A DNA stretch of 64,000 nt from Candidatus Sericytochromatia bacterium. Its GTDB lineage: Bacteria > Cyanobacteriota > Sericytochromatia > UBA7694. The DNA is taken from positions 9,271-73,270 of the forward strand of contig JADMKE010000014.1 of the NCBI GenBank assembly GCA_018780035.1, given 5' to 3'. Under the pieces are notes generated by a model. The model saw only the letters and a list, made by a program, of their open reading frames with translations. It did no database searches and was not told the DNA's origin. Positions 1 through 64,000 of this stretch are shown one piece after another (within the stretch, counting starts at the first letter, position 1; each line of letters begins with the position of its first letter). The translations under genes were made by a program, and so were the position numbers.

Positions 1-1190
1 ACTGATAGCGTTCTCATACAAATGTTTCGCGCTCCCACTAAATCAGCGTGCAACGTGTAAGCGCATTCCTCACAGCAAAACAACAAGCCCCCATTCTTGC
101 GGTTAGCCCGGGTGGTATGCCCACACTTTGGGCATTGCTGACTGGTGTAGTCAGCATCCACTTTGACCAATAGAGAACCATACAGTGGCGCTTTGTAAGA
201 CAGAAAGCTGTGCAATTCTGCAAAGCTCCACTGACTGCGGCGACGATTGGCCCTTTTTTGTTTGGTGCTAGCTTTGGCACTGGAACGGCGTTCTGTTTTC
301 TGACGAATATGTTCCAGGTCTTCAATGCCCACCATGCTTTGAGAAAATTGCTTTAACACTTGGCAACTGCTTTTGTGGTTCGCATCAGCAATAAACCGTC
401 TCTCCCGGCCTGACAGCGCCATTAAGCGCCTCTTGGCTGATCGGGTGCCTTTCTGCTGAAGTTCCCGCCTTCTGCGGGCATAATGATCCTTCCGCTGCCG
501 GACCTGCTTGCCTGAGACAAACAGAGTCTGACCCAAGGGATTCGCAGCGGCCAGGTGATAGCGTTGACCGACATCTACCCCCACCGCTTGCGTGTACTGT
601 TCGGGCCTGGCTTCGCCACAATCTACTCCCAGCGACACAAGCAAGTAATACTGCTTGCGAGACTTCTGGTAATACAACTTCGATTCGCCCACTTTGGCTC
701 CCGCTGCAATCCAGGCCAGATGATTGTTATACCCTTCATAGGGTACAACGATCCGGCCTTCAAGAGTGCAGATACTGATCCGTTGGCCCATCTTAAAGGT
801 CATGTCCCGACCATACACATAGGTCAGGGTCCGTGAGACAAAGCGCATCACATGGTCCAAGCCCTTGTGACGCCGAACTTGCTTGGTGGTCTTGGACTGC
901 TTCACCTTCGTCCACTGAGCCTTGTAGGCTGCTGTGACTGTTCGCGAGACGCTACAGCCCATCTGCGAGGGCAGGCCGTAGCGTTCCCGCAAAGTCGGGT
1001 AAACCAGCTGATGGAGCTTGGCCTGATTGGTGGTCTTACCGTTCTGGAAAGCCATCTCTGAGGCATAGTTCAGGGCTTCCCGGTAGGCCAAAACGGTACG
1101 GTCCAGTGCAGTCTTCTGCTCTGGTGTTAGGCTCAGCTTGAGCTTAGCTGTTATACTTGTTGGTGAAGGGCTTTCAGACCTTTGTGACAT
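1..1190 (-). CDS. tnpB: IS200/IS605-family TnpB (OrfB) transposase-associated RNA-guided nuclease, C-terminus truncated by window edge
   Basis: I translated the minus strand from the ATG at 1190..1188. The frame is open for 396 codons to position 3; I checked every triplet and found no stop. It reads MSQRSESP...GVDVGQRY (RuvC-I), ...VGIEDLEHIR (RuvC-II), ...CPKCGHTTRANRKNGGLLFCCEECAYTLHADLVGARNI (Zn finger plus RuvC-III). The ORFs the track lists here are other frames. Confidence 0.85.
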   Translation of the reverse strand, partial: MSQRSESPSPTSITAKLKLSLTPEQKTALDRTVLAYREALNYASEMAFQNGKTTNQAKLHQLVYPTLRERYGLPSQMGCSVSRTVTAAYKAQWTKVKQSKTTKQVRRHKGLDHVMRFVSRTLTYVYGRDMTFKMGQRISICTLEGRIVVPYEGYNNHLAWIAAGAKVGESKLYYQKSRKQYYLLVSLGVDCGEARPEQYTQAVGVDVGQRYHLAAANPLGQTLFVSGKQVRQRKDHYARRRRELQQKGTRSAKRRLMALSGRERRFIADANHKSSCQVLKQFSQSMVGIEDLEHIRQKTERRSSAKASTKQKRANRRRSQWSFAELHSFLSYKAPLYGSLLVKVDADYTSQQCPKCGHTTRANRKNGGLLFCCEECAYTLHADLVGARNICMRTLS

Positions 1191-1361
1191 ACTCTATTAT
1201 ACAATCTTAATCACTTATGGAGAAAGCATGGGGCAAGCAAATACCACATCACAAACCAAAGAAATGGAGTGCCCGAAAGTAACATCAGGCCTTCGGCCTA
1301 ACTTGTCATTCCTCCCCGAGCCAGCTTCGCAAGCGCGCGCAGTATCTAGGCGAGAAGACTG

Positions 1362-4300
1362 ATGAAACAAAAACCCCGTCTGCGTCGCACCCTAATTGCC
1401 GTTTTGACCGCTTTGAGCGGCACATTAGGCAGCGCATTGGGCAGCAGCTTGCCCATGCAGTCAGCGCTTGCTTTTTGGGGGCCGAGTGTCAACCACCCCG
1501 AAAGGCAATGGCAAGAGATCAACACACCCCATTTTAAAATCCACTACTACCAGGGCTTCGAAGATCTGGCCAAACTTTCCGCTCGGATCGCCGAAGAGGG
1601 ATTTGAAACCATTACCCAAGATTTGGGTGTGGCTCCAGATGAAAAAATTTCCCTGATCATCTCCGAAGACGAATTTTGGAATGGCTACGCCGAACCGGCC
1701 CGCAATCGCATTGTACTCGACCCCCGTTTTTCTTTGGAAGCCCCAATCGGCATCAATCGCTTTTTATTGCATGAAATGACGCATATTTTTAACTTCCTGG
1801 CTGTGCAAAAAAAGGTGTTTGGCTCCAATTTGATCAAAGCCTCGGGATTGCCGGCTTGGTTTGCCGAGGGTTTGGCCCAATACGAAGCTGAATACTGGGC
1901 CCCTGAAAACGACCGCATGTTGCGCCTGCATTTGCTGAATAACTCACTGCTCAGCCCCGCTGAGCGCAACGCCTTTACAGCCCTCTCAGGCAAAGGTTCC
2001 GAAGGCTATAACGAAGGCTATGCCCTGGTCAAATTTATGTTTGAGACCTACGGGCGCGATAAATTGCCGCTGCTGCTCGACAATTACCGCGATATGAGCG
2101 CCGATTTTTACCAGGCGATTGCCTTTACCTTTGGCAAATCCCTGCTCGAAATCGAAGCCGAATGGCGGCAGGCCCTGGCTGAACGCACCCGCGAACAGGT
2201 CAGCTCACACCAAGAAAATATTCCCACTGCCACGGCCCTCATTCCCTACAGCCCCAACCGCACTTATTTTCAGCCCAAACCCTCTCCCAATGGCAAATGG
2301 CTGGCTTACCAGACCTCCGGCGGCTACCCCCTGGTACGCGGCCAAATTTACCCCGTTCAACCGCTGATGATTGCCGATTTGCAACAGATTCAGGCCTATG
2401 GTGCCCAAGAAACGAAACGCCGCGAAGAAGATAAAAACAAAGACAAACCAGCCCCTGTCAAAGCCACACCTCCCCCCGATCTCAAAGAGCCCGGCCTGCA
2501 TTTTAAGCATAGCGATCACCTGCCCGAGTTTGCTGCCAACGAAAAATTGGAGTTGGACAAAATCCAAGAAAAGGTCGTGGAGCGCACCCAAGATTATGCC
2601 TGGGGGCCCGACAGTAACCAATTGGCTTATACCCTGCTGGTGCCGGATGCCTATGGCAATTCCACCAAGTCTGTGGAAATTCTCAAACTCAAAGAGCAAG
2701 AGGGCAAACTCAAAGCCGACGGTGCACCTGAACGGCTCTTGCCCGGTCAGACCGTGCACTCTCCGGCCTGGTCTCCCGATGGCAGCCGTTTGGCATTGGT
2801 CTTGGAAGAAAAACAGCGCGACGCCATTGTGATCTACAACCGCGCTGAGAAAAAAATTGAGAAGACCCTGCTTCAGGCCCCCGACTTCCGGCAATACCAA
2901 GGCCTCAACTGGTCTCCCGATGGCAAAGCTCTGGTGGCAGAGGTCTATTTGCCCGGCGAAGGCCAGAGCCTGATGCATCTGGATCCCCAGGGCCAGCAAG
3001 CTCCGAAGCTCTTGACCGAGTCCAGCAGTCTCTATGCTGATAAACAGCCGATTTGGAGCCCTGACAGCCAATTTGTTTATTTTGTCTCAACCCGCAATGG
3101 CTTTACCAATCTCTACCGCCACCAGTTGAGTACAGGCAAAAGTGAGGCCCTGAGTGATGTCTATACCGGGCTCGAAATTCCCAGTTTAAGTGCCGATGGC
3201 AAAGATCTCTGGTATATTCGCCACCACGCCCAGGGCACCACCCTGGAACAGGTGGGCACTTCACAACTCGCACCTGCTGCAGCCCTGGCCGAAGAATTGG
3301 GCGATTCCCTGCTGACCCAAAACGACCTGAATCTCACCCCCCTGGGAGAGAGTTCTGAGCCCAAGAATTACGAGCCCTGGATTGCGCCCGAAGTCTTTGT
3401 GCCGGTGGTCGGGCTGGATGAAAAAGGCGATCAATTGGGTTTTCTGATGCAGACCGGCGACTTGCTACAATTGCACAATTTTAATGTGCTCTTTCTCTAC
3501 GGTTTGGCCAGCTCACGCATCAGCTATAACACGGCTTATGTCAACCGCTTTTTTGACACCAGCTTTTCGGTGGAAGTGGGCGATTCTCCCCTGCTCTCGT
3601 TTGCCACCGATGGCAGCGCCTATTTTATTACCCGCGACCAACAAATTTCACTGGCCGTCAGCCGTCCCCTGTTTAATCCGGGTACAGGCGATACCTCCGC
3701 CACCCGCGTCCGCCGCTTTGCCAGCTTGGAGTTTGTGGCCTCACACCAGACCAATTTGCGCAGTGAACTCGCAGGTCTGATCGACGACAAACTGCTGCGC
3801 CAGGGTTGGAACAACAGCCTCAATTTGACCTGGGCGGCCAATGAGTCGGTCCGCAACAACGACGGCATTCGCTATAACGTAAATTTATCCGCAGGTGGCC
3901 CTTGGCTGGGCAGCCAATACAGCTTTGCTGCCGCCAACGCCAATTTCCGCCATTATATCCCCCTCTTTGGCGACCATACCTTGGCCTACCGGGTGGATGC
4001 CACAGCCATGACAGGAGAGACCCGCCCAGCCCTTTTGGGAGGGCCCCCTTTGAGCAATTTGCTTGTGCTCAATTTTCAGAATATTATTCCCTTGCGCGGC
4101 TTTCGCATTGCTGAATTGCAGGGTTCAATGATGACAGCGGCCAGCCTTGAATACCGCTTTCCGCTGCTCAAAGAGCTTAATTTTAACATCGGTGGGCATT
4201 ATCTCGAAAACCTCAGCGCCGCTGCCTTTATTGATGCCGGTGATGCCTGGTTTCCCAATAAACGCACGATTTATCCCCACGTTGCCGCTGGTTTTGAGCT

Positions 4301-4466
4301 GCGCTCCGAAGCGGTTTTAAATTACCGCAACAGCTTCAGCCTCTATCTGGGCGTTGGCAAGGCATTGCTGGGCCATAAGCTGGGGGCTGACGAAAAAACC
4401 TATGAAATTTTTGGTCCCTCTGAACGCGGCCCAGAAGTTTACGGTGGTTTTATCAATGTATTTTAA
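1362..4466 (+). CDS. large exported multidomain outer-membrane protein: N-terminal HExxH metallopeptidase-like domain, PD40/TolB-like beta-propeller repeats, C-terminal beta-barrel
   Basis: The N-terminus is a signal peptide (MKQKPRLRRTLIAVLTALSG). A HEMTH zinc motif is followed by a downstream EGLAQYE, and there are repeated WSPDG/NWSPDG/IWSPDS propeller motifs. The C-terminal ~350 aa is a beta-strand-rich region ending ...YGGFINVF, an aromatic-F OMP signature. Confidence 0.8.
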   Translation: MKQKPRLRRTLIAVLTALSGTLGSALGSSLPMQSALAFWGPSVNHPERQWQEINTPHFKIHYYQGFEDLAKLSARIAEEGFETITQDLGVAPDEKISLIISEDEFWNGYAEPARNRIVLDPRFSLEAPIGINRFLLHEMTHIFNFLAVQKKVFGSNLIKASGLPAWFAEGLAQYEAEYWAPENDRMLRLHLLNNSLLSPAERNAFTALSGKGSEGYNEGYALVKFMFETYGRDKLPLLLDNYRDMSADFYQAIAFTFGKSLLEIEAEWRQALAERTREQVSSHQENIPTATALIPYSPNRTYFQPKPSPNGKWLAYQTSGGYPLVRGQIYPVQPLMIADLQQIQAYGAQETKRREEDKNKDKPAPVKATPPPDLKEPGLHFKHSDHLPEFAANEKLELDKIQEKVVERTQDYAWGPDSNQLAYTLLVPDAYGNSTKSVEILKLKEQEGKLKADGAPERLLPGQTVHSPAWSPDGSRLALVLEEKQRDAIVIYNRAEKKIEKTLLQAPDFRQYQGLNWSPDGKALVAEVYLPGEGQSLMHLDPQGQQAPKLLTESSSLYADKQPIWSPDSQFVYFVSTRNGFTNLYRHQLSTGKSEALSDVYTGLEIPSLSADGKDLWYIRHHAQGTTLEQVGTSQLAPAAALAEELGDSLLTQNDLNLTPLGESSEPKNYEPWIAPEVFVPVVGLDEKGDQLGFLMQTGDLLQLHNFNVLFLYGLASSRISYNTAYVNRFFDTSFSVEVGDSPLLSFATDGSAYFITRDQQISLAVSRPLFNPGTGDTSATRVRRFASLEFVASHQTNLRSELAGLIDDKLLRQGWNNSLNLTWAANESVRNNDGIRYNVNLSAGGPWLGSQYSFAAANANFRHYIPLFGDHTLAYRVDATAMTGETRPALLGGPPLSNLLVLNFQNIIPLRGFRIAELQGSMMTAASLEYRFPLLKELNFNIGGHYLENLSAAAFIDAGDAWFPNKRTIYPHVAAGFELRSEAVLNYRNSFSLYLGVGKALLGHKLGADEKTYEIFGPSERGPEVYGGFINVF

Positions 4467-4490
4467 GCAGATAAACAGGTAGACAGAAAA

Positions 4491-5480
4491 ATGCAGCACA
4501 CGGCTGAACTCCGGCCCATGACGCCCGAAGAGCGTGCGGCCCTCCCCGAAGTTTCACTGGTGGCCCCCATGTACAACGAAAGTGAAGGCCTCGACCAGTT
4601 TTTTGAGACCGTCACCCCCATTCTCGACAAAATTGGCCCCAATTGGGAAATCGTCTGTGTTAACGACGGCAGTCGTGATGATACCCTGGCCAAACTGATT
4701 GCTCACCACGAGCGCGACCCGCGCATCAAGGTAATCAATTTTTCGCGCAATTTTGGCAAAGAGGCGGGTACCACCGCAGGCATTGATTTCTCGCGGGGCA
4801 AAGCGGTGATTCCGATTGACGCCGATTTACAAGACCCGCCTGAATTGATTCTGGAAATGGTGCAAAAATGGCGCGAGGGTTATAAAGTGGTCTTGGCCAC
4901 GCGCTCCGAACGCAAAGAAGACACCTGGGTCAAACGCCACTCGGCGCTGATGTTTTACCGTTTGATCTCGGCCATGAGCGAGGTCCATATCCCCAAAAAC
5001 ACCGGCGATTTTCGCTTGATGGACCGCCAAGTGGTGGACACCTTGAAAAAACTGCCCGAAAAAACCCGCTTTATGAAAGGCATTTTCGCCTGGTTGGGTT
5101 TTCCCACCACCACGATTTACTTTGAGCGCCCGGCGCGCTTTGCAGGTCAAACGAGTTGGAATTATTGGAAACTCTGGCGCTTTGCCCTGGATGGCATTTT
5201 CGCCTTTACAACCTTGCCCCTGCAGGTCTGGACCTATTTGGGTGCAGGCATTTCGCTGCTCAGTTTTGTCTATGCCTCGGTGCTGATTTTTCGCACGATT
5301 TTAAACGGGGTCGAAGTGCCAGGTTATGCCTCGACCATGGTGGCAATTCTGTTTTTGGGCGGCATTCAGTTGACCAGCTTGGGGATTATTGGCGAGTATG
5401 TAGGCCGGATCTACAAAGAGGTCAAAGGCCGCCCGATCTATATCGTGGCCAATAGTTATGGCATTTATATCGACGACTGA
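4491..5480 (+). CDS. GT2-family glycosyltransferase, polyprenyl-phosphate sugar transferase (ArnC/DPM1-like)
   Basis: Reads VSLVAPMYNE...VCVNDGSRDDT...IPIDADLQDPPE with two C-terminal TM helices. Confidence 0.85.
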   Translation: MQHTAELRPMTPEERAALPEVSLVAPMYNESEGLDQFFETVTPILDKIGPNWEIVCVNDGSRDDTLAKLIAHHERDPRIKVINFSRNFGKEAGTTAGIDFSRGKAVIPIDADLQDPPELILEMVQKWREGYKVVLATRSERKEDTWVKRHSALMFYRLISAMSEVHIPKNTGDFRLMDRQVVDTLKKLPEKTRFMKGIFAWLGFPTTTIYFERPARFAGQTSWNYWKLWRFALDGIFAFTTLPLQVWTYLGAGISLLSFVYASVLIFRTILNGVEVPGYASTMVAILFLGGIQLTSLGIIGEYVGRIYKEVKGRPIYIVANSYGIYIDD

Positions 5481-5553
5481 GCTCGTTTTGATTTAAGTCT
5501 GATTCTTTTGCGGTCGATAGAGTATTTATCACAGCGCAAAAGGAAAGCTAAAC

Positions 5554-6351
5554 ATGTCTTCTCGTGGTCTTTATACTGCCTCCTCCGCCATGATGATGGA
5601 CATGGTCCGCATGGATACCCTTTCCAATAATCTGGCCAATCTCAACACCACTGGCTATAAACGGATGCAGACCCTGCACCACGATTTTCAGCGCGGTTTG
5701 CTCGAACGCATGAAGAACTCCCAGTCTTATCTCAATCAGCGCTCAGACCAAGAAGAAGTCGCCTTCCGTTCCAGTCAAGACGTGCCCCTGGGCCATTTGG
5801 GAACAGGTACCGTGGTTTCGGGTATTTATACCGATTTCTCCAGTGGCTCGGTCGAAGACACAGGCAATTCATTTGACCTCGCCCTGCAAGGAGATGGCTT
5901 TTTTACGGTTGAGACCCCCAGTGGCCTGATGTATACCCGCAACGGCGCCTTTACCCGCAATGGCGAAGGCGAGTTGGTGACCAGCGAGGGTTTTCGCGTC
6001 TTGGGCCAAAACGGCCCGATTGTGCTGCCTGAGCAAGGAGTGACCATCACCGAGCAAGGGGAGATCTACGCAGGTCAAGAACACCTCGACAGCTTACAAA
6101 TCACCGATTTTGAAGAGCCCTGGTCGCTGATTCGCAGAGGCAGCAGCTTTTTTGCAGCTCCCAGCGACGCCCCACAGACAGAAGCGGAGGCCAAGGTCTT
6201 GCAAGGAAAACTCGAACACACCAATGTCAACACCGCCGGAGAAATGGTGCAGATGATTACAGCCCTGCGCTCGTACCAGATGAGCCAAAAAGCCCTACAA
6301 AGTGAAGACGAACTCACTGGACGCCTGCTCGAACTCGGACGCCCCGCTTAA
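5554..6351 (+). CDS. flgF: flagellar basal-body rod protein (FlgF/FlgG family, proximal rod)
   Basis: N-terminus is LYTASSAMMMDMVRMDTLSNNLANLNTTGYKR. The C-terminus has the rod-family heptads ...VQMITALRSYQMSQKALQ. Confidence 0.8.
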   Translation: MSSRGLYTASSAMMMDMVRMDTLSNNLANLNTTGYKRMQTLHHDFQRGLLERMKNSQSYLNQRSDQEEVAFRSSQDVPLGHLGTGTVVSGIYTDFSSGSVEDTGNSFDLALQGDGFFTVETPSGLMYTRNGAFTRNGEGELVTSEGFRVLGQNGPIVLPEQGVTITEQGEIYAGQEHLDSLQITDFEEPWSLIRRGSSFFAAPSDAPQTEAEAKVLQGKLEHTNVNTAGEMVQMITALRSYQMSQKALQSEDELTGRLLELGRPA

Positions 6352-6380
6352 TTGAATTTAAAAGGAGAGAAACACCGCTT

Positions 6381-7166
6381 ATGATGCGCGCTCTGTACAC
6401 CGCTGCTTCGGGCATGAAAGCCCAACAATTGAACTTAGACGTGACCTCCAACAACCTGGCCAACGTCAATACCACAGGTTTTAAGACCTTTCGGACCGAA
6501 TTCCAGGATCTGCATTACCAAATGCTGCGCCAGCCTGGCTCCCAGGTGGCCAATAATATTCTCTCCCCCCAGGGCACCCAGATCGGCATGGGTGTAACCG
6601 CTGTAGGCACCCCGCGTTTTTTCAGCCAGGGCGATTTTCAGCACACCGAAAACCCCTACGATTTGGCCATTCAAGGGGATGGTTTTTTTCGGGTGGCCAT
6701 GCCCAACGGCACCTTTGCCTACACCCGCGATGGCTCGTTTAAAACCGACGCCAATGGCGCATTGGTGACCCACGACGGCTATTTTCTCGATCCCACCATC
6801 ACGGTCGATCAAAACGCCACCAACGTCACGATTGGTTCCGACGGCACCGTCTCACAGACCGTCAACGGTCTGACCACCAATGTCGGCCAGATTCAGCTCG
6901 TGCGCTTCGTCAATCCGGTCGGTTTGGAGAGCCTCGGCAAAAATTATTTCCGCTCTACCCAGGCCTCGGGCACCGAAATTACTGGCACCGCGGGCAGCAG
7001 TCCAGGGTTTGGCAGTTTGGCCCAGGGCATGTTGGAAATGTCGAATGTGCGTGTGGCCGACGAAATGATCCGCATGATTGTCTCCATGCGCGCTTACGAA
7101 GCCAATTCCAAAGCCATTCAGACCTCCGACGAAATGCTTCAGATCGCCAATAACGCCAAGCGCTAA
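6381..7166 (+). CDS. flgG: flagellar distal rod protein FlgG
   Basis: Reads MMRALYTAASGMKAQQLNLDVTSNNLANVNTTGFK ... MIRMIVSMRAYEANSKAIQTSDEML. It is ~261 aa and has the FlgG-like internal motifs FAYTRDGSF and TIGSDGTV. Confidence 0.9.
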   Translation: MMRALYTAASGMKAQQLNLDVTSNNLANVNTTGFKTFRTEFQDLHYQMLRQPGSQVANNILSPQGTQIGMGVTAVGTPRFFSQGDFQHTENPYDLAIQGDGFFRVAMPNGTFAYTRDGSFKTDANGALVTHDGYFLDPTITVDQNATNVTIGSDGTVSQTVNGLTTNVGQIQLVRFVNPVGLESLGKNYFRSTQASGTEITGTAGSSPGFGSLAQGMLEMSNVRVADEMIRMIVSMRAYEANSKAIQTSDEMLQIANNAKR

Positions 7167-7241
7167 TTTCGAATCTGACCTGAAATAGCGGGCTTCAAGA
7201 ATTGAATTTCCCGCATTTATGGGCCATAATGAGGTTACACT

Positions 7242-7637
7242 GTGAGGATTTCAGCTTTGAACCATCCGGGATTCACCCCACCCCTACACCCCACTCCCGC
7301 AGCCCAGGCCGCAGGCGCAGTTCGTGCTGCAGAAAAAAACAGTGATCCCCGCCTCAAAAAAGCGGTTCAAGAATTTGAGGCCCTGTTTCTCACCCAAATG
7401 CTCCAGGAAATGCGCAAAACCGTTCCTGAGGGCGGCCTGTTTGAGCACTCAGGTCAAGACCGCATGTATGAGAGCATGATGGATGAACAATTGGGCTACC
7501 AATTGGCCCAAGGCCGGGGTATGGGTCTGTCTCAGGCCCTCTACCGACAATTGCTGCGCTCTGCCGATGCCGTGCCCGCCGCCAAGGTCGACCAGGCCGC
7601 CCAGCCCGACCAAGCCGCCCAAATTCGGGAGGTCTGA
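7242..7637 (+). CDS. flagellar rod-binding protein (FlgJ N-terminal Rod_binding domain type)
   Basis: QEFEALFLTQMLQEMRKTVPEGGLFEHSGQDRMYESMMDEQLGYQLAQGRGMGLSQALYRQL matches the rod-binding domain consensus. It sits directly after flgG. Confidence 0.75.
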   Translation: MRISALNHPGFTPPLHPTPAAQAAGAVRAAEKNSDPRLKKAVQEFEALFLTQMLQEMRKTVPEGGLFEHSGQDRMYESMMDEQLGYQLAQGRGMGLSQALYRQLLRSADAVPAAKVDQAAQPDQAAQIREV

Positions 7638-7644
7638 CGCTTAA

Positions 7645-8640
7645 GTGGCCAAAGGCAGCGAGGTACTCTCTCAGAATCAGATCGACTCTCTCCTCTCCGC
7701 GATTGACAGTGGCTCAACCACGGTTCAAACCATTCAGGAAAAAGGGCAGACCGGCGATGTGCGTCTGTATGACTTTCGCCACCCCTCCAAATTTTCGCGC
7801 GAGCACAGCCAGACCCTGCATGCCGTCCATGAAATCTTTGGGCGTCTGCTCAGCACCCAATTGACGACCCAAATGCGCCTGCCGGTGCAGATGGAAGTGG
7901 CCTCAGTCGATCAATTGACCTACGACGAATTCATGCGTTCGATCACCAATCCCACCGTGGTCTTGATCTACCGTCTCTTGCCCCTCGAAGGCACCATTTT
8001 ATTTGAATTCACCCCTGGCACCGCGATTTCAATTATCGAACGTCTGCTCGGTGGGCCCGGGCGCTCGGGCGGCCGACCACGCGAATTAACAGATATTGAA
8101 CAAAGCCTAATGTCCAATGTCTTTAACAAAGGGATGTCCTCGTTTAAAGAGGCCTGGAAACACATCCTGCCCAATCTCGAACCCGTGATTCAGGCCCTCG
8201 AAACCAATCCGCGTTTTGTCCAAATCTGTGCCCCCAGCGACAGCGTTCTGGTGATCTCTTTTGAGACCAAATTGGGCGAAACAATGGGTTCAATGCGTAT
8301 TTGCCTGCCTTACCCCACAATTGAACCCGTTTTGCCAAATATGCACCGGGAATTCTTCATGAACGGGCAAATCCGCAAAGAAGACACCCACCCCTTTTTG
8401 GAAGAAATCAAACGCAATATGGATCAGGTAGAGGTCAGACTTGCGCTTTTGCTGGGGTATACTGATATTACTGTCAGGGATTTATTGGGCCTGCAGGTAG
8501 GCGATGTGATTCAGCTCAACTCCCAACCGAGTGAAAGCCTGCCCGTAACTGTAGAGCAAACCTGTAAATTTTATGCGCGCCCAGGCACCTTGGGCCGCCA
8601 GATGGCCGCTCAAATAACAGCTATTGTAGACGAAGGATAA
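7645..8640 (+). CDS. fliM: flagellar motor switch protein FliM
   Basis: GTG start. Reads [13 protein letters not shown]...[25 protein letters not shown], and it is 331 aa. Confidence 0.9.
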
Positions 8641-8645
8641 AAAAC

Positions 8646-9830
8646 GTGGGTTTATCTCAGGAACAAATCAATGCCCTGCTGGAAGGCACCGGAACATTTG
8701 ATGCCCCAGCACCGGCCCATTCAGCCGCTCCAGGCCCCGAAAATGAATTTTTTCTCAAGTTTTCCGCCATTGCCATGGAGGCCGGCTCCAGTGCCGTCTC
8801 ACAGGCTTTGGGCAAAACCGTCAAAGTCTCCCACCCCGAAGTCACCACCCAGACCTTTGAAGAACTTCAGCCCGAATTGCCTGTCAATCAGGTCTTGATC
8901 CGGACCGGTTATTCCTTGGGCGAAGAAATTCCCTCGCTGCTTTTGATCAAAGACTATGACGTGGCGGTCATCTTTGACATTTTAATGGGCAAGGACGGAC
9001 GCAACCCCGATCTGGAAATCAGCGATTTACAGACCAGCGCCATTGGCGAAGTCATGAATCAATTGATGGGTGCTGCCGCCACCGCACTCTCCCAGGAATA
9101 CAAACACAAAGTTGCCATGAAGGCCCCCGAAAGCCAATTGGTTCAACTCAGTGATACCTCTGCGATTCCACTTGAATTTACAAACCAACCGCTCTTGGTT
9201 TTAAAATACAATTTTGTGATTGAAGGGGTACTCGACAGCGAACTCCATGAATTGCGCCCGTTGGCCAAAGCCCAAAAATTGCAAAAATTACTCAGTGGTC
9301 CCAGCGCGGCCCCAGCCGCGACAGCGGCTTTTCAAGCCCCGCCAGCCCCAGCCCAACCCCAACAAATGCATCAATCGGGCCAGGCTGCTCAAGCAGCTCC
9401 TGCCGCTTATGGCCCGGCCCCCGGTTATTACCAAGAGCAGCACCCGGGAGGCTATGCCCCTGGCTATTACCCACCGCCTCCCAATCCGGCCTTTCAAGCC
9501 CCTGCCGCATCGGTGCGGCCAGCAGACTTCAGCCCACTGGTGCCGGGATTGCCCATGCAAGCCAACCCCAGTCTCGACCGAATTGTCGATATACCTTTGC
9601 GGGTCACCGTCGAATTGGGCAGCACCAAATTAAAAATCAAAAACGTGCTCGATTTGAGCAAAGGCTCGGTGGTTGAACTCGATAAATTGGCAGGAGAACC
9701 TGTCGATTTGCTGGTCAATGGCAAACTCATGGCCAAAGGTGAAGTTGTTGTGATCAACGAAAATTTTGGTGTACGCATCTCAGAGATCTTAGGGCCCATC
9801 GATCGTCTCAATCATTTGCGCGGAGATTAG
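8646..9830 (+). CDS. fliN: flagellar motor switch protein FliY-like (CheC-like N-domain plus FliN/SpoA C-domain)
   Basis: C-terminus [63 protein letters not shown] is the SpoA/FliN domain. The N-region has a CheC-like motif ([19 protein letters not shown]). A Pro/Ala/Gln-rich linker separates them. Confidence 0.85.
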
Positions 9831-10019
9831 CCCCGCTTGCGAGCGTTGCGATAGGGTTCTGACTCTGATAAAATAAGGGTAGTGTTGGAGCCTGGGCCTG
9901 TGACAGTTAATCAGAAAGCAGACGCTCAGTAGATTCATGTCTCAGAATTCATGCCAAAGGCATCCTTAAAGAGAAAGGTGAGTAGGTCCGCTGAGTCGGA
10001 TTGAAATCAAGAAATAATT

Positions 10020-10382
10020 ATGGCAGCAAGAGTACTAGTCGTAGACGATGCCGCGTTTATGCGCATGATGATTCGCGATATTCTGGTTAAAAATGGCTAT
10101 GAAGTAGCTGGCGAAGCCGCCAATGGTTCAGAAGCCGTTTTAAAATACCAGGAGTTGCGCCCTGATGTGACCACTATGGATATCACCATGCCAGAAATGG
10201 ATGGGATTACCGCCGTGCGTGAAATTCGCAAAATTGATCCCAATGCACGCATTATTATGTGCAGTGCCATGGGTCAACAGGCCATGGTCCTCGACGCCAT
10301 TCAGGCGGGCGCCCGCGATTTTATCGTCAAACCCTTTCAGGAAGATCGCGTCATCGACGCCATTAAAAAAGTTCTGCGCTAA
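10020..10382 (+). CDS. cheY: chemotaxis response regulator CheY
   Basis: RVLVVDDAAFMRMMI...DVTTMDITMPEMDG...FIVKPFQ is a canonical receiver with DD, D and K. Confidence 0.9.
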   Translation: MAARVLVVDDAAFMRMMIRDILVKNGYEVAGEAANGSEAVLKYQELRPDVTTMDITMPEMDGITAVREIRKIDPNARIIMCSAMGQQAMVLDAIQAGARDFIVKPFQEDRVIDAIKKVLR

Positions 10383-10409
10383 ATTTAGCGCAACCAGGAA
10401 GAGGTTCAC

Positions 10410-10739
10410 TTGCCACTCTCAGAACAGGTTGTAAGTGGGCAAATTCAGGCGACAGGCTGGCTAGAGTTGCTCCTAAAGCTAGCCCTGGTTCTTTGTCTGG
10501 TCTATGTGGCAGCCTTTTTACTGCAAAAGGGCTCTTTGGCCGCGCTGTTTTCTCGTTGGCGTCAGATCCCCGAAAACTCAGATGTCATGCGCACCCTGGC
10601 AGTGCATCCGCTCACCCCTCAGGTATCACTCTATTTGGTCGAAATTGAAAAGCGAAAATTGCTTTTGAGTGTTTCAGCCCAAGCGCAAGCCCAGCTTTTG
10701 CTGGATTTTGGCAAAGGCGAAGAGGAAATCGCCCCATGA
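10410..10739 (+). CDS. small single-TM protein, possible FliO/FliZ-like flagellar export component
   Basis: TTG start. A single TM helix (LELLLKLALVLCLVYVAAFLL) is followed by LYLVEIEKRKLLLSVS, resembling the FliO C-region. Position after cheY matches the Bacillus-type che-fla gene order. Confidence 0.45.
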   Translation: MPLSEQVVSGQIQATGWLELLLKLALVLCLVYVAAFLLQKGSLAALFSRWRQIPENSDVMRTLAVHPLTPQVSLYLVEIEKRKLLLSVSAQAQAQLLLDFGKGEEEIAP

Positions 10740-11167
10740 AAAAAAATGCAAGTTTGTCTTTGTCTTTTTTTCCGCTCAAATTGGCTGCAGTTGCCGGGGT
10801 GTTAACGGCGTTCAGTGCGTTATTGGCCCAGGTACCAGCATTCACAGTCATCGTTAGGGGTCTTTTGGCTGTGTTGGTCTTTGCCCTTTTTGGCCAATTG
10901 CTGAGTTACCTCTGGCAAAGTCTGAATGCCATGGGACAAGCAAAAACAGAATCCCTCAGTGAGAACGCTCCAGAAGAGCCCAGCACAGCTCATACAGCGG
11001 CCACGCTCTCCACCCAGACCATTCCCGTCTACCCCTCCTCTGGTGGCCAAGCAGATTTAAGTGCCCTCCCCCCCTCTCACAGCCTGGAAAGCCCCAAAAC
11101 CACACTTTCATCGCAAATCCTGCCCGTATCACTGGCCGGGCAGCCACCCACAACAGGGAAAAAGTAG
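10736..11167 (+). CDS. hypothetical membrane protein
   Basis: Two hydrophobic helices and a Ser/Thr/Pro-rich tail. Its start overlaps the upstream stop by 4 nt. Confidence 0.45.
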   Translation: MKKNASLSLSFFPLKLAAVAGVLTAFSALLAQVPAFTVIVRGLLAVLVFALFGQLLSYLWQSLNAMGQAKTESLSENAPEEPSTAHTAATLSTQTIPVYPSSGGQADLSALPPSHSLESPKTTLSSQILPVSLAGQPPTTGKK

Positions 11168-11169
11168 CT

Positions 11170-11529
11170 ATGCATCAGGTTTTAATCGCCCAAGAAGCCG
11201 AATATATGCAATTATTGCTGCAAGATATCTTAGAGCGAAATGGCTTTCATATTTCTGGCACAACCGCCAACAGCGAAGCAACACTTTTAAGCTTTAAAGC
11301 AAAACGTCCAGATGTGGTGCTACTCGACCTTTCACTCCCTCCGACAGGGGGTCTGGTCTGTCTCCAGCAAATTTTAAAAGAAGAACCCCAAGCCCAAGTC
11401 ATCATCTGCTGTTCAATTGGCCAACAGGCCAAATTACTCGAGACCATGCAAGCCGGAGCCAGCGAATTTCTGGTCAAACCCTATCAAGAAGACCGGGTTC
11501 TCGATGCCATCAAAAAAGTCCTGCGCTAA
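11170..11529 (+). CDS. CheY-like receiver paralogue with degenerate acidic pocket
   Basis: The C-terminal half is near-identical to the cheY at 10020 (FLVKPYQEDRVLDAIKKVLR vs FIVKPFQEDRVIDAIKKVLR). The N-terminus is LIAQEAEYM where LVVDDAAFM is expected, so the DD pair is replaced by QE; the phospho-acceptor D in VVLLDLSLP is retained. Confidence 0.75.
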   Translation: MHQVLIAQEAEYMQLLLQDILERNGFHISGTTANSEATLLSFKAKRPDVVLLDLSLPPTGGLVCLQQILKEEPQAQVIICCSIGQQAKLLETMQAGASEFLVKPYQEDRVLDAIKKVLR

Positions 11530-11551
11530 TCGGCAATGAGAGCGCTTGGGT

Positions 11552-12922
11552 TCAGACACTGAAAACAGGTTCATCAAGAAAAGGCTGTAACTGTAAAATC
11601 AGGCGACCGAGAGAGCCTTCCAAGGTCTGTTTTTCAGGTTCTTGAAATGCCGAGAGCTTAAACACCCCTTGAATAATCCGGCACTGTTCCCGCAGAGCCG
11701 CTTTGCCCTCGTGTCCGGCAAACCAAGCATGAATTAACTCTCCATGCTGCATAAAGATCTCACCTTTTTCGTGTCTAAAAAAATCATGCACGGCAATTCG
11801 GCAGGATTGGCGCGAGCCCCCCAAAACCTGAAGCACGTCCAATAAAAGCAGATCTTTGAGTTCACCGCTAAAGCGCTGGTCAAAAAATTGATGATGAACC
11901 CAGGTTTCTAGTTCCTGTTGTTGATCTGGCAAAGAGAAAAAACCGACCATCTGGGGCCAACGCAAACAGCTAAACAACTCTGAAGACAAAATGGTGCCGA
12001 ATAAAATTACAGGGCCTTTATACACCAAGCGCAACCAGCGAAAAAACTGGAATGGATTGTCTTCAAGCAGGTCTGTATGCAGAAAGATCAAATCGGGAAC
12101 CTGATTTTGCAGCTCTTTTTCGAGCTCCCCCAAAGAACAAGTCAGCAATTGCTGCTGGGCTGCAGCAAAGCGCTTTGTGAGTGCCGTTTTTAATTCCGAC
12201 CTGGGTTCACAGAGTACAAACCGGGCAGGCTGGAAAAGATTTTCCCCCTCTATTTTCTGCTGATCTAAATGCAGCGCTGAATTGGCCATCAGATGGTTCA
12301 TGGGCATCTCGATGGAATAATATTCAGGCTTTGCCAACTCAGCTTCAGAGAAAAAGCCACTTTTCATCTTCATGACGGCATAAAAGGCCTCTTCTCCATG
12401 CAACTGGTCAAACACAGCGTGGCGAATATGGCCCTGTTCAAAGAACAAAAGCCCCTCACGTGCGGTTTCGGGCTCAGCCAGATAGAGATGCCTTTCGCGC
12501 TGAGACAAAGCCACCAATTGGTTTAAGTCAAACAAATTCAAGCGTGAGAAATGGTAATGTAAACCGGTATAGGCCTGAGCCAAGGCACAGATTTGAGCCG
12601 CCAGAGCAGGCATATCAAAGCTTTCAGCCGGGAAAACGCTCAGCTGTCGATTGCGCTCCACCCGTTCGTTTTCAGGGGCCATTAGTAAAATCTGGGTGGC
12701 CGGAAAATGGGTATTTAAAACCCGAATACTTTTGTTGAAGCGATCTCCCCAAAAGGGAAGATCTGCCAAAACAATCTGAAAAGACTGCTCTTTTAAAAGT
12801 GCAAAGACCGTCTCAGGCGAATCTGCCACCGCTGTTTCAAATTTTGCGGGAGACAAAAAGTGATGAAACATATCTCTTTTTAAAGGGGATTGAACTGCGA
12901 TCAAAACAGAAATAAGGGGCAT
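11552..12922 (-). CDS. DUF4388-domain regulatory protein with N-terminal receiver-like fold
   Basis: N-terminus ISVLIAVQS...QIVLADLPF is receiver-like without the canonical DD. DUF4388-like segments are present: LLLDVLQVLGGSRQSCRIAVH...GEIFMQHGELIHAWFAGHEGKAALRE. Confidence 0.7.
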   Translation of the reverse strand: MPLISVLIAVQSPLKRDMFHHFLSPAKFETAVADSPETVFALLKEQSFQIVLADLPFWGDRFNKSIRVLNTHFPATQILLMAPENERVERNRQLSVFPAESFDMPALAAQICALAQAYTGLHYHFSRLNLFDLNQLVALSQRERHLYLAEPETAREGLLFFEQGHIRHAVFDQLHGEEAFYAVMKMKSGFFSEAELAKPEYYSIEMPMNHLMANSALHLDQQKIEGENLFQPARFVLCEPRSELKTALTKRFAAAQQQLLTCSLGELEKELQNQVPDLIFLHTDLLEDNPFQFFRWLRLVYKGPVILFGTILSSELFSCLRWPQMVGFFSLPDQQQELETWVHHQFFDQRFSGELKDLLLLDVLQVLGGSRQSCRIAVHDFFRHEKGEIFMQHGELIHAWFAGHEGKAALREQCRIIQGVFKLSAFQEPEKQTLEGSLGRLILQLQPFLDEPVFSV

Positions 12923-12974
12923 AACAATCTTTCTAAAGATAAATATTGATTTTTAAATCAAAGTGGCGGGGAGA

Positions 12975-13100
12975 ATCCAAAAAATAACGGGTGATGGCCT
13001 GACTGTATTCATCTTAAAAAATATTTGATTTTTTTTCAAATCAGATTTTCCCAAGAAAGAGATTGTTTTGATCTTAAAATCGCTGCGTAATTCTGATTCC
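12975..13100. promoter_or_regulatory. divergent promoter region with two inverted-repeat motifs TTGATTT-N-AAATCA
   Basis: The motifs are aatattgatttttaaatcaaag and atatttgattttttttcaaatcag. They lie between the DUF4388 gene on the minus strand and fliA on the plus strand. Confidence 0.4.
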
Positions 13101-13205
13101 CAGGCCCAATTGATCCGCGGCATACCTTTATCGGCAAAAATTTAGCTCAAGAGAGCCACATCCAACAGTGCAACGCTCTGCCCTGACCTGGAAGATCAGG
13201 CTATA

Positions 13206-13979
13206 ATGCCAATTATGTCGCACACGCCACAAGAACTCGCCGCTTTTTGGCAGGATTATCTGCACCAGGGCCAAGCCCAGGCCCGAGACCAGCTGATTAC
13301 CCATTATCTGTATCTGGTGCGTTATGCTGTTTCGCGCATGTTGGTGCAATTGCCGCCCCACCTAGACGCCGATGATCTGATTGGCTATGGCCTGATGGGC
13401 CTGATTCAATCGGTCGAAAAATTTGATCCCGAGCGCGGGGTGCGCTTTGAAACCTATGCCATGACCCGCATTCGCGGCGCCATTCTGGATGAATTGCGTG
13501 CGATGGATTGGATGCCGCGTTCGCTGCGGCGCAAAGCCAAAGAGGTCGAGCAGGCCATTCGCAGCCTCGAAAACCGCACAGGCAAACCCGCCCAAGAAGA
13601 AGAGTTGGCCGCTGAATTGGGCATCGAAGTCGAAGAATTACACCAAATCCTGACCGACACCTCGTATCTGGTCGTCTCGTTGGACTATTTGCTCTCACCC
13701 GATAGCAATCTCAAAAACTGGGAAGAGAGCCTGCCCGATACCCGCGAGTCGAGCGACCCCACCTTGGCCGTGGACAAACAGGCCCAGCAACAGTCTTTGC
13801 AACAGGCTCTGGCGACCTTGCCCGAACGCGAACAAAAGCTGATCAGCCTGTATTATTTTGAAGGCCTGACCATGAAAGAAATAGGCAGGGTCCTGCAATT
13901 GACCGAAGCGCGCATTTGCCAGCTCCACGCCCAGTCGATTCACCGTTTAAAGGCCCGCATGCAAAATTTATTGGCTTGA
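13206..13979 (+). CDS. fliA: flagellar sigma factor sigma-28 (FliA/WhiG family)
   Basis: The sigma-70 r2 motif is LITHYLYLVRYAVSR...DLIGYGLMGLIQSVEKFDPERGVRFETYAMTRIRGAILDELR. The r4 helix-turn-helix is LTMKEIGRVLQLTEARICQLHAQ. Confidence 0.9.
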   Translation: MPIMSHTPQELAAFWQDYLHQGQAQARDQLITHYLYLVRYAVSRMLVQLPPHLDADDLIGYGLMGLIQSVEKFDPERGVRFETYAMTRIRGAILDELRAMDWMPRSLRRKAKEVEQAIRSLENRTGKPAQEEELAAELGIEVEELHQILTDTSYLVVSLDYLLSPDSNLKNWEESLPDTRESSDPTLAVDKQAQQQSLQQALATLPEREQKLISLYYFEGLTMKEIGRVLQLTEARICQLHAQSIHRLKARMQNLLA

Positions 13980-13984
13980 AACGG

Positions 13985-14197
13985 GGAAACAGCCTCTGTA
14001 TATATTGATTAATCTTTAATAGTGTGATATACGTATACGCGTGCATACTATACACAAAATCATCTGGATTGCTAATTTTCAATAATAATTTAATACCAAA
14101 TTAAATATAAGGAATGAGATTCAAAATTGTTGAACATTAGACAAGAATCACATCCTAAACGCTATTCTCGAATACATTCCTCACAAGGTAAAATCCA
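13985..14197. promoter_or_regulatory. AT-rich leader of the island with ~33 bp dyad-symmetric element (TATACGTATA / ACGCGT / GTATAC)
   Basis: The element is gtgtgatatacgtatacgcgtgcatactatacac at ~14023..14056, inside an extremely AT-rich 200 bp stretch upstream of the methyltransferase. Confidence 0.35.
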
Positions 14198-17100
14198 GTG
14201 TCAAAGCCATTAACAGCACTATACAAGGAACTCGATTTTTTAAATGGTGCTCTGTATACAGCTTCCGATACACCCTTAAAAGAGGTAAGTCCCCTTGAAT
14301 GGGTTGAAAAAGGCGAATGGTTAGCAGCAGCCAAAAGAGCTGGGGCAGAAAAAATCTTCTTTATTGAGAATAACCCAGTCGTTGTGTTTGCTGAGTGCGA
14401 TTCTGCTCCTGAAGAAAAGATCAAAGCCTTTAACCGAATCTGGAGTCTTGCTCGACCACGTTTATTATTTCTAGCCTCTCCCACTGAGATTACAGTATTA
14501 GATTTAGCCCAAGAACCCATTTTAGGTAATAAGCCGAATGAAAAAAACCGAAGCCTTAAAAGCTTGGCCACGCTTCAAGACATTTCCAAAATTGCCATTG
14601 AACTCCAAGCCTTCCATCGGAATAATGTTGAGTCGGGCAAGGTTTTTGGAGAAGAGCTTTTTGGTGATTTAAAGCATCGTGCAGATCAGGCTCTTATACA
14701 TGATATCAAAGCCGTTCGATTTGAATTGCTTGCTGCTGGTTTGCCCGTAAAGTATGCCCATGCATTGATAGGGCGCTCAATCTTTATTCGTTATTTAGAA
14801 GACAGGGGAATTCTAACAAAAGAATATTTTTTGAGTGTAGCAAAAAATAATGCCGAATGGTCAGCCTTGCTAAGTAAAGAGTATGTAGGATTGGGAGTAG
14901 ATCTATCCGAACAAGAAGTTTATTATCCTCGTGTATTATCTTCAAAATCGTTCTCGTATGCTTTATTCAAACAGTTAGCCCATGATTTTAATGGGGATAT
15001 GTTTCCCGACATTCAAGAAGAAGAGCAAGCTATCACAGAAAAGCAATTAGAACTTATTCAAGGTCTACTTTATGGAGAGGTGGGTCGGCAAAAAAAATTA
15101 TTTTTCTTTTCCTATCGATTCGACATAATCCCTCTTGATCTGATCAGTTCTATTTATGAAGAGTTTTACCATTTAGCCCTTAGCCCTGAAAACAAAAAAA
15201 ACAACGCGCGGCAAGATGGGGCATATTACACACCGCCTGTTTTAGTAGAGTTTTTGCTGGCTAGAATTTTAGATCCTGAGACCCTTGAAAAGAGTCCACG
15301 TATTTTAGACCCGGCTTGTGGATCGGGTATTTTCCTTGTTGAAGCCTTTCGCAGAATTGTTAGGTATGATTGGCATAAAAAGAATAAACGCCTGGATTTA
15401 AGTGAACTCAAATCAATTCTGAAAAATCAGATTGCTGGCATTGAAATCAATGGTGAAGCAGCCCGTATTACAGCATTTAGTCTATACCTAGCTACACTAC
15501 ATTATCTTGATCCACCCTCCATCATGGGGCAAATTAAGAGCGGCCAGAAACTGCCTAATTTATTAGTCTCGAATACAGTATCACCCAATCACTTTAACTG
15601 TATCTGGGCAGAAAAAAATGCTTTTAATTCTCAGGAGATAACAGAAAACCAACCTCTATTAGAAAAATTTTGCTCTGGAACCACTGACATCGTTATTGGC
15701 AACCCGCCATGGGGAGCACCAGGTAATAAAGCTGATAAAAAAACAAAAGCCCGCGAAAACACTATGTTGGATTGGTGTAAAAGTAATTCTAGACCTATTG
15801 GAGACAAAGAGCCTTCTCAAGCCTTTATCTGGCGAGCCTTTGATTTTGCTAAAGTTGGTGGAAAGGTTGCGCTACTTGTATCTGCCGGTGTTTTGTTCAA
15901 ACACGGGACAACTACCCAGGAATTTCGTGAAAAATGGTTGGATTCTGTACACTTAAATGAAGTATTCAACTTTAGTCATGTACGCAAATTCTTTTTTAAT
16001 GGTGCAGTGTCTCCTTTTGTAGGAATTACATTCACTAAACAAGCGCTCTGTAAAGAAAACGAAAATGTCACCTATTATTGGTCTGCAAAGCAGGTTAACA
16101 CTTTAACCAAAACACAAGCTGTCGTGTTTTCAAAATATGATGTTCATCTTCTAAAAAATGAAGATCTGAGTTCAAATATTAGTTGGAAAACATACTGGTT
16201 TGGCCGTTCTGAAGATCTAACGTTAATTAAATTGCTATTGTCTAAAAAATCATTATCTGAGTTTATCGAGCATGCGGGAAGGGGTTATGAGATTGCATCT
16301 AAAACCGAAAATGCCTCAGTGCTAGCAAAATATAATGCTCTTGATATCCGCTCCTTCTCTCGCTATGACGCAATATCTTTTACTTCCCCTCCAGAACGAG
16401 TTTATAGATTCGGAAACACCGCACTTTACTCTGGCAAACGGATTTTGGTAAAAAGAGGGATTAGCGAAAACAGTGAACCAAAAGGCCAAATTACGGCAAG
16501 GTATGAAGAAGACGATTTTTGTTTCAGAAATGCAATTCACGGCATTAAATTACTGGATGACCAAGAATGGCAATACAAAGTCTTATTAGGCATTCTTTGG
16601 TCATCCCTCACAAGATACTTTTTTTTCATGGTTTCGTCTAATTGGGGGCTCTGGCATCATGAAATACACCTGAAAGATGAATTGTTAAAGCTTCCGGTCG
16701 TGCTTGATAATACACACCCGGCTACCAGCAAAATTATTGCTATTGTGGATTCTCTCCGGAACTCTAAAACCGCTGAGAACAGTCTGTTAGATCGTTTGGC
16801 CGATAATTACCTTGAAATGCAGATAAAACGCAATCAATGGGAAGAGGAGCTTGATCAAGCTGTTTTCCAACTTTATGGACTGAACAATGAGCATCAAGAT
16901 TTGATTAGAGATTTTTGTGAGATCACATTACCCTATTTGTATCAACCTTTTACCTCTGAAGGTATTGCCCCTGTTACTGAACGAGATAATGAGTCTTCGT
17001 TAAAAGAGTATATTCAATTATTTTCGAGACGCTGGAACGCATATCTAAACGAAGATGAAGAAATGAGAGCAACCATTCATATTGGTGCTGACAATAACTT

Positions 17101-17392
17101 AGTCGCATTAGAATTCTTTCCATCTGAAAAAGGTGATAGTTGGGACTTTACGCCACACTATAATACTTGGGGAGATGTTCTTAAGGAAATGGGCAAGTCT
17201 TTGCATAACCCACTTGGAAATTCACAAATTGTTTTAGAGGGCATTGTTCATGCTGTCACCGATGATGCAATTATTATCATCAAAAGGAATGAAAAACGTT
17301 TCTGGACAAATAGCTTAGCAAGAGAAGATGCTGATGCTACCCTTTGCAAACGTATGCTTGCCGATAATATAAGGAGCAAAATAGAGGTTTAA
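14198..17392 (+). CDS. large gamma-class N6-adenine DNA methyltransferase, PglX/MmeI/Type IIG-like (no recognisable N-terminal nuclease or ATPase)
   Basis: GTG start. In order: helical-region motif FDIIPLDLISSIYEEF; motif X QDGAYYTPPVLVEFL; motif I ILDPACGSGIFLVEAF; motif IV TDIVIGNPPWGAP. Roughly 550 aa follow after NPPW, which is a candidate TRD. No Walker A motif. Composition is visibly AT-rich compared with flanks. Confidence 0.85.
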   Translation: MSKPLTALYKELDFLNGALYTASDTPLKEVSPLEWVEKGEWLAAAKRAGAEKIFFIENNPVVVFAECDSAPEEKIKAFNRIWSLARPRLLFLASPTEITVLDLAQEPILGNKPNEKNRSLKSLATLQDISKIAIELQAFHRNNVESGKVFGEELFGDLKHRADQALIHDIKAVRFELLAAGLPVKYAHALIGRSIFIRYLEDRGILTKEYFLSVAKNNAEWSALLSKEYVGLGVDLSEQEVYYPRVLSSKSFSYALFKQLAHDFNGDMFPDIQEEEQAITEKQLELIQGLLYGEVGRQKKLFFFSYRFDIIPLDLISSIYEEFYHLALSPENKKNNARQDGAYYTPPVLVEFLLARILDPETLEKSPRILDPACGSGIFLVEAFRRIVRYDWHKKNKRLDLSELKSILKNQIAGIEINGEAARITAFSLYLATLHYLDPPSIMGQIKSGQKLPNLLVSNTVSPNHFNCIWAEKNAFNSQEITENQPLLEKFCSGTTDIVIGNPPWGAPGNKADKKTKARENTMLDWCKSNSRPIGDKEPSQAFIWRAFDFAKVGGKVALLVSAGVLFKHGTTTQEFREKWLDSVHLNEVFNFSHVRKFFFNGAVSPFVGITFTKQALCKENENVTYYWSAKQVNTLTKTQAVVFSKYDVHLLKNEDLSSNISWKTYWFGRSEDLTLIKLLLSKKSLSEFIEHAGRGYEIASKTENASVLAKYNALDIRSFSRYDAISFTSPPERVYRFGNTALYSGKRILVKRGISENSEPKGQITARYEEDDFCFRNAIHGIKLLDDQEWQYKVLLGILWSSLTRYFFFMVSSNWGLWHHEIHLKDELLKLPVVLDNTHPATSKIIAIVDSLRNSKTAENSLLDRLADNYLEMQIKRNQWEEELDQAVFQLYGLNNEHQDLIRDFCEITLPYLYQPFTSEGIAPVTERDNESSLKEYIQLFSRRWNAYLNEDEEMRATIHIGADNNLVALEFFPSEKGDSWDFTPHYNTWGDVLKEMGKSLHNPLGNSQIVLEGIVHAVTDDAIIIIKRNEKRFWTNSLAREDADATLCKRMLADNIRSKIEV

Positions 17393-18072
17393 TGGCACGT
17401 AAAGCACTGCCCTCTTTTTCTGCCTTATGGGAAAAACATGAAGAAATTTATACAGGAGTGTTTAAGGCCGCTCTTCAAAGGTTGTCTGAAAAACATTTAG
17501 ATCTCTCACATGAAGATCGGATATCCGAACAGCTTTGCTTAATATTAAATCAGGTCTGTTATGAGATAAGTAATCCTGAGAGAGAAGTTCCAAATCCAAT
17601 TTGGGAAAATCCAATCCATCCTGTATCAGAGGACGAGCTTACAAATGGACGAAGCAACAAAAGGCCTGATTTTACTTGCAAGAAAGTAAACAGCTTTGCA
17701 ATAGATCCTAGCGAACATGAAATTAGTTTTCATATTGAATGTAAACGGCTAGGAAGCCCGACAAGTAGAACATGGGTTCTAAACGAAAGATATGTTACGA
17801 ATGGTATTGCACGTTTTGACTCAGCGCATGAATATGGTAAACGCGCAAATTCTGGCATGATGGTTGGCTATATTATCGATATGGAAGCAGACCAAATACT
17901 GGCAGAAGTAAATCAACATCAAAAACGTCATCTATCACATAACCCGACACTATCGTTTAACTTTGATGGAAACAAAGTAAGTACAGCGGTACAAAATTTG
18001 CAAAGACAAAATGTCCTTCCTCAAAGATTTAGGCTTTCGCATCTTTGGGTTGATTTAAAGACCTGCGCATAG
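17392..18072 (+). CDS. PD-(D/E)xK-like putative restriction-endonuclease-fold protein, translationally coupled to the methyltransferase
   Basis: TAATG stop/start overlap with the methyltransferase. Motif: KRPDFTCKK...EISFHIECKRLG, i.e. PD ... ExK. A diverged paralogue is at 63003..63674. Confidence 0.7.
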   Translation: MARKALPSFSALWEKHEEIYTGVFKAALQRLSEKHLDLSHEDRISEQLCLILNQVCYEISNPEREVPNPIWENPIHPVSEDELTNGRSNKRPDFTCKKVNSFAIDPSEHEISFHIECKRLGSPTSRTWVLNERYVTNGIARFDSAHEYGKRANSGMMVGYIIDMEADQILAEVNQHQKRHLSHNPTLSFNFDGNKVSTAVQNLQRQNVLPQRFRLSHLWVDLKTCA

Positions 18073-18273
18073 ACGCTAAATATGGTGAATTTCCTTCGCT
18101 ATTATGAAAAAGAATGACGAATAAACATGTTATCAATCAACAGTATCGCTGGAAGCGTTAAAAGCAGAAACAGCTCACGAATCTGAGTCTGTAACAGGGC
18201 TTAGGTGCGTTGGTTTGGTATCAATCGCAGTATAATAGCCGCAGCACTTACTCAGATAGAAAAGGAAACCCCC

Positions 18274-18579
18274 ATGTTTGTGATCACCAATCAACTCTCT
18301 GTCAAACCTGAATTTGCCGAAGCCATCGAAAAAGCCTTTTTGGAAAATATTGAGGGGATACAAGCCCTACCAGGTTTTCAAGGCTTTCGCTTTTTAAGAC
18401 CCCTGACCCCCGAAACCACGCCATTTCTGGTTGAAACAACCTGGGCAGATCAGGCCGCTTTTGAGAATTGGAAACAATCGGACCATTTTAAACAGAGCCA
18501 CAGCGGCATGGGCCAATTTCGCGAGGCCTTTTACGCTCCGCCCAAAATGGGTCAATACAGCCTGAGTCACAGCATCTAA
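18274..18579 (+). CDS. ABM-domain (antibiotic biosynthesis monooxygenase-like, dimeric alpha+beta barrel) protein
   Basis: MFVITNQLSVKPEFAEAIEKAF...GFQGFRFLRP...WADQAAFENWKQSDHFKQSH. An RBS aaaggaaac lies 8 nt upstream of the ATG at 18274. The track ORF started earlier, at 18205. Confidence 0.65.
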   Translation: MFVITNQLSVKPEFAEAIEKAFLENIEGIQALPGFQGFRFLRPLTPETTPFLVETTWADQAAFENWKQSDHFKQSHSGMGQFREAFYAPPKMGQYSLSHSI

Positions 18580-18593
18580 ACGGGTTTAACCGT

Positions 18594-19445
18594 TTAGATT
18601 AAGAGCAGAATTCGCTCGCGGTATTCTGCCGGAATCAGGCGCTGGATGTGGTATTTGATCTCTTGGCGGGTATAACGCATGGAAAAATGCATCAAGACGA
18701 TATATTCGCTGCGGATATACGGCAGATAATTGACCAGATCGCGCAGATGAATGTGCTTGCGCTTGTGGGCCTCTTCGTAATGGTCATCAGCCAAAAAAGT
18801 GCATTCGGTGATCAGGATTTCGGTCTCCATGATCTCCGGGTGCCACTCAAAGACCTTGATCGTAGAATCACCGACATAGGCCATGCGTGACATGCTGACC
18901 GGGTAGACAATTTCTTTGCCTGCGCGTTTGAGCGCCACGATCTCCTGTTGATTCAACCCCACATATTCGGGTTTGAGCTTGGAGCGGGTTTCGATCACCT
19001 CAAAGCCCACCGAGGGAATGCGGTGATCTGTACCAAAAATCCGCATCTGCATCTGGCGTTTAAAATCCACCATCATGCCGGGCTCAACCGGGATCAGCTC
19101 ATAATCACGGCGGGCCTGTTCGAGCGCCGCCTGGGAGCGAATCAAGGCATGGGCGGCATCCAAAGCCGAAGCGGGCACATAGATCTTGCCGGTTTCGAGC
19201 TTGGCCAAATTGCGGTGGGCAATATAATAGGTCATGCCCAGACTGTGATCTCCATGAAAATGGGAGATAAAGATCTGGGGCACAAAGACCAAGTGCATGG
19301 GGCACTTGCCCACGTCAAAGCAAATATTCAGCTCTTTGACTTTGAGGTAGGTTTCAATCGTGCTGCGAGAATAACCTTCAAGGGTAAAAGGGCCACAGAG
19401 CAGCTCCGTGGCATGAGAGGGTGAATGAATGGGCCGATTCTCCTG
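18594..19445 (-). CDS. rnz: ribonuclease Z (tRNase Z, metallo-beta-lactamase fold); start codon uncertain
   Basis: HFHGDHSLG (the HxHxDH motif), AYVGDS, and the C-terminal HFSMRY signature. The in-frame upstream region to 19445 encodes a conserved-looking ...NICFDVGK beta-strand region but contains no ATG/GTG/TTG. GTG at 19313 is the first canonical start. Confidence 0.75.
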   Translation of the reverse strand, partial: QENRPIHSPSHATELLCGPFTLEGYSRSTIETYLKVKELNICFDVGKCPMHLVFVPQIFISHFHGDHSLGMTYYIAHRNLAKLETGKIYVPASALDAAHALIRSQAALEQARRDYELIPVEPGMMVDFKRQMQMRIFGTDHRIPSVGFEVIETRSKLKPEYVGLNQQEIVALKRAGKEIVYPVSMSRMAYVGDSTIKVFEWHPEIMETEILITECTFLADDHYEEAHKRKHIHLRDLVNYLPYIRSEYIVLMHFSMRYTRQEIKYHIQRLIPAEYRERILLLI

Positions 19446-19452
19446 CTAAGCG

Positions 19453-20502
19453 CTAGGCGGTCGTCCGCAAGGGGGTTTCACCAACAGCCGCAGGATGTAA
19501 ATGGCAAGCCACATAGTGGCCACTGCCCGTATCCACAAGCGGGGGCTCAGTGGTTTTACAGACATCCATCACTTCCCAACAGCGGGTGTGGAAACGACAG
19601 CCCGAGGGCGGATTGACCGGGCTGGGAATATCCCCTTCAAGAATGATGCGTTTTTTGCGCTCACTGCCGCGCATGATCACGGGATCGGGCTCGGGCACGG
19701 CAGACATCAGGGCCTGGGTATAGGGGTGTTTGGGATTGGCATAGAGATGTTCATTGCCAGCGAGTTCCACCACTTTGCCCAGATACATCACCGCAACGCG
19801 GTCGCTGATATGGTTGACCGTGCTCAGGTTGTGGGCAATAAAGAGGTAGGTCAGGTTGAACTGAGACTGCAGATCGTTGAGCAGGTTCAGCACCTGGGCC
19901 TGAACGGATACGTCCAAAGCAGAGACTGGCTCGTCGGCAATGATCAGCTTGGGATTGAGCGCCAAGGCACGGGCGATCCCGATACGCTGGCGTTGACCAC
20001 CCGAAAACTCATGGGGGAAACGCTCGGTATAAGAGGGGTTCAGTCCCACACAGTCGAGCAATTCGCGCACACGTTTTTTTAGTTCTTGCGAGGAGGAAAA
20101 CATTTTGTGGACACGCAGGGGCTCCGCAATAATATCACCGACGGTCATACGTGGATCCAGTGAGGCATAGGGGTTCTGAAACACCATCTGCAACTGACGG
20201 CGCATATGGCGCATCTCATTGTTGTTGAGTTGAAGCAGGTCTTTGCCCTGAAAAATGACTTCGCCTTCGGTGGGCTCAATCAGACGCAGGATCAAGCGGC
20301 CAGTGGTGGACTTGCCACAACCAGACTCACCGACCATCCCCAAGGTTTCACCTTCGCGCACGAAGAGGTCGAGACCATCAACGGCTTTGACTGCACCCAC
20401 CTGTTTGGAAAAGAGAATGCCGCGTTTGATTGGGAAATGTTTCTTGAGGCCTTTGACCTCCAGCAGCACCGGGTTTTTGGATTTATCCGTTTTATTGCTC
20501 AT
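19453..20502 (-). CDS. oppF: oligopeptide/dipeptide ABC transporter ATP-binding protein (OppF/DppF type)
   Basis: Walker [10 protein letters not shown], plus signature and Walker B motifs, and the C-terminal oligopeptide-transporter domain. ATGA overlap with the upstream oppD stop. Confidence 0.9.
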
Positions 20503-21494
20503 TGTGCGTCCTCTGCCTTCCATTCATCACGCATCAGACAGCGTGCAAATTGATTCACACCCACGCGAATCAGTTCAGGTTCTTTTTGTCTGCAAATATC
20601 TTTGGCCTCGATACAGCGGGGCGCAAAGCTACAGCCTTTGGGTAATTTGCTCAAACTGGGGGGCTGACCATCAATCGATTCCAGGCGATCCTTGATTTCA
20701 TCCAGACGCGGAATGGATTTGAGCAGACCCAAGGTATAAGGGTGGCTGGGGGTTTTAAACAGGGTAAAGACGTCGGTGGCTTCAACCACCTTGCCCGCAT
20801 ACATGACGCAGACATAGTCACACATCTCTGCAACCACACCCAAATCGTGGGTGATAAAAATAATCCCAGCGTTGTATTTTTCTTTGATTTCCCGCATCAA
20901 ATCGAGAATCTGGGCCTGAATGGTAACGTCCAAAGCCGTTGTGGGCTCGTCGGCAATCAGGAGTTTGGGCTCGCAGGAAAGAGCCATGGCAATGATCCCG
21001 CGCTGGCGCATCCCGCCTGAAAATTGGTGGGGGTATTGGTCCACCCGTTTTTCGGGCTCGGGAATCCCGACTTTGCGCAGCATTTCAATCGCTTTTTTCT
21101 TGGCGGCATCGCGTTCGAGGCCCTGGTGCAACATGATCGCTTCCATGATCTGTTCACCCACGGTGAGAACCGGGTTGAGCGAGGTCATGGGGTCTTGGGA
21201 GATCAGGGCAATTTTATTGCCGCGAATCTTGCGCATATCTTCTTCAGAAAGCGTGAGCAGATCCTGACCTTCGAAGATGATTTTGCCTCTGACGATATTG
21301 CCCTGGGGCTTTGCAATCAGGCGCAAAACCGACATGGAGGTAATACTCTTGCCGCAGCCAGATTCCCCCACCACGCCAACAACTTCACCCCGGCGGACTT
21401 CAAAATCTACGCCGTCTACGGCTTTAACAGTGCCTTCTTCGGTTGTAAAATGGGTTGCTAAGTCGATTACCTTGAGTAGTGCCTCTTGCGCCAC
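20499..21494 (-). CDS. oppD: oligopeptide/dipeptide ABC transporter ATP-binding protein (OppD/DppD type)
   Basis: [18 protein letters not shown]..., LSGGMRQR and [12 protein letters not shown]. Confidence 0.9.
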
Positions 21495-21908
21495 ACAGGC
21501 CTCCTTCGTTAAGCGGATCGTTTTTTGTCAGATTGGATTCAGAATCAAGTTCAGAATCAAGCCCCGAGACGGGCGAAAATACTCTATCGAATATTACAGG
21601 ATTTCAGCCCCAATGTCTATTTAGAGGGGGATAGACGGGAGGGTTCTGAGCAAGTTTAATCGTGCGAGAATGCGTCGACAATGGATTCATGCAAAAAGTA
21701 CAGGCTTGAGGTGGGGTCATCTGAATCGGGTTGAAGGAATCCGTGATCTATGGCTAACTCAAATGTAATGCTTTGATGAGCTCAAAAAATCGAACAAATC
21801 TCATATCACCACACAAAACAAAGAATGGAAACAAGCCAATGTGATTCTTTCAAGATAATACCACAGACAAATTCACGCTAAATTTTCAATCTGAGAAAGA
21901 AGTCAACC

Positions 21909-22268
21909 ATGCCAAACACCCCAGAAACCCTGACCCTCGACACCGGCAAGCAATTTGCCCAGGCCTTGGTAACTGGAGATTATGCAAGGGCCCACACCTA
22001 CCTCAGCCAAGTGGCCCAAGCCACTTTTTCGCCAGCTGATCTGGCGCAGCATTACAGCAACATGATTGAATATGGCAGTGGCCCCGGTCAATTAGATGGC
22101 CATGTTCAATACGAGGACATGGCCGACTGGGCCACGCGCCAGCATGGAGACCTCGGCTGGGTATATATCTCCATCAGTGGAGAAGATTTTCTCGAAGCCG
22201 TCACGGTGATCGTCAGCGACGAACAGGGCAGCCCCAAAATCCGGCAAATCGAATGGGGCCGCCCCTAA
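21909..22268 (+). CDS. hypothetical protein
   Basis: A 119-aa ORF with a reasonable start context. No recognisable domain. Confidence 0.5.
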   Translation: MPNTPETLTLDTGKQFAQALVTGDYARAHTYLSQVAQATFSPADLAQHYSNMIEYGSGPGQLDGHVQYEDMADWATRQHGDLGWVYISISGEDFLEAVTVIVSDEQGSPKIRQIEWGRP

Positions 22269-22626
22269 CAATCACAGCCCAATGTGAGTCTAAAGCCAAG
22301 CAGAACCATTTGCCTTGCACTGGTCTTGGCTCTAATCCCGTTTCTAGTCTGGGTTTTGGTTCGGGTTCCTGTCTTCCATCATTTGCCTGAGAGCGTTTCA
22401 GCCGTGTGGTTGCAAGGCCCTGAGAAGAGAGGGCACTAGGAACCCCGCCGTGTCAGGACGACAAAAGGCGGGGTGACTGAAAGCCCGTGCAGCACACGAT
22501 GTGCGAAACGGGCGGCCCGAACGTCAGGGGCTTGGTCCACAGGAACCGCTTCGCCCAGTAAATCACAGGAACCACCTCATCCATACCACTGGAACAGTAT
22601 CGCCCCAAAATGCCCCCTAAAAGGGC

Positions 22627-23466
22627 CTAAAAATAATTGGTAAACCCAATATTGACCCCATGGAACATATCCTGCACCGTACGCTGCAGATCGAGGGTCT
22701 GCCCCGTGGTCGAAGAGACCGCCTGACCGGCCCCAGCTGTGTAAAAGAGATTAAAGCGGTAGCCCGCATTAAAGGCCAAATTGGGATTGATAAACCAGCG
22801 GGTATTGATCTCACTCAGCAGCCCCATGCCTTCGGGCAATGGGGTGGGTGTGCGGGTATTGGGCACATAGACAAATTTATAACTGATCTCACCCAAATCT
22901 GAGATCGGATGTTTGCCTTCGAGGCCAATACCGGCACCGAAATAAGGCGCAGCCTGGGTCAGCAGCAGATTGTTGTAGATCGTATTAAAATAGCTCACAT
23001 AATGGCCACTGAGCACAATATTGTGCTTCCAATCAGCATCGTGCCAGAGTGAGACTTTGGCAAATTGAAAGTCCATCATATACGTCATCAGGCGCACATT
23101 TTGCACAAGTTGATCCATATAGTCAACGGAGAGGCCCAAGCCAAAGATCGTGCCCAAAAAGCCCAGCCCTTCGGGGGTGACAATCCCAAACCAATAATCG
23201 GTATTGAGATTGAGAAGTCCCAAAGACAGCTTGGTATTGGCAAAGGTATCAATGCCACTGCCTTTGAACCACTGGTCAATGCTGTTATTGCCATACCAAT
23301 AGCGCAGGGTAAATTGACCCTTGTACTGGCGATTGCCAAACTCAACCCTGGCGCTGACAGGCTGATTGGAAGGGGGCGCGTCTTCAGCCCAGACCGGTGT
23401 GGTCAGCGCTGTCATCAGAAGCAGAGTGCTGGCAAGGGCTTTTTTCAAGGGATATACCTTTCTCAA
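22627..23466 (-). CDS. outer-membrane beta-barrel (porin-like) protein
   Basis: Signal peptide, then alternating amphipathic strands, ending in ...IGFTNYF (C-terminal F). Confidence 0.7.
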   Translation of the reverse strand: MRKVYPLKKALASTLLLMTALTTPVWAEDAPPSNQPVSARVEFGNRQYKGQFTLRYWYGNNSIDQWFKGSGIDTFANTKLSLGLLNLNTDYWFGIVTPEGLGFLGTIFGLGLSVDYMDQLVQNVRLMTYMMDFQFAKVSLWHDADWKHNIVLSGHYVSYFNTIYNNLLLTQAAPYFGAGIGLEGKHPISDLGEISYKFVYVPNTRTPTPLPEGMGLLSEINTRWFINPNLAFNAGYRFNLFYTAGAGQAVSSTTGQTLDLQRTVQDMFHGVNIGFTNYF

Positions 23467-25676
23467 TCTGTTTTCACAACTTCAAAGGGCTTGCGACTCA
23501 ATGTCGAGAGCTCAGACCAAATCGCCTGATAACCCGGATGGGCATAGGTCACTTTGGCATTTTTCTGGGCGGGTTTGAGCCCTTTGATGGCGGCCACCGA
23601 AACCGTATACAGCTCCCCTTCTTTGAGACGGCCTGAGCTGGTTTGCAGCGGAAAGCTGATCTGGGTCTCTTTGCACCAGGCTTCCCAAATCACCTTGTTG
23701 TCAGGCGGTTGGCCCGCTTCAAGGGTTACACGGTAATATTCAGCACCGGGCACAGGCTCCCAGGCAAAATCGGGGGAAGTGGGAATATTATTGTCCTCTT
23801 CGCCAGCAATTTCAATGCTGTTGGGCGCAGGCAAAAACGTGGCATCCAGGGCCTTTTCATTTTTCTCGCCAATTTCGTAAATATGCTGGTAGAGCAAAGA
23901 ACCGGGCTTTTTCGAGGCCGCAGTAAATTGCAAATGGTAGCTTTGGCCCTTTTCCAACACAGGCAAACGCAAGGAAAAATCGACCACTTCAGCCGCAGAA
24001 GCAGCAGCAGCAGCAGGATCCGGTGCCGCCGCTGGTGAAGCTGAAGCCTTGGTCGTTTTGTCGTCTTCAGCGTCGCTGGCTTTGGCTTTGGCTGTTTTTT
24101 TGGCAGGCAGTGTAAAGAGCAAAACCTCTTGGGGCGGATCATTTTTCGGCACAGAGAGGGCAAGGTAGACCTCTACTCCCCGGTATTCATAACCGCTGGG
24201 CACATTGACTTTGCCTTCGAGCTTAAAATCGCTCAAGACCGAGCGCAGCGTGACCACGGGGTAAACAGAACCATCTTTGAGGGTCTCAGCTTCGGGATCA
24301 CTTTTTTTACCTGTCAAAAGCTCAGTTGCGGCGTTAATCAAATTAAAGGGCCGCTCTTTTTCCTTGGCTTCTTCTTCGTTTTCATCAGCAGCAGGCGGGG
24401 TATTGGGTGCCGCTGAACCCGGCTTAACCGTGGCCTTGGGGGTGGGTTGCACAGGTTTGGGTGTGGCCGCAGGTTTTGCGGAGCCCTCAGAGGTGGGTGC
24501 CGTTGAGGCCTCTGGCGCTGGCGTGCCATCGCCAGTCGGAGAAGCCGGTGCAGCAGGGTCTACCGAAGCAGAGGCCTCAGGCGAAGGGGATTCTTTAAGC
24601 AGATTCTCGACCTTGTCTTCGAGTTCTTTGCGTTTTTCGGGATCGGTACGCGGCTCAGAAGGCAACTTTGGCTCAGCCGTCGGCTCAGAGAAGACCGTGG
24701 TCTTGGATTTGACACTTTTGGCGGTAATTTGAAAATCGTCGCTGATGCCCAATTGCTGAATCACATAATTCTCATCCATCACAAAGGCGGCCAAGACATG
24801 TTTGCCATAGGACAATTCCTGCAATAAAAATTCGCCCAAATCATTGCTCTGGGTCGGAATGCCTGTGGCCTCTCCCCAAAGCGAAGAGGGTGAGACATGG
24901 GCCTGAGAAACGGGGGTATCAGCAGGAGAAAGCACCATACCAGCCATGTCTGTCATATTTTCGCCCTGCAGAGAGGTCAGAGGGATGTCCAATTGGCCTG
25001 TGGCATTGATTTGGGTCAGGGTCAGGGTGCGGTATTGCGGGGCCTGAATTGTAATTGAATGAACCCCTTCGGGCACGTCGTTGATCCAAAATTTGCCCTG
25101 GTTATTGGTGGTGGTGCGGAAGAGATTGCTCTCTTTGCTGCTGGGAGAGGCAACCTGGGCCCCCACTCCCCAGAGCAAACCGATTGTGGGTCCAAGAGCA
25201 GGGTCAAGGACGGGTGCCATGGCTGCGGGCAAAGGGGGTGGCGTTGGCGCGCCCGGAGGGGGCGTGGGAACCGCTCCAGCCGGGGGCGGGCTGGCCGCAG
25301 GCGGCGGGGTGGGTATCGCTGGGGTTATCGGCAGAGGGGGAGGGGGGGTGGCTGCGCCACTATTGGGGGGCGGGGTGGGTACGGGGGGAGAAGACGAACT
25401 TCCGGCTGCCGCAGCTGCGGCAGCCGTATCAGCCACTTGAATCCAGATCGTCGCTTGGTCAATGGCTTCACCCGTCACACTGTCAAAAATCTTACCGCTG
25501 AAGCGAATCTTCTTTAAAGCGCTGCTCTGCGGGGTGGGCCGGGTGGCCAGTTGGGGAATATTGCCAGTATTGGGTATCGGAGCAGTGGTGCTGCCGGGGT
25601 TGCCACAGGCCGAAACGGTCAAAGCGGTAGCCAGGCAGGAAGTGAGAAAATGGAGTCGAATTTTGCTTTGCTTCAT
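23463..25676 (-). CDS. large surface lipoprotein with Pro/Ala/Thr-rich linkers and CarbopepD_reg-like beta-sandwich segments
   Basis: Lipobox LTVSAC after MKQSKIR; the track start at 25721 is 15 codons further upstream. Long PPxP low-complexity runs. 4-nt overlap with the downstream OMP gene. Confidence 0.7.
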   Translation of the reverse strand: MKQSKIRLHFLTSCLATALTVSACGNPGSTTAPIPNTGNIPQLATRPTPQSSALKKIRFSGKIFDSVTGEAIDQATIWIQVADTAAAAAAAGSSSSPPVPTPPPNSGAATPPPPLPITPAIPTPPPAASPPPAGAVPTPPPGAPTPPPLPAAMAPVLDPALGPTIGLLWGVGAQVASPSSKESNLFRTTTNNQGKFWINDVPEGVHSITIQAPQYRTLTLTQINATGQLDIPLTSLQGENMTDMAGMVLSPADTPVSQAHVSPSSLWGEATGIPTQSNDLGEFLLQELSYGKHVLAAFVMDENYVIQQLGISDDFQITAKSVKSKTTVFSEPTAEPKLPSEPRTDPEKRKELEDKVENLLKESPSPEASASVDPAAPASPTGDGTPAPEASTAPTSEGSAKPAATPKPVQPTPKATVKPGSAAPNTPPAADENEEEAKEKERPFNLINAATELLTGKKSDPEAETLKDGSVYPVVTLRSVLSDFKLEGKVNVPSGYEYRGVEVYLALSVPKNDPPQEVLLFTLPAKKTAKAKASDAEDDKTTKASASPAAAPDPAAAAASAAEVVDFSLRLPVLEKGQSYHLQFTAASKKPGSLLYQHIYEIGEKNEKALDATFLPAPNSIEIAGEEDNNIPTSPDFAWEPVPGAEYYRVTLEAGQPPDNKVIWEAWCKETQISFPLQTSSGRLKEGELYTVSVAAIKGLKPAQKNAKVTYAHPGYQAIWSELSTLSRKPFEVVKTD

Positions 25677-25933
25677 GGTTGTTTTCGCTGATATTTTCAA
25701 TAAGGTAATTGAGGTTTTCAATTATTATACCCCATCCCTTCAGCCATAGAACTTTGCAGCAGCTTTCTGCCCGAGCAAAAGTTAAATTAACTTCAAGCCC
25801 TGTTTAGGAAAAGTAAATATTATCTCCGAACAATCGGAACTTTAGCCAAACTTAATATTGACGCGGGCAAGATCCCCAGACCAAGAACTTATAATAAAGA
25901 CATGTTCAGCACTTCAGTGAGGTTTTCACACAA

Positions 25934-26515
25934 ATGACAGATATCTCAAAGCTCCAGACCGGTCAAACTTTCCAGGTCACCAAGTATGGCCTGAAATCCG
26001 GCGCAAAAGATGTCGGCAGCATGACCATGGCCGAGTTGGACAAATTCCAGAACGATTCAAAAAAAGAACTGGCTCAAATAGCTGAAGTCACCAATAGCTT
26101 CACAGATCGCACCTCCAAAAATGGCAAAGTGGATATTCTGATTCAGGGCGAAGGCGGCATCGCTGTGGTCTCTGGACGCAAAGTCAGCTTGGCTGAACTG
26201 GGCAAAGCGGCCCCGGAATATGCTTTGGAACTCAAAAAATTGGATGAAAACGACGATAATTTTATTGAAGAGCACGAACTCTACACCTCCTGGGGTGAGC
26301 GCCTCGGTGGCGCGGCCATTTCAATTGGGGGCGGTGCCGTTTCTGGTGCCGGTATCGGAGCCGGTGTGGGTGCCGCTTTTGCAGGTGTGGGAGCCATCCC
26401 CGGCGCGATCAAAGGCGGCCTGGTAGGTGGAATCGGTGCCGTACTTTGGGAAGGAGGCAAAACAGCCCTGTTTGCCTTCTCTGACGGCTACAATACCCCC
26501 GGATTTATTCGCTAA
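25934..26515 (+). CDS. hypothetical protein with EF-hand-like loop and Gly-zipper C-terminal segment
   Basis: DENDDNFIEEHE fits the 12-residue EF-hand loop pattern. The C-terminus is GGAAISIGGGAVSGAGIGAGVGAAFAGVGAIPG. Confidence 0.55.
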   Translation: MTDISKLQTGQTFQVTKYGLKSGAKDVGSMTMAELDKFQNDSKKELAQIAEVTNSFTDRTSKNGKVDILIQGEGGIAVVSGRKVSLAELGKAAPEYALELKKLDENDDNFIEEHELYTSWGERLGGAAISIGGGAVSGAGIGAGVGAAFAGVGAIPGAIKGGLVGGIGAVLWEGGKTALFAFSDGYNTPGFIR

Positions 26516-26639
26516 ACAAGACAATAGATTTTATTCCCCCACTCAAGTGCAAGGCCCGCTTTTAAAGCGGGCCTTTTCTATGCCGAGATCTTATTACGGG
26601 GGAGATTCTATGGAAAACGGCTGCGAAGCAAGGTCAAAC

Positions 26640-27179
26640 TCAGACCCATTTTTTCAAAGGCTGCCAGGGCTCCAGCAAAACACTGGAATAATCAGCCGCG
26701 TAAGCGGCATAATGTTCAGCCGTCTCTTGGATCATGGCGAGCAGACGTTCATCTACCTCGCGCATGACGCGGGCCGGAGAGCCCATCACCAGGGAATAGG
26801 GAGGAATCACCCGGTTTTCAGGCACCAGGGCCCCGGCGGCAATCACACAGTGATCGCCAATTTGGGCCCCATTCAAGATGGTGGCACGAATGCCCACCAA
26901 GACGTCGTTGCCAATCGTACAGCCGTGGGCCATCACACAATGGCCAAAACTGACCCGCTCACCAACAATCACGGGATAACCTTCCATGGTGTGCAGAATT
27001 GAACCATCCTGAATATTCGAATGGGCCCCAATCACAATTTTGTCGCAGTCACCGCGCAAAACCGATTGAAACCAGACCGAGCTGTGGGCACCCAGGGTGA
27101 TATCGCCCAAGGCAATCACCGAAGGCGCAATAAAAGCGCTCTCGGCGAAGTCAAAGTGATCTGTCAGAATCAAAGTCAC
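26640..27179 (-). CDS. gamma-class carbonic anhydrase family / hexapeptide-repeat protein (PaaY/YrdA-like)
   Basis: Left-handed beta-helix hexapeptide repeats; the H residues of the gamma-CA family are present (VLRGD...HSNIQDGSILH). Confidence 0.85.
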   Translation of the reverse strand: MTLILTDHFDFAESAFIAPSVIALGDITLGAHSSVWFQSVLRGDCDKIVIGAHSNIQDGSILHTMEGYPVIVGERVSFGHCVMAHGCTIGNDVLVGIRATILNGAQIGDHCVIAAGALVPENRVIPPYSLVMGSPARVMREVDERLLAMIQETAEHYAAYAADYSSVLLEPWQPLKKWV

Positions 27180-27184
27180 CGGGA

Positions 27185-28588
27185 CTAAGGTGTCTTACCA
27201 GCAGCAAAAGCAATAATCGCTTTTTTGGTGCCATCCACTACGTGTAAAACGCCATCATTGCCAATCGCCAATTTCTTGGGGGCAGTCAAATCCGCGTGAC
27301 TGAAACTGCGGGTAAAATTGCCCGAGGCATCGTAGCGGAAAATTTTGACTTTGCCACCGGCCACCGCTGCGACGTAGATATCACCGTTGCGGGGGTCAAC
27401 GGCCAGATCGCCAATCGCAGAAAAAAGTTCACCCGTACTGTTTTTGCCTTTGCCATCAAATTCCAGCAGACGGGAGCCATCGGTTTTGGAAAATTTGATC
27501 ACCTTGCCGCTGCCTGCATCGGTGGCATAAATATTCCCACTGGAATCAAGGCCCAAACCGACAGGATTAATATTGGTGGCACCGCTGAAGAGCAATTGGG
27601 TATTGCTGGCGGTCACATCATCGTATTTGATAATACTGAAAGTGGTGGGAGAGGCCAAATAGACCAAACCGCTGGTGGTATCCACAGCGACGTCATTTAA
27701 GATTGTGCTATTGGTAGCGTTCTGAGCCACTTTATAACGCTGCATGAGTTGGCCAGCAGTATTGTGTTTGTACATATTATAACCACTGCTGTCGGGCACA
27801 TTGCTAACGCTCCAGATCACGCCGCCATTGACAGCCGTACCGCTGAGCAAAATCAGAGCATTGTTGTTTTTCTGCTCAGAGAACGTGTCCATCACATTCA
27901 CATCAGTAAAATTGCCGTTGGTCAATTGAAAGTCGCGCACCTGGCGTTTGTAATTGCTAAAGGTGCCACCCGCTTTGTAGTGAGTGACATAGACCCGGCC
28001 ATTTTTAACATCAATCCCATCGGGTTTGTCGAGCGTGCCCAAACTCAAAAAGCCCAGCGACTCATTGCCATAAGGATCAGGGGTCGGAGTGGGTGTGGGA
28101 GTGGCTGTGGCACTCGGATCGGGGGTGGCTGTTGCCGTGGCAGCAGGATCAGGCGTGGCGGTTGGGGTCGCAGCAGGATCAGGGGTCGCAGCAGGATCAG
28201 GGGTCGCACTGAGATCCGTTGAAGTAGGAGTCGGTTCGGGGGTGGCGTTCGGATCCGCTGTTGCATTGGGATCGGGCGTCGGAGCATTGGGATCAGGTTT
28301 GGGAGCGGCAGTAGGTTCACCAGGGGTCACAGCAGGGGCATTGGGGTCAAAATTGTCGTTGGGGTTAAAATTGCTGCTGCCATCGCTGGGAGCCGCATTG
28401 GGATCGTCGATCGGGGTCAAACCACCATTGCCATCAACAGGGGTAATCGGGGTCAGCCCAGAACCCAAACTGCCCGGATTAGTCGTGGTGGGGGGGGGTT
28501 GTTTTTCACCACAACCTATGGTCAAAACCAGAGTCAGAGCCATCAAACTCGAAAAAAGGTGTTTTCTTTGCACCGTACCAAACCCCAC
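27185..28588 (-). CDS. surface lipoprotein with Asp/Pro/Thr/Ala tandem repeats and NHL/beta-propeller-like C-domain; contains C9 homopolymer
   Basis: Lipobox LTIGC. An (ATPDPA)n-type repeat region and a YVT/NHL-like repeat section. A G9 run on the plus strand at 28480..28488 lies inside the codons for ...PPPTTTNPG. Confidence 0.75.
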   Translation of the reverse strand: MGFGTVQRKHLFSSLMALTLVLTIGCGEKQPPPTTTNPGSLGSGLTPITPVDGNGGLTPIDDPNAAPSDGSSNFNPNDNFDPNAPAVTPGEPTAAPKPDPNAPTPDPNATADPNATPEPTPTSTDLSATPDPAATPDPAATPTATPDPAATATATPDPSATATPTPTPTPDPYGNESLGFLSLGTLDKPDGIDVKNGRVYVTHYKAGGTFSNYKRQVRDFQLTNGNFTDVNVMDTFSEQKNNNALILLSGTAVNGGVIWSVSNVPDSSGYNMYKHNTAGQLMQRYKVAQNATNSTILNDVAVDTTSGLVYLASPTTFSIIKYDDVTASNTQLLFSGATNINPVGLGLDSSGNIYATDAGSGKVIKFSKTDGSRLLEFDGKGKNSTGELFSAIGDLAVDPRNGDIYVAAVAGGKVKIFRYDASGNFTRSFSHADLTAPKKLAIGNDGVLHVVDGTKKAIIAFAAGKTP

Positions 28589-28731
28589 ATCATTGTAATA
28601 AGTTTTACGAAAAGCTAAAGCTTTCTCAAGGTGTTATAGCGCATTTATCCCGCCAGGTTGCTTCACCCTGCTTTCAGAATAGACAAATCTCTCTGTGCTT
28701 GTCTATAAAAATCAGGTCTTGCCTGCCGAGA

Positions 28732-30690
28732 TTATCTTGCAGACAGCCCCATTTCAACCAGTGCTTCCAGGCCTTTGCGCAAAGCAGGAGCTTGACGTGC
28801 AGGAAATTGCATCAGAGCACGCAACAGGTCTTCGCCCAATAATTTGCGCAATTGCTCATACTGAGTCGCATCCGAGCCACCAACCGCAGTCGATGCTGCT
28901 CCAACAGGACTTTTCAGCGGTTCAGGGCGAGCAACCGGACTGGGCATTGGACTTGAAGAGACACTGGAAGCAACACTGGGAGTCATCGGGGGCTTGGGCC
29001 GGCTGAGCGGAGTCGAAGCAGGAGCCGCCAGGGCTGAAGCCGGGGCCTCTTTTTGAATTTCGATCAGGCCCGAACTAAAAATCTGGAAGAGGGCAGTATA
29101 GGTTGCAAAATAATCCAAATCGGAGAGCACAAGCAAATCGTTGATTGAATGCTGCCCATTGACCAGCGCAATCACCTGTTTTTGCTCTTCAGATAATTCA
29201 CTCACAGGCTCTTGCTCTGTGCGTTTAACCACGGCACTGGGATTGGGCATTTTTTCTTTGATCATCAAAAGAATCGCCAGGTTTTTGTCGGCGTCGCCGA
29301 GTACGTCCCGGCCTTTGGGCTCGGAGCTGCCCTCACGCTGAATCAGGCGGCCATCGACAATTTCATAATCGGCGAAGACCACAAACTCCTGTTGCAAAGG
29401 CGTGGCACTCTCTTCAAAGAAAAACTTGGCATCAGCCCAGCTCAACAATTCATATAAAACACATTCGATCTGGTGGTAAACCAGCTGGGGAATGATCTCA
29501 GCTTGGATCAGCTTTTCCGCCACCAAAATTTCGCCCAGATGTTTGCCCTTTTGCTCTTTTTGCGTTTCAAGCGCATCTTGCAAATCTTCGACCGTAATCA
29601 GGCCTTTGTGGACAAGCAAATCACCAAAACGCTGACTGTACATCGTTGAAGAGGCATGCACCAGATTGCCTTCGTGTAACATCAAATCACTGTGAATCAC
29701 ACTTTTTTGGTTTTCCACGCGCAGTTTGCCACTGCGTTTACCCCCTTTGATCAGGGCAGACAAGACCTGGAACAGATCAGCCCCACGGGCACGGCGCAAA
29801 AAAGACCGCTCATCAGAAGCACTGGAGGGCACAACAGGGGCTTCGGACCGGGTTGCTGTTGCAGCAGGTGTGGGGCGGGGCGTTGCAGCCGGACGAGAGA
29901 CCATCGGCTCGGGGGCTTTTTTGGCATAACGGGGCGTTTCGAGACTTCCCATGCCGATCGTTTCCCAACTCAGCAATTGAAAGAGCGCAGTATAAGTTTC
30001 AAAATAGCCCAGATCAGAGAGCAGCAAAATATCGCGCAGACTGTTGCGGTTATTGACCGCTTGATAGACATGATTCTGAGGGTCGGACAGCTCAGCGGGA
30101 TCCGCTTCGCGCAGGCGCTTTAAAATCATATTGGGGTTGGATAATTTTTCACGCATCAACATCAAAACCGGTAAATTTTTGTCGGCATCTGCCGCAAACT
30201 CGGTGACATCTAATAAACGTTCAGCTTCGAGTTCTCCGGCAAAATAGGTCGAAAAATCTTCAGGATTGTGTTCAACCGGGATCAGTTTAAAATCACAGGT
30301 TTTCCACATCATAATCTCGTAGGCCAAGACCTCGTCAAGGTGGTTGATCACCGCTTTGAGATTGGCTTCGTCGATCAGTTTGTGGCGCAACAGCAAACGT
30401 GCCAATGAGGGGGTGGGTTGCTCCGCCTTGCGAATATCTTTCATTTCTTGAAGCTGGTTTTTGTCAATAAAACCGCGTTTGCCCAGGGCTGAGCTCAAAC
30501 TGAATTTATAATCGGTAGAAGCGGCATGGATAAACACATTCTCGCGAATAAATAAACTGTTTTGGGCCCCCATCGGATGGGTCGCCTGGAGTTTGTGAAT
30601 CACACCTGGCGCTGTGAGGGCGCCTTCAGTTGCCAGGGTATTGAGTAATTGAATTAAATCCTGCCCTTTAAGCTCACCAAACTGCCTCAC
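28732..30690 (-). CDS. tandem DUF4388-domain protein
   Basis: Two repeats of the pattern G.L..-DL.QLL..L...G.L...-HASST-Y--LG--LV--GLI---. Confidence 0.7.
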   Translation of the reverse strand: MRQFGELKGQDLIQLLNTLATEGALTAPGVIHKLQATHPMGAQNSLFIRENVFIHAASTDYKFSLSSALGKRGFIDKNQLQEMKDIRKAEQPTPSLARLLLRHKLIDEANLKAVINHLDEVLAYEIMMWKTCDFKLIPVEHNPEDFSTYFAGELEAERLLDVTEFAADADKNLPVLMLMREKLSNPNMILKRLREADPAELSDPQNHVYQAVNNRNSLRDILLLSDLGYFETYTALFQLLSWETIGMGSLETPRYAKKAPEPMVSRPAATPRPTPAATATRSEAPVVPSSASDERSFLRRARGADLFQVLSALIKGGKRSGKLRVENQKSVIHSDLMLHEGNLVHASSTMYSQRFGDLLVHKGLITVEDLQDALETQKEQKGKHLGEILVAEKLIQAEIIPQLVYHQIECVLYELLSWADAKFFFEESATPLQQEFVVFADYEIVDGRLIQREGSSEPKGRDVLGDADKNLAILLMIKEKMPNPSAVVKRTEQEPVSELSEEQKQVIALVNGQHSINDLLVLSDLDYFATYTALFQIFSSGLIEIQKEAPASALAAPASTPLSRPKPPMTPSVASSVSSSPMPSPVARPEPLKSPVGAASTAVGGSDATQYEQLRKLLGEDLLRALMQFPARQAPALRKGLEALVEMGLSAR

Positions 30691-30802
30691 TGTATGTGTC
30701 CCTCTTTCTGTCTTGTAACTTTTGCAAAACGCGCTCTAATATAATACCCCAACTCGCAAAGAAGAGTATCTCCCGGAGAAGGTATCTGTTACACTGACAC
30801 TC

Positions 30803-31393
30803 ATGAAAAAGCGACTTCTTTTAACTCTCACTTTGGCCACTTGCCTGAGCGGATGTTACGCCTGGGAAATGGTCTTAGAAGATCCGCTGGATCGGGTCGA
30901 AAAACGCCAAGCAGATCTCTGCCCATTGGCGGTGCTGCCAACAGCGCAAACAAGCAGCAAAGCCCCTGCGGATTTTGAATGGGACAAACTCAACCAAACC
31001 TTGGCACGCCAATTTCCGCGTGAATTGGCGCTGCAGACCTTGGCTTATCAGGGCGAAGCCTGTTCTTCAGACAGTACTGAAAGTGTAACCACAAAAGAGG
31101 GCGCCCCACCGCTTTTGGTTCGGGGTTGGGTCAAAGCCCAAGAATACCAGCAAAGTCAACAGGGCACGCCGCTGGGTTGGCCTGGCAGACAAGAAACAGC
31201 CCGTTTAGAAATCAAAATGGAATTGCATTTGGCCATCTGGCAAAGACAACCTGCTCTGCGCTTAAAAGAGGTCACAGTCTCAGAGACCGCACGGGCAGCC
31301 CACAGCGATCGCCCCCTTTTATTGGCTCAATTGCAAGAGCGGCTCGTTCAAAAAGCCTTTCAGGGCTTACAGACCCATTACAGCTACCGCTGA
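30803..31393 (+). CDS. hypothetical lipoprotein
   Basis: Lipobox LSGC. Converges on the flhB end with a 10-nt overlap. Confidence 0.55.
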   Translation: MKKRLLLTLTLATCLSGCYAWEMVLEDPLDRVEKRQADLCPLAVLPTAQTSSKAPADFEWDKLNQTLARQFPRELALQTLAYQGEACSSDSTESVTTKEGAPPLLVRGWVKAQEYQQSQQGTPLGWPGRQETARLEIKMELHLAIWQRQPALRLKEVTVSETARAAHSDRPLLLAQLQERLVQKAFQGLQTHYSYR

Positions 31394-32457
31394 GAAAAGT
31401 CTTCAATCCGTCCTGTCATTTGATAGACGTAGATCAATACCTCTGAGACAGCCGCATAGAGCTCAGCAGGCACCTCCTGCCCCACCTCCACAGAACGAAA
31501 GAGCGCCCGTGCCAGAGGTTTGTTTTCCAAAATCGGCACCTGATATTCGCGCCCCCGCTCCTTGATGCGCTCGGCAATCGCCTCCGCGCCTTTGGCCACG
31601 ACCTGTGGTGCATTCATACTCTCAGGTTTGTATTCAATCGCCACCGCCAAGTGGGTTGGATTGGTGAGAATCACGTCGGCACGGGGAATCGATTCCATCA
31701 TGCGCTGCAAAGCTGCTTTGCGTTGTAATTGTTTGATCTTGGCTTTGATCTGAGGATCGCCTTCTGAATTGCGGTGTTCGTCTTTGATCTCCTGTTTACT
31801 CATGCGAATCCCGCGTTCGAAGTACCAGCGCTGCCAAATCAGATCGACAATCGCCACGATCAGCATCACTGCCCCCAATTTCCAAGAGAGTTCCCAAACC
31901 ACAGCAGCCATCAGACGACCAGTCTCACTGAGAGGCATATGCACCGTTTGCAATAATTGATTGTAATGGCTGGTCAAAATGGAGATTGCGAGCCAGAGAA
32001 AAATGCTGATCTTGACCAGGTTCATACCGAGTTGCATCAGCGGCTGCATGGAAAAAAGCCGCTTAAACCCCTGAACAGGATTGAGTTTTGTAATATCGGG
32101 TTTGATCGAGTAAAAGGAGAGATGCAGCCCCACTTGGCTGATATTGCTGATCACGGCCGTAATAATCAAAGCCAGAAAAAGCGGTGCCAAAGCAACCAGC
32201 ATGCCCATTGAGATCTGCCCCATTAAGGCCATAAAGCCATTGACACTGATGTCTTTGGGAAAATTGTTCCAGAGCTGATAGGTGCTGGTCTGCACATAAT
32301 GTACAACTGCTGGGAAATAAAATTTGAGAAAGACAATTGCCACGATAAACAACAGCGCCGTGTTAAATTCCTGGCTTTTGGCTGTCTGTCCCTTGCCTCG
32401 CAACTCGCCACGCCTGCGGGGGGTGGCTTTCTCTGTTTTTGAAGGATCTGCCATCAA
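31384..32457 (-). CDS. flhB: flagellar export apparatus protein FlhB
   Basis: NPTH autocleavage motif (ILTNPTHLAVAIEY), four N-terminal TM helices, 357 aa. Confidence 0.95.
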   Translation of the reverse strand: MMADPSKTEKATPRRRGELRGKGQTAKSQEFNTALLFIVAIVFLKFYFPAVVHYVQTSTYQLWNNFPKDISVNGFMALMGQISMGMLVALAPLFLALIITAVISNISQVGLHLSFYSIKPDITKLNPVQGFKRLFSMQPLMQLGMNLVKISIFLWLAISILTSHYNQLLQTVHMPLSETGRLMAAVVWELSWKLGAVMLIVAIVDLIWQRWYFERGIRMSKQEIKDEHRNSEGDPQIKAKIKQLQRKAALQRMMESIPRADVILTNPTHLAVAIEYKPESMNAPQVVAKGAEAIAERIKERGREYQVPILENKPLARALFRSVEVGQEVPAELYAAVSEVLIYVYQMTGRIEDFSQR

Positions 32458-33215
32458 ATGACCTGTGCCAATTGCTGCAATAATTGCAGCAGAAGATCGT
32501 GAATAAACTGAAAAGTGAAATAGAGCGAAAAGAGCAAACTCAAAAGCCCTATATAAATTTTAATCGAAAAGCTGAGCACAAGGATATTCATTTGCGGTGC
32601 CGTGCGTGCAACCAACCCCAGAATCAGGTCAATCAAGGTCAAAACACCACAAATCGGAGCGGCAATGATCAGCGCCACCAGAAAAATCTGGGCAAAGAGC
32701 GCAAAAATGCGCTCCAAAATCAGCTGGTTAAAGACCAAGGTTCCGACAGGAACTGCCTTAAAACTCTTCTGAAAGGCCAAAATCAGAAAATGATGGCCAT
32801 TGAGAGAAAAGAAAATCAGGATTGAGATAATATAATAGACTTCTGACAAAAGCGGGCGCTGGGTCTGAGAATCGGGATTGAGAATATTGGCTTGGGCAAA
32901 GCCCATCTGCAGACCAATAAACTGCCCAGCCAGAATCATGCCCTCAAAAATCAACGAGGCACACCAGCCATAAATCAGGCCCACAATCAATTCCAAAAGA
33001 CAGGCAATCAAATACAGGATCGCGTCTTCGGGAACAGGTTTAAGCGGTATCAGCGGAAAGACCGCAGCGGCAATCAGCAGCGACAACATCAAGCGCACCT
33101 GATTGGGAACGCGCTGCTGGCCAAAAATCGGCGCGGTTAAAAACAGGCCACTGCTGCGCAGGGCCACCAGCGCAAAGAGCGGGAGCTGCGCCAGAACCTG
33201 AGAATAGAGCTCCAT
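32454..33215 (-). CDS. fliR: flagellar export apparatus protein FliR
   Basis: Polytopic 253-aa membrane protein. 4-nt overlaps with flhB and fliQ. Confidence 0.9.
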   Translation of the reverse strand: MELYSQVLAQLPLFALVALRSSGLFLTAPIFGQQRVPNQVRLMLSLLIAAAVFPLIPLKPVPEDAILYLIACLLELIVGLIYGWCASLIFEGMILAGQFIGLQMGFAQANILNPDSQTQRPLLSEVYYIISILIFFSLNGHHFLILAFQKSFKAVPVGTLVFNQLILERIFALFAQIFLVALIIAAPICGVLTLIDLILGLVARTAPQMNILVLSFSIKIYIGLLSLLFSLYFTFQFIHDLLLQLLQQLAQVI

Positions 33216-33217
33216 GG

Positions 33218-33493
33218 CTAAAACTTAACAGCAGCCGGAATGCCCAGAATCAGCGAGGTCGAAAAGTCCATAATCATATGCAACATCCAAGGCCCCAAAA
33301 GCATCATCACAATCCCCACAATCACCACTTTGGGAATAAACGTGAGGGTCATTTCGTTGATCTGGGTCACGCTTTGAAAGAGGCCCACCAAAATCCCAAC
33401 TACAGCACTGGTCAGCAGCATCGGCGCCAGGAGCTGCGCCGTCAGGGTCAGACCCTGTTGCAAAATTTGCAAAAACAGATCTTCGGGATTCAT
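33218..33493 (-). CDS. fliQ: flagellar export apparatus protein FliQ
   Basis: LFQSVTQINEMTLTFIPK motif. The true start is probably the MNPEDLF methionine (~91 aa); the track ORF started at 33532. Confidence 0.9.
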   Translation of the reverse strand: MNPEDLFLQILQQGLTLTAQLLAPMLLTSAVVGILVGLFQSVTQINEMTLTFIPKVVIVGIVMMLLGPWMLHMIMDFSTSLILGIPAAVKF

Positions 33494-34257
33494 GAGAAAC
33501 TGCCGATCAGGGCCTGGCTGAGAATGTTCCAACCATCGATCAAGACAAACAGAATCAGCTTAAAGGGCAATGAGACCACCGTCGGAGGCAACATCATCAT
33601 GCCCATCGACATCAGGGTACTGGCCACGACCATATCAATGATCAAAAATGGGATATAGACCAAAAAGCCAATCAGAAAAGCCGTCTTGAGTTCGCTGGTG
33701 ATAAAAGCCGGGATCAAGACATGGGTGGGCACTTCTTCGGGCAATTTGGGGCGCGGCGCTTTGGCCAAACTGAGATACAACTCCAAATCGGGCTGGCGCA
33801 CCTGTTTGAGCATAAAGCGGCGAAAGGGCAAAATCCCCGCTTCCAAGGCCTGCTCTTGATTGATCTGTTTTTTGAGAAAGGGCTGAAGGGCTTTATCGTT
33901 GGCCTCTTGAAAATCAGGCATCGAGATAAACAAGGTCATAAACAAAGCCATACCCACCAAAACCTGGTTGGGGGGAGCCTGTTGGGTGCCCAAAGCCTGG
34001 CGCAAAAAACCCAGGACTATCACAATCCGGGTAAAAGGCGTCATCATGACCAAAATCGAAGGTGCAAGCGCCATAACCGTAAACAACAACAAAAGCTGAA
34101 CACTGAAGACGATCTCTTGGGGCGTGCGGGCCTGCTCAATCGGGATGCGGGGAATGGGCAAGGTCTGGGCCTGAACAGCCAACGACCAGAGACCACTGGA
34201 GAGCAAAACCCCAGCAGAGAGAAAAGATTTCTGAAGCAGAGACTGAATTTGAAACAT
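33490..34257 (-). CDS. fliP: flagellar export apparatus protein FliP
   Basis: Signal peptide plus MMTPFTRIVIVLGFLRQALG...LFMTLFIMPDF. Confidence 0.95.
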   Translation of the reverse strand: MFQIQSLLQKSFLSAGVLLSSGLWSLAVQAQTLPIPRIPIEQARTPQEIVFSVQLLLLFTVMALAPSILVMMTPFTRIVIVLGFLRQALGTQQAPPNQVLVGMALFMTLFISMPDFQEANDKALQPFLKKQINQEQALEAGILPFRRFMLKQVRQPDLELYLSLAKAPRPKLPEEVPTHVLIPAFITSELKTAFLIGFLVYIPFLIIDMVVASTLMSMGMMMLPPTVVSLPFKLILFVLIDGWNILSQALIGSFS

Positions 34258-34379
34258 CTTCCCATTGTAGCCGGGTGACAGGGGGATATCAATCAGAGAG
34301 TTGAATTTTTCAAATCAATGCGATACAATTTAGACATCGGCTTTCCCCTGCTCAACTCAAAATTTTCTCGCAAAGGAAT

Positions 34380-35501
<1,122 letters not shown>

Positions 35502-35512
35502 GGTAACTAAAA

Positions 35513-36736
35513 ATGAAACACAGTATTCTCTCGCAAACCCCCCAAAGTCTCAAATTGCGCTTTCAGCTCAGCCCCGAAGAGAGCCGCCTGCCCGGTGGCG
35601 ACACCCTCAGTGCTGCCGAGCGGCAGCAACAGGTCATGCAAAACGCACTCGACCGCTATTTACAAACCGAACCGCAAGAATACGCCCGCCCGCCCCAGCT
35701 CAAATTGCTGAGTGAGAGCAGCCTGGGCCTGTCTTTTGCCTGTGAAATGGAATTTTATCCCGAAGTCAAATTGCCTGAGAACCTGCATTTGAAGCTCGAT
35801 GTGCCCGTTCTGGCTGCACCTGAGCAGAAAGAGATTCAACAGGCCCTGCAAGGGTTGCAAATCCGCTACGGAGAGCAATTGCTGGCCGATCGCCCGGCCC
35901 AATGGGGGGATGTGGTGCTGATCGACACCCTGGCCACCTGTTTGGGTCAATATCTGCCGGGCAGTGCCCGCAGCCAATTGTTAATTGTGCTTGACCCCGC
36001 CGAAAAAGAAGATCCCTTTCTGGCAGGTTTAATTGGCCTGAGCGCAGGTCAAAAAACCGAGATCAACAAACCCCTCAGCGCCGATTACCCCCACGCGGCC
36101 TGGCGCGGCAAACCTGCGCGTTATCAGGTCTATCTGCATCAGGTGCGGGCTTTGCGCATTCCCCCCGCAGAGGTGCTACCCAGTTTGCTCAATGAAAGTA
36201 ATCTGGAAAGTCTCTTGGCCGTGATCTTTGAGGAACTCAAAGTGTCCAAAACCACTGCTTGGCGCAATCAAATTCGCGAAACGCTCTCAGAGACCTTGGT
36301 CGCCCAAAGTGAGCTCTCCCTGCCCAATGGCTGGGTCGAAGGCGAATTGGCGGGTCGCTGGAAAAGTGAAGATGAAACCCCTTTGCTCAAACTCAAAGAG
36401 CTGCCCCAAAGTGCCGAAATTCTAAAAAAGGGCCTGCTGAATTTAAAAATGCTGCCCCACTTGCAGAACGAAGCGAGCCAAGCTCTCAAAACCCGGCTGG
36501 TCTTACGGGCTGTGGCTGAGCGAGAAGGCATTACTTTGGAGCAACCCGAATTGGAACAGCTTTTTCAAGCCCTCAATCCCGAGCGCCCGGTCAAAGAGAT
36601 TGTCGCGCAACTCAAGCAGGGCCCTGAACTGGGTGTTTTGCTGGGTGTTTGGCTCAGTGGCAAGGTGATGAACCATTTGGTCAGCCGGGCAGAAATCCGC
36701 TCAGGTGGAGAAGTGATTCAGACCGGGCAGGCCTAA
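35513..36736 (+). CDS. trigger-factor-like protein (diverged Tig)
   Basis: CEMEFYPEVKLPE resembles Tig VEFEVYPEVELQ. An FKBP-like central segment and a C-terminal helical arm are present (LVLRAVAEREGITLEQPELEQLF). Confidence 0.55.
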   Translation: MKHSILSQTPQSLKLRFQLSPEESRLPGGDTLSAAERQQQVMQNALDRYLQTEPQEYARPPQLKLLSESSLGLSFACEMEFYPEVKLPENLHLKLDVPVLAAPEQKEIQQALQGLQIRYGEQLLADRPAQWGDVVLIDTLATCLGQYLPGSARSQLLIVLDPAEKEDPFLAGLIGLSAGQKTEINKPLSADYPHAAWRGKPARYQVYLHQVRALRIPPAEVLPSLLNESNLESLLAVIFEELKVSKTTAWRNQIRETLSETLVAQSELSLPNGWVEGELAGRWKSEDETPLLKLKELPQSAEILKKGLLNLKMLPHLQNEASQALKTRLVLRAVAEREGITLEQPELEQLFQALNPERPVKEIVAQLKQGPELGVLLGVWLSGKVMNHLVSRAEIRSGGEVIQTGQA

Positions 36737-36743
36737 CATCGCG

Positions 36744-37664
36744 CTAAAGCTCGTCCAAGCGATCTTGTAATTTTTCGAGTTCTTGTACCAATTTTTGGTA
36801 AGTGGACTCCAGCGCCAAAATCGCATAACCCTGTTGGTCCCATTCGTCTTGCTGGTCGGCAAAGCGATCACATTGGTCCAAAAAGATCTCAATATCTGCA
36901 GGACTGGGGCCGGGCAGGCCCGACTCAAGCGCGTCAAGATGCGCTTTGACCTTGGCCAATTCCTCAGCCATTTCTGTTTCCATTGCCATAAATAGCTCAC
37001 TGCGCTTGAGATGCCCCTGGTATCTGCGTTCCAGGGTTTCGAGCGCCAGAAGTCGGTGCTGCACCTGTCCTGTATCCAAATCCTCTTCCAGGCGCTTGAG
37101 TTGGGCTTGAATACGCATGCAGGTTTCAGTCAAAAATTGCTGATCTTTGACAATGGTTGGGTGCATGGCTTTGCCCGGCGCAGGCATGGGCTGCTCCATC
37201 CACTGTTTGAGCAATTGAAAGAGTTCCTCTTCAACCTGCTGCAACTCCACTTCGGGATCGTCGCTGAAACTGGCAGTTGTACTGGGTCGACTCTGAACCG
37301 GCTTGGCCGGCTGTGTGCTGACCTGAGACTGAATATGGTCGAGCCAGCGGCAAGAATCCGCATGTTGGGGATCGATCGCCAAAGCGGCCTGAAAATAGCG
37401 AATGGCCATGCGGGTATCACCCAGCAGCAGAAAGATATAACCCAGTCCCGAACAGGGTTCAGGGTCACGCCGATTGTTGCGCATGGCCTCCATCCAGCTC
37501 TCCAGCGCCTGGGCAAGGGCTGCTTTGTCGCGAAAATTGCTTTCAATTGCTTTGCTCAGGGCCTTGAGCCCCGTGTCGTAATGATTTTGGGCACTGCTTT
37601 GGCGGCGGCCTTGCAATTGCTGGCGCTGGGCCTGGAGTTCTTTGAGGGCGGAGAGGGCTTGCAT
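36744..37664 (-). CDS. TPR/coiled-coil protein
   Basis: TPR-like GYIFLLLGDTRMAIRYFQAALAIDP followed by coiled-coil heptads. Confidence 0.55.
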   Translation of the reverse strand: MQALSALKELQAQRQQLQGRRQSSAQNHYDTGLKALSKAIESNFRDKAALAQALESWMEAMRNNRRDPEPCSGLGYIFLLLGDTRMAIRYFQAALAIDPQHADSCRWLDHIQSQVSTQPAKPVQSRPSTTASFSDDPEVELQQVEEELFQLLKQWMEQPMPAPGKAMHPTIVKDQQFLTETCMRIQAQLKRLEEDLDTGQVQHRLLALETLERRYQGHLKRSELFMAMETEMAEELAKVKAHLDALESGLPGPSPADIEIFLDQCDRFADQQDEWDQQGYAILALESTYQKLVQELEKLQDRLDEL

Positions 37665-37920
37665 CGGAGTCTCCTTAGAAGAAGGTCTGTCTCATTATAG
37701 AGAATTTGAGGCAGCAGGCATAATATCAGGGGAGCTTTTTTGAAGCATGCAAGCCAAAATAAAGGCTGCGCAGAAAAAGGCAAATACACAGCACGGCTCC
37801 TGAATACAAAGATGGATTATTTTGCACAATAGATTCAGCAATTCCTATTAACTTTTTATTTTAAATCGTGTATAACTATTACAGAACCCCCTGACAGGGG
37901 CAAAGCGGAGGAAGAAAACC

Positions 37921-40521
37921 ATGCTGGATATCAATAAACTGACCGAAAAAGCCCAGACGGCCTTGGCAGCGGCCCAACAATATGTCGAAGAGTATACCCA
38001 CAATTATATTGACAACGAACACCTGCTCTTGGCACTGCTGGAGCAGAAAGACGGTGTCGTGCCTGAGATTGTCAAAAAGCTCAACAAACGCAATGAGCTG
38101 GTGATCGACAAGGTGCGGGCCGAGCTGAACAAATTGCCGCGCGTGACCTCTTCCAGCGGCGATGTCAACCGGGCCTATATCTCCAACCGCCTCAACCGCG
38201 TCTTTGCCTTGGCCGAACAAGAGTCCAAGCGCATGAAAGACGAGTTTATCGGCGTGGAACACCTCTTGATTGCCCTCTCCGACGACCAAGACCGGGGCGC
38301 GGCTTTTCAGGTGCTCAAAGAGCAGGGCATTACCCGCGAGCAGATCTACCAGGTGCTGGGCAGCATTCGTGGTAAACAGCGCATCACCGACAAAAACCCC
38401 GAAGCCCGATACCAGGCCCTGGAAAAATATGGCAGCAATTTAACCGAATATGCCCGCAAAGGCAAACTCGACCCCGTGATTGGCCGCGACGATGAAATCC
38501 GGCGCGTGGTGCAGGTACTCAGCCGCCGCACCAAAAACAACCCCGTCTTGATCGGCGATCCCGGCGTGGGCAAAACAGCGATCATCGAGGGCCTGGCCCA
38601 GCGCATTGTCAAAGGAGATGTGCCCGAAGGCCTCAAAAACAAAGAGCTGATCACCCTGGATATGGGCGCCTTAATTGCCGGAGCCAAGTTTCGCGGTGAA
38701 TTCGAAGACCGCCTCAAAGCGGTGCTCAAAGAGGTCAAAGAGAGCGAAGGCCAGATCATTTTGTTTATCGACGAGCTGCACACCGTGGTGGGAGCAGGCG
38801 CGGCAGAAGGTTCGATGGATGCTGCCAATTTGCTCAAACCCATGCTCGCGCGGGGCGAACTGCACTGTATTGGCGCCACCACCATTGATGAATACCGCAA
38901 ATACATCGAAAAAGACCCGGCACTCGAACGGCGCTTTCAACCGACCATGGTCAATGAACCCTCGGTCGAAGACACGATCAGCATTTTGCGTGGCCTGCGC
39001 GAGCGCTACGAGGTGCACCACGGCGTGCGCATCAAAGACTCAGCCATGATTGCAGCCGCCACGCTCTCGCACCGCTATCTGACCGACCGCAAATTGCCCG
39101 ACAAAGCCATCGATCTGCTCGACGAAGCCGGGGCCAAAATCCGCACCGAGATCGACTCCATGCCAACCGAATTGGATGAGATCGAGCGGCGCAAAATGCA
39201 GCTCGAAATCGAGCGCGAGGCCCTGCACAAAGAAACCGATGCAGGCTCGATTGAACGCCTGCAGCGCCTGGATGCAGAGCTGGAAGATCTGCGCGAAAAA
39301 TCCAATACCCTCTTTCAGCAATGGCACAACGAAAAAGACGCGATCATGAAAGTGCGCCAAATCAAAGAGGAGATCGAAAAAACCAATGTCTTGGTGGCCC
39401 AGGCCGAGCGCGAAGCCAATCTGGCCCAAGCCGCTGAACTCAAATATGGCCGCTTGATCGAATTGGAAAAACTCCGCAAAGAGGCCGAGCAGGCCCTGCA
39501 GGGAGACGGTGAGCGCCTGCTCAAGGAAGAAATCGACTCCGACGATATCGCCGAGGTGGTCAGCCGCTGGACCCATATTCCCGTCACCAAATTACTCGAA
39601 GGGGAAATCCAAAAATTGATCCACCTCGAAGACAATTTACACAGACGGGTGGTTGGCCAAGAAGACGCAATTGTGGCTGTTTCCAACGCTGTGCGTCGGG
39701 CACGGGCAGGGCTCAAAGAGGCCAACCGCCCAATCGGTTCGTTTATTTTCCTTGGACCCACTGGGGTGGGCAAAACCGAATTGGCCAAAGCCTTGGCAGA
39801 GTTTCTCTTTGACGACGAACGCGCCATGGTGCGGATTGATATGTCCGAGTACATGGAGAAACACTCTGTCTCACGTTTGATCGGCGCCCCGCCTGGGTAT
39901 ATCGGCTACGACGAAGGGGGGCAATTGACCGAAGCCATCCGGCGCAAACCCTTCAGTGTGATCCTCTTTGATGAGATCGAAAAGGCCCACAACGATGTGT
40001 TTAATATCATGTTGCAGATTCTCGACGATGGCCAATTGACCGATGGCAAAGGCAAAAAGGTGGATTTTAAAAACACCTTGATCATCATGACCAGTAATAT
40101 TGGCAGCCAATATATCCTGCAGTACCGCGAAGGCGAATTTCAGTACGAGGATATGCGCGATGCGGTCATGACCGCTTTAAATGCCCATTTTCGGCCTGAA
40201 TTTCTCAACCGCATTGATGAGACCGTGGTCTTCCATTCGCTGGGCAAAGAACAATTGCAGCATATTCTCGGCATTCAAATGCTCCGGGTTGGCAAACTCT
40301 TAACCGATCGCCACCTGAGTTTGGAATTGAGCGAAAGTGCGCAGGCCTTTTTGGTCCGCGAAGGTTATCACCCCACCTTGGGGGCCCGCCCGCTCAAACG
40401 CGTGATTCAGCGCGAATTGGAAAATCCCCTCTCGATGGCCATATTAAAAGGGCAATTTAAAGAGGGTGACAACATTCGGGCTGAAATTGTCGAAGACAAA
40501 CTGGCTTTTAGCAAGATTTAG
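37921..40521 (+). CDS. clpB: ATP-dependent chaperone ClpB
   Basis: Clp N-domain, two AAA+ modules ([25 protein letters not shown]), a long M-domain coiled coil, 866 aa. Confidence 0.97.
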
Positions 40522-41641
40522 AAATGTCTTCGAGCCCCAAGCGCGAAAAGGGGCCAAGTGTATCTCCTGCTTTGAGCGACTGACCAGGCCCCAAATGGGC
40601 CTGGTCGGCCACCAAGGCAGCTTGCAAGCGACAGTCCGAAGCCACGCTGGCCCGTGAAGCCAAAAGGCTATCTGAAAGCTGGCAACGCGCACCCACCTGG
40701 GTTTGAGACCAGATTGTGACATTTTTAAGCTGCGTCCCTGCGCCAATCTGGACATGATCGCCCAGAAAAACCGGGCCCTGGATTTTGACATTTTTACCAA
40801 TTTTACAGTGACGGCCAATAAAAATGGCCCCCTCAGATTGGGGCAGCTCTTCACAGACCGACCCCTCGCCCAGCCAAACCTGTGTTTTTTCAGTCTTTTG
40901 CAAAAGTCGGCCTTCGGGTTGAAAGGGCAGAACCGCCAAAAAGTCTTTCTGACGCTGCAAATAGCCCGCCAAAGAATGCCAAATACAGAGTTCTCTTTGC
41001 GAAGTATAGCCATAACAATAGGGCACATTTTCGCCAAAATAACTGGCCAAAGGTGCTTTGAGCAAAGGCACTTGGGCCAGCAACATGTCTTCAAGAATGT
41101 CTGTCTCAAGCAAATACATACGGGCATCTTGCGCAGGGCGCAGACCCGCCCCCTCTTTGAGCGAAAGCAAATCCTCACCATCGGTATAGACAGGCTGTAA
41201 GAGCCCTGAGGAAGTGCGCCCGGGCAGCAAACGCACACTGCAATCGGCCTGTTTTTCGCGGTGGAAGGCCAAAAATGCAGTGATGTCTACCGTATCAGGA
41301 AAAGGATCTTGCAAGAGCAAAACGGGCTGTTCCAAAGGAAGACGATCCAAGAGTTCATCGCGCAAGGGGGACTCGGTATCATAGAGGTGACGCAAGAGCA
41401 TATAGTCCAGCACCAATCCAGTGCGGGCCAGTTCTGGACGCAGCGGATGCAACCAAGAGGCAGAAAGATCGTCTAAAACAAAGACGACACGTTCAACACC
41501 GGCAGACTTGAGCCGCAGCAAAATGATTTTTAAGAGCGGCTGATTGCAAAAGGGCACCAAAAAAGGCACAGGCACATGCAAAAGTGGCATGCTCCAAGAG
41601 GGAGAGCCTGCCAGACAGATCAGAGCGGTAAGTGTATCCAT
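40508..41641 (-). CDS. sugar-phosphate nucleotidyltransferase with C-terminal hexapeptide (LbH) domain (GCD1/ManC-like)
   Basis: [14 protein letters not shown]...PLLHVPVPF...[21 protein letters not shown] is the NTP-transferase fold. The C-terminal repeats are [22 protein letters not shown]. The track start at 41743 is probably too long. Confidence 0.75.
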
Positions 41642-41842
41642 CTCAGTTAAAGGTGCATGATTCCAGATTTTTAATCGTTGAGTTAAAACCACTATACTGG
41701 TAGTTGTCTGAATTGGCGATAGGCTTTGTGACCCAAAAATCACTAAAAATAAGGGAGCAAATCCAGAGTTGACGGCCTTTCCTCAGGTCTGCCATAATGA
41801 GGTTGCATTAAAACAGAGAAAACCCCATCACCGCCGAAAAGG

Positions 41843-42913
41843 ATGTCTGTCATGAAAAACCCTTTCCCTCTCAATCCCCGTTGGCTGGCGACACTGTTGA
41901 GCCTCTCTGTGCTCTCTCTGAGTTTTTCAGCCGTCGCAGCGCCCAACACACCGGCTCCCCAAGCGCCGCCCCTGCAAATCGCCCAAACCCCGACAGACAG
42001 TTCCTCAGAACCCACATCTGAAGAGCCCACCCCAGAAGAATCCGAAGACGCTGCTCAGAGCGAAGTCGAAGAGCCTGAATTGCCCGATTCAGAGCTGGTT
42101 TTCCCTGAAGACGATCCCAATTTTATTCCCGATCCCAATCAGCGCCCGCTTGAAGATGATTTCAACCGCATGTTGCCCACCCAGAACCCCTGGTTCTGGC
42201 GCTTGGAATTGCGCAATCAGACCGAATACAATACCAACGTCGATCAGGTCGCTGGTGGCCAAGGCAGTCTGGCCAACCGCACGATGTTAACCGGTATCTT
42301 GCGTTATAGCTTTCCCAGCAATACCCAAATCCTGCTGCGCAGCCAGGGCTTCTGGTTCAATTTCTTTAACCTCAGCGGCCGCAATCAGCTCTTGGGAATT
42401 CCCCTCTCTGTCACTGTTTCCCAGTGGTTCGACGACAAACTCAATATTTACGGCGGCTGGCTGCCTATTCTCTCAACATCGTTGGATCGCAATCCCAATG
42501 TCATGCGCTTTGATAACGATTTTATGCTCGGTGGCACTTGGTACCAATTTTTTGAGAATAAACACATTCTCTACGCGGGTTACCAACTCGACTATCTCGC
42601 TGCCCAGAGCAACGATTTCTCGTATCTGGGTAATTTGCTCTTTGCGGGTTATCGCCATTCAATTGCCGACAATCTCTTCTTCTTTGCCGATGCGCGGGTC
42701 CAACCCCGAGGCTATACAGCCACCCCAGCACTGCTCGACGAACTGCGTTTTGGCGGGGCGTTGGCCTTACAGTGGCACGTCGTGCGCCCATGGTTTATAA
42801 TCGAAGCAAGGGGAGACTATAATCAGGTTCTTAACATGACAGATGCTCAGCGCAGCGCAGGCATCTTCTCGTTTGGTGTCAACCTGATTACGGCCATACA
42901 ATCTGAGAGCTAG
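41843..42913 (+). CDS. exported hypothetical protein (possible OM beta-barrel)
   Basis: Signal peptide ...SFSAVAAP, an acidic Pro-rich region, then beta-rich with alternating aromatics. Confidence 0.55.
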   Translation: MSVMKNPFPLNPRWLATLLSLSVLSLSFSAVAAPNTPAPQAPPLQIAQTPTDSSSEPTSEEPTPEESEDAAQSEVEEPELPDSELVFPEDDPNFIPDPNQRPLEDDFNRMLPTQNPWFWRLELRNQTEYNTNVDQVAGGQGSLANRTMLTGILRYSFPSNTQILLRSQGFWFNFFNLSGRNQLLGIPLSVTVSQWFDDKLNIYGGWLPILSTSLDRNPNVMRFDNDFMLGGTWYQFFENKHILYAGYQLDYLAAQSNDFSYLGNLLFAGYRHSIADNLFFFADARVQPRGYTATPALLDELRFGGALALQWHVVRPWFIIEARGDYNQVLNMTDAQRSAGIFSFGVNLITAIQSES

Positions 42914-42928
42914 AGGAGATTTATCGCA

Positions 42929-43789
42929 ATGAAACGCATTCTCACACTGGGTCTGGCAGGCATTTGCTTGGTACTTGCGGCCCCCAATGAAACACAGGCT
43001 GACAGTTCTGCCCGCGTCGCGTGGACCCACAACACGGTTCAGGTCAATCGGGCAGGCAAATGGGTCAGCGCCTCCAGAGGCACCCCCTTGAGCAGTGGTA
43101 CCTATGTGCGCACAGGCGCTAATTCCCGTGCCCAAATCCACTATGCGGATGGTTCTGTCGTGCGCTTGGGCAGCCGCTCGATCGCCCGGATCCGCTCTGC
43201 AGCCTCGAAACAGGTTCAGCTTCACAAAGGCAAAGCCTATTTTAAAGTTCAGAAACAAAAGCAGAACATGCGCGTGCGCACCCGCACCGCTGTCGCCACT
43301 GTTTTGGGCACCGAATTTATGGTGAGCGTGGAAGAAAAGGCCCCGACCCAAACCTCTCTATTGCCCTGGCCCGACCGCACGGGTCTCTCTGGCGAAATGG
43401 CCTTGGGGTATTCCTCGGCCCTCTTCCCAATAGCCCAGGGCGCTTTGCCTGATGTCGTGACACAAATTACGGTCTTTCAGGGCCAAGTGGGTGTGTCAGA
43501 CCCCAATCTGCAAAACATGGTCAATTTGACCACAGGCATGATGACCTTGGTCGGCCAAGGCCTGCCCCCTGCTCCACCAGAACCGGTTGACCTCAATGCT
43601 GTGCGCCAGCAGGAAAATGTCACCCAAGAAGGCCCGGCAGACAATGGCAATCAGAACAACAATAATTTTGCCAACAGTGCAGTATCACCCGACAATCCCC
43701 AGCAACAGGTGCAGGTCAACCAAAACTCACCGGGTCAAAACCTCAATACCTCACCCACCACGGGTGAACTTGAAGTGATTATTAAATAG
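42929..43789 (+). CDS. FecR-domain exported protein
   Basis: Signal peptide, then VRTGANSRAQIHYADGSVVRLGSRSIARI...LHKGKAYFKV (FecR fold). Confidence 0.6.
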   Translation: MKRILTLGLAGICLVLAAPNETQADSSARVAWTHNTVQVNRAGKWVSASRGTPLSSGTYVRTGANSRAQIHYADGSVVRLGSRSIARIRSAASKQVQLHKGKAYFKVQKQKQNMRVRTRTAVATVLGTEFMVSVEEKAPTQTSLLPWPDRTGLSGEMALGYSSALFPIAQGALPDVVTQITVFQGQVGVSDPNLQNMVNLTTGMMTLVGQGLPPAPPEPVDLNAVRQQENVTQEGPADNGNQNNNNFANSAVSPDNPQQQVQVNQNSPGQNLNTSPTTGELEVIIK

Positions 43790-43792
43790 CAT

Positions 43793-44419
43793 TTGCTCTG
43801 GCAAATTCGCTGTGCAAACTGTCGGCGCAGTGCTCCTCGGGCACTGTGCCAAGTTTGTTGGCAACAAATCCCTGTTTACTCAAACGAACAGGCCCTGAGT
43901 TCAGAACCTTGGCCGCACTATGCCTATGGCCCCTATCAAGGGCTTTTGCGCCAATTGTTGGGGCAAACCAAATACCATCAACGGGCGGCTTTGGCGCGCG
44001 CACTGGGATTTTATCTGGGGCACTGGTTCAAAGAGTGGGCTCCGATACCCGCAGGGGTTGTCCCCATTCCCTTACATGCCGACAGGTACAAAGAACGGGG
44101 CTATAATCAAGCCGAAGAAATGGCATTGGGTGTATCTGAGGCCTTACAAATCCCCTGTTTTCCCTGGCTGATACGCACCCAAGCCACCCCAGCCTTGCAC
44201 AAACTCAGTCCCCAAGCGCGTGCCCAGGTGCTAAAAGACAGTTTTGTTTGGCAGACGCCCCCCCTGAGCTGGAAAAAGCCAAAAGGTCCCTTGCTCCTGG
44301 TGGATGATATTTTCACCACAGGCGCCACCTTAAATGAAGCCCGCTCCAGCCTGCCACAGGCATTGCAGGGCAGCAGTCTGAGCTTGGGACGAACAGAAGA
44401 GATCAAATCTCTGCATTAA
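43793..44419 (+). CDS. comF: ComF-family phosphoribosyltransferase-domain protein
   Basis: N-terminal CxxC...CxxC zinc ribbon (CANCRR...CQVC), and a PRT motif PLLLVDDIFTTGATLNEA. Confidence 0.8.
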   Translation: MLWQIRCANCRRSAPRALCQVCWQQIPVYSNEQALSSEPWPHYAYGPYQGLLRQLLGQTKYHQRAALARALGFYLGHWFKEWAPIPAGVVPIPLHADRYKERGYNQAEEMALGVSEALQIPCFPWLIRTQATPALHKLSPQARAQVLKDSFVWQTPPLSWKKPKGPLLLVDDIFTTGATLNEARSSLPQALQGSSLSLGRTEEIKSLH

Positions 44420-44516
44420 AAAATCAAATTTGGGTATATAATTTAAATAAGTTTAGTTTTGATGATTACCGAGGGCAAACTATTGGCCTTTTCGTCTGTT
44501 TTATCTCTCTATTTAG

Positions 44517-45692
44517 ATGTCTGTTGCCATGTCTAATCAAACTCAAAATCTGGTTTTGATTATTGATGACGTGCCACAAAATCTGATGGTTTTGCGGGCA
44601 TCGCTTGAACGCCAAGGGTATCAAGTCGAAGAGGCCGCCAGTGGCAGAATTGCCTTGCAAATGTTGGAAAGCATTACACCCGATTTGATCTTGCTTGATG
44701 TGATGATGCCCGATTGGGGCGGATTTGATGTCTGCAAAAAACTCAAAGAAATGCCTCATACAGCACCTATTCCCGTGGTTTTTTTAACGGCCCGCACTGA
44801 GCAGGCAGATATTTTGCAGGGCTTTTTGGCCGGGGGGGTGGACTATATCACCAAACCCTTCCATGTTCAGGAGTTATTGGCGCGGGTTCACACCCATATC
44901 TCACTCAAAAAAGCCCAAGACATGCTGGTGCAACATGCCTCACAGCTCGAAAAACAGGCAGAAGATCTGCGTCAACTCAATCGTGAAAAAGATGAATTTT
45001 TGGCGATTGTTTCCCATGATTTGCGTTCCCCTTTAAACGCCATTTCGGGGGCCGCACAAATCTTGCGCGAACAGATTCAAGATTTAAAAAAACCCGATAT
45101 GGAGAGTTATACCGCCATGATCGAGCGCAATGCCGATCGGATGTTGGCGATTATTTCTCATTTATTGGATATCCACCGACTCGAAAACGGCAAAATTCAC
45201 ACCCACCTCAGTTGGTTTTCACTTCAGGATTTATTGGAGCAAATTCGGGGAGATTACCAGAAAAGAGCTGACGAAAAAGAACAGAGTTTGGTTTTAGAAA
45301 TTGATCCCGAATTGCCTACGCTGCAAAGCGATCCTCTTTTGCTGCGCGAAATTCTCGACAATTTGGTCTCCAATGCCCTCAAATTTTCGGCGGGCAAAAC
45401 CCAGGTAACACTGAGGGCCCGCTTCGGAGATAACAGCCTGGGCGAAAAACAAATCAAAATTGAAATCGAAGATCAAGGGCCGGGCTTCACCGCCGAAGAC
45501 AGTTCGCACATGTTTAAAAAATTTACCCGGCTCTCAGCCCGCCCCACAGCGGGTGAATCCTCAACAGGACTGGGACTGTCGATCGCCCTGCAACTCAGTC
45601 GTCTCTTACAGGGGCAACTCGAATACCAATCACAACCCCAGGGCAGTCGTTTCTGTTTGGCACTGCCCCTGTTTTTCCCGCGTCAGACCTGA
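44517..45692 (+). CDS. hybrid response-regulator / histidine kinase (REC-HisKA-HATPase)
   Basis: LVLIIDDVPQN...DLILLDVMMP...KP receiver, then H-box FLAIVSHDLRSPLNAI, then N/G boxes (DNLVSNALKF, DQGPGF, GLGLSI). Confidence 0.9.
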   Translation: MSVAMSNQTQNLVLIIDDVPQNLMVLRASLERQGYQVEEAASGRIALQMLESITPDLILLDVMMPDWGGFDVCKKLKEMPHTAPIPVVFLTARTEQADILQGFLAGGVDYITKPFHVQELLARVHTHISLKKAQDMLVQHASQLEKQAEDLRQLNREKDEFLAIVSHDLRSPLNAISGAAQILREQIQDLKKPDMESYTAMIERNADRMLAIISHLLDIHRLENGKIHTHLSWFSLQDLLEQIRGDYQKRADEKEQSLVLEIDPELPTLQSDPLLLREILDNLVSNALKFSAGKTQVTLRARFGDNSLGEKQIKIEIEDQGPGFTAEDSSHMFKKFTRLSARPTAGESSTGLGLSIALQLSRLLQGQLEYQSQPQGSRFCLALPLFFPRQT

Positions 45693-47617
45693 AAACCGAT
45701 CAAATGCCAGGTTTGTAGCCAAAAGATATATCCACCCGTGGTAAGCAATTGCAGCAAGCCATTCAGGCGATCGGGCTTTGGCCAAACCCGCAAGGCTCCC
45801 AGCGCCAAAAGGGCAGAAACCCCTGTAAAAAAGAGTTGCAAAAGCGGCAAAACCAAAAGCCCAAACAACCAGGGATTTAAGGGATCCCGCCAAGCCAAAC
45901 TCATTTCCCCCGGCAGCGCCTCCGCAAAAAAGACCCAGGGGAAGCCGATTAAAAAAACCAGGCCAGAACCCGAAGCCAAGGTCATCAGCAGGTAAGGCGG
46001 CGCATTTTCACTCTCTTGCTGTTCTTCGGGCTCAATCGGAGCCGTCGCATGCCAATATTGCCAAAGATTGCGCAAAAATCCCAGACCAAAGATCAGCCCA
46101 AACAGGCCCCAAAGCCCCCATTGCAAAGGCGGCCTTGCCGTTGCCTTGATTGGCAGATACGCTCCACCCGCTCCCTGAAAAGACTTCAGCATCAGGGCTG
46201 ATTTGTCCAAAGTGGCAGTCCCAGCCAGCGGAACAAAAGCAATCTGCTCAGAGTGCCCCTTCAATTGGAAACGAGCGGCTGAAATCGGCTCCCAGATAGA
46301 ATTTTGCCCAAAGCCACCAAAGGGATCTTGGCCCCGGCTGGTAATACTGAGATCACCATTGGCCAAGGTTTTGACCTCCAGCATGCCCCGCTTGAGACGC
46401 ACCAAGGCGGTCAGACTCTGGGTGTGAAAATGGGGGTAACCATAGACCCCATCGGGGGGAAATGGTTCTGAGTGAGTCGGGTTTTGACGTGGCTGGGGGT
46501 GAATCCCCAACCAGCTATCCAACATTTGGCGGGCCAAAGTGGGCGCTTCGCGCCGCAGCCCCAAATAGGCTGCTTTGCCCGTTTGGGGCTGAACCACCCA
46601 CAACTGCGAAAGCCCCATTTGTGTGCTTTCGCGAAAATACACAGGTCCGCCCCTGGGTGGCGAGGCTGGATAGGGCAAAAAACCCAGACTTTGAGATTCC
46701 CCATTGCCAGCAGGTGACTTAAATAAAAGCTGACGGGTGGCAAGGGAGAGTCCTGGGCGTTTTCCGACGAGTATTTCCAACCATTTTTGCAAATCCGCCA
46801 CAGACAGCAAACGTTGATCGCTGGCGGGCGCAGCACTGTACAAATGCGGGTAATTCCAGAGTTGTCCAGATTCCAATAAAGTGCCCTGTAAAACAGCGGC
46901 CTGAGAGCCTCCCGTTTTCAAAGAAGCCAATCCCCAGCGCTGTTGCATGCGTTTGTCTGCAGGAATTTTGGGATTCTGAACGTCCAAGAGATAAGCGGCC
47001 AAAACAGCCCCCCAACTGCCTGGCGTGGCAATACTTCCGGGCTCTTTGACCAAGGGCTTGAGGCCATAATTGAGCAATTGTTCCAGGCTGGGTACCCGCT
47101 TGGGATTTTCGAGCCAATGTCCCTGATAAAACTCAGGAAAGCCATCGCGTTCAAGCATCAGATGGCGCAGGGTCAAAGGCGTGGAAAAAGGGTTGACCAC
47201 TTGCAAACGATTCAGATAGGTATTGATATTTTCATCCAGGTTCCAATCGCCCTGTTGCACGCCCTCCAAAAGCAAAGCCGTGTTCAACAATCCCGATAAA
47301 CGGCCCAAAGGCACCAGCGTAGCGGCAGTCACAGCGGGATCGCTGCGTTTGGGATCAGCATAGGTCTCAATCTGAGCAGAAGAGGCTGGGCCTGCAATCG
47401 TCACAAACACAGCTCCAGGCACTTGGTTCTTTGTCAATTCTGCTTGCCAATCCAGAAGCTTTGCCTCAGCTTTAAATGCCAAAACCAGCCACAAAGCCAT
47501 GAAAAAAAGAGGCAGGGACCGCTGCAGACAGCGCCCCCTGCCTTTGGGCTTTAACAAAACTAATGCGAAGCCAAAATGGCTTCGATACTGGGATAGAGGC
47601 TGTAGTTTTGAGACCAA
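45683..47617 (-). CDS. beta-lactamase-fold (serine-hydrolase-like) protein with C-terminal polytopic membrane domain; catalytic SxxK apparently lost
   Basis: The N-domain resembles class C/PBP-like (AVFVTIAGP...ETYADPK...TLVPLGRLSGLLNT); the position of SVSK reads GRLSG. The C-terminal ~130 aa forms 4-5 TM helices. Start uncertain (47617 or internal Met). Confidence 0.55.
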   Translation of the reverse strand: MVSKLQPLSQYRSHFGFALVLLKPKGRGRCLQRSLPLFFMALWLVLAFKAEAKLLDWQAELTKNQVPGAVFVTIAGPASSAQIETYADPKRSDPAVTAATLVPLGRLSGLLNTALLLEGVQQGDWNLDENINTYLNRLQVVNPFSTPLTLRHLMLERDGFPEFYQGHWLENPKRVPSLEQLLNYGLKPLVKEPGSIATPGSWGAVLAAYLLDVQNPKIPADKRMQQRWGLASLKTGGSQAAVLQGTLLESGQLWNYPHLYSAAPASDQRLLSVADLQKWLEILVGKRPGLSLATRQLLFKSPAGNGESQSLGFLPYPASPPRGGPVYFRESTQMGLSQLWVVQPQTGKAAYLGLRREAPTLARQMLDSWLGIHPQPRQNPTHSEPFPPDGVYGYPHFHTQSLTALVRLKRGMLEVKTLANGDLSITSRGQDPFGGFGQNSIWEPISAARFQLKGHSEQIAFVPLAGTATLDKSALMLKSFQGAGGAYLPIKATARPPLQWGLWGLFGLIFGLGFLRNLWQYWHATAPIEPEEQQESENAPPYLLMTLASGSGLVFLIGFPWVFFAEALPGEMSLAWRDPLNPWLFGLLVLPLLQLFFTGVSALLALGALRVWPKPDRLNGLLQLLTTGGYIFWLQTWHLIGFQV

Positions 47618-48489
47618 TAATCAATAATCTGACCATTGCTCAACACAATCCAAGCGCCTTGGAACTGGTCGTCTTGAGACATGACCCGCACCATTTTGTC
47701 GCCGTGATTGAAAGTCCATTTGCGACCATCGTTGTAGAAATGGTCAATATTCATGCCTTGACGGGTTTTGATATGGAATTGTTCATTGGCAATATCCCAA
47801 GTACTGTCCACAACAAATTCAATGATCTGCCAAATATTGCCGGAGTCCAAAAAGCCCTGATCGACAGCCAAACCTGAATCATTGGGCAGGCCAAAGACGG
47901 CATTCTGGGGGAAATAGGCGGCAGACTGTTTCAGGCTGGCGTCACGGCCCCAATCGTGGTGAAGGGTGCACATGATATTGTGAGCCAGACCAAAGCCATG
48001 GGAATCATGGGAATCGGCTTCTACAGCACCCATCATGGTTGAACAGAGCTGATCAGCGCCTGCAGAGAAGCCCACCGTGAGTAAACCCCGATCTTGACGT
48101 TGGTGCAAGAGGCGCTCAAACAGACCCGCATCACCGTAATAGCGCTCACCCAGGCTCATATAACGATTGCGGCCAAGGATGCTGCTACCGCCACCGAGGA
48201 TCACGACTTGAGAATTGATCACCCAATCAAAGAACAAATCCACATCTTTTTGTGCGAGGTGATCGTTGTAGTAAAAATTGCGCGGTTCAAGTCCCCATTT
48301 GCGGAAAAAGTCAAAATACCAGCGGAAGGTTCCCCAGCTATATTCCTGGCTGTCTTGGCTGCCCATCGACATGGGCAAATAGAGCACGGATTTATTGTTG
48401 GGGTCACGCAGGGCTCTTTCGACAATCCACCAGCGGTGGATTTCTTCACTGCGGTTGTGAGAGCTGTAAATAAAAGCGGTTGGAAACAT
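47560..48489 (-). CDS. peptidase S51 / class-I glutamine-amidotransferase-like family protein
   Basis: VVILGGGSS...LLTVGFSAGAD, the nucleophile elbow G-x-S-A-G. Confidence 0.5.
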   Translation of the reverse strand: MFPTAFIYSSHNRSEEIHRWWIVERALRDPNNKSVLYLPMSMGSQDSQEYSWGTFRWYFDFFRKWGLEPRNFYYNDHLAQKDVDLFFDWVINSQVVILGGGSSILGRNRYMSLGERYYGDAGLFERLLHQRQDRGLLTVGFSAGADQLCSTMMGAVEADSHDSHGFGLAHNIMCTLHHDWGRDASLKQSAAYFPQNAVFGLPNDSGLAVDQGFLDSGNIWQIIEFVVDSTWDIANEQFHIKTRQGMNIDHFYNDGRKWTFNHGDKMVRVMSQDDQFQGAWIVLSNGQIIDYWSQNYSLYPSIEAILASH

Positions 48490-48710
48490 AGCTACCTCTG
48501 TTATTGTGATATTTTGCGCTGGTTTGAGCCAGATTTTTTTTGGACCAAGTTCTGTTAAATCTTAATTGAATCGATCGCTACTGTATTAAATAGATATCCT
48601 GTATTATTAAATGTAAGTTAAATGACGCCCTAAAGTTCAGGCTTCTATCTAAGATACTGACTAGACGCATTATAACTAAAAATCGAACGAGCGAGGAGTG
48701 TGGACTTCCA

Positions 48711-50177
48711 ATGGCAGTTCCAGTAGGCGGCTTCAGTACAGTCAACGGCAATATTATGCCATTCGGAGATCTGGAGCATGTGCTCATGCAATTACGCGCT
48801 CATGGTCTAGATACCCAAGAAATTAAGACGCGCGCATCTTATCGCAGTGTTCCCCGCAATTATGGCAATGTCGACTTAGAAATGACAGCGGAATTGACAC
48901 GCAATGTCAACGTCTTTAACGCCACCAACAGCGCATACAACATGCCTGTTGGCACACCGCTTTTTGTCGAAACCATGCGTGGGGATTCGGACCGCTATGT
49001 TGGTTTGGTTTCTGCCTCGGGTTCAAGTACCCAAATTCAGATCGACCGCGTTCAAACCCCCATGGAAACCCAACTACATGTAGGTGAAGAAATCGAAATC
49101 AATGGTGAACAACGCACAATCACGGCCATCGGTGTGGTTGGGAATGTGTTGACCGTTGATGTGGGGGCAGCCTTTACCAATCTGGTTGCAGGGGTTGTGC
49201 CCCTGGGTTCTACCATTGTGATCAAAGGCCATGATTACGCCAATCCCCATCTCTCCCCCGTGCATCGCCTGACCGATAAATACGGCAGCAATATCATTGA
49301 CGATAACCGCTACCAAATTGATCGCACGACCGGAATTATCCGCTACCGGCCTTCATTTGGGACCTTGGCAAACAGTGTTTGGCACCCCGAAGCCCAGCTC
49401 AACAAACCCTATTATTTTGGCCGCGAAATGGTCATTCGGCGTACACCGCCCCCCGCCGGTCCGGGTGTGATTACCTTGCCCCTGCCTGTCGCTCAGACAG
49501 ATGTTTTTGACAGCGTGACCGGCAATGAAGTCTTGGGTCACCCGGATGATCCGGTGTCTTCTGGCTCCAATGGGGCTATTGCACTGCCTGGGGTAACCAC
49601 CAATTTCGGCAGGGCCTATCCCGATGGGGAGTTCAGCAATATTCGCATCTCTGCGCCAGCAGGTGTGACCTTTGAGGTTGAACTCAATGGCGCCAAATTG
49701 GCGGTTTTCAGCGACCCCACCACTCCCGGTGGCGGCAATGTGATCATCCCCTTCTTTGATCCAGATTTTAACAATGACCAGCTCAAAGGCAGCCGCAATG
49801 TCGATCCCGACATCTATATCCAGCGCTTCCTGAAAGAGGGCAATAACAATCTGGTGATTAAAGCCACCTCCACCACGGCGGGCAGCAATGGCATCCGCGT
49901 GGAAGGCATCTTTAATGGCCTTGACCTGGAGACAGGGGCAATTGCGGGTGTAAAACCCCATTCAGCCACTTCAGTGATTGCCTCAGACTGGTCCGCCTCA
50001 CAGCACAGCATTTTGGGTGTCGCTGGATTTGTCAATTTTGAACTGGGTGACCGCATTGCCTTGGAAGACGTCAATGACGAAGTTCAAAAAATGCAAGGTG
50101 TATTAGAATCGCTCACCACCTTGATTGCTGGGATTGATATCAATCAGTTGACCAGTTTGCTTTCTGTAGTTAAATAA
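48711..50177 (+). CDS. hypothetical 488-aa protein, paralogue A of MAVPV family
   Basis: No signal peptide. It shares the MAVPV N-terminus and the L(T/S)xxLSVV C-terminal segment with the next ORF. The middle is Gly/Asn/Thr-rich and beta-rich. Confidence 0.6.
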   Translation: MAVPVGGFSTVNGNIMPFGDLEHVLMQLRAHGLDTQEIKTRASYRSVPRNYGNVDLEMTAELTRNVNVFNATNSAYNMPVGTPLFVETMRGDSDRYVGLVSASGSSTQIQIDRVQTPMETQLHVGEEIEINGEQRTITAIGVVGNVLTVDVGAAFTNLVAGVVPLGSTIVIKGHDYANPHLSPVHRLTDKYGSNIIDDNRYQIDRTTGIIRYRPSFGTLANSVWHPEAQLNKPYYFGREMVIRRTPPPAGPGVITLPLPVAQTDVFDSVTGNEVLGHPDDPVSSGSNGAIALPGVTTNFGRAYPDGEFSNIRISAPAGVTFEVELNGAKLAVFSDPTTPGGGNVIIPFFDPDFNNDQLKGSRNVDPDIYIQRFLKEGNNNLVIKATSTTAGSNGIRVEGIFNGLDLETGAIAGVKPHSATSVIASDWSASQHSILGVAGFVNFELGDRIALEDVNDEVQKMQGVLESLTTLIAGIDINQLTSLLSVVK

Positions 50178-50209
50178 ATTGTTTGAGTTATTCTTGAAGG
50201 AGAAAATAC

Positions 50210-50791
50210 ATGGCTGTACCCGTTGTAATTGGAAAATCCACTTTTGACTATGCGCCTTTGCGCAATGAACAGTCCCGTTTGGCAAAGACCCTGGTCGTGC
50301 CGAGCCCCCGTGACAAAGACGACACCTCACAAACCCTCGAAGTGGTCGATGATCAGGCTACACCATTTAAATATCCCACCTTTATCAAGGTTTTTTTCGA
50401 CAAACCCGGTCAATTGCCCCGCTTTGAACTGTGGATGAAAGACAACTTTGACCAACAGTACAATCTCTCTCAAAACTTGGCCACGATCGGCATCAACGAC
50501 GATCCCCTGGTTGCAGGTTTCTTGGCCCAGAGCAACGTGGCCGCGAATTATGTCATCAGTCCTGTTACAGGTGAAATCCGGCGCGGTCCTGGTGCGGTCT
50601 TAAATGCCGTCACAGGCTTGGTGACTGGTGGAACCCTGGTGGGCACCGTCAAATTTGACGGCGTCACGGGTCTCGCTCTGGCAGCCATCAATACCCGCAT
50701 TGCAGATATCAGCAATTCCGTTGAAGGTCTGACCAAGGTCCTCAGCGTCGTTGGCGGGAATTTGGAAGCGACACTTAACCTGATTCGTTGA
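50210..50791 (+). CDS. hypothetical 193-aa protein, paralogue B of MAVPV family
   Basis: Starts MAVPVVIGKSTFDYAP and ends ...LTKVLSVVGGNLEATLNLIR. An RBS gaaggag lies upstream. TTGA overlap with the next gene. Confidence 0.6.
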   Translation: MAVPVVIGKSTFDYAPLRNEQSRLAKTLVVPSPRDKDDTSQTLEVVDDQATPFKYPTFIKVFFDKPGQLPRFELWMKDNFDQQYNLSQNLATIGINDDPLVAGFLAQSNVAANYVISPVTGEIRRGPGAVLNAVTGLVTGGTLVGTVKFDGVTGLALAAINTRIADISNSVEGLTKVLSVVGGNLEATLNLIR

Positions 50792-52596
50792 TCGCCCCCA
50801 CCAGCTTAATTATCCTCACTTACAATTGCCTGCGTTATACGCAGGCTTGTTTGTTGAGTATTTCTCAACACAGCCCCCACTGCGAAGTGATTGTCGTGGA
50901 CAATGCCTCTTCTGATGGCACGCCCGCATATCTGGCTGAACAGGCGGGCCTAAAATTGATTCTCAACCCACAAAACAAAGGTTATGCTGCAGGCAATAAC
51001 CAGGGTTTGGCCATCAGCCAGGGCCAATTTTTGCTCTTACTCAATAACGATGTGATTGTCACCCCCCATTGGCTGGAACACATGTTGGCCCATTTTGAAA
51101 AGCATCCCCGTTTGGGAATCATTGGCCCGCGCACCAATTGCATCAGCGGCGCTCAGCAACTGAACCTCGATTATGATCCCTGGGATATTGTCAGTATCAA
51201 CGCGGTGGCAGAACAGCGGGCCCGGCATTTTTCGGGACAACTCAGCAAAACCCAACGTGTAGCTGGCTTTGCCATGCTCCTGCGGCGTGAGGTCTACCAA
51301 ACCATTGGCGGGCTCGATGAACAATTTGGCACCGGTAATTTTGAAGACGACGATTATTGCCAACGGGCCCTGCAGGCCGGTTATGAAATTGGGATCGCCG
51401 AAGATGCCTTTATTCATCACTTTGGCAGCGTCAGTTTTCTCGAAAATGGCATTGACTACAAAGCGCAGATGGAGACCAACCGCCGTTTGTTTTTTTCCAA
51501 ATGGGGCACAAACACGCCCAGCGCCTATTTGCCCAGTTGGCCCGAAGTACAACGCCTCTTGCCCCGCGGTTTTACTGATGTGCTGGATCTCGGCTGCAAA
51601 AGCGGCAAATTTGGCGCGGCCCTCAAACAGCGTGATCCCCATTTTCAACTCACGGGCATTGAGTCCAATCCCGCTCTGGCTGCGGAGGCCCGCCTGATTT
51701 ATGATCAATTGCTGGAATGCCCCTTGGAAAGCGACTGGTCGTTGGCTGACCAGCGCTTTGATGCAGTGGTTTTTAACGGAAGTTTAGAAATCTGCCGCCA
51801 ACCGGGGGATCTGTTAAAAAAGGTACAGTCATATTTAAAATCAGATGGTATTATTATCGTTAATGTCGCTAACGCCTGCTATTGGCCGCTTTTAAAAAAA
51901 TGGCTGGGCGGCAAATGGGACTATCGTGAGGGCGCTTTGCCAGAAAAAGGGCAGCTGCGTTTTTATACTTCACAAGACCTTGTTATAATGTTTGAATCAT
52001 GTGGTCTGATGGTGGAGCGTTGGTATGCCACGCCTGGATATTCCCCCACAGACGGGCTGACTTTGGAAAAAGCTGAAAAAATGTTGCAAGAACTGGGAAT
52101 AAATAATCGATTAAGTGATGAAGCTGGTGTTGCCCGCTGGATTGGGATCGGGGGTCCAAAAAAGACCCAGGCCCCGCGTCAAAAGCGTTATGGCATTCGA
52201 CAGCCGGTTGTCTATTGGGAAAATCCCAGTTCAGATCAACCCATTCTTCTCAACCCCGACATTCCCAGTACAACCACCCTTTTACCTGAGAGCAATATCA
52301 CAATCCACTGTGGACGCCCCGAACAGATCCACCTGAATTCAGGAACCTTTGTGCACCTGGCCCGTCTTTCTGGAAATCCCACCCTCTCTCTGGAGGGTTT
52401 AGAGCGCCTGAAAGCGATGGATCACATCTGGGTAGATTCTGAAGACCTCCAAAAAACCCTGCTTGAGCGAGGGTTTTCCCCTGAACAGACGTCATTTTTG
52501 CCGCTGATTGGCCCTGAATGGTCAACAGAGCAAACAGCAGAACTGCGTCACCAACTCTGGCACCTGTGCGAAAAATTGAAACTACTGAGGAGCTAA
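50788..52596 (+). CDS. fusion protein: GT2 glycosyltransferase plus class-I SAM-dependent methyltransferase plus C-terminal domain of unknown function
   Basis: TTG start. GT2: SLIILTYNC...VIVVDNASSDGT...LLLNNDVIV...DDDYC. Methyltransferase motif I VLDLGCKSGKFG...DAVVFNGSLE. Confidence 0.75.
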   Translation: MIAPTSLIILTYNCLRYTQACLLSISQHSPHCEVIVVDNASSDGTPAYLAEQAGLKLILNPQNKGYAAGNNQGLAISQGQFLLLLNNDVIVTPHWLEHMLAHFEKHPRLGIIGPRTNCISGAQQLNLDYDPWDIVSINAVAEQRARHFSGQLSKTQRVAGFAMLLRREVYQTIGGLDEQFGTGNFEDDDYCQRALQAGYEIGIAEDAFIHHFGSVSFLENGIDYKAQMETNRRLFFSKWGTNTPSAYLPSWPEVQRLLPRGFTDVLDLGCKSGKFGAALKQRDPHFQLTGIESNPALAAEARLIYDQLLECPLESDWSLADQRFDAVVFNGSLEICRQPGDLLKKVQSYLKSDGIIIVNVANACYWPLLKKWLGGKWDYREGALPEKGQLRFYTSQDLVIMFESCGLMVERWYATPGYSPTDGLTLEKAEKMLQELGINNRLSDEAGVARWIGIGGPKKTQAPRQKRYGIRQPVVYWENPSSDQPILLNPDIPSTTTLLPESNITIHCGRPEQIHLNSGTFVHLARLSGNPTLSLEGLERLKAMDHIWVDSEDLQKTLLERGFSPEQTSFLPLIGPEWSTEQTAELRHQLWHLCEKLKLLRS

Positions 52597-52605
52597 CTCG
52601 CAATC

Positions 52606-55566
52606 ATGAAACGTTATCTAGCTTTGGCCTGCGCCGCGTCACTTTTGGTTGTCGGATGTCCGGCACCCCAGCAGGTGGTCCCCCTCGATATCTTCAGGAT
52701 TGAAGGAGATGTCTATCTGCCTCAGGGAGACACGTCTCTGGTGGCCCGCGCCCCCTTTAACCTGCTCGCACCCGTGCAGAGCCTCTTGGATCCGGCAGCA
52801 GAAGCCGCAACAGGTCTGGTCAAAGCCGCAGAAGGCCTTGAGGTGCGTCTGATTCGCATTGACGACAACGGCAAAGCCGTTTCGACAGAACCGCTGGCCA
52901 CCGCCAAAACCGATGCCAACGGGCATTATAAAATTGACATTCCGACGGAACAGATCAGTCTGCCCGCCTCAAATATGGTGGTGGAAGTCGGCGATTATGC
53001 CTCTGGCAAATTTCTGCGCAATTTTGCCACCAGCGACAAACTCGATCTGAGCCCCGTCACCACCGCATCGGTGCAACTCTTGGTGGATCGCAACGAACCC
53101 CTGTTTTCGATTCCCCTCAACGTGATCGCTGAAGCACAGATTTTGGCGAACCAAAGCACTGAGTCGATCAATTACGCCACCACGCCTCTGGCCGCTTCGG
53201 TCAGCAATACCCTCGCCAGTCTCAAGTCAAATACCACCCTGAGCACCCGCATCGACCAATTGATGACCCGCGTGGTCTCCGGCACAGTCATGGCCCCCAG
53301 TGGCCGCGTGGCCAGTGTGCCACCCAAACTGCGTTTGGACAGCTGGTTGGTCCCCTCTGCCGAAGCCCTGAGTGGTCTTCAGGCTGTGGGCGCCAATGTG
53401 CGCGTCAATTTGCACAAAATTGACAACAATGGCAATGTCTTGGGGGCTGCTTTGGCCACCACATTGACCCGTTCCGACGGCAAATACAGCTTTTCGCTGC
53501 CCCAAGAAGCGCTGATCTCCAGCGAGTTTGTGGTCTCCGTGGGCAGCGGCCCAAGCCAAATGCGCGCCATGTTGAGCGGCAGCTCCAGCCTGAATATCTC
53601 TCCGCTCTCCGAATTGGTCAGCCGCCTGATTATCAACAATGGCACCGTGCTCAAACAGAACAAGGTGCCGATCACCGAATTCAGCCCGCCTGAGATCAAT
53701 GCCGTGTTGGACGCCGTTCAGCGCAGCACCGACACCACCAATTTGGGCGGAGCCAGCAATGTCTTTGCGGTCATGTCGGTGATTCAGCCCGTGGCCGAAA
53801 ACAACAGCCAAGTCACCACCACCCTGCGGGCTGTGGCGGGCACCCCCAGCCCCTTAATGACCGGCACCGTTGTTCCCGCTACCGACAAAGACAGCATTTT
53901 GCTGACCGGCACCGTCACCGCTGGCGCAACCGTGACCGTTGAAGGCGGCACCTCTGTGGTTCAGCAAGTGCTGGGCGCAGGTGAGACCAGTTTTTCGATC
54001 AATGTGCCGCTCAAACGCAATTCCACCCACCAATTGCAGGTCAAAGCGACCGTCAATGGTCTGACCAGCTTGCCGACAGTCGTCAATCTGCGGGCAGATA
54101 CCCTCAACCCCCGGATTGATACCAATAAAATTATTGCCCGCAACCCCAGCGGACAGTCGTTTGAGACGATTATCACGGGCTCCAGCGGTGCAATTGAAGA
54201 TTCTGGCCGCTCCACCCTGGTGATTCAGGGCGGAAAAATTGGCAATGCCACCACAATTCAGACCGATGAAAGTGGTGCTTTCTCCGCCAATCTGGCCGCA
54301 GATTCTGGCGATATTCTGAACTTGACTGCGATTGATGAAGCGGGCAACCGCTCAACCGCCACAGTCGTGGTAGGCGGCCCCGGCCCCGTGATCACCCAGA
54401 TTCGCCAAGAATCTCTGATTGGCCGCGACTCCCCCTTTGCCAGCCGCGTTGTCACCATCGAAGGAGCTGGTTTTGATGGCAATCTGGCCAGCAATATTGT
54501 CACCTTTATCAGCCCCTTTGGCCAAAGCAGCACCTCGGTGCCCAGTTCGGTCTCGACGGATCGCCGCAAATTGGTCTCACCGGTTGTCAGTGGCCTGGTT
54601 GGCCGCCTCAGCGATCTGCCGACAGATGTGCGCGTCAAAGTAACTGTGAACAATATCGACAGCAACGATACCCGTACCTTTACACTTTTGCCCTCGATCA
54701 CGGCCATGAGCCAAAGCCAACTCAGCGGCAATGGGCAGTCGGAATTCTTCTATTTTGACAAATCTGCCAATAGCCAGAATATGTTGATGAGCAGCCAGTC
54801 TGCTGGTGAATCCAGCATTCTGCTGATAGATATCAACGGCAATGTGATCAACCGCAATTTGGCAAGCAAAATCACCCATGATTCGATCTTCAGAGACATG
54901 ACCCTCGACAACAGCGGCAACCTGCTTGTGACCAATTTTGACGCCACCTTGGCGGGCAAAGCACGGCAATTGCCAGATATCCGTCCGACTTACCGCATCA
55001 GCAAATACCGCCTGCAAGGCAGTGGGGCTGAGCGCCAGTTGGCCAGCCGTCTGTCTGAATCGGTCGATCTCGGTGCAGAACCCGGTGCAATTGCCTTCAG
55101 TTCTAGCAATAACAAGATCTATGTTGCTCTGCCCAGCAAAGGTCAGGTCTTGAAAATCGATTATACGGGAGAGGTCTTTGGCCGCCCTGAAATTCTGCTG
55201 GAGGGTTTGCCCAAACCGCTCAAAGACCTGGAACTCGATGCCAGTGGCAAATTTATGTATATCACCGTGGGAGACAGCGTCAGCATCTTCCGCCTGACTT
55301 TAAATGCCCTGGGTTCGGTCGATTTGTTTGAAAGCAATTATGTGGCTCCGATGGGCAATGGCAATGGCCGCATGACCTCTGATGGCCTGGGCAATCTCTA
55401 CGTGACGTTGGGTACAGGAATTGACCGGATTGATGAAAAAGCCAAACGGGTCAATTTGGTGCCTGTACTGGAAGGCCGCCAACCCACAGTGGGTCTGGTC
55501 TATGCCAATGGTCAGATCTTTGTCAATCAGCTGAATGTGAAAGACCTTTTCAGACTCAGCCCCTAA
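52606..55566 (+). CDS. giant surface lipoprotein with Ig-like/IPT domains and C-terminal beta-propeller (NHL/YVTN-like)
   Basis: Lipobox LLVVGC. IPT-like RVVTIEGAGFDGNLASNIVTF and Big-like TAIDEAGNRSTATVVVG. The C-terminal region has propeller-blade-type repeats. Confidence 0.75.
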   Translation: MKRYLALACAASLLVVGCPAPQQVVPLDIFRIEGDVYLPQGDTSLVARAPFNLLAPVQSLLDPAAEAATGLVKAAEGLEVRLIRIDDNGKAVSTEPLATAKTDANGHYKIDIPTEQISLPASNMVVEVGDYASGKFLRNFATSDKLDLSPVTTASVQLLVDRNEPLFSIPLNVIAEAQILANQSTESINYATTPLAASVSNTLASLKSNTTLSTRIDQLMTRVVSGTVMAPSGRVASVPPKLRLDSWLVPSAEALSGLQAVGANVRVNLHKIDNNGNVLGAALATTLTRSDGKYSFSLPQEALISSEFVVSVGSGPSQMRAMLSGSSSLNISPLSELVSRLIINNGTVLKQNKVPITEFSPPEINAVLDAVQRSTDTTNLGGASNVFAVMSVIQPVAENNSQVTTTLRAVAGTPSPLMTGTVVPATDKDSILLTGTVTAGATVTVEGGTSVVQQVLGAGETSFSINVPLKRNSTHQLQVKATVNGLTSLPTVVNLRADTLNPRIDTNKIIARNPSGQSFETIITGSSGAIEDSGRSTLVIQGGKIGNATTIQTDESGAFSANLAADSGDILNLTAIDEAGNRSTATVVVGGPGPVITQIRQESLIGRDSPFASRVVTIEGAGFDGNLASNIVTFISPFGQSSTSVPSSVSTDRRKLVSPVVSGLVGRLSDLPTDVRVKVTVNNIDSNDTRTFTLLPSITAMSQSQLSGNGQSEFFYFDKSANSQNMLMSSQSAGESSILLIDINGNVINRNLASKITHDSIFRDMTLDNSGNLLVTNFDATLAGKARQLPDIRPTYRISKYRLQGSGAERQLASRLSESVDLGAEPGAIAFSSSNNKIYVALPSKGQVLKIDYTGEVFGRPEILLEGLPKPLKDLELDASGKFMYITVGDSVSIFRLTLNALGSVDLFESNYVAPMGNGNGRMTSDGLGNLYVTLGTGIDRIDEKAKRVNLVPVLEGRQPTVGLVYANGQIFVNQLNVKDLFRLSP

Positions 55567-55838
55567 ACCCTGATTAAGGATTTAAACGCAAGAAGAGGCG
55601 GAATCTTTTGAGATTCCGCCTTTGAGCTGTGGAAGTAGACCTCATTTTTTGGTCTGAGAATCCCGCTTGGCCTGATGATTCCTGTTCCACACAGGGATCC
55701 CTGTGGTAAAATGGGCATGGATTTTGACATAAACCCCCGAATAGTAACCCTTGAATAGTTGGTACCGGAACAGGTTGAGGTTTTGCAATTGAAGATAAAT
55801 GACCCGAGGGCAAACGCCGGTTTACAGGCTCCTGTTCC

Positions 55839-57635
55839 ATGAAAAAAGTCCTGGTGATTGAGCCGTCTTCCCAGGTCTGCCAAAAAATCGTGGATATCCT
55901 GCATATCAGTGGTTTTGAGACACTCACAGCGGACAACGAGACCACAGGTCTGGCCCTGGCCCAGGAATACATTCCTGATCTGATTATCTACAACCACGCC
56001 ACCGAGCAAATGAATCCCCAAGAGGTCGAAGAGATCTTACAATCGGATATCGACACGGCGGCGATCCCTGTGATCTGTGTGATTTCAGAAGAAATGTACA
56101 CCTTTAAGATGCTCGAGAAAAATTTTGATCCCGAGCGTTTTCTGATCAACCCCTTTCGGCCCGAAGAGCTGATGCTCAAAGTCAATCAACACCTGCCCAT
56201 CAGCACCGCTTACCGCCACATGGCTGTGGCCAGTTCCCCGGTGATTAGCAATGTCAATATCCCCGCCCATTATTACGACAGTATCACCGGCCTGCCCAAC
56301 CATATTTTGTTGCACCAGGTTTTGATCGAAGACGTGCAGACCACACCCACGGAATTTTTGGTCGGTGTGCTGGTGATTGACCTCGACCGCTTCCGCACGA
56401 TCAACGACGCCCTCGGCCACGACAATGGCGATTTGCTGCTCAAAGCGATCAGCCAGCGCTTGATCAATTGCGTCGGGGGCAATGAACGGGTCTTTCACCT
56501 CGGCGAAGACAAATTTGCGGTGCTTCTGCCCGATCTGATTCAGGAACAAGATGCCGCCAAGGTCGCCAACGATATCATCCACGAGATCAAACAGACCATT
56601 CCCTTTCAAGACCACGAACTCCATATCACCGCCAGCATTGGCATCAGCCTCTACCCCACTGACACCACCGAGATCAAAAAGCTGCTGCGCTGCGCGGAAA
56701 CCGCCATGTATCAGGCCAAAGAGCAGGGCCGCAATACCTACGAGTTTTATTCCAGTTTTATCCGCAGCAAAGCTTACGACCGCCTCAATCTCGAAAGCGG
56801 CTTGTACCGCGCACTCAAACACGACGAATTTAAGCTCTATTACCAGCCCAAGGTTGATCTGGCCCAAAACCGCGTGGTCGGTATGGAAGCCCTGATTCGC
56901 TGGCACCACAAAGATTTTGGCTGGGTCTCTCCCACCCAATTTATTCCCCTGGCCGAAGAAACCGACCTGATCCTGACCATTGGTGAATGGGTCCTGCACG
57001 AGGCCTGCCGCCAGAACAAATACTGGATGGACCAAGGCTATCCCGAACTCTGCGTGACGGTCAATGTCTCAGGCCAGCAGTTCAAACGCATGGACATTGT
57101 CAAATTGGTCAATCACGTGCTGGAGCAGACCCAAATGCCACCGGAATGCCTGCAATTGGAATTGACCGAAAGCGTGCTGATGAAAAATATCAGCAATACG
57201 GTCGTGAAACTGGGTGATCTCAAAAAACGGGGCGTCTCGATTGCCGTTGACGATTTTGGCACAGGTTATTCTTCGCTGGCCTATCTCAAACGCTTTCGCC
57301 TGGACACCCTCAAGATCGACCAGTCTTTTGTGCGGGATATCGACAACGACTCCGACGACGCAGCGATTGTCTCGGCGATTATCAATATGGCCCACAGCTT
57401 GGGCATGACCGTGGTGGCCGAAGGGGTCGAAACCCGCAAGCAGCTCGACTTTTTGCGCCTGCACAATTGCGACCAGATTCAGGGCTATTATTTTGCCAAG
57501 CCCCTGCCTGCTGAAGACTTTGCCAAATTGCTCGATCGCGACTATGACGAAAATCTCCAGGCCCGAGACAGCTTGCTCGCGGCCACCGCTGACGAGCCTG
57601 AGGTCTTTCCGCTGACCATGCCTGCTGACGATTGA
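55839..57635 (+). CDS. c-di-GMP phosphodiesterase: pseudo-receiver, degenerate GGDEF, active-looking EAL
   Basis: The receiver lacks the DD pair and the phospho-Asp (LVIEPSS, DLIIYNH). GGDEF reads HLGEDKFAV where GG(D/E)EF is expected. EAL motifs are intact: EALIRW, QLELTESV, DDFGTGYSSL. Confidence 0.85.
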   Translation: MKKVLVIEPSSQVCQKIVDILHISGFETLTADNETTGLALAQEYIPDLIIYNHATEQMNPQEVEEILQSDIDTAAIPVICVISEEMYTFKMLEKNFDPERFLINPFRPEELMLKVNQHLPISTAYRHMAVASSPVISNVNIPAHYYDSITGLPNHILLHQVLIEDVQTTPTEFLVGVLVIDLDRFRTINDALGHDNGDLLLKAISQRLINCVGGNERVFHLGEDKFAVLLPDLIQEQDAAKVANDIIHEIKQTIPFQDHELHITASIGISLYPTDTTEIKKLLRCAETAMYQAKEQGRNTYEFYSSFIRSKAYDRLNLESGLYRALKHDEFKLYYQPKVDLAQNRVVGMEALIRWHHKDFGWVSPTQFIPLAEETDLILTIGEWVLHEACRQNKYWMDQGYPELCVTVNVSGQQFKRMDIVKLVNHVLEQTQMPPECLQLELTESVLMKNISNTVVKLGDLKKRGVSIAVDDFGTGYSSLAYLKRFRLDTLKIDQSFVRDIDNDSDDAAIVSAIINMAHSLGMTVVAEGVETRKQLDFLRLHNCDQIQGYYFAKPLPAEDFAKLLDRDYDENLQARDSLLAATADEPEVFPLTMPADD

Positions 57636-57773
57636 TTGTTTTCCTTTCTTTAAATTTTGATTATTTCTCTAAACTTTTCGGGTTAACTTTCAGACAAGGT
57701 TAAAACCAGGCAGTATTTTGATAGAATTTTACTTGTCTTTTGTTAAAAAAACCCAGCCTCTGTCTGAAATATC

Positions 57774-59312
57774 ATGTATGGAGAAATGCCCATGGGAAAA
57801 GTAAACCGTTTTCTGAGCCTGACGATCTTAATCGGAGTGGTGCTGAACAGCTGCACAAGCCCCGCCCCTTTTAATTCTGCCCTTGAATTTGAAAAATCGC
57901 TCCAACCCCTGAATCAAGCCCTGAGACAGAGTCATATCCGAGCGATTTGGGCCCCCGATGGCCAGAAAGTGGCCTTGATAGCCTCTCGTTGGCTGGCCAG
58001 CGACGAAACGCCCTCGCCCAGTAAAATCCGCCACCATCAGATCACGGTTTATGCAAGCAGTGACGGCACCCCTCTTGCCTCTTGGAGCCTGAGTCTGCCA
58101 GACCTGCGCGAAGATAGCTTCATTCCCGATGAACACCCCTTTCAATTACAGTGGAATGCCAGCGGCACAGAATTTCAGATTTTGAAAGATTTTACAACTC
58201 CTCAGCAAGACGTGCTTGAATTGACGCGCTATCAGGTGCCAGAAAGCCACAGTGGTGGCTATTTAGGTGGCCCGCCCCCACTCAAACGGCAGGTCTTTGT
58301 GCCTGCGGCCCTGAAAAGCTTAAGCACCACAGGGCTGGGACAACCGCGCCTGAGCCCAGATGGTAAAAAAATAGCACTTTATCGCTACCGCGACGAAAGC
58401 AAGCACACAGCCGAGGTGATGGTGCTCAATTTAGATACGGCTGAGAGCCAAACCTGGGGCAATTTGGATTCTGAACAGCCCCTGCAAGCCCCACAATGGG
58501 CAGGGGCATCCGATTCCCTGTTTGGCATGAGTAGCCGGGGCACAAGCGCTGAAATTCAGCGTTTGCAATTTGAAAAGCCAATCAGCTCAGTGTTTCAGGC
58601 CAACCTCTCACAGCCCAATCAACACCCCTTGCGCTTCGCGCTCTCTCCCAATCAAAGCCAAGCTGTGGTTGAATTTCAAAGCAAAACCCAAAACCCCACC
58701 TCCACCTTTGTGGTAGCGGGGCCACTTGGAACCGACAAAGCCATGCCATTCGAATTACCACGCCTGCTGATGCCTGTTGGCAGCATTTGGAATCCCAGCG
58801 GAGAATTGGGTCTCCTCCACTATCAACAGAGCAATTCCAGCCATTTGGAAATGAAGTGGTTAAATCCGCAGACAGGCACACAGCGCCAAGCGTTTGAACC
58901 ACGCCTGATTCAAAATAAATTGAATCCCCTGTTCAACCGGACAGATCGCCAAATTGGCCAGCCACAAGGGATTAGCGTCAATGCGGGATCTGTGCCCCCA
59001 TTTACCATGCCCACTTATTTCCAGAATACCCAGGGTGTTCTGGATGTGTATCAATCGATTGTGCCGCATTATTTCTCTCTGGCTGCATTTTCACCCAGAG
59101 ATAACCGGCTTTTACTGCTGGTGGATGGGGTGAGATTAAACGATGGCCAATACCTGGCCCAGCGCAATCTGATCGAACGTCCCTTTGCCTTTGTGCTGGA
59201 GCCCGACAAACAGCGACTGGTGCCCTTGAAGACGTCAGTGGCAGAATCTTTGGGTTATTCTTATCAAGAAGGGCAGAAATTTGAAGCCCCTGCCGAGATT
59301 TCGTTGAAATAA
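57774..59312 (+). CDS. lipoprotein with TolB/WD40-like beta-propeller
   Basis: Lipobox VLNSC; the likely start is MGKVNRF at 57792. Repeats include SPDGKKIALYRY. Confidence 0.65.
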   Translation: MYGEMPMGKVNRFLSLTILIGVVLNSCTSPAPFNSALEFEKSLQPLNQALRQSHIRAIWAPDGQKVALIASRWLASDETPSPSKIRHHQITVYASSDGTPLASWSLSLPDLREDSFIPDEHPFQLQWNASGTEFQILKDFTTPQQDVLELTRYQVPESHSGGYLGGPPPLKRQVFVPAALKSLSTTGLGQPRLSPDGKKIALYRYRDESKHTAEVMVLNLDTAESQTWGNLDSEQPLQAPQWAGASDSLFGMSSRGTSAEIQRLQFEKPISSVFQANLSQPNQHPLRFALSPNQSQAVVEFQSKTQNPTSTFVVAGPLGTDKAMPFELPRLLMPVGSIWNPSGELGLLHYQQSNSSHLEMKWLNPQTGTQRQAFEPRLIQNKLNPLFNRTDRQIGQPQGISVNAGSVPPFTMPTYFQNTQGVLDVYQSIVPHYFSLAAFSPRDNRLLLLVDGVRLNDGQYLAQRNLIERPFAFVLEPDKQRLVPLKTSVAESLGYSYQEGQKFEAPAEISLK

Positions 59313-59343
59313 GTTAGAAACAGAGAGGCCACGACCTCTGACG

Positions 59344-60294
59344 ATGGTGAGTCGGGTCTCTCTGTTAAAATGGCTCAGTCGTAATGCTTCTGGAGAAGAT
59401 GAAATGTATCGCCTCCCTGACGGATTTTTACTTTCGGCCTTTGGTTCTGCCGCACAGGATTTGCAAGGCCCCTCTGCGCTGATTCAATTGCGCTCGGTCA
59501 GCAAGATCTTTAAAAACCGCGAAGTGTATACCTTGCCCAATTATGTCTTGTTTATTCCCCTGCTCGGGCAAAAGATTTTTTATGCCCAAGCCCAGGCCTA
59601 TCCAGTGGAGGCCGGAGAGGTCCTGTTTATTCGGCCCCAGGCCCCGATCAGCTGCGATCTGGTGCGTTTGGATCAGGGGCAATTTGAAGCCCTGATGTTT
59701 TTTATGGAGCCTGAATTTATTACTCAGATCTTGCAGAAATACCAGATCCACTTAAAACCCACAACAAGTCAGATGCAAGATATTTGCAAGGTGATGGTCA
59801 CGCCCCTGCTGCAAAACTGTATTGAATCGCTCTTGCCGCTCTATGTGCAAAGGCCCAAACATGCAGAGGCCTTGATTCAGGTTAAAATGGAAGAATTGCT
59901 GCTGAGTTTGCTTGAAAGTGAGGACGAGCAGGCCCAGGCCCTGTTTGCGCTTTTGGCGGGAGCTGGCAAATCTGAATTGCAAAGCTATTTGGAGCTGATT
60001 GAACACTGTCTCGCTGAGCCCATGACGGTTGAACAAATGGCACACAAATTGCACCAAAGCCCTTCGCTGTTTAAAAAAGAATTCAAGCGGCATTTTGGCT
60101 TGCCTCCCGCCCAGTACATCTTGGACAAACGCCTGGAGCGGGCTGCACAGATGCTGAGCCTGAGTGAGCAGAGCATGACGGAAGTGGGCTTGGCCAATGG
60201 GTTTGAGAGCACTTCGCACTTTATACAGTGTTTTAAAAAACGCTTTGGCTGTACACCCCGGCAGTACAAAATGTCCAAATTGGCTAGTTTTTGA
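59344..60294 (+). CDS. AraC/XylS-family transcriptional regulator
   Basis: C-terminal dual HTH: MTVEQMAHKLHQSPSLFKKEFKRHFG...LSEQSMTEVGLANGFESTSHFIQCFKKRFGCTPRQY. Confidence 0.85.
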   Translation: MVSRVSLLKWLSRNASGEDEMYRLPDGFLLSAFGSAAQDLQGPSALIQLRSVSKIFKNREVYTLPNYVLFIPLLGQKIFYAQAQAYPVEAGEVLFIRPQAPISCDLVRLDQGQFEALMFFMEPEFITQILQKYQIHLKPTTSQMQDICKVMVTPLLQNCIESLLPLYVQRPKHAEALIQVKMEELLLSLLESEDEQAQALFALLAGAGKSELQSYLELIEHCLAEPMTVEQMAHKLHQSPSLFKKEFKRHFGLPPAQYILDKRLERAAQMLSLSEQSMTEVGLANGFESTSHFIQCFKKRFGCTPRQYKMSKLASF

Positions 60295-60377
60295 ACCAAT
60301 TCTGATAGTGGCGGCTTTGGAGAAGTATTAACCTTAAATTAATACAAACACAAAGTGATTTCCCAAGGAGCCCCCCC

Positions 60378-60665
60378 ATGATACGCCTCTTTTTCGTCTT
60401 GATTGCCCTGAATCTCAGCCTGACAGCCTGTCAGAGCCAAATCCCGCTTGCCACCTCATCACCGGCGCTGCGCAGCTCCGCGTTTTTACCGCCAGAGCCC
60501 GGCACCACGCCCAAACCCAAGCCCTGTGTAAATACCCAGGCGATTCTGCCGCCAGGCTTGAATCCCAAACCGGGCTGTCCTTGTTCAGGAATCAAACCCC
60601 GTGCGTTTATTCCGGTTGAGCCGGGGATGCCTGGGAATCCGTTGAAGCCGAAGCCGGGGTGTTAG
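60378..60665 (+). CDS. small Pro/Cys-rich lipoprotein
   Basis: Lipobox LTAC. PKPxP repeats and four Cys. Confidence 0.5.
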   Translation: MIRLFFVLIALNLSLTACQSQIPLATSSPALRSSAFLPPEPGTTPKPKPCVNTQAILPPGLNPKPGCPCSGIKPRAFIPVEPGMPGNPLKPKPGC

Positions 60666-60844
60666 GGTCGTCGGCATCTCATTGGAGATAAAAACTGGCC
60701 GTTGTTCAGGGCCGGTCGTTCCTGTTGGCGCAAGCACCTGACGTTCGGTGCTTGGCCAACACGTAGTGCCTTCATTCAATTCTGTGAGGATTTGCTGAAT
60801 GGCTGGATAGCGATCATGCAACTGTCAGAAATTTAGAATGAGTG

Positions 60845-60874
60845 CTTGACAAATTTTAAAGTAATCGATTAGAG
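60845..60874 (+). promoter_or_regulatory. sigma-70-like promoter (TTGACA-17-TTAGAG/TAGAGT)
   Basis: TTGACA at 60845..60850 with a 17-18 nt spacer to a -10-like hexamer. Confidence 0.4.
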
Positions 60875-60936
60875 TCAAAAATACGCAGCAAAAAAACGCT
60901 GTTTCAAAAATAAAAAATAACGAAAGGTATAAAACG

Positions 60937-60999
60937 ATGAGCAACAAAATGTCCTTACAACTGCAATTGTGTCTGCTCAGGTTGATGGGTGCTTCATAG
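60937..60999 (+). CDS. 20-codon small ORF (MSNKMSLQLQLCLLRLMGAS) between promoter and terminator
   Basis: An RBS aaagg lies 9 nt upstream of the ATG, and it ends 24 nt before a strong terminator. It could instead be part of an sRNA. Confidence 0.3.
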   Translation: MSNKMSLQLQLCLLRLMGAS

Positions 61000-61022
61000 C
61001 CCAGATCAATCAGTTTTGTACT

Positions 61023-61070
61023 GAGAGAGAACCGGGAAGCGCCCACAAGCCTTCCCGGTTCTCTCTTTTT
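61023..61070 (+). terminator. intrinsic terminator: 15-bp perfect stem (GAGAGAACCGGGAAG / CTTCCCGGTTCTCTC), 11-nt loop, T5; followed by (TG)5
   Basis: I checked the inverted repeat base by base. A U-tract follows only on the plus strand. Confidence 0.8.
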
Positions 61071-61101
61071 TGTGTGTGTGAACTTTGAAAATCAAATACA
61101 A

Positions 61102-61183
61102 GTCGGCGTGTCCGAGTGGTTAAGGAAGCAGTCTGCAAAACTGTTGGGGAAACCCGTCGTGAGTTCAAATCTCACCGCCGACT
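61102..61183 (+). tRNA. tRNA with anticodon GCA (Cys) and discriminator U73, but class-II-like long variable arm (14 nt) and 3-bp D-stem
   Basis: Manual fold: acceptor GTCGGCG/CGCCGAC; D TCC-GAGTGGTTAAG-GGA; anticodon stem GCAGT/ACTGT with loop CTGCAAA; variable TGGGGAAACCCGTC; T-arm GTGAG-TTCAAAT-CTCAC. CCA is not encoded. Confidence 0.65.
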
Positions 61184-61231
61184 CTGAAGTTGCTCCCATC
61201 ACATGGGTGAAAATGGGCAACTTCTCTTTTG

Positions 61232-61307
61232 TGCGCGAGTGAAGGGAATTTGGCATACCTCAGATACTCAGAATATCTGGTTTAAGCGTTCGAGTCGCTT
61301 CTCGCGT
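61232..61307 (+). tRNA. tRNA-like gene, anticodon CAG (Leu) but class-I shape (5-nt variable arm); imperfect D-stem
   Basis: Acceptor GCGCGAG/CTCGCGT (G1-U72). Anticodon stem AGATA/TATCT with loop CTCAGAA. T-arm AAGCG-TTCGAGT-CGCTT. Needs tRNAscan/ARAGORN confirmation. Confidence 0.45.
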
Positions 61308-61313
61308 ACCTTT

Positions 61314-61387
61314 TGCCGCAATACCCCAATTGGCAGAGGGAATAGGTCGAGAGCCTATTCAGTGAAAGTTCGAGTCTTTCTTGCGGT
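61314..61387 (+). tRNA. tRNA-like gene, anticodon GAG (Leu), class-I shape, C33 in anticodon loop
   Basis: Acceptor GCCGCAA/TTGCGGT. Anticodon stem (G)AATAGG/CCTATT(C) with loop TCGAGAG. T-arm GAAAG-TTCGAGT-CTTTC. Atypical, and may be a pseudo-tRNA. Confidence 0.4.
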
Positions 61388-61392
61388 ACTGA

Positions 61393-61472
61393 GGTCCCTG
61401 TGGCGTAACAGGTAGCCGCATCTGCCTTAAGAGCAGACGTTTATTCGTGGAGGTTCGAATCCTCTCAGGGAC
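61393..61472 (+). tRNA. tRNA-Leu (anticodon TAA)
   Basis: Acceptor GTCCCTG/CAGGGAC. D GCG-TAACAGGTAGC-CGC. Anticodon TCTGC-CTTAAGA-GCAGA. 11-nt variable arm. T GGAGG-TTCGAAT-CCTCT. Discriminator A. Confidence 0.8.
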
Positions 61473-61476
61473 ACTC

Positions 61477-61560
61477 TGTCGGAATGGGGGAATTGGTAGA
61501 CCCGGCAGGCTCAAACCCTGCTGCTTTAAAAAGCGTGAGAGTTCGAATCTCTCTTCCGAT
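61477..61560 (+). tRNA. tRNA-Leu (anticodon CAA)
   Basis: Acceptor GTCGGAA/TTCCGAT. Anticodon GCAGG-CTCAAAC-CCTGC. 15-nt variable arm with hairpin. T GAGAG-TTCGAAT-CTCTC. Discriminator A. Confidence 0.8.
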
Positions 61561-61627
61561 ATTGACTTTCTGAGGTCAAAGAATCAGAATCAATCCAGAC
61601 AGTCTAGATTTAAAAAAGGGGTGCTTC

Positions 61628-61879
61628 ATGTCCAAAAATTGGCAACTTCAAGAGGCAAAAAATAAATTCAGTCAGGTGGTCGATTGCGCGTGTAACGAAG
61701 GCCCCCAAATTGTGACACGACACGGAAAAGAAACCGTGGTGATTCTCTCACTTGAAGATGACCAAGAACTTTTAAAGCCCCAAAACGCCTTGGTCGATTT
61801 TTTTGCGGCATCCCCTTTAAAGGGCTTGAATTTAGATCTGGAAAGAAATGCTTCAGCACCCCGACCTGTTGATTTATGA
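61628..61879 (+). CDS. Phd/YefM-family antitoxin
   Basis: MSKNWQLQEAKNKFSQVVDCACNEGPQIVTRHGKETVVILSLEDDQELL is the typical Phd/YefM fold. ATGA overlap with the following PIN toxin ORF. Confidence 0.85.
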   Translation: MSKNWQLQEAKNKFSQVVDCACNEGPQIVTRHGKETVVILSLEDDQELLKPQNALVDFFAASPLKGLNLDLERNASAPRPVDL

Positions 61880-62019
61880 AATATCTGCTGGATACCTGTC
61901 TTCTCTCTGAATTACTCAAGCCACAACCCCAAGAGACTGTGATTGAATGGTTTCAAACGGTTCCAGAAACACAGCTCTATTTGTCTGTTTTGACCCTGGG
62001 AGAACTTCATAAAGGGTGA
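61876..62019 (+). pseudogene. vapC: vapC (PIN-domain toxin) truncated after 47 codons
   Basis: MKYLLDTCLLSELLKPQPQETVIEWF...VLTLGELHKG then TGA. A full PIN domain is ~130 aa. TTAGCAA-type AT-rich repeats follow immediately, and composition drops to AT-rich. Confidence 0.75.
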
Positions 62020-62138
62020 GGGCAAGTTACAAGTTTAAAACCGGTGCTAGATTTAGCAAATTAGCAATGGTGTCAAGGGCAGTGAGTTAGTAAGGTAGTA
62101 ATTAGCAAATGACAATAATTCTTTTAAAAATTCAACAA

Positions 62139-62903
62139 TTAAATTTTTATATCAGCTGGTGAATTTCTTTTTTGAGAGCTTTCTTCTTTACTCATAAAAT
62201 CTTTATACATTCGGATATTGTTTTTTAAAATATTCGAATCTTTTGTCGCTTCAGATCTTGATCTTATTTTTAATGTTACATAATCTCGATTTCCCAACAA
62301 ACCTGTACTACTAACTTCATATCCATATTTTTCCCCCAAATAAATTTTTACGTTTTCTGCCCAAGCAAAAATTTTAAATTGAGAATTTTTCTCAATTTGC
62401 TCTCGAACATATTCGCCTCGGGTTTCTTCTGTATATTCTGTTCCTTGAAAAATTAACTTTGACCTAGAAAAATCATCAGCGAGACTTTTGCTATAAACCT
62501 TTGTTAACAGAAGTTGAGCTTTTGAGTTTTCTCGAGTCCAAATATCTAAATATTCTACATCCTCCCATAGTCTTGAATCAGTGTATTGACTAATTTCTTT
62601 ATCTCGATTATATTTTCTTTTTACAAGAGAAAGTGTTTCTTCTACTAAGTCGGCTTTTTTATCGCCCATTCGATTGGAAGTAGGATATGAAAGTTCAATA
62701 TCTAGGAAAACATTATCTTGCAACTGGCGAAATGCAATTATCCGCCAGACATCCATAGAATCAAGAGGACCAATATAATAGGTAGCTAAAAACGGATGTC
62801 TATTTATCCAATTAATGGTATCTTGGTATTTGTCTCCAGGAAGAGCATAAGCAGAATGACAAATCGATACAAATACTGATGTTAATAACAATATTTTTTT
62901 CAT
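62139..62903 (-). CDS. secreted hypothetical protein (AT-rich island 2)
   Basis: Signal peptide MKKILLLTSVFVSICHSAYA. Lys/Glu/Tyr-rich with low-GC codon usage. Confidence 0.6.
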   Translation of the reverse strand: MKKILLLTSVFVSICHSAYALPGDKYQDTINWINRHPFLATYYIGPLDSMDVWRIIAFRQLQDNVFLDIELSYPTSNRMGDKKADLVEETLSLVKRKYNRDKEISQYTDSRLWEDVEYLDIWTRENSKAQLLLTKVYSKSLADDFSRSKLIFQGTEYTEETRGEYVREQIEKNSQFKIFAWAENVKIYLGEKYGYEVSSTGLLGNRDYVTLKIRSRSEATKDSNILKNNIRMYKDFMSKEESSQKRNSPADIKI

Positions 62904-63002
62904 ATAGTCAATATTCCTAATATATCAATTATTTCTGACTCTAAATGAGTCCCAAGGTACACTTTCTGATGTTTGGCAAATGGCGAAGAATTTTAAGGTA
63001 AT

Positions 63003-63674
63003 TTAAACATCGGCAGAAACTATCGTTGCTCTGAAATCCAAAAAAACATGCAATAAATCAAGATGACTGCCATCTGAGCGGGTATGCTTACTTTCCCATT
63101 CATGGGGCAAATCTTTGAGAACCTGGACTTTTTTTAGGGGTTCAACAATGTTTAAAGTTGGATCCTCTTTTGAATTATCAAAGATCTTTTGTAATTGTCT
63201 AAACCAATGATCTGGAGATAAGTCCTGAATATAAGCCAACATTCCCGCTTCGGGCTGCTCCACGGCATACTCACATTTCAAAAAACACTGCATACCCCCA
63301 TCACCAGTATATTTACGGATAGTATGAGTACCTTTTTTTAAACGTTTGGCCTCAAAGCAAAATTTGGGTCGTGGTTTTGTGTGACTGTTAGAAATCACAA
63401 TATCTATGCGTTTGCGATTTTTTCCAGAAGCGGAAACATGTGGAACATGGGTTTCTTCTCCGATATGATAGTGTTCATATTCTTGTGGAGTGTCTCGATC
63501 ATTAAATCTTAAGTCTATGGCTTCTGTTAGCCAACCAGTGATATCTTCTTCTTGATTTTCGGGAGTCACTTTTGATTTGATATCTTCGTATCCCCAAGCT
63601 AAAAGCTGATGCACACACTCTCTAACTCTCGAAAAGTAAGTTTGCCAGAGAGCGTCTGGCTTATTTAAAATCAC
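63003..63674 (-). CDS. PD-(D/E)xK-like protein, paralogue of the 17392..18072 protein
   Basis: KRIDIVIS...KFCFEAKRLKKG...YTGDGGMQCFLKCEYA aligns to RPDFTCKK...ISFHIECKRLGS...YVTNGIARFDSAHEYG. The N-termini also match (ALWQ vs ALWEK). GTG start overlaps the upstream ORF stop (GTGA). Confidence 0.65.
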   Translation of the reverse strand: MILNKPDALWQTYFSRVRECVHQLLAWGYEDIKSKVTPENQEEDITGWLTEAIDLRFNDRDTPQEYEHYHIGEETHVPHVSASGKNRKRIDIVISNSHTKPRPKFCFEAKRLKKGTHTIRKYTGDGGMQCFLKCEYAVEQPEAGMLAYIQDLSPDHWFRQLQKIFDNSKEDPTLNIVEPLKKVQVLKDLPHEWESKHTRSDGSHLDLLHVFLDFRATIVSADV

Positions 63675-64000
63675 ACAAACGCTCCTGAATAACTCAGAAT
63701 CTCAGCAATGATTTCATCAGCATCAATCATGGCTTGGGTACATGTCCAATCTATCAAACGCGGAGTTTTCCAGATATGATAATATTTCCCATCCAAAACA
63801 CGCAGACCTTGTTGAACATAGAGCCATTGGCTAAAAGGCTTTTTTAAAATCTGCCATAGATGCTCATCTTCCTCAGATAGCTCTTCAAGTTTTTGAATAT
63901 AGGGAGCAAGCGGCTCTAGAGCATCAGTTATTTCTACAGTACAGGAAATAAATTCCGAGTATTGTTTTATGTTTATGAGATGATGTTTGTATGCAAATGA
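63671..64000 (-). CDS. hypothetical protein, N-terminus off-window, translationally coupled to the PD-(D/E)xK paralogue
   Basis: The minus-strand frame is open from the window end to the TGA at 63671..63673 (...KTPRLIDWTCTQAMIDADEIIAEILSYSGAFV*). No domain recognised. Confidence 0.5.
   Translation of the reverse strand, partial: SFAYKHHLINIKQYSEFISCTVEITDALEPLAPYIQKLEELSEEDEHLWQILKKPFSQWLYVQQGLRVLDGKYYHIWKTPRLIDWTCTQAMIDADEIIAEILSYSGAFV

Follow-up and report, generated by a model that had tools for sequence, protein, structure and literature searches.

What kind of system is encoded by the large DNA methyltransferase gene and the small nuclease-like gene that lie together behind a FliA-like sigma factor gene? 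The window, which means the whole 64-kb stretch of DNA analysed here, has a GC content of 0.502, and positions 13980-18204 have 0.384, the lowest value among all 4.2-kb stretches in it (mean 0.505, sd 0.034). This is matched with the AT-rich island of about 4.2 kb after fliA described in the original prediction, and the two ORFs were also located where it had placed them. GC3 was 0.32 in the methyltransferase gene and 0.28 in the small gene, versus 0.65 in fliA. Low GC together with low GC3 marks the island as foreign. The features of the locus are as follows.

13206-13979: FliA-like sigma factor gene (Pfam Sigma70 r2/r3/r4)
13980..14197, + strand: AT-rich intergenic leader from the fliA stop to the methyltransferase start, presumed promoter/regulatory region; the drop in composition starts here
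14198..17392, + strand: gene for a 1064-aa gamma-class N6-adenine DNA methyltransferase with fused target-recognition region; GTG start
14198..14602, + strand: N1 domain, aa 1-135, conserved and non-catalytic (residue conservation)
14603..15097, + strand: N2 helical domain, aa 136-300, with a conserved AHALIGRSIFIRYLEDRGIL helix (high conservation)
15098..16057, + strand: catalytic domain, aa 301-620 (Pfam); motif I DPACGSGIFL at nt 15308-15337, motif IV NPPW at nt 15701-15712
16058..16717, + strand: hypervariable target-recognition region, aa 621-840 (variability, mosaic swaps)
16718..17389, + strand: conserved C-terminal domain, aa 841-1064 (mean pairwise identity 0.63)
17383..17394, + strand: translational-coupling junction, AGAGG and then TAATG
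17392..18072, + strand: gene for a 226-aa PD-(D/E)xK nuclease-like protein; its ATG overlaps the methyltransferase TAA
18181..18206, + strand: terminator-like hairpin after the cassette and right edge of the low-GC island (consensus scan only; GC recovers at about 18.2 kb)

The leader contained no ORF of at least 30 aa able to encode a controller protein, and a sigma-70 promoter scan of its + strand gave nothing convincing. An AAGG was found 7 nt ahead of the GTG start. The next gene downstream of the island encodes an ABM monooxygenase (Pfam), probably starting at ATG 18275. No ATPase, PglZ, BrxC or Drm genes were identified at the locus or beside the inspected homologues, so the predicted absence of BREX and DISARM partners also extends to the homologue neighbourhoods.

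The two genes are joined tightly. TAA (17390-17392) and ATG (17392-17394) share one base, with AGAGG 5 nt upstream, and of 37 homologous pairs that are complete, 32 have such a 1-nt overlap (TAATG, TGATG or TAGTG); the predicted overlap of stop and start is conserved. The 55 genome loci that could be tested come from at least 12 phyla, and every one has the methyltransferase gene directly upstream of the small gene. The same pair was present in three further public contigs (one metagenome and two MAGs), on nine plasmids of cultured bacteria and on two isolate chromosomes, and hundreds of metagenomic clusters carry it. The cultured carriers, plasmids and chromosomes together, include Agrobacterium, Clostridium botulinum, Bradyrhizobium, Burkholderia and Pseudomonas, in which the pair is annotated as “N-6 DNA methylase” and “hypothetical protein”. 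The flanking genes were unrelated at every locus inspected. Methyltransferase and small gene therefore form a strictly conserved cassette, and their pairing is obligate across phyla. In other hosts, defence genes adjoin the pair: a Type I RM system (L001), AbiE (L005, L071) and SIR2 (L066).

Many proteobacterial copies have a small upstream ORF, annotated as XRE, MerR or hypothetical. These ORFs recall the controller genes of RM systems.

The original prediction had named fused single-chain homologues as the finding that would speak against it. A fused nuclease-methyltransferase homologue was searched for and none was found, which also leaves a complex without “Rosetta stone” support.

The 1064-aa protein carries the gamma-class motifs FDIIPLDLISSIYEEF (aa 308-323), YYTP (343-346), DPACGSGIFL (371-380) and NPPW (502-505). 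Most motif residues were invariant or nearly so among 20 aligned homologues, and D371, C374, G375, S376, G377, N502, P504 and W505 were invariant. Pfam models Eco57I, N6_Mtase and MmeI_Mtase matched over aa 314-616, and about 560 aa follow motif IV, which agrees with the predicted full motif set and some 550 aa beyond it. The best full-length match in PADLOC was REase_MTase_IIG; because its Type IIG models match the whole protein, annotation pipelines will file it as an ordinary Type IIG enzyme.

The N-terminal part is conserved but has no catalytic triad. In N1, both family alignments showed F55, P60, F64 and W82 unchanged, and the alignment of 20 sequences did so for N58, N59 and C67 as well; P60 and W82 are the only positions that stay invariant throughout the superfamily. 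The would-be D..ExK positions vary (E57 is E/D/Q, E66 is E/D/T/N, D68 is mostly G), and none of the alignments (20, 25 and 7 sequences) had a conserved acidic/lysine triad within aa 1-135. It means that an N-terminal nuclease motif of MmeI type is lacking, as had been noticed before. N1 had no nuclease family match in Pfam, no sequence relative in PDB and no homology with the small nuclease. The full-length structure model was poor (pLDDT 52); N1 was predicted as alpha-beta-beta-alpha-beta-beta (pLDDT 60-80) and N2 as all-helical (pLDDT 73-89). N1 may be the docking site for the nuclease. As a lead from sequence similarity, N2 may correspond to the connector helices found in Type IIG enzymes, PglX and HsdM. 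The C-terminal domain (aa 841-1064) had no match in a Pfam search, and it co-evolves with the catalytic domain (rho 0.83).

The separate 226-aa ORF had been read as PD-(D/E)xK-like from its RPDF...ECK residues, and the homologues bear this out: E41, P92-D93 and E116-C-K118 are invariant among the aligned small proteins. The putative catalytic residues are E41 (nt 17512-17514), D93 (17668-17670), E116 (17737-17739) and K118 (17743-17745). They correspond to the D ... (D/E)xK motif that characterizes the PD-(D/E)xK superfamily, in which it is carried by strands beta2/beta3 and often accompanied by a glutamate from an upstream helix. In the predicted model D93 precedes strand 96-99, and E116 and K118 are within strand 115-120. 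The best structural matches of the core were Type IIP enzymes of similar size, BamHI, OkrAI and BstYI, and the modelled fold appears to resemble that of BamHI-family endonucleases. From the invariant residues we infer that the small protein cuts DNA.

An orphan or regulatory methyltransferase followed by an unrelated gene, or by a non-nuclease partner such as a degenerate fold or a structural or specificity cofactor, would be consistent with the small protein matching no curated family and giving nothing significant in Foldseek. We regard this explanation as highly improbable, since the two genes co-occur at every testable locus with the stop/start overlap kept across phyla, and the catalytic residues are unchanged even at 15% identity, which is unexpected for a degenerate fold. 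In addition, a defence or selfish module would fit the low GC, the mobile contexts and the scattered occurrence.

The same invariant E-D-ExK also bears on non-cleaving or indirect defence, in which a PglX-like methyltransferase would tell self from non-self as in BREX, and the small protein would block replication, nick DNA or trigger abortive infection. PglX models did match in part, and PglX proteins were formerly listed as Type IIG in REBASE (2025 review, PMC12707154). But the NCBIfam scores are far under the cut-offs (BREX_2_MTaseX 60 bits vs 400, BREX_1 49 vs 500), PglZ, BrxC and BrxL are absent from all inspected neighbourhoods, and the invariant residues argue for metal-dependent phosphodiester cleavage. 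We consider this reading very unlikely.

The original prediction also stated that the small protein recurs in island 2 at the other end of the window, where the following features were found.

63003..63674, - strand: second, diverged small nuclease copy; invariant E, D, ExK, Y, M and H common to the first copy
63671..64000, - strand: island-2 methyltransferase, C-terminal 109 codons, cut by the window end; the translation is the end of L065:347-3400

The recurrence holds for the invariant residues; the protein itself is just a remote relative (17-26% identity, pairwise E 0.03, hhalign probability 17%). The “different partner” once ascribed to it was not upheld: the partner is a homologous methyltransferase running off the window end. 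In full it has 1017 aa with N6_Mtase, MmeI_Mtase and Eco57I matches and overlaps the small gene by 4 nt; its homology with the first methyltransferase spans aa 49-834 (25% identity, E 1e-50). Both methyltransferases have the same best PADLOC models, and among DISARM components the island-2 protein gave only a marginal DrmMI match. Judged by these homologies, island 2 is a diverged second copy of the same two-gene architecture.

Which of the two proteins would then determine the DNA site? The target-recognition region has a mean pairwise identity of 0.42, versus 0.56-0.65 for the other methyltransferase domains, and its identity is uncorrelated with theirs (rho 0.04-0.15; against the scaffold rho 0.11, Mantel p 0.11). 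Nuclease identity goes with that of the scaffold (rho 0.49, p 0.0005), and its link with the recognition region is slight (partial rho 0.11). The clearest case is L053 and L054, with scaffold and nuclease both 91% identical and the recognition region 35%; the mosaic borders are sharp, at about aa 600 and 840, and the nuclease differences are few and scattered. By these sequence comparisons, the recognition region is evolving independently of scaffold and nuclease. Its swapping against a nuclease that stays 91% identical suggests that the small nuclease probably does not select a sequence by itself. This argument takes recognition regions with 35% identity to read different sites, as is usual for such divergence in Type I and MmeI families.

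These data also weigh on a classical Type II (IIP/IIS) pair, in which an autonomous BamHI-like homodimer would recognize the same site as an unusually large M.TaqI-like methyltransferase with extra domains. Separate R and M genes, with M before R and an overlap, are common in such systems, the top structural matches of the nuclease are Type IIP enzymes of about equal size, and Pfam gave a weak TaqI_C match at aa 741-833 (E 0.015). Because 226 aa is the size of a complete sequence-specific Type IIP enzyme like BamHI, independent recognition is physically possible. However, an autonomous enzyme would need to change its specificity in step with the recognition region, and this region was exchanged while the nuclease remained 84-91% identical with scattered substitutions. 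Among 38 systems there were 22 recognition-region clusters at 60% identity, while nuclease identity was still 36-93% and followed the scaffold. A classical pair would also leave the conserved N-terminal region of about 300 aa and the 220-aa C-terminal domain without a role. So this explanation is rather unlikely.

We therefore favour, with a probability of about 0.6, a split Type IIG-like restriction-modification module, self-contained and horizontally mobile, with its nuclease acting in trans. It would be built like a Type IIG/IIL (MmeI-like) enzyme taken apart. The 1064-aa protein would serve as methyltransferase and specificity subunit in one chain, whose exchangeable aa 621-840 would read a short DNA site, and N6 methylation of adenine through motif IV NPPW would mark host DNA as self. 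The 226-aa protein would be the restriction subunit, a PD-(D/E)xK nuclease with BamHI-like core, presumably translated by coupling from the same mRNA, so that it is not made unless the methyltransferase is translated first. The methyltransferase may recruit or license the nuclease in a physical complex, plausibly via the conserved non-catalytic N-terminal domain, which occupies the position of the nuclease in single-chain Type IIG enzymes. The nuclease would cut when the bound site is unmethylated, and the module may thus defend against phages or plasmids.

The cassette appears to be an undescribed yet widespread form of RM, with a separate cutting subunit that is probably targeted by the methyltransferase. 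The predicted RM or defence module of non-standard layout is consistent with the pairing, the overlap, the catalytic residues and the apparently BamHI-like fold, but the cassette is not peculiar to this genome, and one of its two proteins fits existing Type IIG models over its full length. The novelty is in architecture and nuclease family, not in a new defence principle. A further step would be to regard it as a distinct class, a “Type I without a motor” or trans-acting Type IIG, in which a non-specific BamHI-fold nuclease is licensed only when docked on the methyltransferase at an unmethylated site; for this we see about an even chance. If true, a whole clade auto-annotated as single-chain Type IIG would be two-subunit systems. 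The family would then also lend itself to the making of reprogrammable restriction enzymes, because one replaceable module (aa 621-840) would set the specificity and a separate, constant subunit would do the cutting.

Compared with known systems, BREX PglX/BrxX is likewise a large methyltransferase of the gamma class that carries no nuclease, with partial HMM and PDB matches to our protein; here PglZ, BrxC, BrxL and BrxA are absent and the partner is a small nuclease. DISARM membership was rejected since no DrmA, DrmB or DrmC was found in any inspected neighbourhood. The cassette shares with Type I systems (HsdM/HsdS/HsdR) a separate restriction subunit, whose specificity would come from the methyltransferase/specificity component, recognition domains shuffled by recombination, and a gamma-class methyltransferase related to HsdM. 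Unlike Type I, it has no SF2 translocase or ATPase, its restriction subunit is just 226 aa, and one recognition region within the methyltransferase chain provides the specificity. Only the two genes are conserved, and neither ResIII nor a helicase nor Methylase_S was found in the cassette.

Type IIP systems with gamma methyltransferases (e.g. TaqI) and BamHI-family endonucleases are likewise made of two genes, M and R, and resemble the cassette in the weakly TaqI_C-like recognition region and apparently in the R core. In contrast, the methyltransferase here is larger by a factor of 2.5 and has additional conserved domains, and the nuclease does not change along with the recognition region and has no sequence similarity to PDB endonucleases.

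Type IIG/IIL enzymes (MmeI, DrdV, BpuSI, Eco57I) are similar in the gamma-class core with Eco57I/MmeI_Mtase signatures, the motif order X, I, IV with NPPW, the helical region before the core, the fused exchangeable recognition region after it and the overall length of about 1000 aa. In the MmeI family, specificity diversifies via change of the recognition region, and in Type IIG the N-terminal cleavage domain is “permanently present” in the same chain (PMC3874165). Here, the N-terminal domain is conserved but without catalytic residues, the nuclease is a separate polypeptide of an unrelated family, and the methyltransferase additionally carries a conserved domain of about 220 aa at its C-terminus. 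A split Type IIG has been proposed in Haloferax volcanii, HVO_A0006 with HVO_A0237, with the same idea of nuclease and methyltransferase parts working as separate polypeptides; the nuclease there is a transposon-flanked fragment of a canonical N-terminal Type IIG domain located elsewhere on the plasmid (PMC4389544). In the cassette, by contrast, the nuclease belongs to a distinct family and invariably lies next to the methyltransferase, in translational coupling with it, and the methyltransferase retains a non-catalytic domain at its N-terminus.

The gene pair lies downstream of a gene encoding a FliA-type sigma factor, and both ORFs were found at the places which the original prediction had given for them:

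13206-13979, FliA-type sigma factor (Pfam Sigma70 regions 2, 3 and 4)
14198-17392, methyltransferase ORF, 1064 aa, GTG start (ORF scan)
17392-18072, small-protein ORF, 226 aa (ORF scan)

The TAA stop codon of the methyltransferase gene (17390-17392) and the ATG of the small gene (17392-17394) have one base in common, and AGAGG is located five bases upstream. The GC content of 13980-18204 was 0.384, versus 0.502 in the whole window, and was the minimum among all 4.2-kb windows (mean 0.505, sd 0.034). Third-position GC was 0.32 in the methyltransferase gene and 0.28 in the small gene, versus 0.65 in fliA. No meaningful flanking repeats were found at the edges of this island, where integrase, tRNA and mobility genes were also looked for and no mobility gene was identified. 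In L075, the closest relative found (FliA 80% identical), housekeeping genes come right after fliA, synteny is lost at that point, and no usable empty insertion site was obtained. Synteny of L075 with window 9000-11029 runs straight into fliA and ends at its stop codon, and a 456-aa response-regulator/DUF4388 protein encoded upstream of fliA in the window (11552-12922, minus strand) is missing from L075. The 3' end of fliA is a rearrangement breakpoint.

The AT-rich leader contains, at 14020-14060, imperfect palindromic TATAC/GTATA repeats (tgatatacgtatacgcgtgcatactatac), which could be a candidate operator. Behind the pair, an ABM monooxygenase ORF (18205-18579) is listed from GTG 18205, its Pfam match starts at residue 24, and AAGGA precedes an ATG at 18275, which is probably the true start. 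With this start, a hairpin at 18181-18206 falls in intergenic space. Locus L003 also has an ABM gene after its pair, but the two ABM proteins are unrelated, and we regard this as coincidence and not as a third member of the cassette.

The Pfam models Eco57I, N6_Mtase and MmeI_Mtase matched the methyltransferase across aa 314-616, and TaqI_C matched weakly at aa 741-833. The motif residues D371, C374-G377, N502, P504 and W505 were invariant in 20 homologues. The top PADLOC model was REase_MTase_IIG PDLC03603 (E 1e-52), which aligned to aa 52-1042. It means that whole-protein relatives, with the N-terminal part included, are among the sequences behind the “Type IIG” models. NCBIfam PglX models gave only partial matches with scores far under the cut-offs, and matches from PDB sequence and profile searches were confined to the motif-I region of BseCI, HsdM, BrxX/PglX and MmeI. 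The highly conserved stretch aa 1014-1050 (window 17237-17347; IIIKRNEKRFWT.SLAREDAD) matched phrog_36071, a phage protein family of unknown function (E 1.8e-6).

The N-terminal domain appears from the alignments to be conserved and yet not a nuclease. F55, P60, F64 and W82 were invariant in both close-family alignments, and F54, N58, N59 and C67 additionally in the 20-sequence alignment; among seven methyltransferases at 23-42% identity only P60 and W82 were left. The positions of a would-be D..ExK motif vary in the close family (E57 is E/D/Q, E66 is E/D/T/N and D68 is mostly G). Its predicted topology is alpha-beta-beta-alpha-beta-beta (pLDDT 60-80), and the N-terminal 310 aa had no sequence relatives in the PDB. 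We also asked whether the domain could be a degenerate second copy of the nuclease (pseudo-dimer), an idea rejected on a profile-profile probability of 0.2% (E 0.36-0.43). Given the variable D..ExK positions and the lack of homology with the small protein, the absence of an N-terminal nuclease motif that had been noted from the sequence was borne out, and the absence of an ATPase from the methyltransferase was also judged correct.

The small protein had no match in Pfam, NCBIfam, PADLOC, PHROGs or PDB sequences, Foldseek search of its model against the PDB gave no significant match, and its homologues are “hypothetical” in every source naming one. In 37 homologues, E41, P92-D93, H114, E116-C-K118, Y148-G-K-R, S154-G155 and G159-Y160 were invariant. 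Twelve proteins of 15-32% identity, taken downstream of related methyltransferases in other bacteria, still shared E41, D93, E116, K118, Y134, M157 and H217. Profile search revealed 442 clusters (50% identity) among 1.84 billion representatives. No homologue was found in phage genomes. The small protein represents a putative restriction-endonuclease family with hundreds of members and no Pfam, NCBIfam, PADLOC or PHROG model. A BREX-like mechanism, in which nothing is cleaved, is unlikely, with the BREX partners absent and the catalytic residues invariant.

Fused single-chain homologues, which would make the pair a split variant, were looked for and none was found among the best matches. The best 150 of the 442 representatives were 87-293 aa long (the shorter ones partial), so none is fused to a longer protein and none is a nuclease-methyltransferase fusion (“Rosetta stone”). 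Such a fusion was likewise not seen in the best 120 of a diverse-profile search, nor in the 120 best methyltransferase homologues, all of 1054-1102 aa.

When a single genome was scanned for each species, 58 loci came up, almost all of them in MAGs, belonging to Bacillota, Desulfobacterota, Planctomycetota, Acidobacteriota, Nitrospirota, Spirochaetota, Cloacimonadota, Thermotogota, Lentisphaerota, Chlorobiota, Chloroflexota, a CPR lineage and Gammaproteobacteria. Three of the 58 were cut by a contig end and left out of the pairing count; at all loci with upstream DNA (55/55) a methyltransferase homologue lay immediately upstream of the small gene. This co-occurrence excludes the explanation that the small gene is merely an unrelated neighbour downstream of the methyltransferase. 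The 1-nt stop/start overlap (TAATG, TGATG or TAGTG) was kept in 32 of 37 complete pairs. Neighbours vary by locus, such as a Type I RM system with RhuM at one and housekeeping genes with AbiE at another, and no conserved third gene was found beside the pair in the homologous neighbourhoods inspected. The pair is an obligate, mobile cassette. The candidate module described in the original prediction is a real feature, and it is more general than could be seen from one sequence.

Cultured bacteria carry distant methyltransferase relatives (22-31% identity) on plasmids: Agrobacterium pTi_CFBP2407, C. botulinum Loch Maree pCLK, Bradyrhizobium elkanii pBel61, A. tumefaciens pAtK224b, and those of Sagittula, Ciceribacter, Methylobacterium oryzae, Burkholderia gladioli and Pseudomonas frederiksbergensis. 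Each precedes the gene of a “hypothetical protein” of 180-250 aa, and the chromosomes of Pleomorphomonas (Pleomorphomonas sp. PLEO) and Denitromonas (Denitromonas iodatirespirans) have the same arrangement. Accessions are WP_012301054.1 and WP_004451787.1 for pCLK (strain A3 Loch Maree), and WP_070149999.1 and WP_070150000.1 for pTi_CFBP2407. These small proteins fall into the superfamily of the window's small protein. Ti plasmids and Clostridium botulinum toxin plasmids carry some of the members.

Many proteobacterial copies (L066-L074, L146, L147) carry a gene of 96-158 aa that lies immediately before the methyltransferase start or overlaps it; its annotation is XRE, MerR or hypothetical. 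By analogy with RM controllers it may be a candidate controller (C-protein-like) gene; window 13980-14197 has no such ORF. Some copies seem to be decaying: in L010, L031, L041 and the isolate Methylovulum psychrotolerans (L064; strain Sph1) the methyltransferase is spread across two or three frames beside an intact small gene, and about 2.2 kb interrupts the small gene in L048. An intact nuclease beside a broken methyltransferase, if real and not an assembly error, would be consistent with a nuclease that does no harm on its own.

The low-GC region at the window end (island 2) contains a second copy:

63003-63674, minus strand, small ORF, remote member of the small-protein superfamily
63671-64000, last 109 codons of the island-2 methyltransferase gene, cut by the window end

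In the public contig (L065), the partner of this small ORF is a 1017-aa N6_Mtase/MmeI_Mtase/Eco57I gene with a 4-nt overlap. The two methyltransferases align over aa 49-834, N-terminal domain included (25% identity, E 1e-50), and have their best PADLOC models in common, which means that the genome holds two diverged copies of one architecture. The “different partner” originally described here was an artefact of the window edge; recurrence of the small protein held at the level of the superfamily, and only as a remote relative. That a single member of the Sericytochromatia, non-photosynthetic relatives of cyanobacteria, has two diverged copies shows active exchange of the module. Island 2 covers window 61628-64000 and L065:347-5443, with GC 0.32-0.39. 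Directly after the nuclease gene come a 254-aa protein (62139-62903) with a signal-peptide-like N-terminus and no Pfam family, and then a Phd/YefM antitoxin gene (61628-61879), whose sole neighbour is a 47-aa ORF; no toxin was recognisable beside it.

For the analysis of specificity, the methyltransferase was cut into domains across 38 pairs and identities were compared pairwise.

Mean pairwise identity of the methyltransferase domains and the small protein
N1, aa 1-135: 0.56
N2, aa 136-300: 0.64
Catalytic, aa 301-620: 0.65
aa 621-840: 0.42 (minimum 0.26)
C-terminal, aa 841-1054: 0.63
Small protein: 0.51

Identity in aa 621-840 was uncorrelated with that of each other methyltransferase domain (rho 0.04-0.15). 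The small protein tracks the scaffold domains (rho 0.44-0.49) and not aa 621-840 (rho 0.15). Mantel tests gave rho 0.49 (p 0.0005) for nuclease versus scaffold and rho 0.15 (p 0.045) for nuclease versus aa 621-840, with a partial correlation of 0.11 given the scaffold. Loci L053 and L054 are 83-100% identical in aa 1-600 and 70-100% in aa 841-1054 but only 17-56% in aa 601-840, and their nucleases are 91% identical with scattered differences. Between L007 and L008 the scaffold is 86%, the recognition region 39% and the nuclease 84% identical. At 60% identity, the 38 systems had 22 types of recognition region. Type I S subunits and the MmeI family are known to show this pattern of recognition-domain shuffling (PMC3874165), and it implies that the nuclease need not match the recognition region. 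The simplest reading would be a nuclease without specificity of its own, directed by the methyltransferase. Chief among the rivals is a classical Type II pair in which a BamHI-like enzyme works autonomously, since the small protein has the size needed for a complete enzyme; the swaps of the recognition region speak against this rival.

For a methyltransferase-directed nuclease we propose the following steps, which follow from the anatomy of the pair and the established behaviour of Type I, IIG and III systems. The methyltransferase would bind its site via aa 621-840 and methylate adenine, and the host would be protected. Coupled translation would yield the nuclease, its synthesis thereby being tied to that of the methyltransferase. 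The nuclease would join a conserved part of the scaffold and cut if the site lacks the modification. Docking would most plausibly take place on the non-catalytic N-terminal domain, which occupies the place of the nuclease in MmeI and BpuSI.

In the accepted scheme, Type IIG has the nuclease fused to the methyltransferase, and Type I and III have a separate nuclease and a motor. We rate the module as a probable restriction-modification system in which both the arrangement of subunits and the nuclease family are new, though REBASE curators possibly know the R gene. If the model is true, the accepted scheme is without a category common in nature, and defence-annotation pipelines would misread a clade matched by the PADLOC “Type IIG” models, as happened earlier with PglX. 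A constant nuclease subunit with a naturally swapped recognition region would also be a route to new specificities. The module is still RM in its logic and so is not a new immunity principle; its interest is moderate to high for specialists.

Full-text literature searches brought up no description of the gene pair. The only similar idea found was the split Type IIG hypothesis in Haloferax, which deals with a transposon-flanked piece of a canonical N-terminal domain (PMC4389544), of another kind than the small protein. The motor of Type I and III systems is absent from the module, and so are the partner genes of BREX and DISARM. Type IIG as defined by Loenen et al. 2014 is a gamma methyltransferase with an N-terminal cleavage domain permanently present (PMC3874165). 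The module resembles Type IIG in every respect except that this domain is missing, and therefore it should not be classed as Type IIG.

Follow-up and report, generated by a model that had tools for sequence, protein, structure and literature searches.

Sericytochromatia are uncultured, non-photosynthetic sisters of the cyanobacteria, and to our knowledge almost nothing is known of their cell surface. The described systems closest to the locus reported here are the flagellar axial proteins, phage tail fibers with small partner proteins, type I-secreted and S-layer proteins, and chaperone-usher pili. In flagellin and pilin glycosylation islands, glycosyltransferases adjoin the filament genes. 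The type III export signals known to us are not conserved in sequence, and the pairs of fiber and chaperone known to us do not normally have both termini in common. We present here a pair of adjacent genes, A and B, restricted to Sericytochromatia and close relatives among the non-photosynthetic kin of cyanobacteria, which may encode an exported two-component surface fiber or adhesin.

The pair lies on the forward strand of the window, the whole stretch of 64,000 nucleotides analyzed here from a Candidatus Sericytochromatia bacterium. Gene A (48711..50177) encodes the large subunit of 488 amino acids, and gene B (50210..50791) its small, probably paralogous partner of 193 amino acids. On the same strand, the ORF list and Pfam place gene C (50788..52596), a fusion of a GT2 domain, a methyltransferase, and a C-terminal domain, and gene D (52606..55566), a 986-amino-acid lipoprotein with a Big_6 Ig domain. 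An AT-rich divergent control region of 221 bp (48490..48710) separates A from an S51-peptidase-like gene on the reverse strand (47560..48489; 309 amino acids, GFSAG motif), beyond which lies a gene for a beta-lactamase-like membrane protein (45683..47617, reverse strand; 644 amino acids). The four ORFs A to D are real, and the coordinates given for them in the preliminary description are exact. Of the overlapping starts it placed after A and B, the one between B and C stands (4 nt, TTGA), and C and D are separated by a 9-nt gap.

Protein A (pI 4.95) has a disordered start followed by a helix (residues 21 to 42), a middle of beta-barrel and beta-sandwich domains with a GH2_N-like jelly roll (residues ~310 to 400), and a C-terminal module consisting of a WSxSxxSxLG strand and a helix (448 to 487) with terminal LSVVK. 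Protein B, preceded by a strong Shine-Dalgarno site (GGAG), opens with MAVPVV, a helix (15 to 29), and PSPRDKDDT. A small beta domain follows, in which indels concentrate behind residues 89 and 139, and the protein closes with a helix (154 to 192) ending in LNLIR. AF2 predicted the same topology for both (N-terminal helix, beta domains, long C-terminal helix), with modest confidence for A (pLDDT 66.6). In both families the N-terminal helix is short (15 to 22 residues), and the C-terminal helix spans ~40 residues and ends hydrophobic-x-hydrophobic-hydrophobic-[RK], the last residue being [RK] in all 37 A and all 56 B members. Neither A nor B contains cysteine; their families hold 2 cysteines in 18,185 residues and 9 in 12,080, respectively, a depletion relative to the window background of ~60-fold for A, 9-fold for B, and 8-fold for the remote members described below. 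As first reported, the two proteins have no signal peptide, and no hydrophobic segment was found in either family; pI values are about 5. Searches of Pfam, NCBIfam, PHROG, and PDB matched no family, in agreement with the initial view that the pair belongs to none described.

Pairwise BLASTP does not reveal the similarity of A to B (best E = 3.5). Comparison of family profiles by hhalign, with shuffled and cross controls, detected three colinear blocks. The C-terminal 51 residues align with a score of 23.3 (P = 3.9e-4), against scores of 13.3 or less in 12 column-shuffled runs; the C-terminal block of the preliminary description is recovered at the family level. A mid motif, RYQIDRTTGIIRYRP in one protein and YVISPVTGEIRRG in the other, is common to both with the pattern [YF]xV[DN]xxTGx[IV]xR (P = 0.005). 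The N-terminal ~88 residues are similar at P = 1.2e-4, a value reached only through remote A-like proteins; the Sericytochromatia A family compared directly with B gave P = 0.12, which is not significant. The proposed common MAVPV start holds as a family-level likeness through the remote members, and the literal match is in part accidental: most A-family members begin with the consensus MVAVGG (27/37) and 7/37 with M-x-V-P-[VI], and the B consensus is MVVPV. These alignments support A and B as probable distant paralogues.

B directly follows A in all 15 Sericytochromatia/Blackallbacteria loci and does so again in three lineages remote from them (L020-22, L025, and L026), so that the two co-occur in every lineage sampled, as had been anticipated. 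When 1.84 billion proteins were searched exhaustively with profiles, 19 clusters were recovered. Remote A-like proteins are 278 to 1381 amino acids long and retain the two termini (hhalign against A, E = 1.5e-25 across the final 160 residues), while their lectin-like central domains are swapped among Laminin_G_3, ConA-like 3keto-disac_hyd, Reelin-B/BNR, and GH2_N-like domains. The core of B is a small beta domain only, with variation in loop length. This confirms the arrangement of conserved ends around a variable core. Among close relatives, A and B have changed more quickly than most of the genes around them; for L007/L008, identities are 85 to 86% for B and 91 to 92% for A, versus 100% for the S51-like protein, 99% for D, and 99% for a GGDEF protein. 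The surrounding genes are housekeeping genes, and no secretion or assembly gene was linked to A-B at any locus examined.

A-B is an autonomous two-gene operon with its own terminator. An intrinsic-terminator-like hairpin with a T-rich tail, GCCTGCGTTATACGCAGGC (50828..50856, forward strand), begins 37 nt past the stop codon of B. A hairpin occupies this position in nearly all loci with conserved sequence, and the hairpin of the window has homologues in the terminators that follow B at distant loci. Within the clade of the window it falls inside codons 14 to 20 of the GT2-methyltransferase ORF. The control region upstream of A contains a GAGGAG Shine-Dalgarno site and the element TAAAGTTC-N11-TAAGATAC (48631-48656), which is -10-like (TAnnAT) and conserved at distant loci as C[CT]TA[AT]GATAA. 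Control by sigma-28 (fliA), suggested previously, is not supported: the strict motif is absent, and a TAAA-N15-TAAGATAC site occurs in the closest relatives only, without wider conservation.

We tentatively favor a surface fiber or adhesin as the product of the pair. The depletion of cysteine makes an exported, subunit-like role plausible, which retains that part of the original filament-subunit proposal and leaves aside its likeness to flagellar axial proteins; together with the lectin-like domains, it points circumstantially to extracellular proteins. The terminal modules common to A and B would serve for co-assembly and perhaps also for export. Both proteins would leave the cell by a non-Sec route, having neither a Sec nor a Tat signal, and the flagellar type III apparatus of the same genome is the obvious, if unproven, candidate exporter. 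Their terminal helices would then join to form a heteromeric surface fiber, to which B would contribute the short structural subunit and A the adhesive subunit that binds glycans. The lectin/CBM-like beta-sandwich domains of A are exchanged and expanded between lineages (278 to 1381 amino acids). Against this reading, the type III export signals known to us do not resemble the strongly conserved N-terminus of A and B (M-V-[AV]-[VP]...), and the pair has no secretion or assembly gene linked to it in any locus. The pair is a concrete candidate for the attachment of Sericytochromatia to particles, hosts, or prey, and export through the flagellar apparatus or a new route, if true, would widen the set of proteins known to build filaments.

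On the results that follow, it is unlikely that the pair derives from flagellar axial proteins by extreme divergence, with export through the flagellar type III system and assembly by D0-like terminal helices; A and B would then be, for example, counterparts of FlgK/FlgL at the hook-filament junction, or an accessory filament or cap component. Such an origin would fit a genome that encodes rod proteins, FliM/N, FliA, and the export gate FlhB/FliR/FliQ/FliP, the window itself holding flagellar rod and export-apparatus genes. It would also fit the order of a large gene before a small one, the terminal helices around a beta core, the lack of cysteine as in the rods of the window, and the way the C-terminus closes, with ...L-x-[LV]-I-R. 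However, the window's rods are easily recognized, and Flg_bb_rod, Flg_bbr_C, and Flagellin_N/C matched none of the 37 A and 56 B members at E values up to 10; FlgK_D1 touched 1 of 56 B-family members (E = 0.037). A custom N-terminal axial profile gave 74 to 80 bits for rods and 7.1 bits or less for A/B, which is in the decoy range, and its C-terminal counterpart gave 83 to 87 bits and 5.6 bits or less, respectively. With hhalign against nine axial proteins, the best result was P = 0.04, for a local pairing of 'ALEDVNDEVQK' in A with 'ALEASNVDLSK' in FlgE at the start of the C-terminal helix, a match that favors the axial origin; the power of this comparison between distant axial classes is low according to its controls, so the axial origin is only weakened by it. 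No flagellar gene was present within 10 kb of A-B in about 20 loci, no sigma-28 promoter is conserved, and the N-terminal helix is short. Assignment to the flagellar axial family was rejected on the N- and C-terminal motifs, the gene clusters, and the sigma-28 promoter, and the resemblance to axial protein ends noted in the preliminary description does not reflect a relationship detectable by Pfam, hhalign, or custom profiles.

A broader reading, in which A and B form an undescribed class of Sec-independent filaments unique to Sericytochromatia, axial-like and decorated with lectin domains, appears rather unlikely. It would entail two paralogous subunits that polymerize through terminal helices, an origin that is either independent or diverged beyond recognition, a large subunit presenting lectin modules open to exchange on an adhesive filament, and possibly flagellar type III export.

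A cytoplasmic role is distinctly unlikely. A and B would then stay inside the cell in a complex, for example one linked to the S51-type peptidase, which might cleave it or be regulated by it, or one that serves for storage or as a scaffold. Three observations would suit this role: neither protein bears a recognizable secretion signal, the intergenic region between A and the S51-like gene has conserved motifs, and the divergent arrangement of these two genes recurs at each of the 15 Sericytochromatia loci against outer flanks that vary. The neighbor is a putative S51 peptidase by Pfam PF03575 (28.5 bits versus a gathering cutoff of 23.9) and its nucleophile elbow GFSAG; a sequence search yielded no solved structural relative. 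However, its family is >50% identical across many phyla, where the gene stands alone with no A/B-like neighbor, and it is absent beside the remote A-B pairs. Extracellular proteins typically have such an extreme depletion of cysteine and such swapping of lectin, ConA, and Laminin-G modules, which also counts against a cytoplasmic role. The beta-lactamase-like gene is a syntenic neighbor only, located beside the S51-like gene at most of the Sericytochromatia loci.

Descent from a domesticated phage tail-fiber module is very unlikely. A would be a receptor-binding fiber that docks by its N-terminal domain and has lectins at the tip, and B its small partner or assembly protein, parallel to Stf/Tfa and Mu S/U; the succession of a large variable gene and a ~190-amino-acid partner fits. 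BFVD matches are enriched for tail fibers, including proteins like the T7 tail-fiber N-terminal domain (probability 1.0, ~100 columns), but whole-chain TM-scores are 0.2 or less. There is a weak Pfam match to SPP1_Dit (E = 0.014). Searches for phage relatives stand against this descent: tblastn of A and B gave no hit in 50,697 phage genomes, three profiles gave none in IMG/VR viral contigs, and plasmids and PHROG yielded no relatives. The chromosomal context is stable and free of other phage genes, with one remote pair beside dnaA/dnaN, and both termini are common to A and B, which is unusual for a fiber and its chaperone. In these collections and gene neighborhoods the pair has neither the phage homologues nor the prophage or tailocin context expected of a phage tail fiber or receptor-binding protein.

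Genes C and D are recent downstream additions within a genus or sub-clade and lie outside the conserved unit. C has the three parts first described, namely GT2 at residues 6 to 171 (E = 1.2e-27), SAM-methyltransferase at 254 to 409 (E = 1e-12), and ~190 further residues to which no domain was assigned. As described, D is a lipoprotein by its lipobox (LVVGC) and carries a single Big_6 Ig domain (E = 1.9e-10); the propeller was not verified by sequence. Full-length C is present in 4 of 15 loci (L005-L008), reduced to a 97-amino-acid remnant in L004, and absent from the other 10; it is confined to relatives with an A identity of 91% or more and does not occur in the remote lineages. D is confined to L004-L009, a Blackallbacteria-like sub-clade, and absent from nine loci (L001, L002, L003, and L010-L015) and the three remote lineages. 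That A, B, C, and D form one system building a glycosylated or methylated surface filament is highly improbable. The four genes are tightly packed here and in the nearest relatives, and glycosyltransferases beside filament genes have precedent, but both additions are patchy, the conserved glycosyltransferase linkage expected of a glycosylation island was not found, the ancestral terminator still separates B from the main part of C, and any glycan could be the substrate of C. At most, C and D may modify the A-B system locally. The four-gene glycosylation system of the preliminary description is corrected to a two-gene core, the only part of the block conserved in every lineage sampled, with recent additions, which alters the genes to express, delete, or seek in proteomes.

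Compared with known systems, A and B are like flagellar axial proteins (FlgE, FlgB/C/F/G, and FlgK/FlgL) in having neither signal peptide nor cysteine, in a predicted topology that frames beta domains with a short N-terminal and a ~40-residue C-terminal helix, in a central region of variable size, in ending hydrophobic-x-hydrophobic-hydrophobic-Arg, in being encoded by a large gene followed by a smaller paralogue, and in belonging to a host with the export apparatus. Unlike axial proteins, they show no detectable sequence or profile similarity and no ANNLAN-type motif, the very first residues (MVAVGG / MVVPV) are strongly conserved in them, and their genes never occur in flagellar clusters or behind a conserved sigma-28 promoter. 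With tail fibers (T7 gp17-type N-terminal domains, Dit galectin-like domains, and tailspike adaptors), they have in common a modular, beta-rich build, lectin-like modules that can be exchanged while a terminus stays conserved, domain-level structural matches, and, for fibers with small partners, the gene order; they differ in the common termini, the low TM-scores, and the absence of phage, viral, or plasmid homologues and of phage neighbors. Like type I-secreted surface proteins and S-layer proteins such as RsaA, whose C-terminal signals stay uncleaved, they are acidic and cysteine-poor, have no N-terminal signal, and have an extreme C-terminus that is conserved in both, with lectin-like or adhesive cores. 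Unlike type I substrates, they have no RTX repeats (no RTX Pfam matches), no ABC, MFP, or TolC gene is nearby in any locus, and the conserved N-terminal module is not accounted for; the C-terminal ~50 residues would be compatible with a C-terminal signal, and the transporters may be unlinked. Chaperone-usher pili differ from A-B in their Sec signal, usher, and chaperone, and in building on Ig-like pilin domains in place of terminal helices; a sortase gene is likewise absent from A-B, and there is no relationship in sequence or fold. The analogy to FimA/FimH, a major subunit with its tip adhesin, is functional only: two paralogous subunits have an assembly module in common, and one of them, A, adds a lectin domain that varies between lineages.

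The A–B pair is real, conserved and undescribed, and its most likely function, which we propose tentatively, is that of a two-component exported fibre or adhesin. All four consecutive plus-strand ORFs of the preliminary description are present with exact boundaries: A (48711–50177, 488 aa), B (50210–50791, 193 aa), C (50788–52596, 602 aa) and D (52606–55566, 986 aa). Their starts had been called overlapping, which holds for B/C (4 nt) but not for C/D, where there is a 9-nt gap. C contains a GT2 domain (residues 6–171), a SAM-methyltransferase domain (254–409) and then about 190 residues assigned to no domain; D carries a lipobox and a single Big_6 Ig domain. A and B had been thought to lie outside any described family, and searches of Pfam, NCBIfam, PHROGs and PDB sequences bear this out, having returned no usable match. 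Nothing relevant was found in the literature on motility and surface structures of Sericytochromatia and Blackallbacteria.

The likeness of A to B is invisible pairwise (BLASTP, E=3.5), so family profiles were needed. With hhalign, the C-terminal 51 residues of the two families align end to end (score 23.3, P=3.9e-4; the twelve column-shuffled controls reached at most 13.3 and cross-controls about 10), and a mid motif aligns between A 198–212 (RYQIDRTTGIIRYRP) and B 111–125 (YVISPVTGEIRRG) with P=0.005. The N-terminal ~88 residues of the remote A-like proteins, distant A relatives, align to B from residue 1 (P=1.2e-4); the direct comparison of the A and B N termini is not significant (P=0.12). 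The evidence for the putative paralogy is at family level, in colinear blocks. The shared MAVPV start exists in the window genome but is partly coincidence, the consensus being MVAVGG for A and MVVPV for B. Position 2 is nearly always V or A; by the established specificity of methionine aminopeptidase, the initiator Met is probably removed. The final residue is always R or K (37/37 for A, 56/56 for B).

Two flagellar gene clusters lie in the window, and this Sericytochromatia lineage therefore appears flagellated. The first (5554–9830) encodes two FlgF/FlgG-type rods (5554–6351 and 6381–7166), Rod-binding/FlgJ-N (~7240–7640), FliM (7645–8640) and a FliN/FliY protein with a CheC domain (8646–9830). 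The second (31384–34257) holds the export gate genes flhB (31384–32457), fliR (32454–33215), fliQ (33218–33532) and fliP (33490–34257). A FliA/WhiG-family sigma-28 factor (13206–13979; TIGR02479, 265 bits against a cutoff of 189.6) adjoins CheY-like regulators and a PatA_N/DUF4388 protein gene (11552–12922). With these genes in the window favouring a highly diverged axial-type flagellar component, the axial-protein idea was tested directly. No A or B family member has a Pfam axial or flagellin match, and hhalign against nine axial proteins gave at best P=0.04. Custom axial N- and C-terminal profiles scored the true rods at 74–87 bits and A/B at ≤7 bits, within the range of 1,516 decoy ORFs; an apparent ALExxNxD resemblance at the C terminus found no support in this comparison and was dropped. 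A by-eye likeness of B (EQxRLSKTLVxPSPRDKDDT) to flagellin/FlgL (RLSSGLRINSAKDDAAG, EQMSTGKRVVNPSDDP) was likewise rejected, with hhalign P=0.57 and no B member matching Flagellin_N. No flagellar genes lie near A–B in any locus. These Pfam, hhalign, profile, gene-context and promoter tests, all negative, make an axial identity unlikely, with power limited for distant axial classes because single-sequence comparisons also miss the relationship of FlgK to FlgG or FlgL.

Sigma-28 control, the promoter question among these tests, had been suggested earlier and finds no backing: the exact motif is absent, conservation of a partial site does not extend to distant loci, and no conserved sigma-28 promoter was found upstream of A–B. 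The divergent intergenic region (48490–48710) between A and an S51-peptidase-like gene (47560–48489, minus strand) instead shares the elements TGTTAAA-N5/6-ATTAAGT and C[CT]TA[AT]GATAA[AT]GACAGCC with L001, L002 and L010–L015 of the 15 Sericytochromatia/Blackallbacteria A–B loci compared. These could be a candidate operator and -10/start region; neither of the two elements, nor CTAWGATAAWGACAGCC, occurs a second time in the window.

Several features bear on cellular location. Cysteine is nearly absent from the A family (2 in 18,185 residues, 127 expected), the B family (9 in 12,080, 85 expected) and the remote members (6 in 6,731, 47 expected). No hydrophobic segment was found in A or B, both have a pI of ~5, and remote A-like proteins carry lectin-type inserts between their ends (Laminin_G_3, ConA-like [3keto-disac_hyd], Reelin-B/BNR or GH2_N-like modules). 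Together these suggest that both proteins lie outside the cytoplasm, with export by a non-Sec route. That A and B form an intracellular complex is quite doubtful.

All homologues (38 clusters for A, 58 for B) belong to Candidatus Sericytochromatia, Blackallbacteria and related MAGs, and their locus tags are adjacent. Scanning a single genome for each GTDB species gave 11 loci, all in the Sericytochromatia class, and an exhaustive HMM search with the A profile recovered only 19 clusters among 1.84 billion representative proteins. Judged from these searches, the A family is rare and lineage-restricted. Phage genomes, IMG/VR contigs and plasmids yielded no A/B relatives; a phage, plasmid or viral origin was rejected on this ground, and a domesticated phage-fibre module is improbable.

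Synteny was examined by searching the 15 loci by tblastn with eight proteins of the window: A–D, those of the S51-like and beta-lactamase-like genes, and the flanking response-regulator kinase and GGDEF-EAL proteins. A, B and the divergent S51-like gene are adjacent in 15/15, with a gene for a beta-lactamase-like membrane protein adjacent in most; the outer flanks vary from lineage to lineage. In three remote lineages (L020–22, L025, L026) an A-like gene is followed directly by a B-like gene, without an S51, beta-lactamase-like, GT2 or D gene nearby, and one such pair adjoins dnaA/dnaN. A strong hairpin with a T-tail lies 8–47 nt 3′ of B in almost every locus. This linkage and the terminator argue that the conserved unit is a two-gene A–B operon with its own predicted terminator. 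The window hairpin (GCCTGCG...CGCAGGC, 50828–50846; with T-tract to 50856) aligns with terminators downstream of B in distant loci (L002, L013, L015) and falls inside codons 14–20 of C. C, then, is a later addition on top of the ancestral A–B terminator, C and D being clade-specific by their distribution, and the retained hairpin may attenuate read-through into C–D. Full-length GT2-methyltransferase occurs only where A identity is ≥91% (L005–L008), and D is confined to L004–L009, so the glycosylated four-gene filament system first proposed, whose four ORFs do stand together in the window, is improbable. The observations of the preliminary description were partly confirmed and its interpretation partly supported; the glycosyltransferase/lipoprotein part and sigma-28 control found no support.

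In a Blackallbacteria MAG without the GT2 and methyltransferase domains (L004), the last ~90 residues of C (aa 512–602, window 52321–52596) remain as a stand-alone 97-aa ORF (12439–12732) immediately 5′ of the D homologue; the functional ties of this small domain may be to D and not to the enzyme. The S51-like and beta-lactamase-like proteins were rejected as core components, the S51 family being widespread, alone elsewhere and absent beside remote A–B. Its ~309-aa members are 50–60% identical across phyla (Planctomycetota [Uabimicrobium], Riflebacteria, Wallbacteria, Eremiobacterota, Armatimonadota and others), where the gene has no conserved neighbours. With a marginal Pfam S51 score and no solved relative found by sequence, the protein looks like an uncharacterised housekeeping-type enzyme, and the family merits separate study.

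Elsewhere in the window, a low-GC island (14198–18072; 38% GC versus ~51%) encodes a 1064-aa MmeI/Eco57I-like type IIG restriction-modification enzyme and a 226-aa ORF; it is compositionally foreign and was probably horizontally acquired. A second low-GC segment (62000–64000, 35% GC) contains ORFs 62139–62903 and 63003–63674 (both minus strand), neither with a Pfam match. An IS605 OrfB/TnpB (Cas12f-like) gene (~1–1190, minus strand), seen via L027 4294–5637, overlaps the window start upstream of a Peptidase_MA/PD40/Omp85-like gene (1362–4466).

The favoured exported fibre or adhesin draws on the architecture of the two proteins. AF2 models (pLDDT 78 for B, 66.6 for A) predict a common plan in which beta domain(s) are flanked by a short N-terminal helix and a C-terminal helix of ~40 residues. 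Conservation peaks at the ends, and indels in B cluster after residues 89 and 139. The remote A-like proteins, 278–1381 aa long, retain the N-block MAVxxGG...YYVDQxTGxVYFRP...PQYFG as well as a C terminus of jelly-roll and helix that matches A in hhalign at E=1.5e-25. On this view, assembly would run through the terminal modules common to A and B, and the glycan-binding domains, which can be exchanged, would be presented by A. In their scarcity of cysteine, A and B resemble the flagellar rod proteins of the window, which contain none either.

Follow-up and report, generated by a model that had tools for sequence, protein, structure and literature searches.

Organization of the tRNA Cluster and Its Surroundings

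The stretch of DNA analyzed here (the window, 64,000 nucleotides of contig JADMKE010000014.1 from a Candidatus Sericytochromatia bacterium, numbered from its first base) contains five tRNA genes within 460 bp in the order Cys-GCA, Leu-CAG, Leu-GAG, Leu-UAA, and Leu-CAA, all located on the forward strand, as are the leader elements upstream and the toxin–antitoxin genes downstream described below. ARAGORN identified no tRNA genes in the 64-kb window other than these five, and the cluster lacks a tRNA-Leu(UAG). The tRNA-Cys gene (61102–61183) is separated from the Leu genes by a segment (61186–61232) composed of a hairpin at 61186–61224 followed by UCUCUUUUGU, with a folding energy of −17.9 kcal/mol (z = −3.5) and conservation in the alignment of relatives. 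This element may be a weak terminator or a processing element, and its hairpin and U-rich tract could halt transcription ahead of the Leu tRNAs. A stop at this point would fit awkwardly with a leader composed mostly of Leu codons.

The four Leu genes all carry A73. The tRNA-Leu(CAG) gene (61233–61308) has a 5-nt variable loop and an acceptor–D connector of 3 nt instead of 2; it was found by ARAGORN in a shifted register and by manual parsing, and Rfam returned no tRNA match for it even at E values up to 10. The tRNA-Leu(GAG) gene (61315–61388; Rfam, 45.7 bits) has a short variable loop and C33, a position occupied by the normal U33 in the related assembly L033. The tRNA-Leu(UAA) gene (61394–61473; Rfam, 54.9 bits, and parsing) has an 11-nt variable region, and the tRNA-Leu(CAA) gene (61478–61561; Rfam, 52.1 bits) a 15-nt variable arm. 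The short-armed Leu tRNAs of the cluster resemble phage class I Leu tRNAs.

Downstream, the cluster is followed by a gene encoding a Phd/YefM-type antitoxin (61628–61879; Pfam PF02604, E = 3.5e-15) and a gene encoding a VapC toxin with a PIN domain (61879–62019), which comparison with assemblies L258 and L012 revealed to be truncated after 46 codons at the start of a low-GC region. In L258, VapC is longer and matches positions 1–67 of the Pfam PIN profile; in L012, only a C-terminal PIN fragment is left beside tRNA-Leu(CAA), and the sequence diverges from the window a few bases past that tRNA. The 3′ end of the cluster is occupied by a decayed VapBC module and a variable island, the genome content changing right after the last tRNA. 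PADLOC and Pfam searches of the downstream low-GC ORFs, made to look for a defence system, gave no hits. The wider chromosomal context comprises genes encoding ClpB, a sigma factor, glycosyltransferases, and flagellar proteins, while an AraC-like ORF of the window sits in a 3-kb insert missing from the relatives.

The tRNA-Cys gene was also present in four related assemblies (L002, L012, L033, and L258), and the carriers of the cluster were confined to three GTDB species representatives and one metagenome contig. The cluster is syntenic in L002 and L033. In its stems, the L002 tRNA-Cys has just two changes, both from G-C to G·U with pairing kept, and the divergence of the tRNA-Cys gene (3/82 sites) equals that of the spacers.

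Structure of the tRNA-Cys Gene

ARAGORN, which the earlier note on this DNA had named as a check, called a tRNA-Cys(gca) at 61102–61184, and the Rfam covariance model RF00005 likewise fitted positions 61102–61183 with 58.4 bits (gathering score of 29, E = 4.8e-10), aligning 71 of 71 model positions and leaving about 11 extra bases, all in the variable region. The encoded tRNA is 82 nt long and folds into a 7/5 cloverleaf. Its acceptor stem (GUCGGCG/CGCCGAC) consists of seven Watson–Crick pairs out of seven and is followed by the connector bases U8 and G9, a D stem (UCC/GGA) of 3 bp plus G13·A22 with a 10-nt D loop, and an anticodon stem (GCAGU/ACUGU) carrying the loop CUGCAAA, on which the ARAGORN and Rfam alignments agree. 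The variable region, UGGGGAAACCCGUC, spans 14 nt and forms a GGG/CCC stem with a GAAA loop, flanked by one and three unpaired bases, and thus belongs to class II (at least 10 nt with its own stem-loop). The T arm reads GUGAG-UUCAAAU-CUCAC, and the discriminator U73 (61183) stands directly after the 7-bp acceptor stem; CCA is not encoded at the 3′ end of the gene. The acceptor stem, D stem, anticodon loop, variable arm with its GGG/CCC stem, and discriminator all lie where the earlier note had drawn them by hand. The universal tertiary bases are all present (U8, G18G19, U54U55C56, A58, and U33), as is the A36A37A38 motif.

The unconstrained minimum free energy (MFE) fold of the gene returned the same cloverleaf with its variable hairpin (−30.1 kcal/mol, z = −3.25), and 0 of 200 shuffled sequences folded as well. 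Two possibilities that could have overturned the fold, namely a better one with a short variable arm or a misplaced anticodon, found no counterpart, as neither ARAGORN nor Rfam gave an alternative anticodon register or a short-armed structure. With U8 opposite C65, the acceptor/T branch cannot adopt an 8/4 or 9/3 arrangement, and a tRNA-Sec-like or 8/4 fold was ruled out by the sequence together with Rfam clan competition. In the textbook view, long variable arms are confined in bacteria to the tRNAs for Leu, Ser, Tyr, and Sec, and a plain 7/5 tRNA-Cys with such an arm touches this class II rule.

Leader ORF and Alternative Hairpins Upstream of the Cluster

A promoter-like site, TTGACA-18 nt-TAGAGT (60846–60875), agrees with the consensus at 10 of 12 positions and is a consensus match only. 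The block common to L002, L012, and L033 starts just 5′ of its −35 box, and L002 is unrelated beyond that point. By sequence inspection, a Shine–Dalgarno-like AAGG (60924–60927) was located 9 nt 5′ of the start codon of a leader ORF (60937–60999) of 20 codons plus stop, MSNKMSLQLQLCLLRLMGAS. Codons 7–16 of this ORF (TTA CAA CTG CAA TTG TGT CTG CTC AGG TTG) include seven cognate codons out of ten consecutive ones; each of the five tRNAs downstream has its own codon type there, and CTA does not occur. The window contains 557 small ATG ORFs, of which the leader alone (with two nested starts) combined all five cognate sets with at least 7/10 cognate codons.

The leader overlaps a set of alternative RNA structures. 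Hairpin 1:2 (GGUUGAU/AUCAAUC; 60980–61011; −12.6 kcal/mol), a candidate anti-antiterminator, appears in the full-length MFE fold and contains the leader stop codon (60997–60999) within region 2. A putative antiterminator 2:3 (60986–61045) pairs UGGGUGCUUC (60986–60995) with GAAGCGCCCA (61036–61045) at −23.6 kcal/mol (z = −3.9), with 0 of 200 shuffles folding as well. The predicted intrinsic terminator 3:4 (61023–61073) is composed of a 17+2-bp hairpin (61023–61067) and a U-run, with −34.1 kcal/mol and z = −7.2; it ends 28 nt 5′ of the tRNA-Cys gene and is invariant across the four aligned genomes. The three structures share strands and form a mutually exclusive set, 2:3 being incompatible with 3:4. 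The Rfam leader families for Leu, His, Thr, Trp, and Phe gave no match in positions 60500–64000 at E values up to 10. An ORF with clustered cognate codons that runs into mutually exclusive hairpins is the arrangement of an attenuator, and stall-dependent read-through would be its predicted mode of action. Only stalls at about codons 11–14 would fit the steric model neatly, because most of the regulatory codons precede region 1.

Leader, terminator, and antiterminator are intact in four genomes, among them L002, in which the sequence 5′ of the −35 box has been replaced, and the leader varies at two sites, both synonymous third positions. The five known copies are 91–97% identical in the cluster region, and no covariation was observed among them in the attenuator helices. 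Since the copies are this close, conservation and the two synonymous leader changes carry little weight, and conservation was rejected as a sign of selection within the Sericytochromatia.

Amino-Acid Identity of the Long-Armed tRNA-Cys

The major determinants recognized by cysteinyl-tRNA synthetase (CysRS) are U73 and the GCA anticodon, and minihelices gain cysteine identity from U73 alone (PMC9976931). Over nucleotides 8–44, the window tRNA agrees with a metagenomic class I tRNA-Cys (L260) at 36/37 positions. In this alignment, the D and anticodon arms are nearly identical to those of an ordinary short-armed tRNA-Cys, and the difference consists of a hairpin of about 10 nt in the variable loop, which would have been expanded into a short GNRA-capped hairpin. 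The most fitting reading of the gene is that of a true tRNA-Cys into whose variable loop a hairpin has been inserted. The window tRNA has a G15:C48 pair and lacks the G15:G48 CysRS element of the E. coli/H. influenzae type; C48 was the norm among the Cys tRNAs collected (105/107 of class I and 83/85 of the long-armed type), and the G15:G48 element is lineage-specific and does not define the tRNA-Cys family. With regard to decoding, four UGY codons of the window genome align with four cysteines in the C-terminal part of OppD (Rv1281c) from M. tuberculosis, which we take to bind its Fe-S cluster; judged by this alignment, UGY is cysteine in the window genome, at Fe-S ligand positions.

The earlier note had left the choice between an unusual tRNA-Cys and a class II tRNA with a Tyr/Ser-like body that had been redirected to UGC/UGU codons. 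The first option is borne out by the GCA anticodon, U73, and the Cys-like D and anticodon arms; the second found no support, as A73 and U35 are absent, the 3-bp variable stem and the geometry of its flanks are unlike those of the Ser tRNAs at the loci collected, and UGY codons of the genome coincide with conserved cysteine ligands of Fe-S clusters. Compared with bacterial tRNA-Tyr, the window tRNA carries C35 and U73; the geometry of its variable arm is Tyr-like, but G13·A22 is not, being found in 6 of 79 Tyr tRNAs. A recent origin by local copying of an adjacent tRNA gene for Tyr, Ser, or Leu was discarded as well, as local identity reached at most 70%, no higher than to unrelated loci. Overall body identity was tried as a guide to origin and set aside, the values for long-armed Cys (0.70), class I Cys (0.68), and Ser tRNAs (0.70) being about equal. 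The question of origin was informed solely by aligning the window tRNA directly with class I tRNA-Cys genes that share its D arm.

Uncultivated phages and tRNA arrays commonly carry long-armed tRNA-Cys genes, of which public sequences contain well over a hundred. A sample of 121 well-formed long-armed GCA tRNAs, taken from both genomes and viral contigs, included 113 with U73 (83/85 in viral contigs alone), and at the same loci A73 was present in all 62 long-armed Tyr and all 127 long-armed Leu tRNAs. A variable stem of at least 3 bp was found in 88% of 85 unique family members versus 49% of shuffled sequences; by this comparison, the variable arm is a real hairpin that is under selection. Four species of Actinomycetota carry long-armed tRNA-Cys genes that are 99–100% identical within syntenic flanks of just 70–85% identity, a pattern indicating that the type is maintained in cells. 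We found no description of long-armed tRNA-Cys in the literature, save for the 8/4 selC* tRNA-Cys discussed below.

Genome-scan matches L003, L018, L021, and L023 may be allo-tRNAs, which the window tRNA is not. A BLAST search (weak on tRNAs) that compared the window tRNA and 15 family representatives with 50,697 records of isolate phages found mostly Tyr and Ser tRNAs, and the hits inspected were indeed of these two kinds; one partial match, to nucleotides 8–43 of the window tRNA, corresponded to an annotated tRNA-Cys of Streptomyces phage TunaTartare. The idea that short-armed Leu tRNAs go specifically with long-armed Cys tRNAs was also considered and dismissed, as short-armed Leu tRNAs were present at 33 of 111 viral loci selected for class I Cys versus 14 of 123 loci selected for the long-armed type.

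Codon-Matched Leaders at Other tRNA Clusters

The leader design recurs elsewhere. Among 273 small tRNA clusters drawn from Cys-selected loci, 13 had an upstream ORF with at least 7/10 cognate codons, compared to 0.9 ± 0.9 under permuted pairing and 1 on the opposite strand. When each cluster was measured against shuffles of its own upstream region, 21 reached p ≤ 0.01, with at most 2.7 expected. A codon-matched leader accompanied by a terminator was present at about ten independent tRNA clusters elsewhere, and a hairpin with a U-run lay between the leader and the first tRNA in every top case. The clearest example, locus L030, has the leader segment HHSCHSGCSGC ahead of His-GTG, Ser-GCT, Ser-CGA, Gly-GCC, and a long-armed Cys-GCA. 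For solitary tRNA genes, codon-matched upstream leaders were no more common than under permutation, and our literature search found no description of tRNA genes controlled by a codon-matched leader peptide.

Codon-matched leader-peptide attenuators may be a general and so far undescribed device for tRNA-gene control, a view towards which we lean slightly. If it is correct, subsets of tRNAs in phages, mobile arrays, and some chromosomes would sit behind mini-ORFs written in their own codons, so that their transcription would occur only upon ribosomes stalling for want of those same tRNAs. Ribosomes could stall in this way after anticodon nucleases or PIN toxins have cut the host tRNAs, or because the infected host has a mismatched codon usage, and structurally unusual tRNAs such as the long-armed Cys and short-armed Leu types could serve as replacements not susceptible to whatever had eliminated the originals.

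Proposed Functioning and Alternative Explanations

We propose, with a probability of about 0.6, that the window holds a functional Cys tRNA heading an accessory, demand-induced operon of five tRNAs under ribosome-mediated attenuation. Transcription would begin at the promoter-like site and normally end at terminator 3:4. A ribosome stalled on the Leu or Cys codons of the leader would cover region 1, so that 2:3 pairs, the terminator is blocked, and the tRNA genes are read; a ribosome that reaches the stop codon, or a leader that is not translated, would leave region 2 masked and lead to termination. As read-through would be gated by stalling, spare tRNA-Cys and tRNA-Leu would be supplied exactly when their decoding falters, possible triggers being a nuclease of the PIN or anticodon type that cuts tRNAs, or some other stress on translation. 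CysRS would charge the tRNA-Cys through U73 and the GCA anticodon, and UGU and UGC would be read as cysteine. Because CysRS, a class I synthetase, reaches the tRNA from the side of the D arm, the variable arm should point into the solvent. The five-tRNA unit is most likely a horizontally acquired accessory set that arrived together with the Phd-VapC module, and the shapes of its tRNAs are closer to those of phages and tRNA arrays than to housekeeping bacterial tRNAs.

The same tRNA and attenuator could instead serve housekeeping supply, the cluster being the sole source of tRNA-Cys and of the four Leu tRNAs and the leader providing homeostatic feedback. A 64-kb window without other tRNA genes, the ordinary chromosomal context with synteny in L002 and L033, and the stable retention of a long-armed tRNA-Cys at a syntenic chromosomal site in Actinomycetota would all suit such a role. 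However, with only three GTDB species representatives carrying the cluster, this is not a class-wide trait, and both the C33 of Leu-GAG and a Leu-CAG that Rfam does not recognize would be hard to tolerate as sole copies; the absence of a tRNA-Leu(UAG) and the phage- or array-like tRNA shapes point the same way, and we regard this explanation as rather unlikely.

Quite unlikely, in our judgement, is the reading of the cluster as what is left of a phage-type tRNA array that was gained horizontally and is now decaying and without function, with the tRNA-Cys-like gene out of use and the leader and hairpins as leftovers or coincidence. Decay would account for the aberrant neighbours of the tRNA-Cys gene (U33C in Leu-GAG and the 3-nt connector in Leu-CAG), the truncated VapC with its adjoining low-GC insertion, the narrow phylogenetic range, and a tRNA divergence equal to that of the spacers, and long tRNA arrays are often poorly transcribed (PMC8421152). 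It would not account for a tRNA-Cys with flawless stems and a full set of universal tertiary nucleotides plus A36A37A38, for two L002 stem substitutions that both keep pairing, or for a leader, terminator, and antiterminator that are intact and identical in four genomes even where L002 has been replaced upstream of the −35 box.

With regard to charging, seryl-tRNA synthetase (SerRS) might act on the window tRNA wholly or partly, making it a missense tRNA or one of dual identity that delivers serine to cysteine codons. Mukai et al. regarded a long variable arm with G73 or U73 as SerRS-compatible (PMC5389517), long-armed Ser tRNAs of the same kinds of loci include 17 with U73 among 66 (48 have G and 1 has A), and the nearest non-Cys relatives of the window tRNA are Ser tRNAs once the anticodon is masked. 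Nevertheless, its anticodon is GCA, its variable stem has 3 bp compared to a Ser mean of 5.4 bp, and the flanks of that stem are 1 + 3, the pattern of Tyr and long-armed Cys tRNAs, versus mostly 1 + 1 in Ser tRNAs; U73 occurs in 93% of long-armed GCA tRNAs versus 26% of Ser tRNAs, and the 5′ half of the molecule is tRNA-Cys sequence. Misreading cysteine as serine would also be costly, because cysteine codons mark conserved Fe-S ligands, and we consider charging by SerRS very unlikely. Finally, a non-translational RNA, acting as a decoy or substrate of the adjacent VapC-type RNase or as an integration target of genomic islands, is barely credible: the cluster abuts the Phd-VapC module in the ancestor, irregular tRNAs are known with toxin–antitoxin systems (PMC5389517), and the genome content shifts right after the last tRNA, but all translation-relevant features are intact, the leader logic needs products that relieve ribosome stalling, and the island junction lies at tRNA-Leu(CAA) and not at tRNA-Cys.

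Implications for tRNA Structure and Regulation

More than 100 long-armed Cys tRNAs keep U73 almost throughout; in tRNA-Cys, the variable arm therefore seems to be a module that can evolve freely, which would be useful for engineering orthogonal or tagged tRNAs. As for regulation, tRNA genes are usually seen as controlled by growth rate and the stringent response, and now and then by a repressor. A leader that mirrors the anticodons of the genes behind it would, if the proposal holds, let decoding feed back on tRNA synthesis directly and for each tRNA species. Such a leader would also explain how phages and mobile arrays can carry dozens of tRNA genes without constant expression, and would tie tRNA arrays to the arms race over tRNA-cleaving defence and toxin systems.

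Comparison with Known Systems

The nearest described relative is the selC* tRNA-Cys (Mukai et al. 2017, Nucleic Acids Res 45:2776; PMC5389517), a long-armed bacterial tRNA with U73 and a GCA anticodon that was shown to be charged by CysRS and used in translation, so CysRS tolerates a long variable arm. Its hosts are anaerobes with selenocysteine machinery; the gene is situated 5′ of a second selB copy in two deltaproteobacterial groups, to which the Desulfobacterales add a second cysS (PMC5389517). In contrast to selC*, which has an 8/4 acceptor/T arrangement, an extended anticodon stem, and a D arm like that of tRNA-Sec, the window tRNA is 7/5 with an ordinary Cys D arm, and the eighth pair of an 8-bp acceptor stem with a 4-bp T stem would be U8–C65. 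No selB*, cysS*, or other selenocysteine gene lies beside it, its flanks being the leader and terminator on one side and the Leu tRNAs and Phd-VapC on the other. [quoted passage not shown] With class I tRNA-Cys, it shares GCA, U73, G1-C72, the 3-bp D stem with G13·A22, G15:C48, and A36A37A38, and differs in a variable region of 14 nt (GGG/CCC and GAAA) instead of 4–6 nt; in 61 oxyphototrophic cyanobacteria, tRNA-Cys is 71–76 nt long (PMC6933170).

As a unit, the cluster resembles the L-arrays and tRNA array units in its supernumerary, horizontally spread, and atypically structured tRNA genes (PMC8421152, PMC10272220). L-arrays are defined by at least 20 tRNA genes at a density of at least 2 per kb; the five genes of the window reach the density and fall short of the number. 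Within the Cyanobacteriota, the trn operon of Anabaena PCC 7120 is normally silent and induced by translational stress, and there the control is by the protein repressor TrcR with no leader peptide (PMC8421152, PMC10272220). The closest parallel for the leader is provided by the attenuators of amino-acid operons (trp, leu, his, thr, ilv, and pheA, and also pheST), which likewise have a promoter, a short codon-rich ORF, exclusive 1:2, 2:3, and 3:4 hairpins, a stop codon in region 2, and a terminator before the genes. Those attenuators control enzymes, whereas the one in the window precedes tRNA genes, and its leader carries mixed codons, from four Leu families plus Cys, that correspond one-to-one with the downstream anticodons. 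Given this one-to-one mapping, we propose that the signal sensed would be decoding by particular tRNA species.

The tRNA-Cys gene and its fold

ARAGORN identified a tRNA-Cys(gca) at 61102-61184, and the Rfam tRNA model aligned positions 61102-61183 (+ strand, 82 nt) end to end with 58.4 bits (gathering score 29; E = 4.8e-10), placing the surplus bases in the variable region. A drawn fold and a separate manual parse agreed on a fully paired acceptor stem of 7 bp (GUCGGCG/CGCCGAC), U8 and G9, a D stem of 3 bp and then G13.A22, the anticodon stem GCAGU/ACUGU with the loop CUGCAAA, a variable region of U-GGG-GAAA-CCC-GUC, a 5-bp T stem with the T loop UUCAAAU, and the discriminator U73, with CCA not encoded. 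The unconstrained free-energy fold yielded the same cloverleaf with the variable hairpin (-30.1 kcal/mol, z = -3.25), and none of 200 shuffles was as stable. The long-armed GCA/U73 cloverleaf proposed in the earlier note is therefore correct according to ARAGORN, Rfam, the drawn fold, the parse, and the free-energy fold; a better short-armed fold and a misassigned anticodon were both looked for in this gene, and neither was found. Folds of the 8/4 or 9/3 type were ruled out because U8 would face C65.

Genomic context and relatives

The window corresponds to an ordinary bacterial chromosome, with genes encoding ClpB, a sigma factor, the flagellar protein FliM, Opp-type ABC ATPases, glycosyltransferases, and a GGDEF-EAL protein. 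At 14000-18100, a low-GC island (38% compared to about 51%) codes for a 1064-aa type IIG restriction-modification enzyme and a 226-aa protein without assignment. A pattern scan covering one genome per species recovered this tRNA, each time within the same five-gene cluster, from two Candidatus Sericytochromatia MAGs and one Candidatus Blackallbacteria MAG (L002, L012, and L033 among the loci fetched for comparison), while a separate metagenome scan added one further copy on contig L258. Across 7 kb of flanking sequence, two of these loci, L002 and L033, shared 91-97% identity with the window, which places the window in this non-photosynthetic cyanobacterial lineage. The tRNA-Cys varied at 3 of 82 positions among four aligned copies, the spacers varied no more, and the two stem substitutions each changed a G-C pair to G.U. 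All known copies of the cluster are close relatives, so conservation by itself is weakly informative, and this kinship limits evolutionary inference. Directly upstream of the tRNA unit, a segment of about 3 kb (57633-60682) encoding a PD40-like protein, an AraC/ExsA-type regulator, and a small proline-rich ORF is missing in L002 and L033 and is thus an insertion or deletion polymorphism.

Amino acid identity of the tRNA

The main determinants of CysRS recognition are U73 and the GCA anticodon, and in minihelices U73 alone suffices (PMC9976931). When metagenomes were queried for the D arm UCCGAGYGGUUAAGGA combined with the anticodon GCA, the remaining matches were ordinary short-armed tRNA-Cys genes. 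Over nucleotides 8-44, one of these (L260) agreed with the window tRNA in 36 of 37 bases, the visible difference being a hairpin of roughly 10 nt in the variable loop. A family pattern combining a Ser/Cys-like D arm, GCA, an arm-length variable region, and a standard T loop matched 51 genomic stretches and 86 viral contigs. According to a register-corrected parse of every tRNA in the matched loci, 113 of the 121 long-armed GCA tRNAs carried U73 (A in six, C in one, and G in one), and the proportion in viral contigs only was 83 of 85. The long-armed Tyr (n = 62) and Leu (n = 127) tRNAs all carried A73, and the 66 long-armed Ser tRNAs carried G73 in 48 cases, U in 17, and A in one. Variable-region length among GCA tRNAs was bimodal (4-6 nt or 11-19 nt), and a variable stem of at least 3 bp occurred in 88% of 85 unique family members compared to 49% of shuffles. 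The mean stem was 3.8 bp in the long-armed GCA family and 5.4 bp in Ser tRNAs. The arm of the window tRNA has a 3-bp stem with one unpaired base before it and three after it, a layout that is modal for both Tyr and long-armed Cys tRNAs, whereas the modal Ser layout differs. The variable arm is thus a real helix, unlike the Ser arms of these loci.

UGY codons in this genome align with four cysteines in the C-terminal region of M. tuberculosis OppD, which we take to bind its Fe-S cluster. UGY thus keeps its standard meaning, and misreading of Cys as Ser or Tyr would be costly. We conclude that the window tRNA is a tRNA-Cys in which the variable arm is enlarged, and we predict with considerable confidence that it accepts cysteine; the long-armed selC* tRNA-Cys has been charged by CysRS experimentally (PMC5389517). 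Partial serylation is possible, since U73 combined with a long arm is compatible with SerRS in some systems (PMC5389517). Of the two options raised in the earlier note, an unusual tRNA-Cys is supported by the Cys-type body, the U73 rule in the family, and the unlikeness of the variable arm to Ser arms, over a Tyr/Ser-like class-II body retargeted to UGC/UGU codons.

Leader peptide and putative attenuator

Upstream of the tRNA-Cys gene lie a promoter-like site (TTGACA-18-TAGAGT, 60846-60875), an AAGG ribosome-binding motif between this site and the tRNA, a leader ORF of 20 codons (MSNKMSLQLQLCLLRLMGAS, 60937-60999), and a 19-bp hairpin followed by a U-run (61023-61073; -34.1 kcal/mol, z = -7.2) that ends 28 nt 5' of the tRNA. 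The conserved block begins just 5' of the -35 box, and farther upstream L002 is unrelated. Codons 7-16 of the leader read TTA-CAA-CTG-CAA-TTG-TGT-CTG-CTC-AGG-TTG, and the leader contains a cognate codon for each of the five downstream tRNAs (UAA/TTA, CAG/CTG, CAA/TTG, GCA/TGT, and GAG/CTC); CTA, the sole Leu codon lacking a tRNA in the cluster, is unused. Of the 557 ORFs in the window that start with ATG and span 12-40 codons, counting both strands, the leader ORF (with its nested start) was alone in combining all five cognate sets with at least 7 cognate codons within one 10-codon stretch. Across four genomes, the leader varied at two sites, both synonymous third positions (AAA/AAG and TCC/TCA). 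No Rfam leader family matched the leader region.

The leader region can also form alternative hairpins. When the 3' arm of the terminator (regions 3:4) was withheld from folding, UGGGUGCUUC (60986-60995, in region 2) paired with GAAGCGCCCA (61036-61045, in region 3), which forms a portion of the 5' arm and loop of the terminator, to give the 2:3 antiterminator (-23.6 kcal/mol, z = -3.9). In the full transcript, the UGGGUGCUUC strand was held in a local 1:2 hairpin between GGUUGAU (60980-60986) and AUCAAUC (61005-61011) of -12.6 kcal/mol, and the leader stop codon (60997-60999) lies inside region 2. Following classical attenuation logic, a ribosome stalled at about codons 11-14 would cover region 1 and leave region 2 free, so that the terminator would be blocked. 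A ribosome at the stop codon would mask region 2, and with no ribosome region 2 would be sequestered in hairpin 1:2; both states would lead to termination. The leader probably acts as an attenuator of the tRNA genes, and the tRNA-Cys appears to be the lead gene of a small tRNA operon under a codon-matched leader-peptide attenuator. To the combined account of a cysteine tRNA and an attenuator-controlled operon we assign a probability of roughly 60%. A further hairpin, which lies between the Cys and Leu genes, may act as a weak terminator or a processing element and makes the operon account less certain.

Leu tRNAs and the 3' end of the cluster

All four Leu tRNAs that follow the tRNA-Cys have A73. 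Leu-CAG (61233-61308) has a class I-type variable loop of 5 nt and a 3-nt connector between the acceptor and D stems, and gave no Rfam tRNA match even at E values up to 10. Leu-GAG (61315-61388) also has such a 5-nt variable loop, with C33 in the window and U33 in L033, while Leu-UAA (61394-61473) and Leu-CAA (61478-61561) carry an 11-nt variable region and a 15-nt variable arm, respectively. Among about 2,400 parsed tRNAs, their nearest relatives were phage Leu tRNAs, including short-armed ones. Downstream, at 61628-62019, are genes encoding a Phd/YefM antitoxin and a PIN (VapC) toxin, the latter retaining only its first 46 codons and breaking where the GC content drops to 35%. The Phd/YefM-VapC module in L258 (1-506) is intact or longer, with a longer VapC than in the window, and L012 (6839-7030) keeps only a C-terminal VapC fragment directly adjoining tRNA-Leu(CAA); these remnants indicate that the ancestral order was the tRNA cluster followed by Phd-VapC. 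The 3' end of the cluster is a rearrangement hotspot. On the minus strand of the low-GC stretch that begins at the VapC cut (62020-64000, 35% GC), two ORFs (254 and 223 aa) matched nothing in Pfam or PADLOC. A Phd-like antitoxin gene is also located within a tRNA cluster of Synechococcus phage RB11-B (L266, 1691-1864).

Codon-matched leaders at other tRNA clusters

The survey covered 273 non-redundant clusters of 2-6 tRNAs from all fetched loci. For each cluster, the best upstream same-strand small ORF was scored by counting, in its richest 10-codon stretch, the codons cognate to the anticodons of that cluster. Scores of at least 7 were observed 13 times, compared to 0.9 +/- 0.9 (maximum 3) when leaders were paired with other clusters of equal cognate-set size and to one on the opposite strand. 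For scores of at least 8, the corresponding values were 7, 0.1, and 0. Relative to shuffles of their own upstream region, 21 clusters reached p <= 0.01, with at most 2.7 expected. The excess of codon-matched leaders is statistically strong, and allowing for related copies, the set scoring at least 7 comprises about ten independent families. The frequency of about 5-8% of small clusters is a biased estimate because the loci were collected for containing Cys tRNAs.

For example, in the Armatimonadota MAG locus L030 (about 3800-4520, - strand), a leader reading ...HHSCHSGCSGC... precedes Ser-CGA, Ser-GCT, long-armed Cys-GCA, Gly-GCC, and His-GTG tRNAs, and its Ser codons are AGT and TCG only. The leader MFVTTIKTEEEKI is followed by Glu, Glu, Ile, Lys, Lys, and Thr tRNAs in L247, ...FEFDFFAAEADF... 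precedes Ala, Asp, Glu, and Phe tRNAs in L236, ...LVTLLSLCLLVVC... precedes Cys, Leu, and Val tRNAs in L063, and ...QQQFCF... precedes Cys, Gln, and Phe tRNAs in L239 (score 6). Codon-matched upstream ORFs were likewise found in L119, L090/L113 (with L063), L070/L133/L126, L183, L244, L141, L164, L205, L032, L249, and L234. In all top-scoring cases examined, a strong hairpin with a U-run behind it separated the leader stop codon from the first tRNA. Solitary tRNA genes showed no excess of codon-matched leaders, so a small ORF with three consecutive Cys codons followed by a stop, about 70 nt upstream of the solitary long-armed tRNA-Cys at 4154 in the Saprospiraceae MAG locus L041, is not significant alone.

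Long-armed tRNA-Cys in other genomes and viral contigs

The window tRNA-Cys belongs to a widespread population of long-armed tRNA-Cys tied to phages and tRNA arrays, which has apparently been unremarked so far. The 7/5 long-armed form occurred in 86 viral contigs, compared to at least 120 for the short-armed version of the same pattern, and many genomic cases were situated in dense arrays of 7-31 tRNA genes in Planctomycetota, Proteobacteria, Chloroflexota, and others. Four Actinomycetota species (MAGs L001, L015, L020, and L049) bear a solitary 81-nt long-armed tRNA-Cys (GCA, U73) at a syntenic site. These tRNAs are 99-100% identical and their flanks 70-85% identical, which argues for purifying selection in a cellular lineage and suggests, on sequence grounds, that a whole actinobacterial lineage may use a long-armed tRNA-Cys. 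Phage tRNA sets in general do not keep strictly to the class boundaries: among the viral loci examined, short variable loops were present in 11-30% of Leu tRNAs and long variable regions in 3.5-10% of normally short-armed isotypes. BLAST against cultured phages returned no long-armed tRNA-Cys among the inspected matches, which were Tyr or Ser tRNAs; there was also a partial match to an annotated tRNA-Cys of Streptomyces phage TunaTartare.

Several other tRNAs depart from their class. A Trichlorobacter MAG (L010, 3344-3428) encodes a GCA tRNA with a body typical of tRNA-Tyr, A73, and encoded CCA. This tRNA occupies the position of the classical Thr-Tyr-Gly-Thr operon, and it either decodes Cys codons while charged with Tyr or reflects an error in the assembly or the sequence. 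Another long-armed GCA tRNA outside the Cys rule (L034, 5554-5647) has a Ser-like acceptor stem (GGAGAGG), G73, and CCA, while those of L003, L021, L018, and L023 do not fit a 7/5 arrangement; these four may be allo-tRNA-like and carry an anticodon for Cys. Long variable regions were also present in 87-nt Lys and Asn tRNAs of a Piscinibacter array (L036, 4144-4230 and 4383-4469) and in a tRNA-Lys of the jumbo phage Xanthomonas phage XacN1 (L262, 3612-3700), annotated as 87 nt and given as 89 nt with anticodon CTT by ARAGORN. A 425,361-bp contig binned as 'Candidatus Pacearchaeota archaeon' (L047) equals one IMG/VR viral contig in length and shares an identical long-armed tRNA-Cys sequence with L079, L110, and L129; it is probably a huge phage misplaced in an archaeal bin.

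Comparison with known systems

Across 61 oxyphototrophic cyanobacteria, the length of tRNA-Cys is 71-76 nt (PMC6933170). A literature search for described long-armed tRNA-Cys yielded the selC* type only, which is 8/4, whereas the window tRNA-Cys and its population are 7/5. Among the 15-25 best-ranked of 40-170 matching papers, none connected leader peptides, leader ORFs, or attenuation with tRNA arrays, tRNA gene clusters, or phage tRNAs. Mycobacterial arrays are considered putative antidefence elements in a 2026 paper, which describes their tRNAs as deviating from chromosomal tRNAs in the D arm, the anticodon arm, and the variable arm; leaders and attenuation go unmentioned there. The attenuation mechanism itself is classical, and the region upstream of the tRNA-Cys has the same architecture as textbook ribosome-mediated attenuators, with a leader, alternative hairpins, and a terminator; by our reading, the gating of tRNA genes via codons that mirror the downstream anticodons is not described among the best-ranked literature matches. 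The Anabaena trn operon is reported to be induced by translational stress (PMC8421152), and 'leader peptide', 'attenuat', and 'terminator' were not found in that paper. A further paper links the transcriptional repressor TrcR to the Anabaena operon (PMC10272220), whereas for the window cluster we propose a leader-peptide attenuator.
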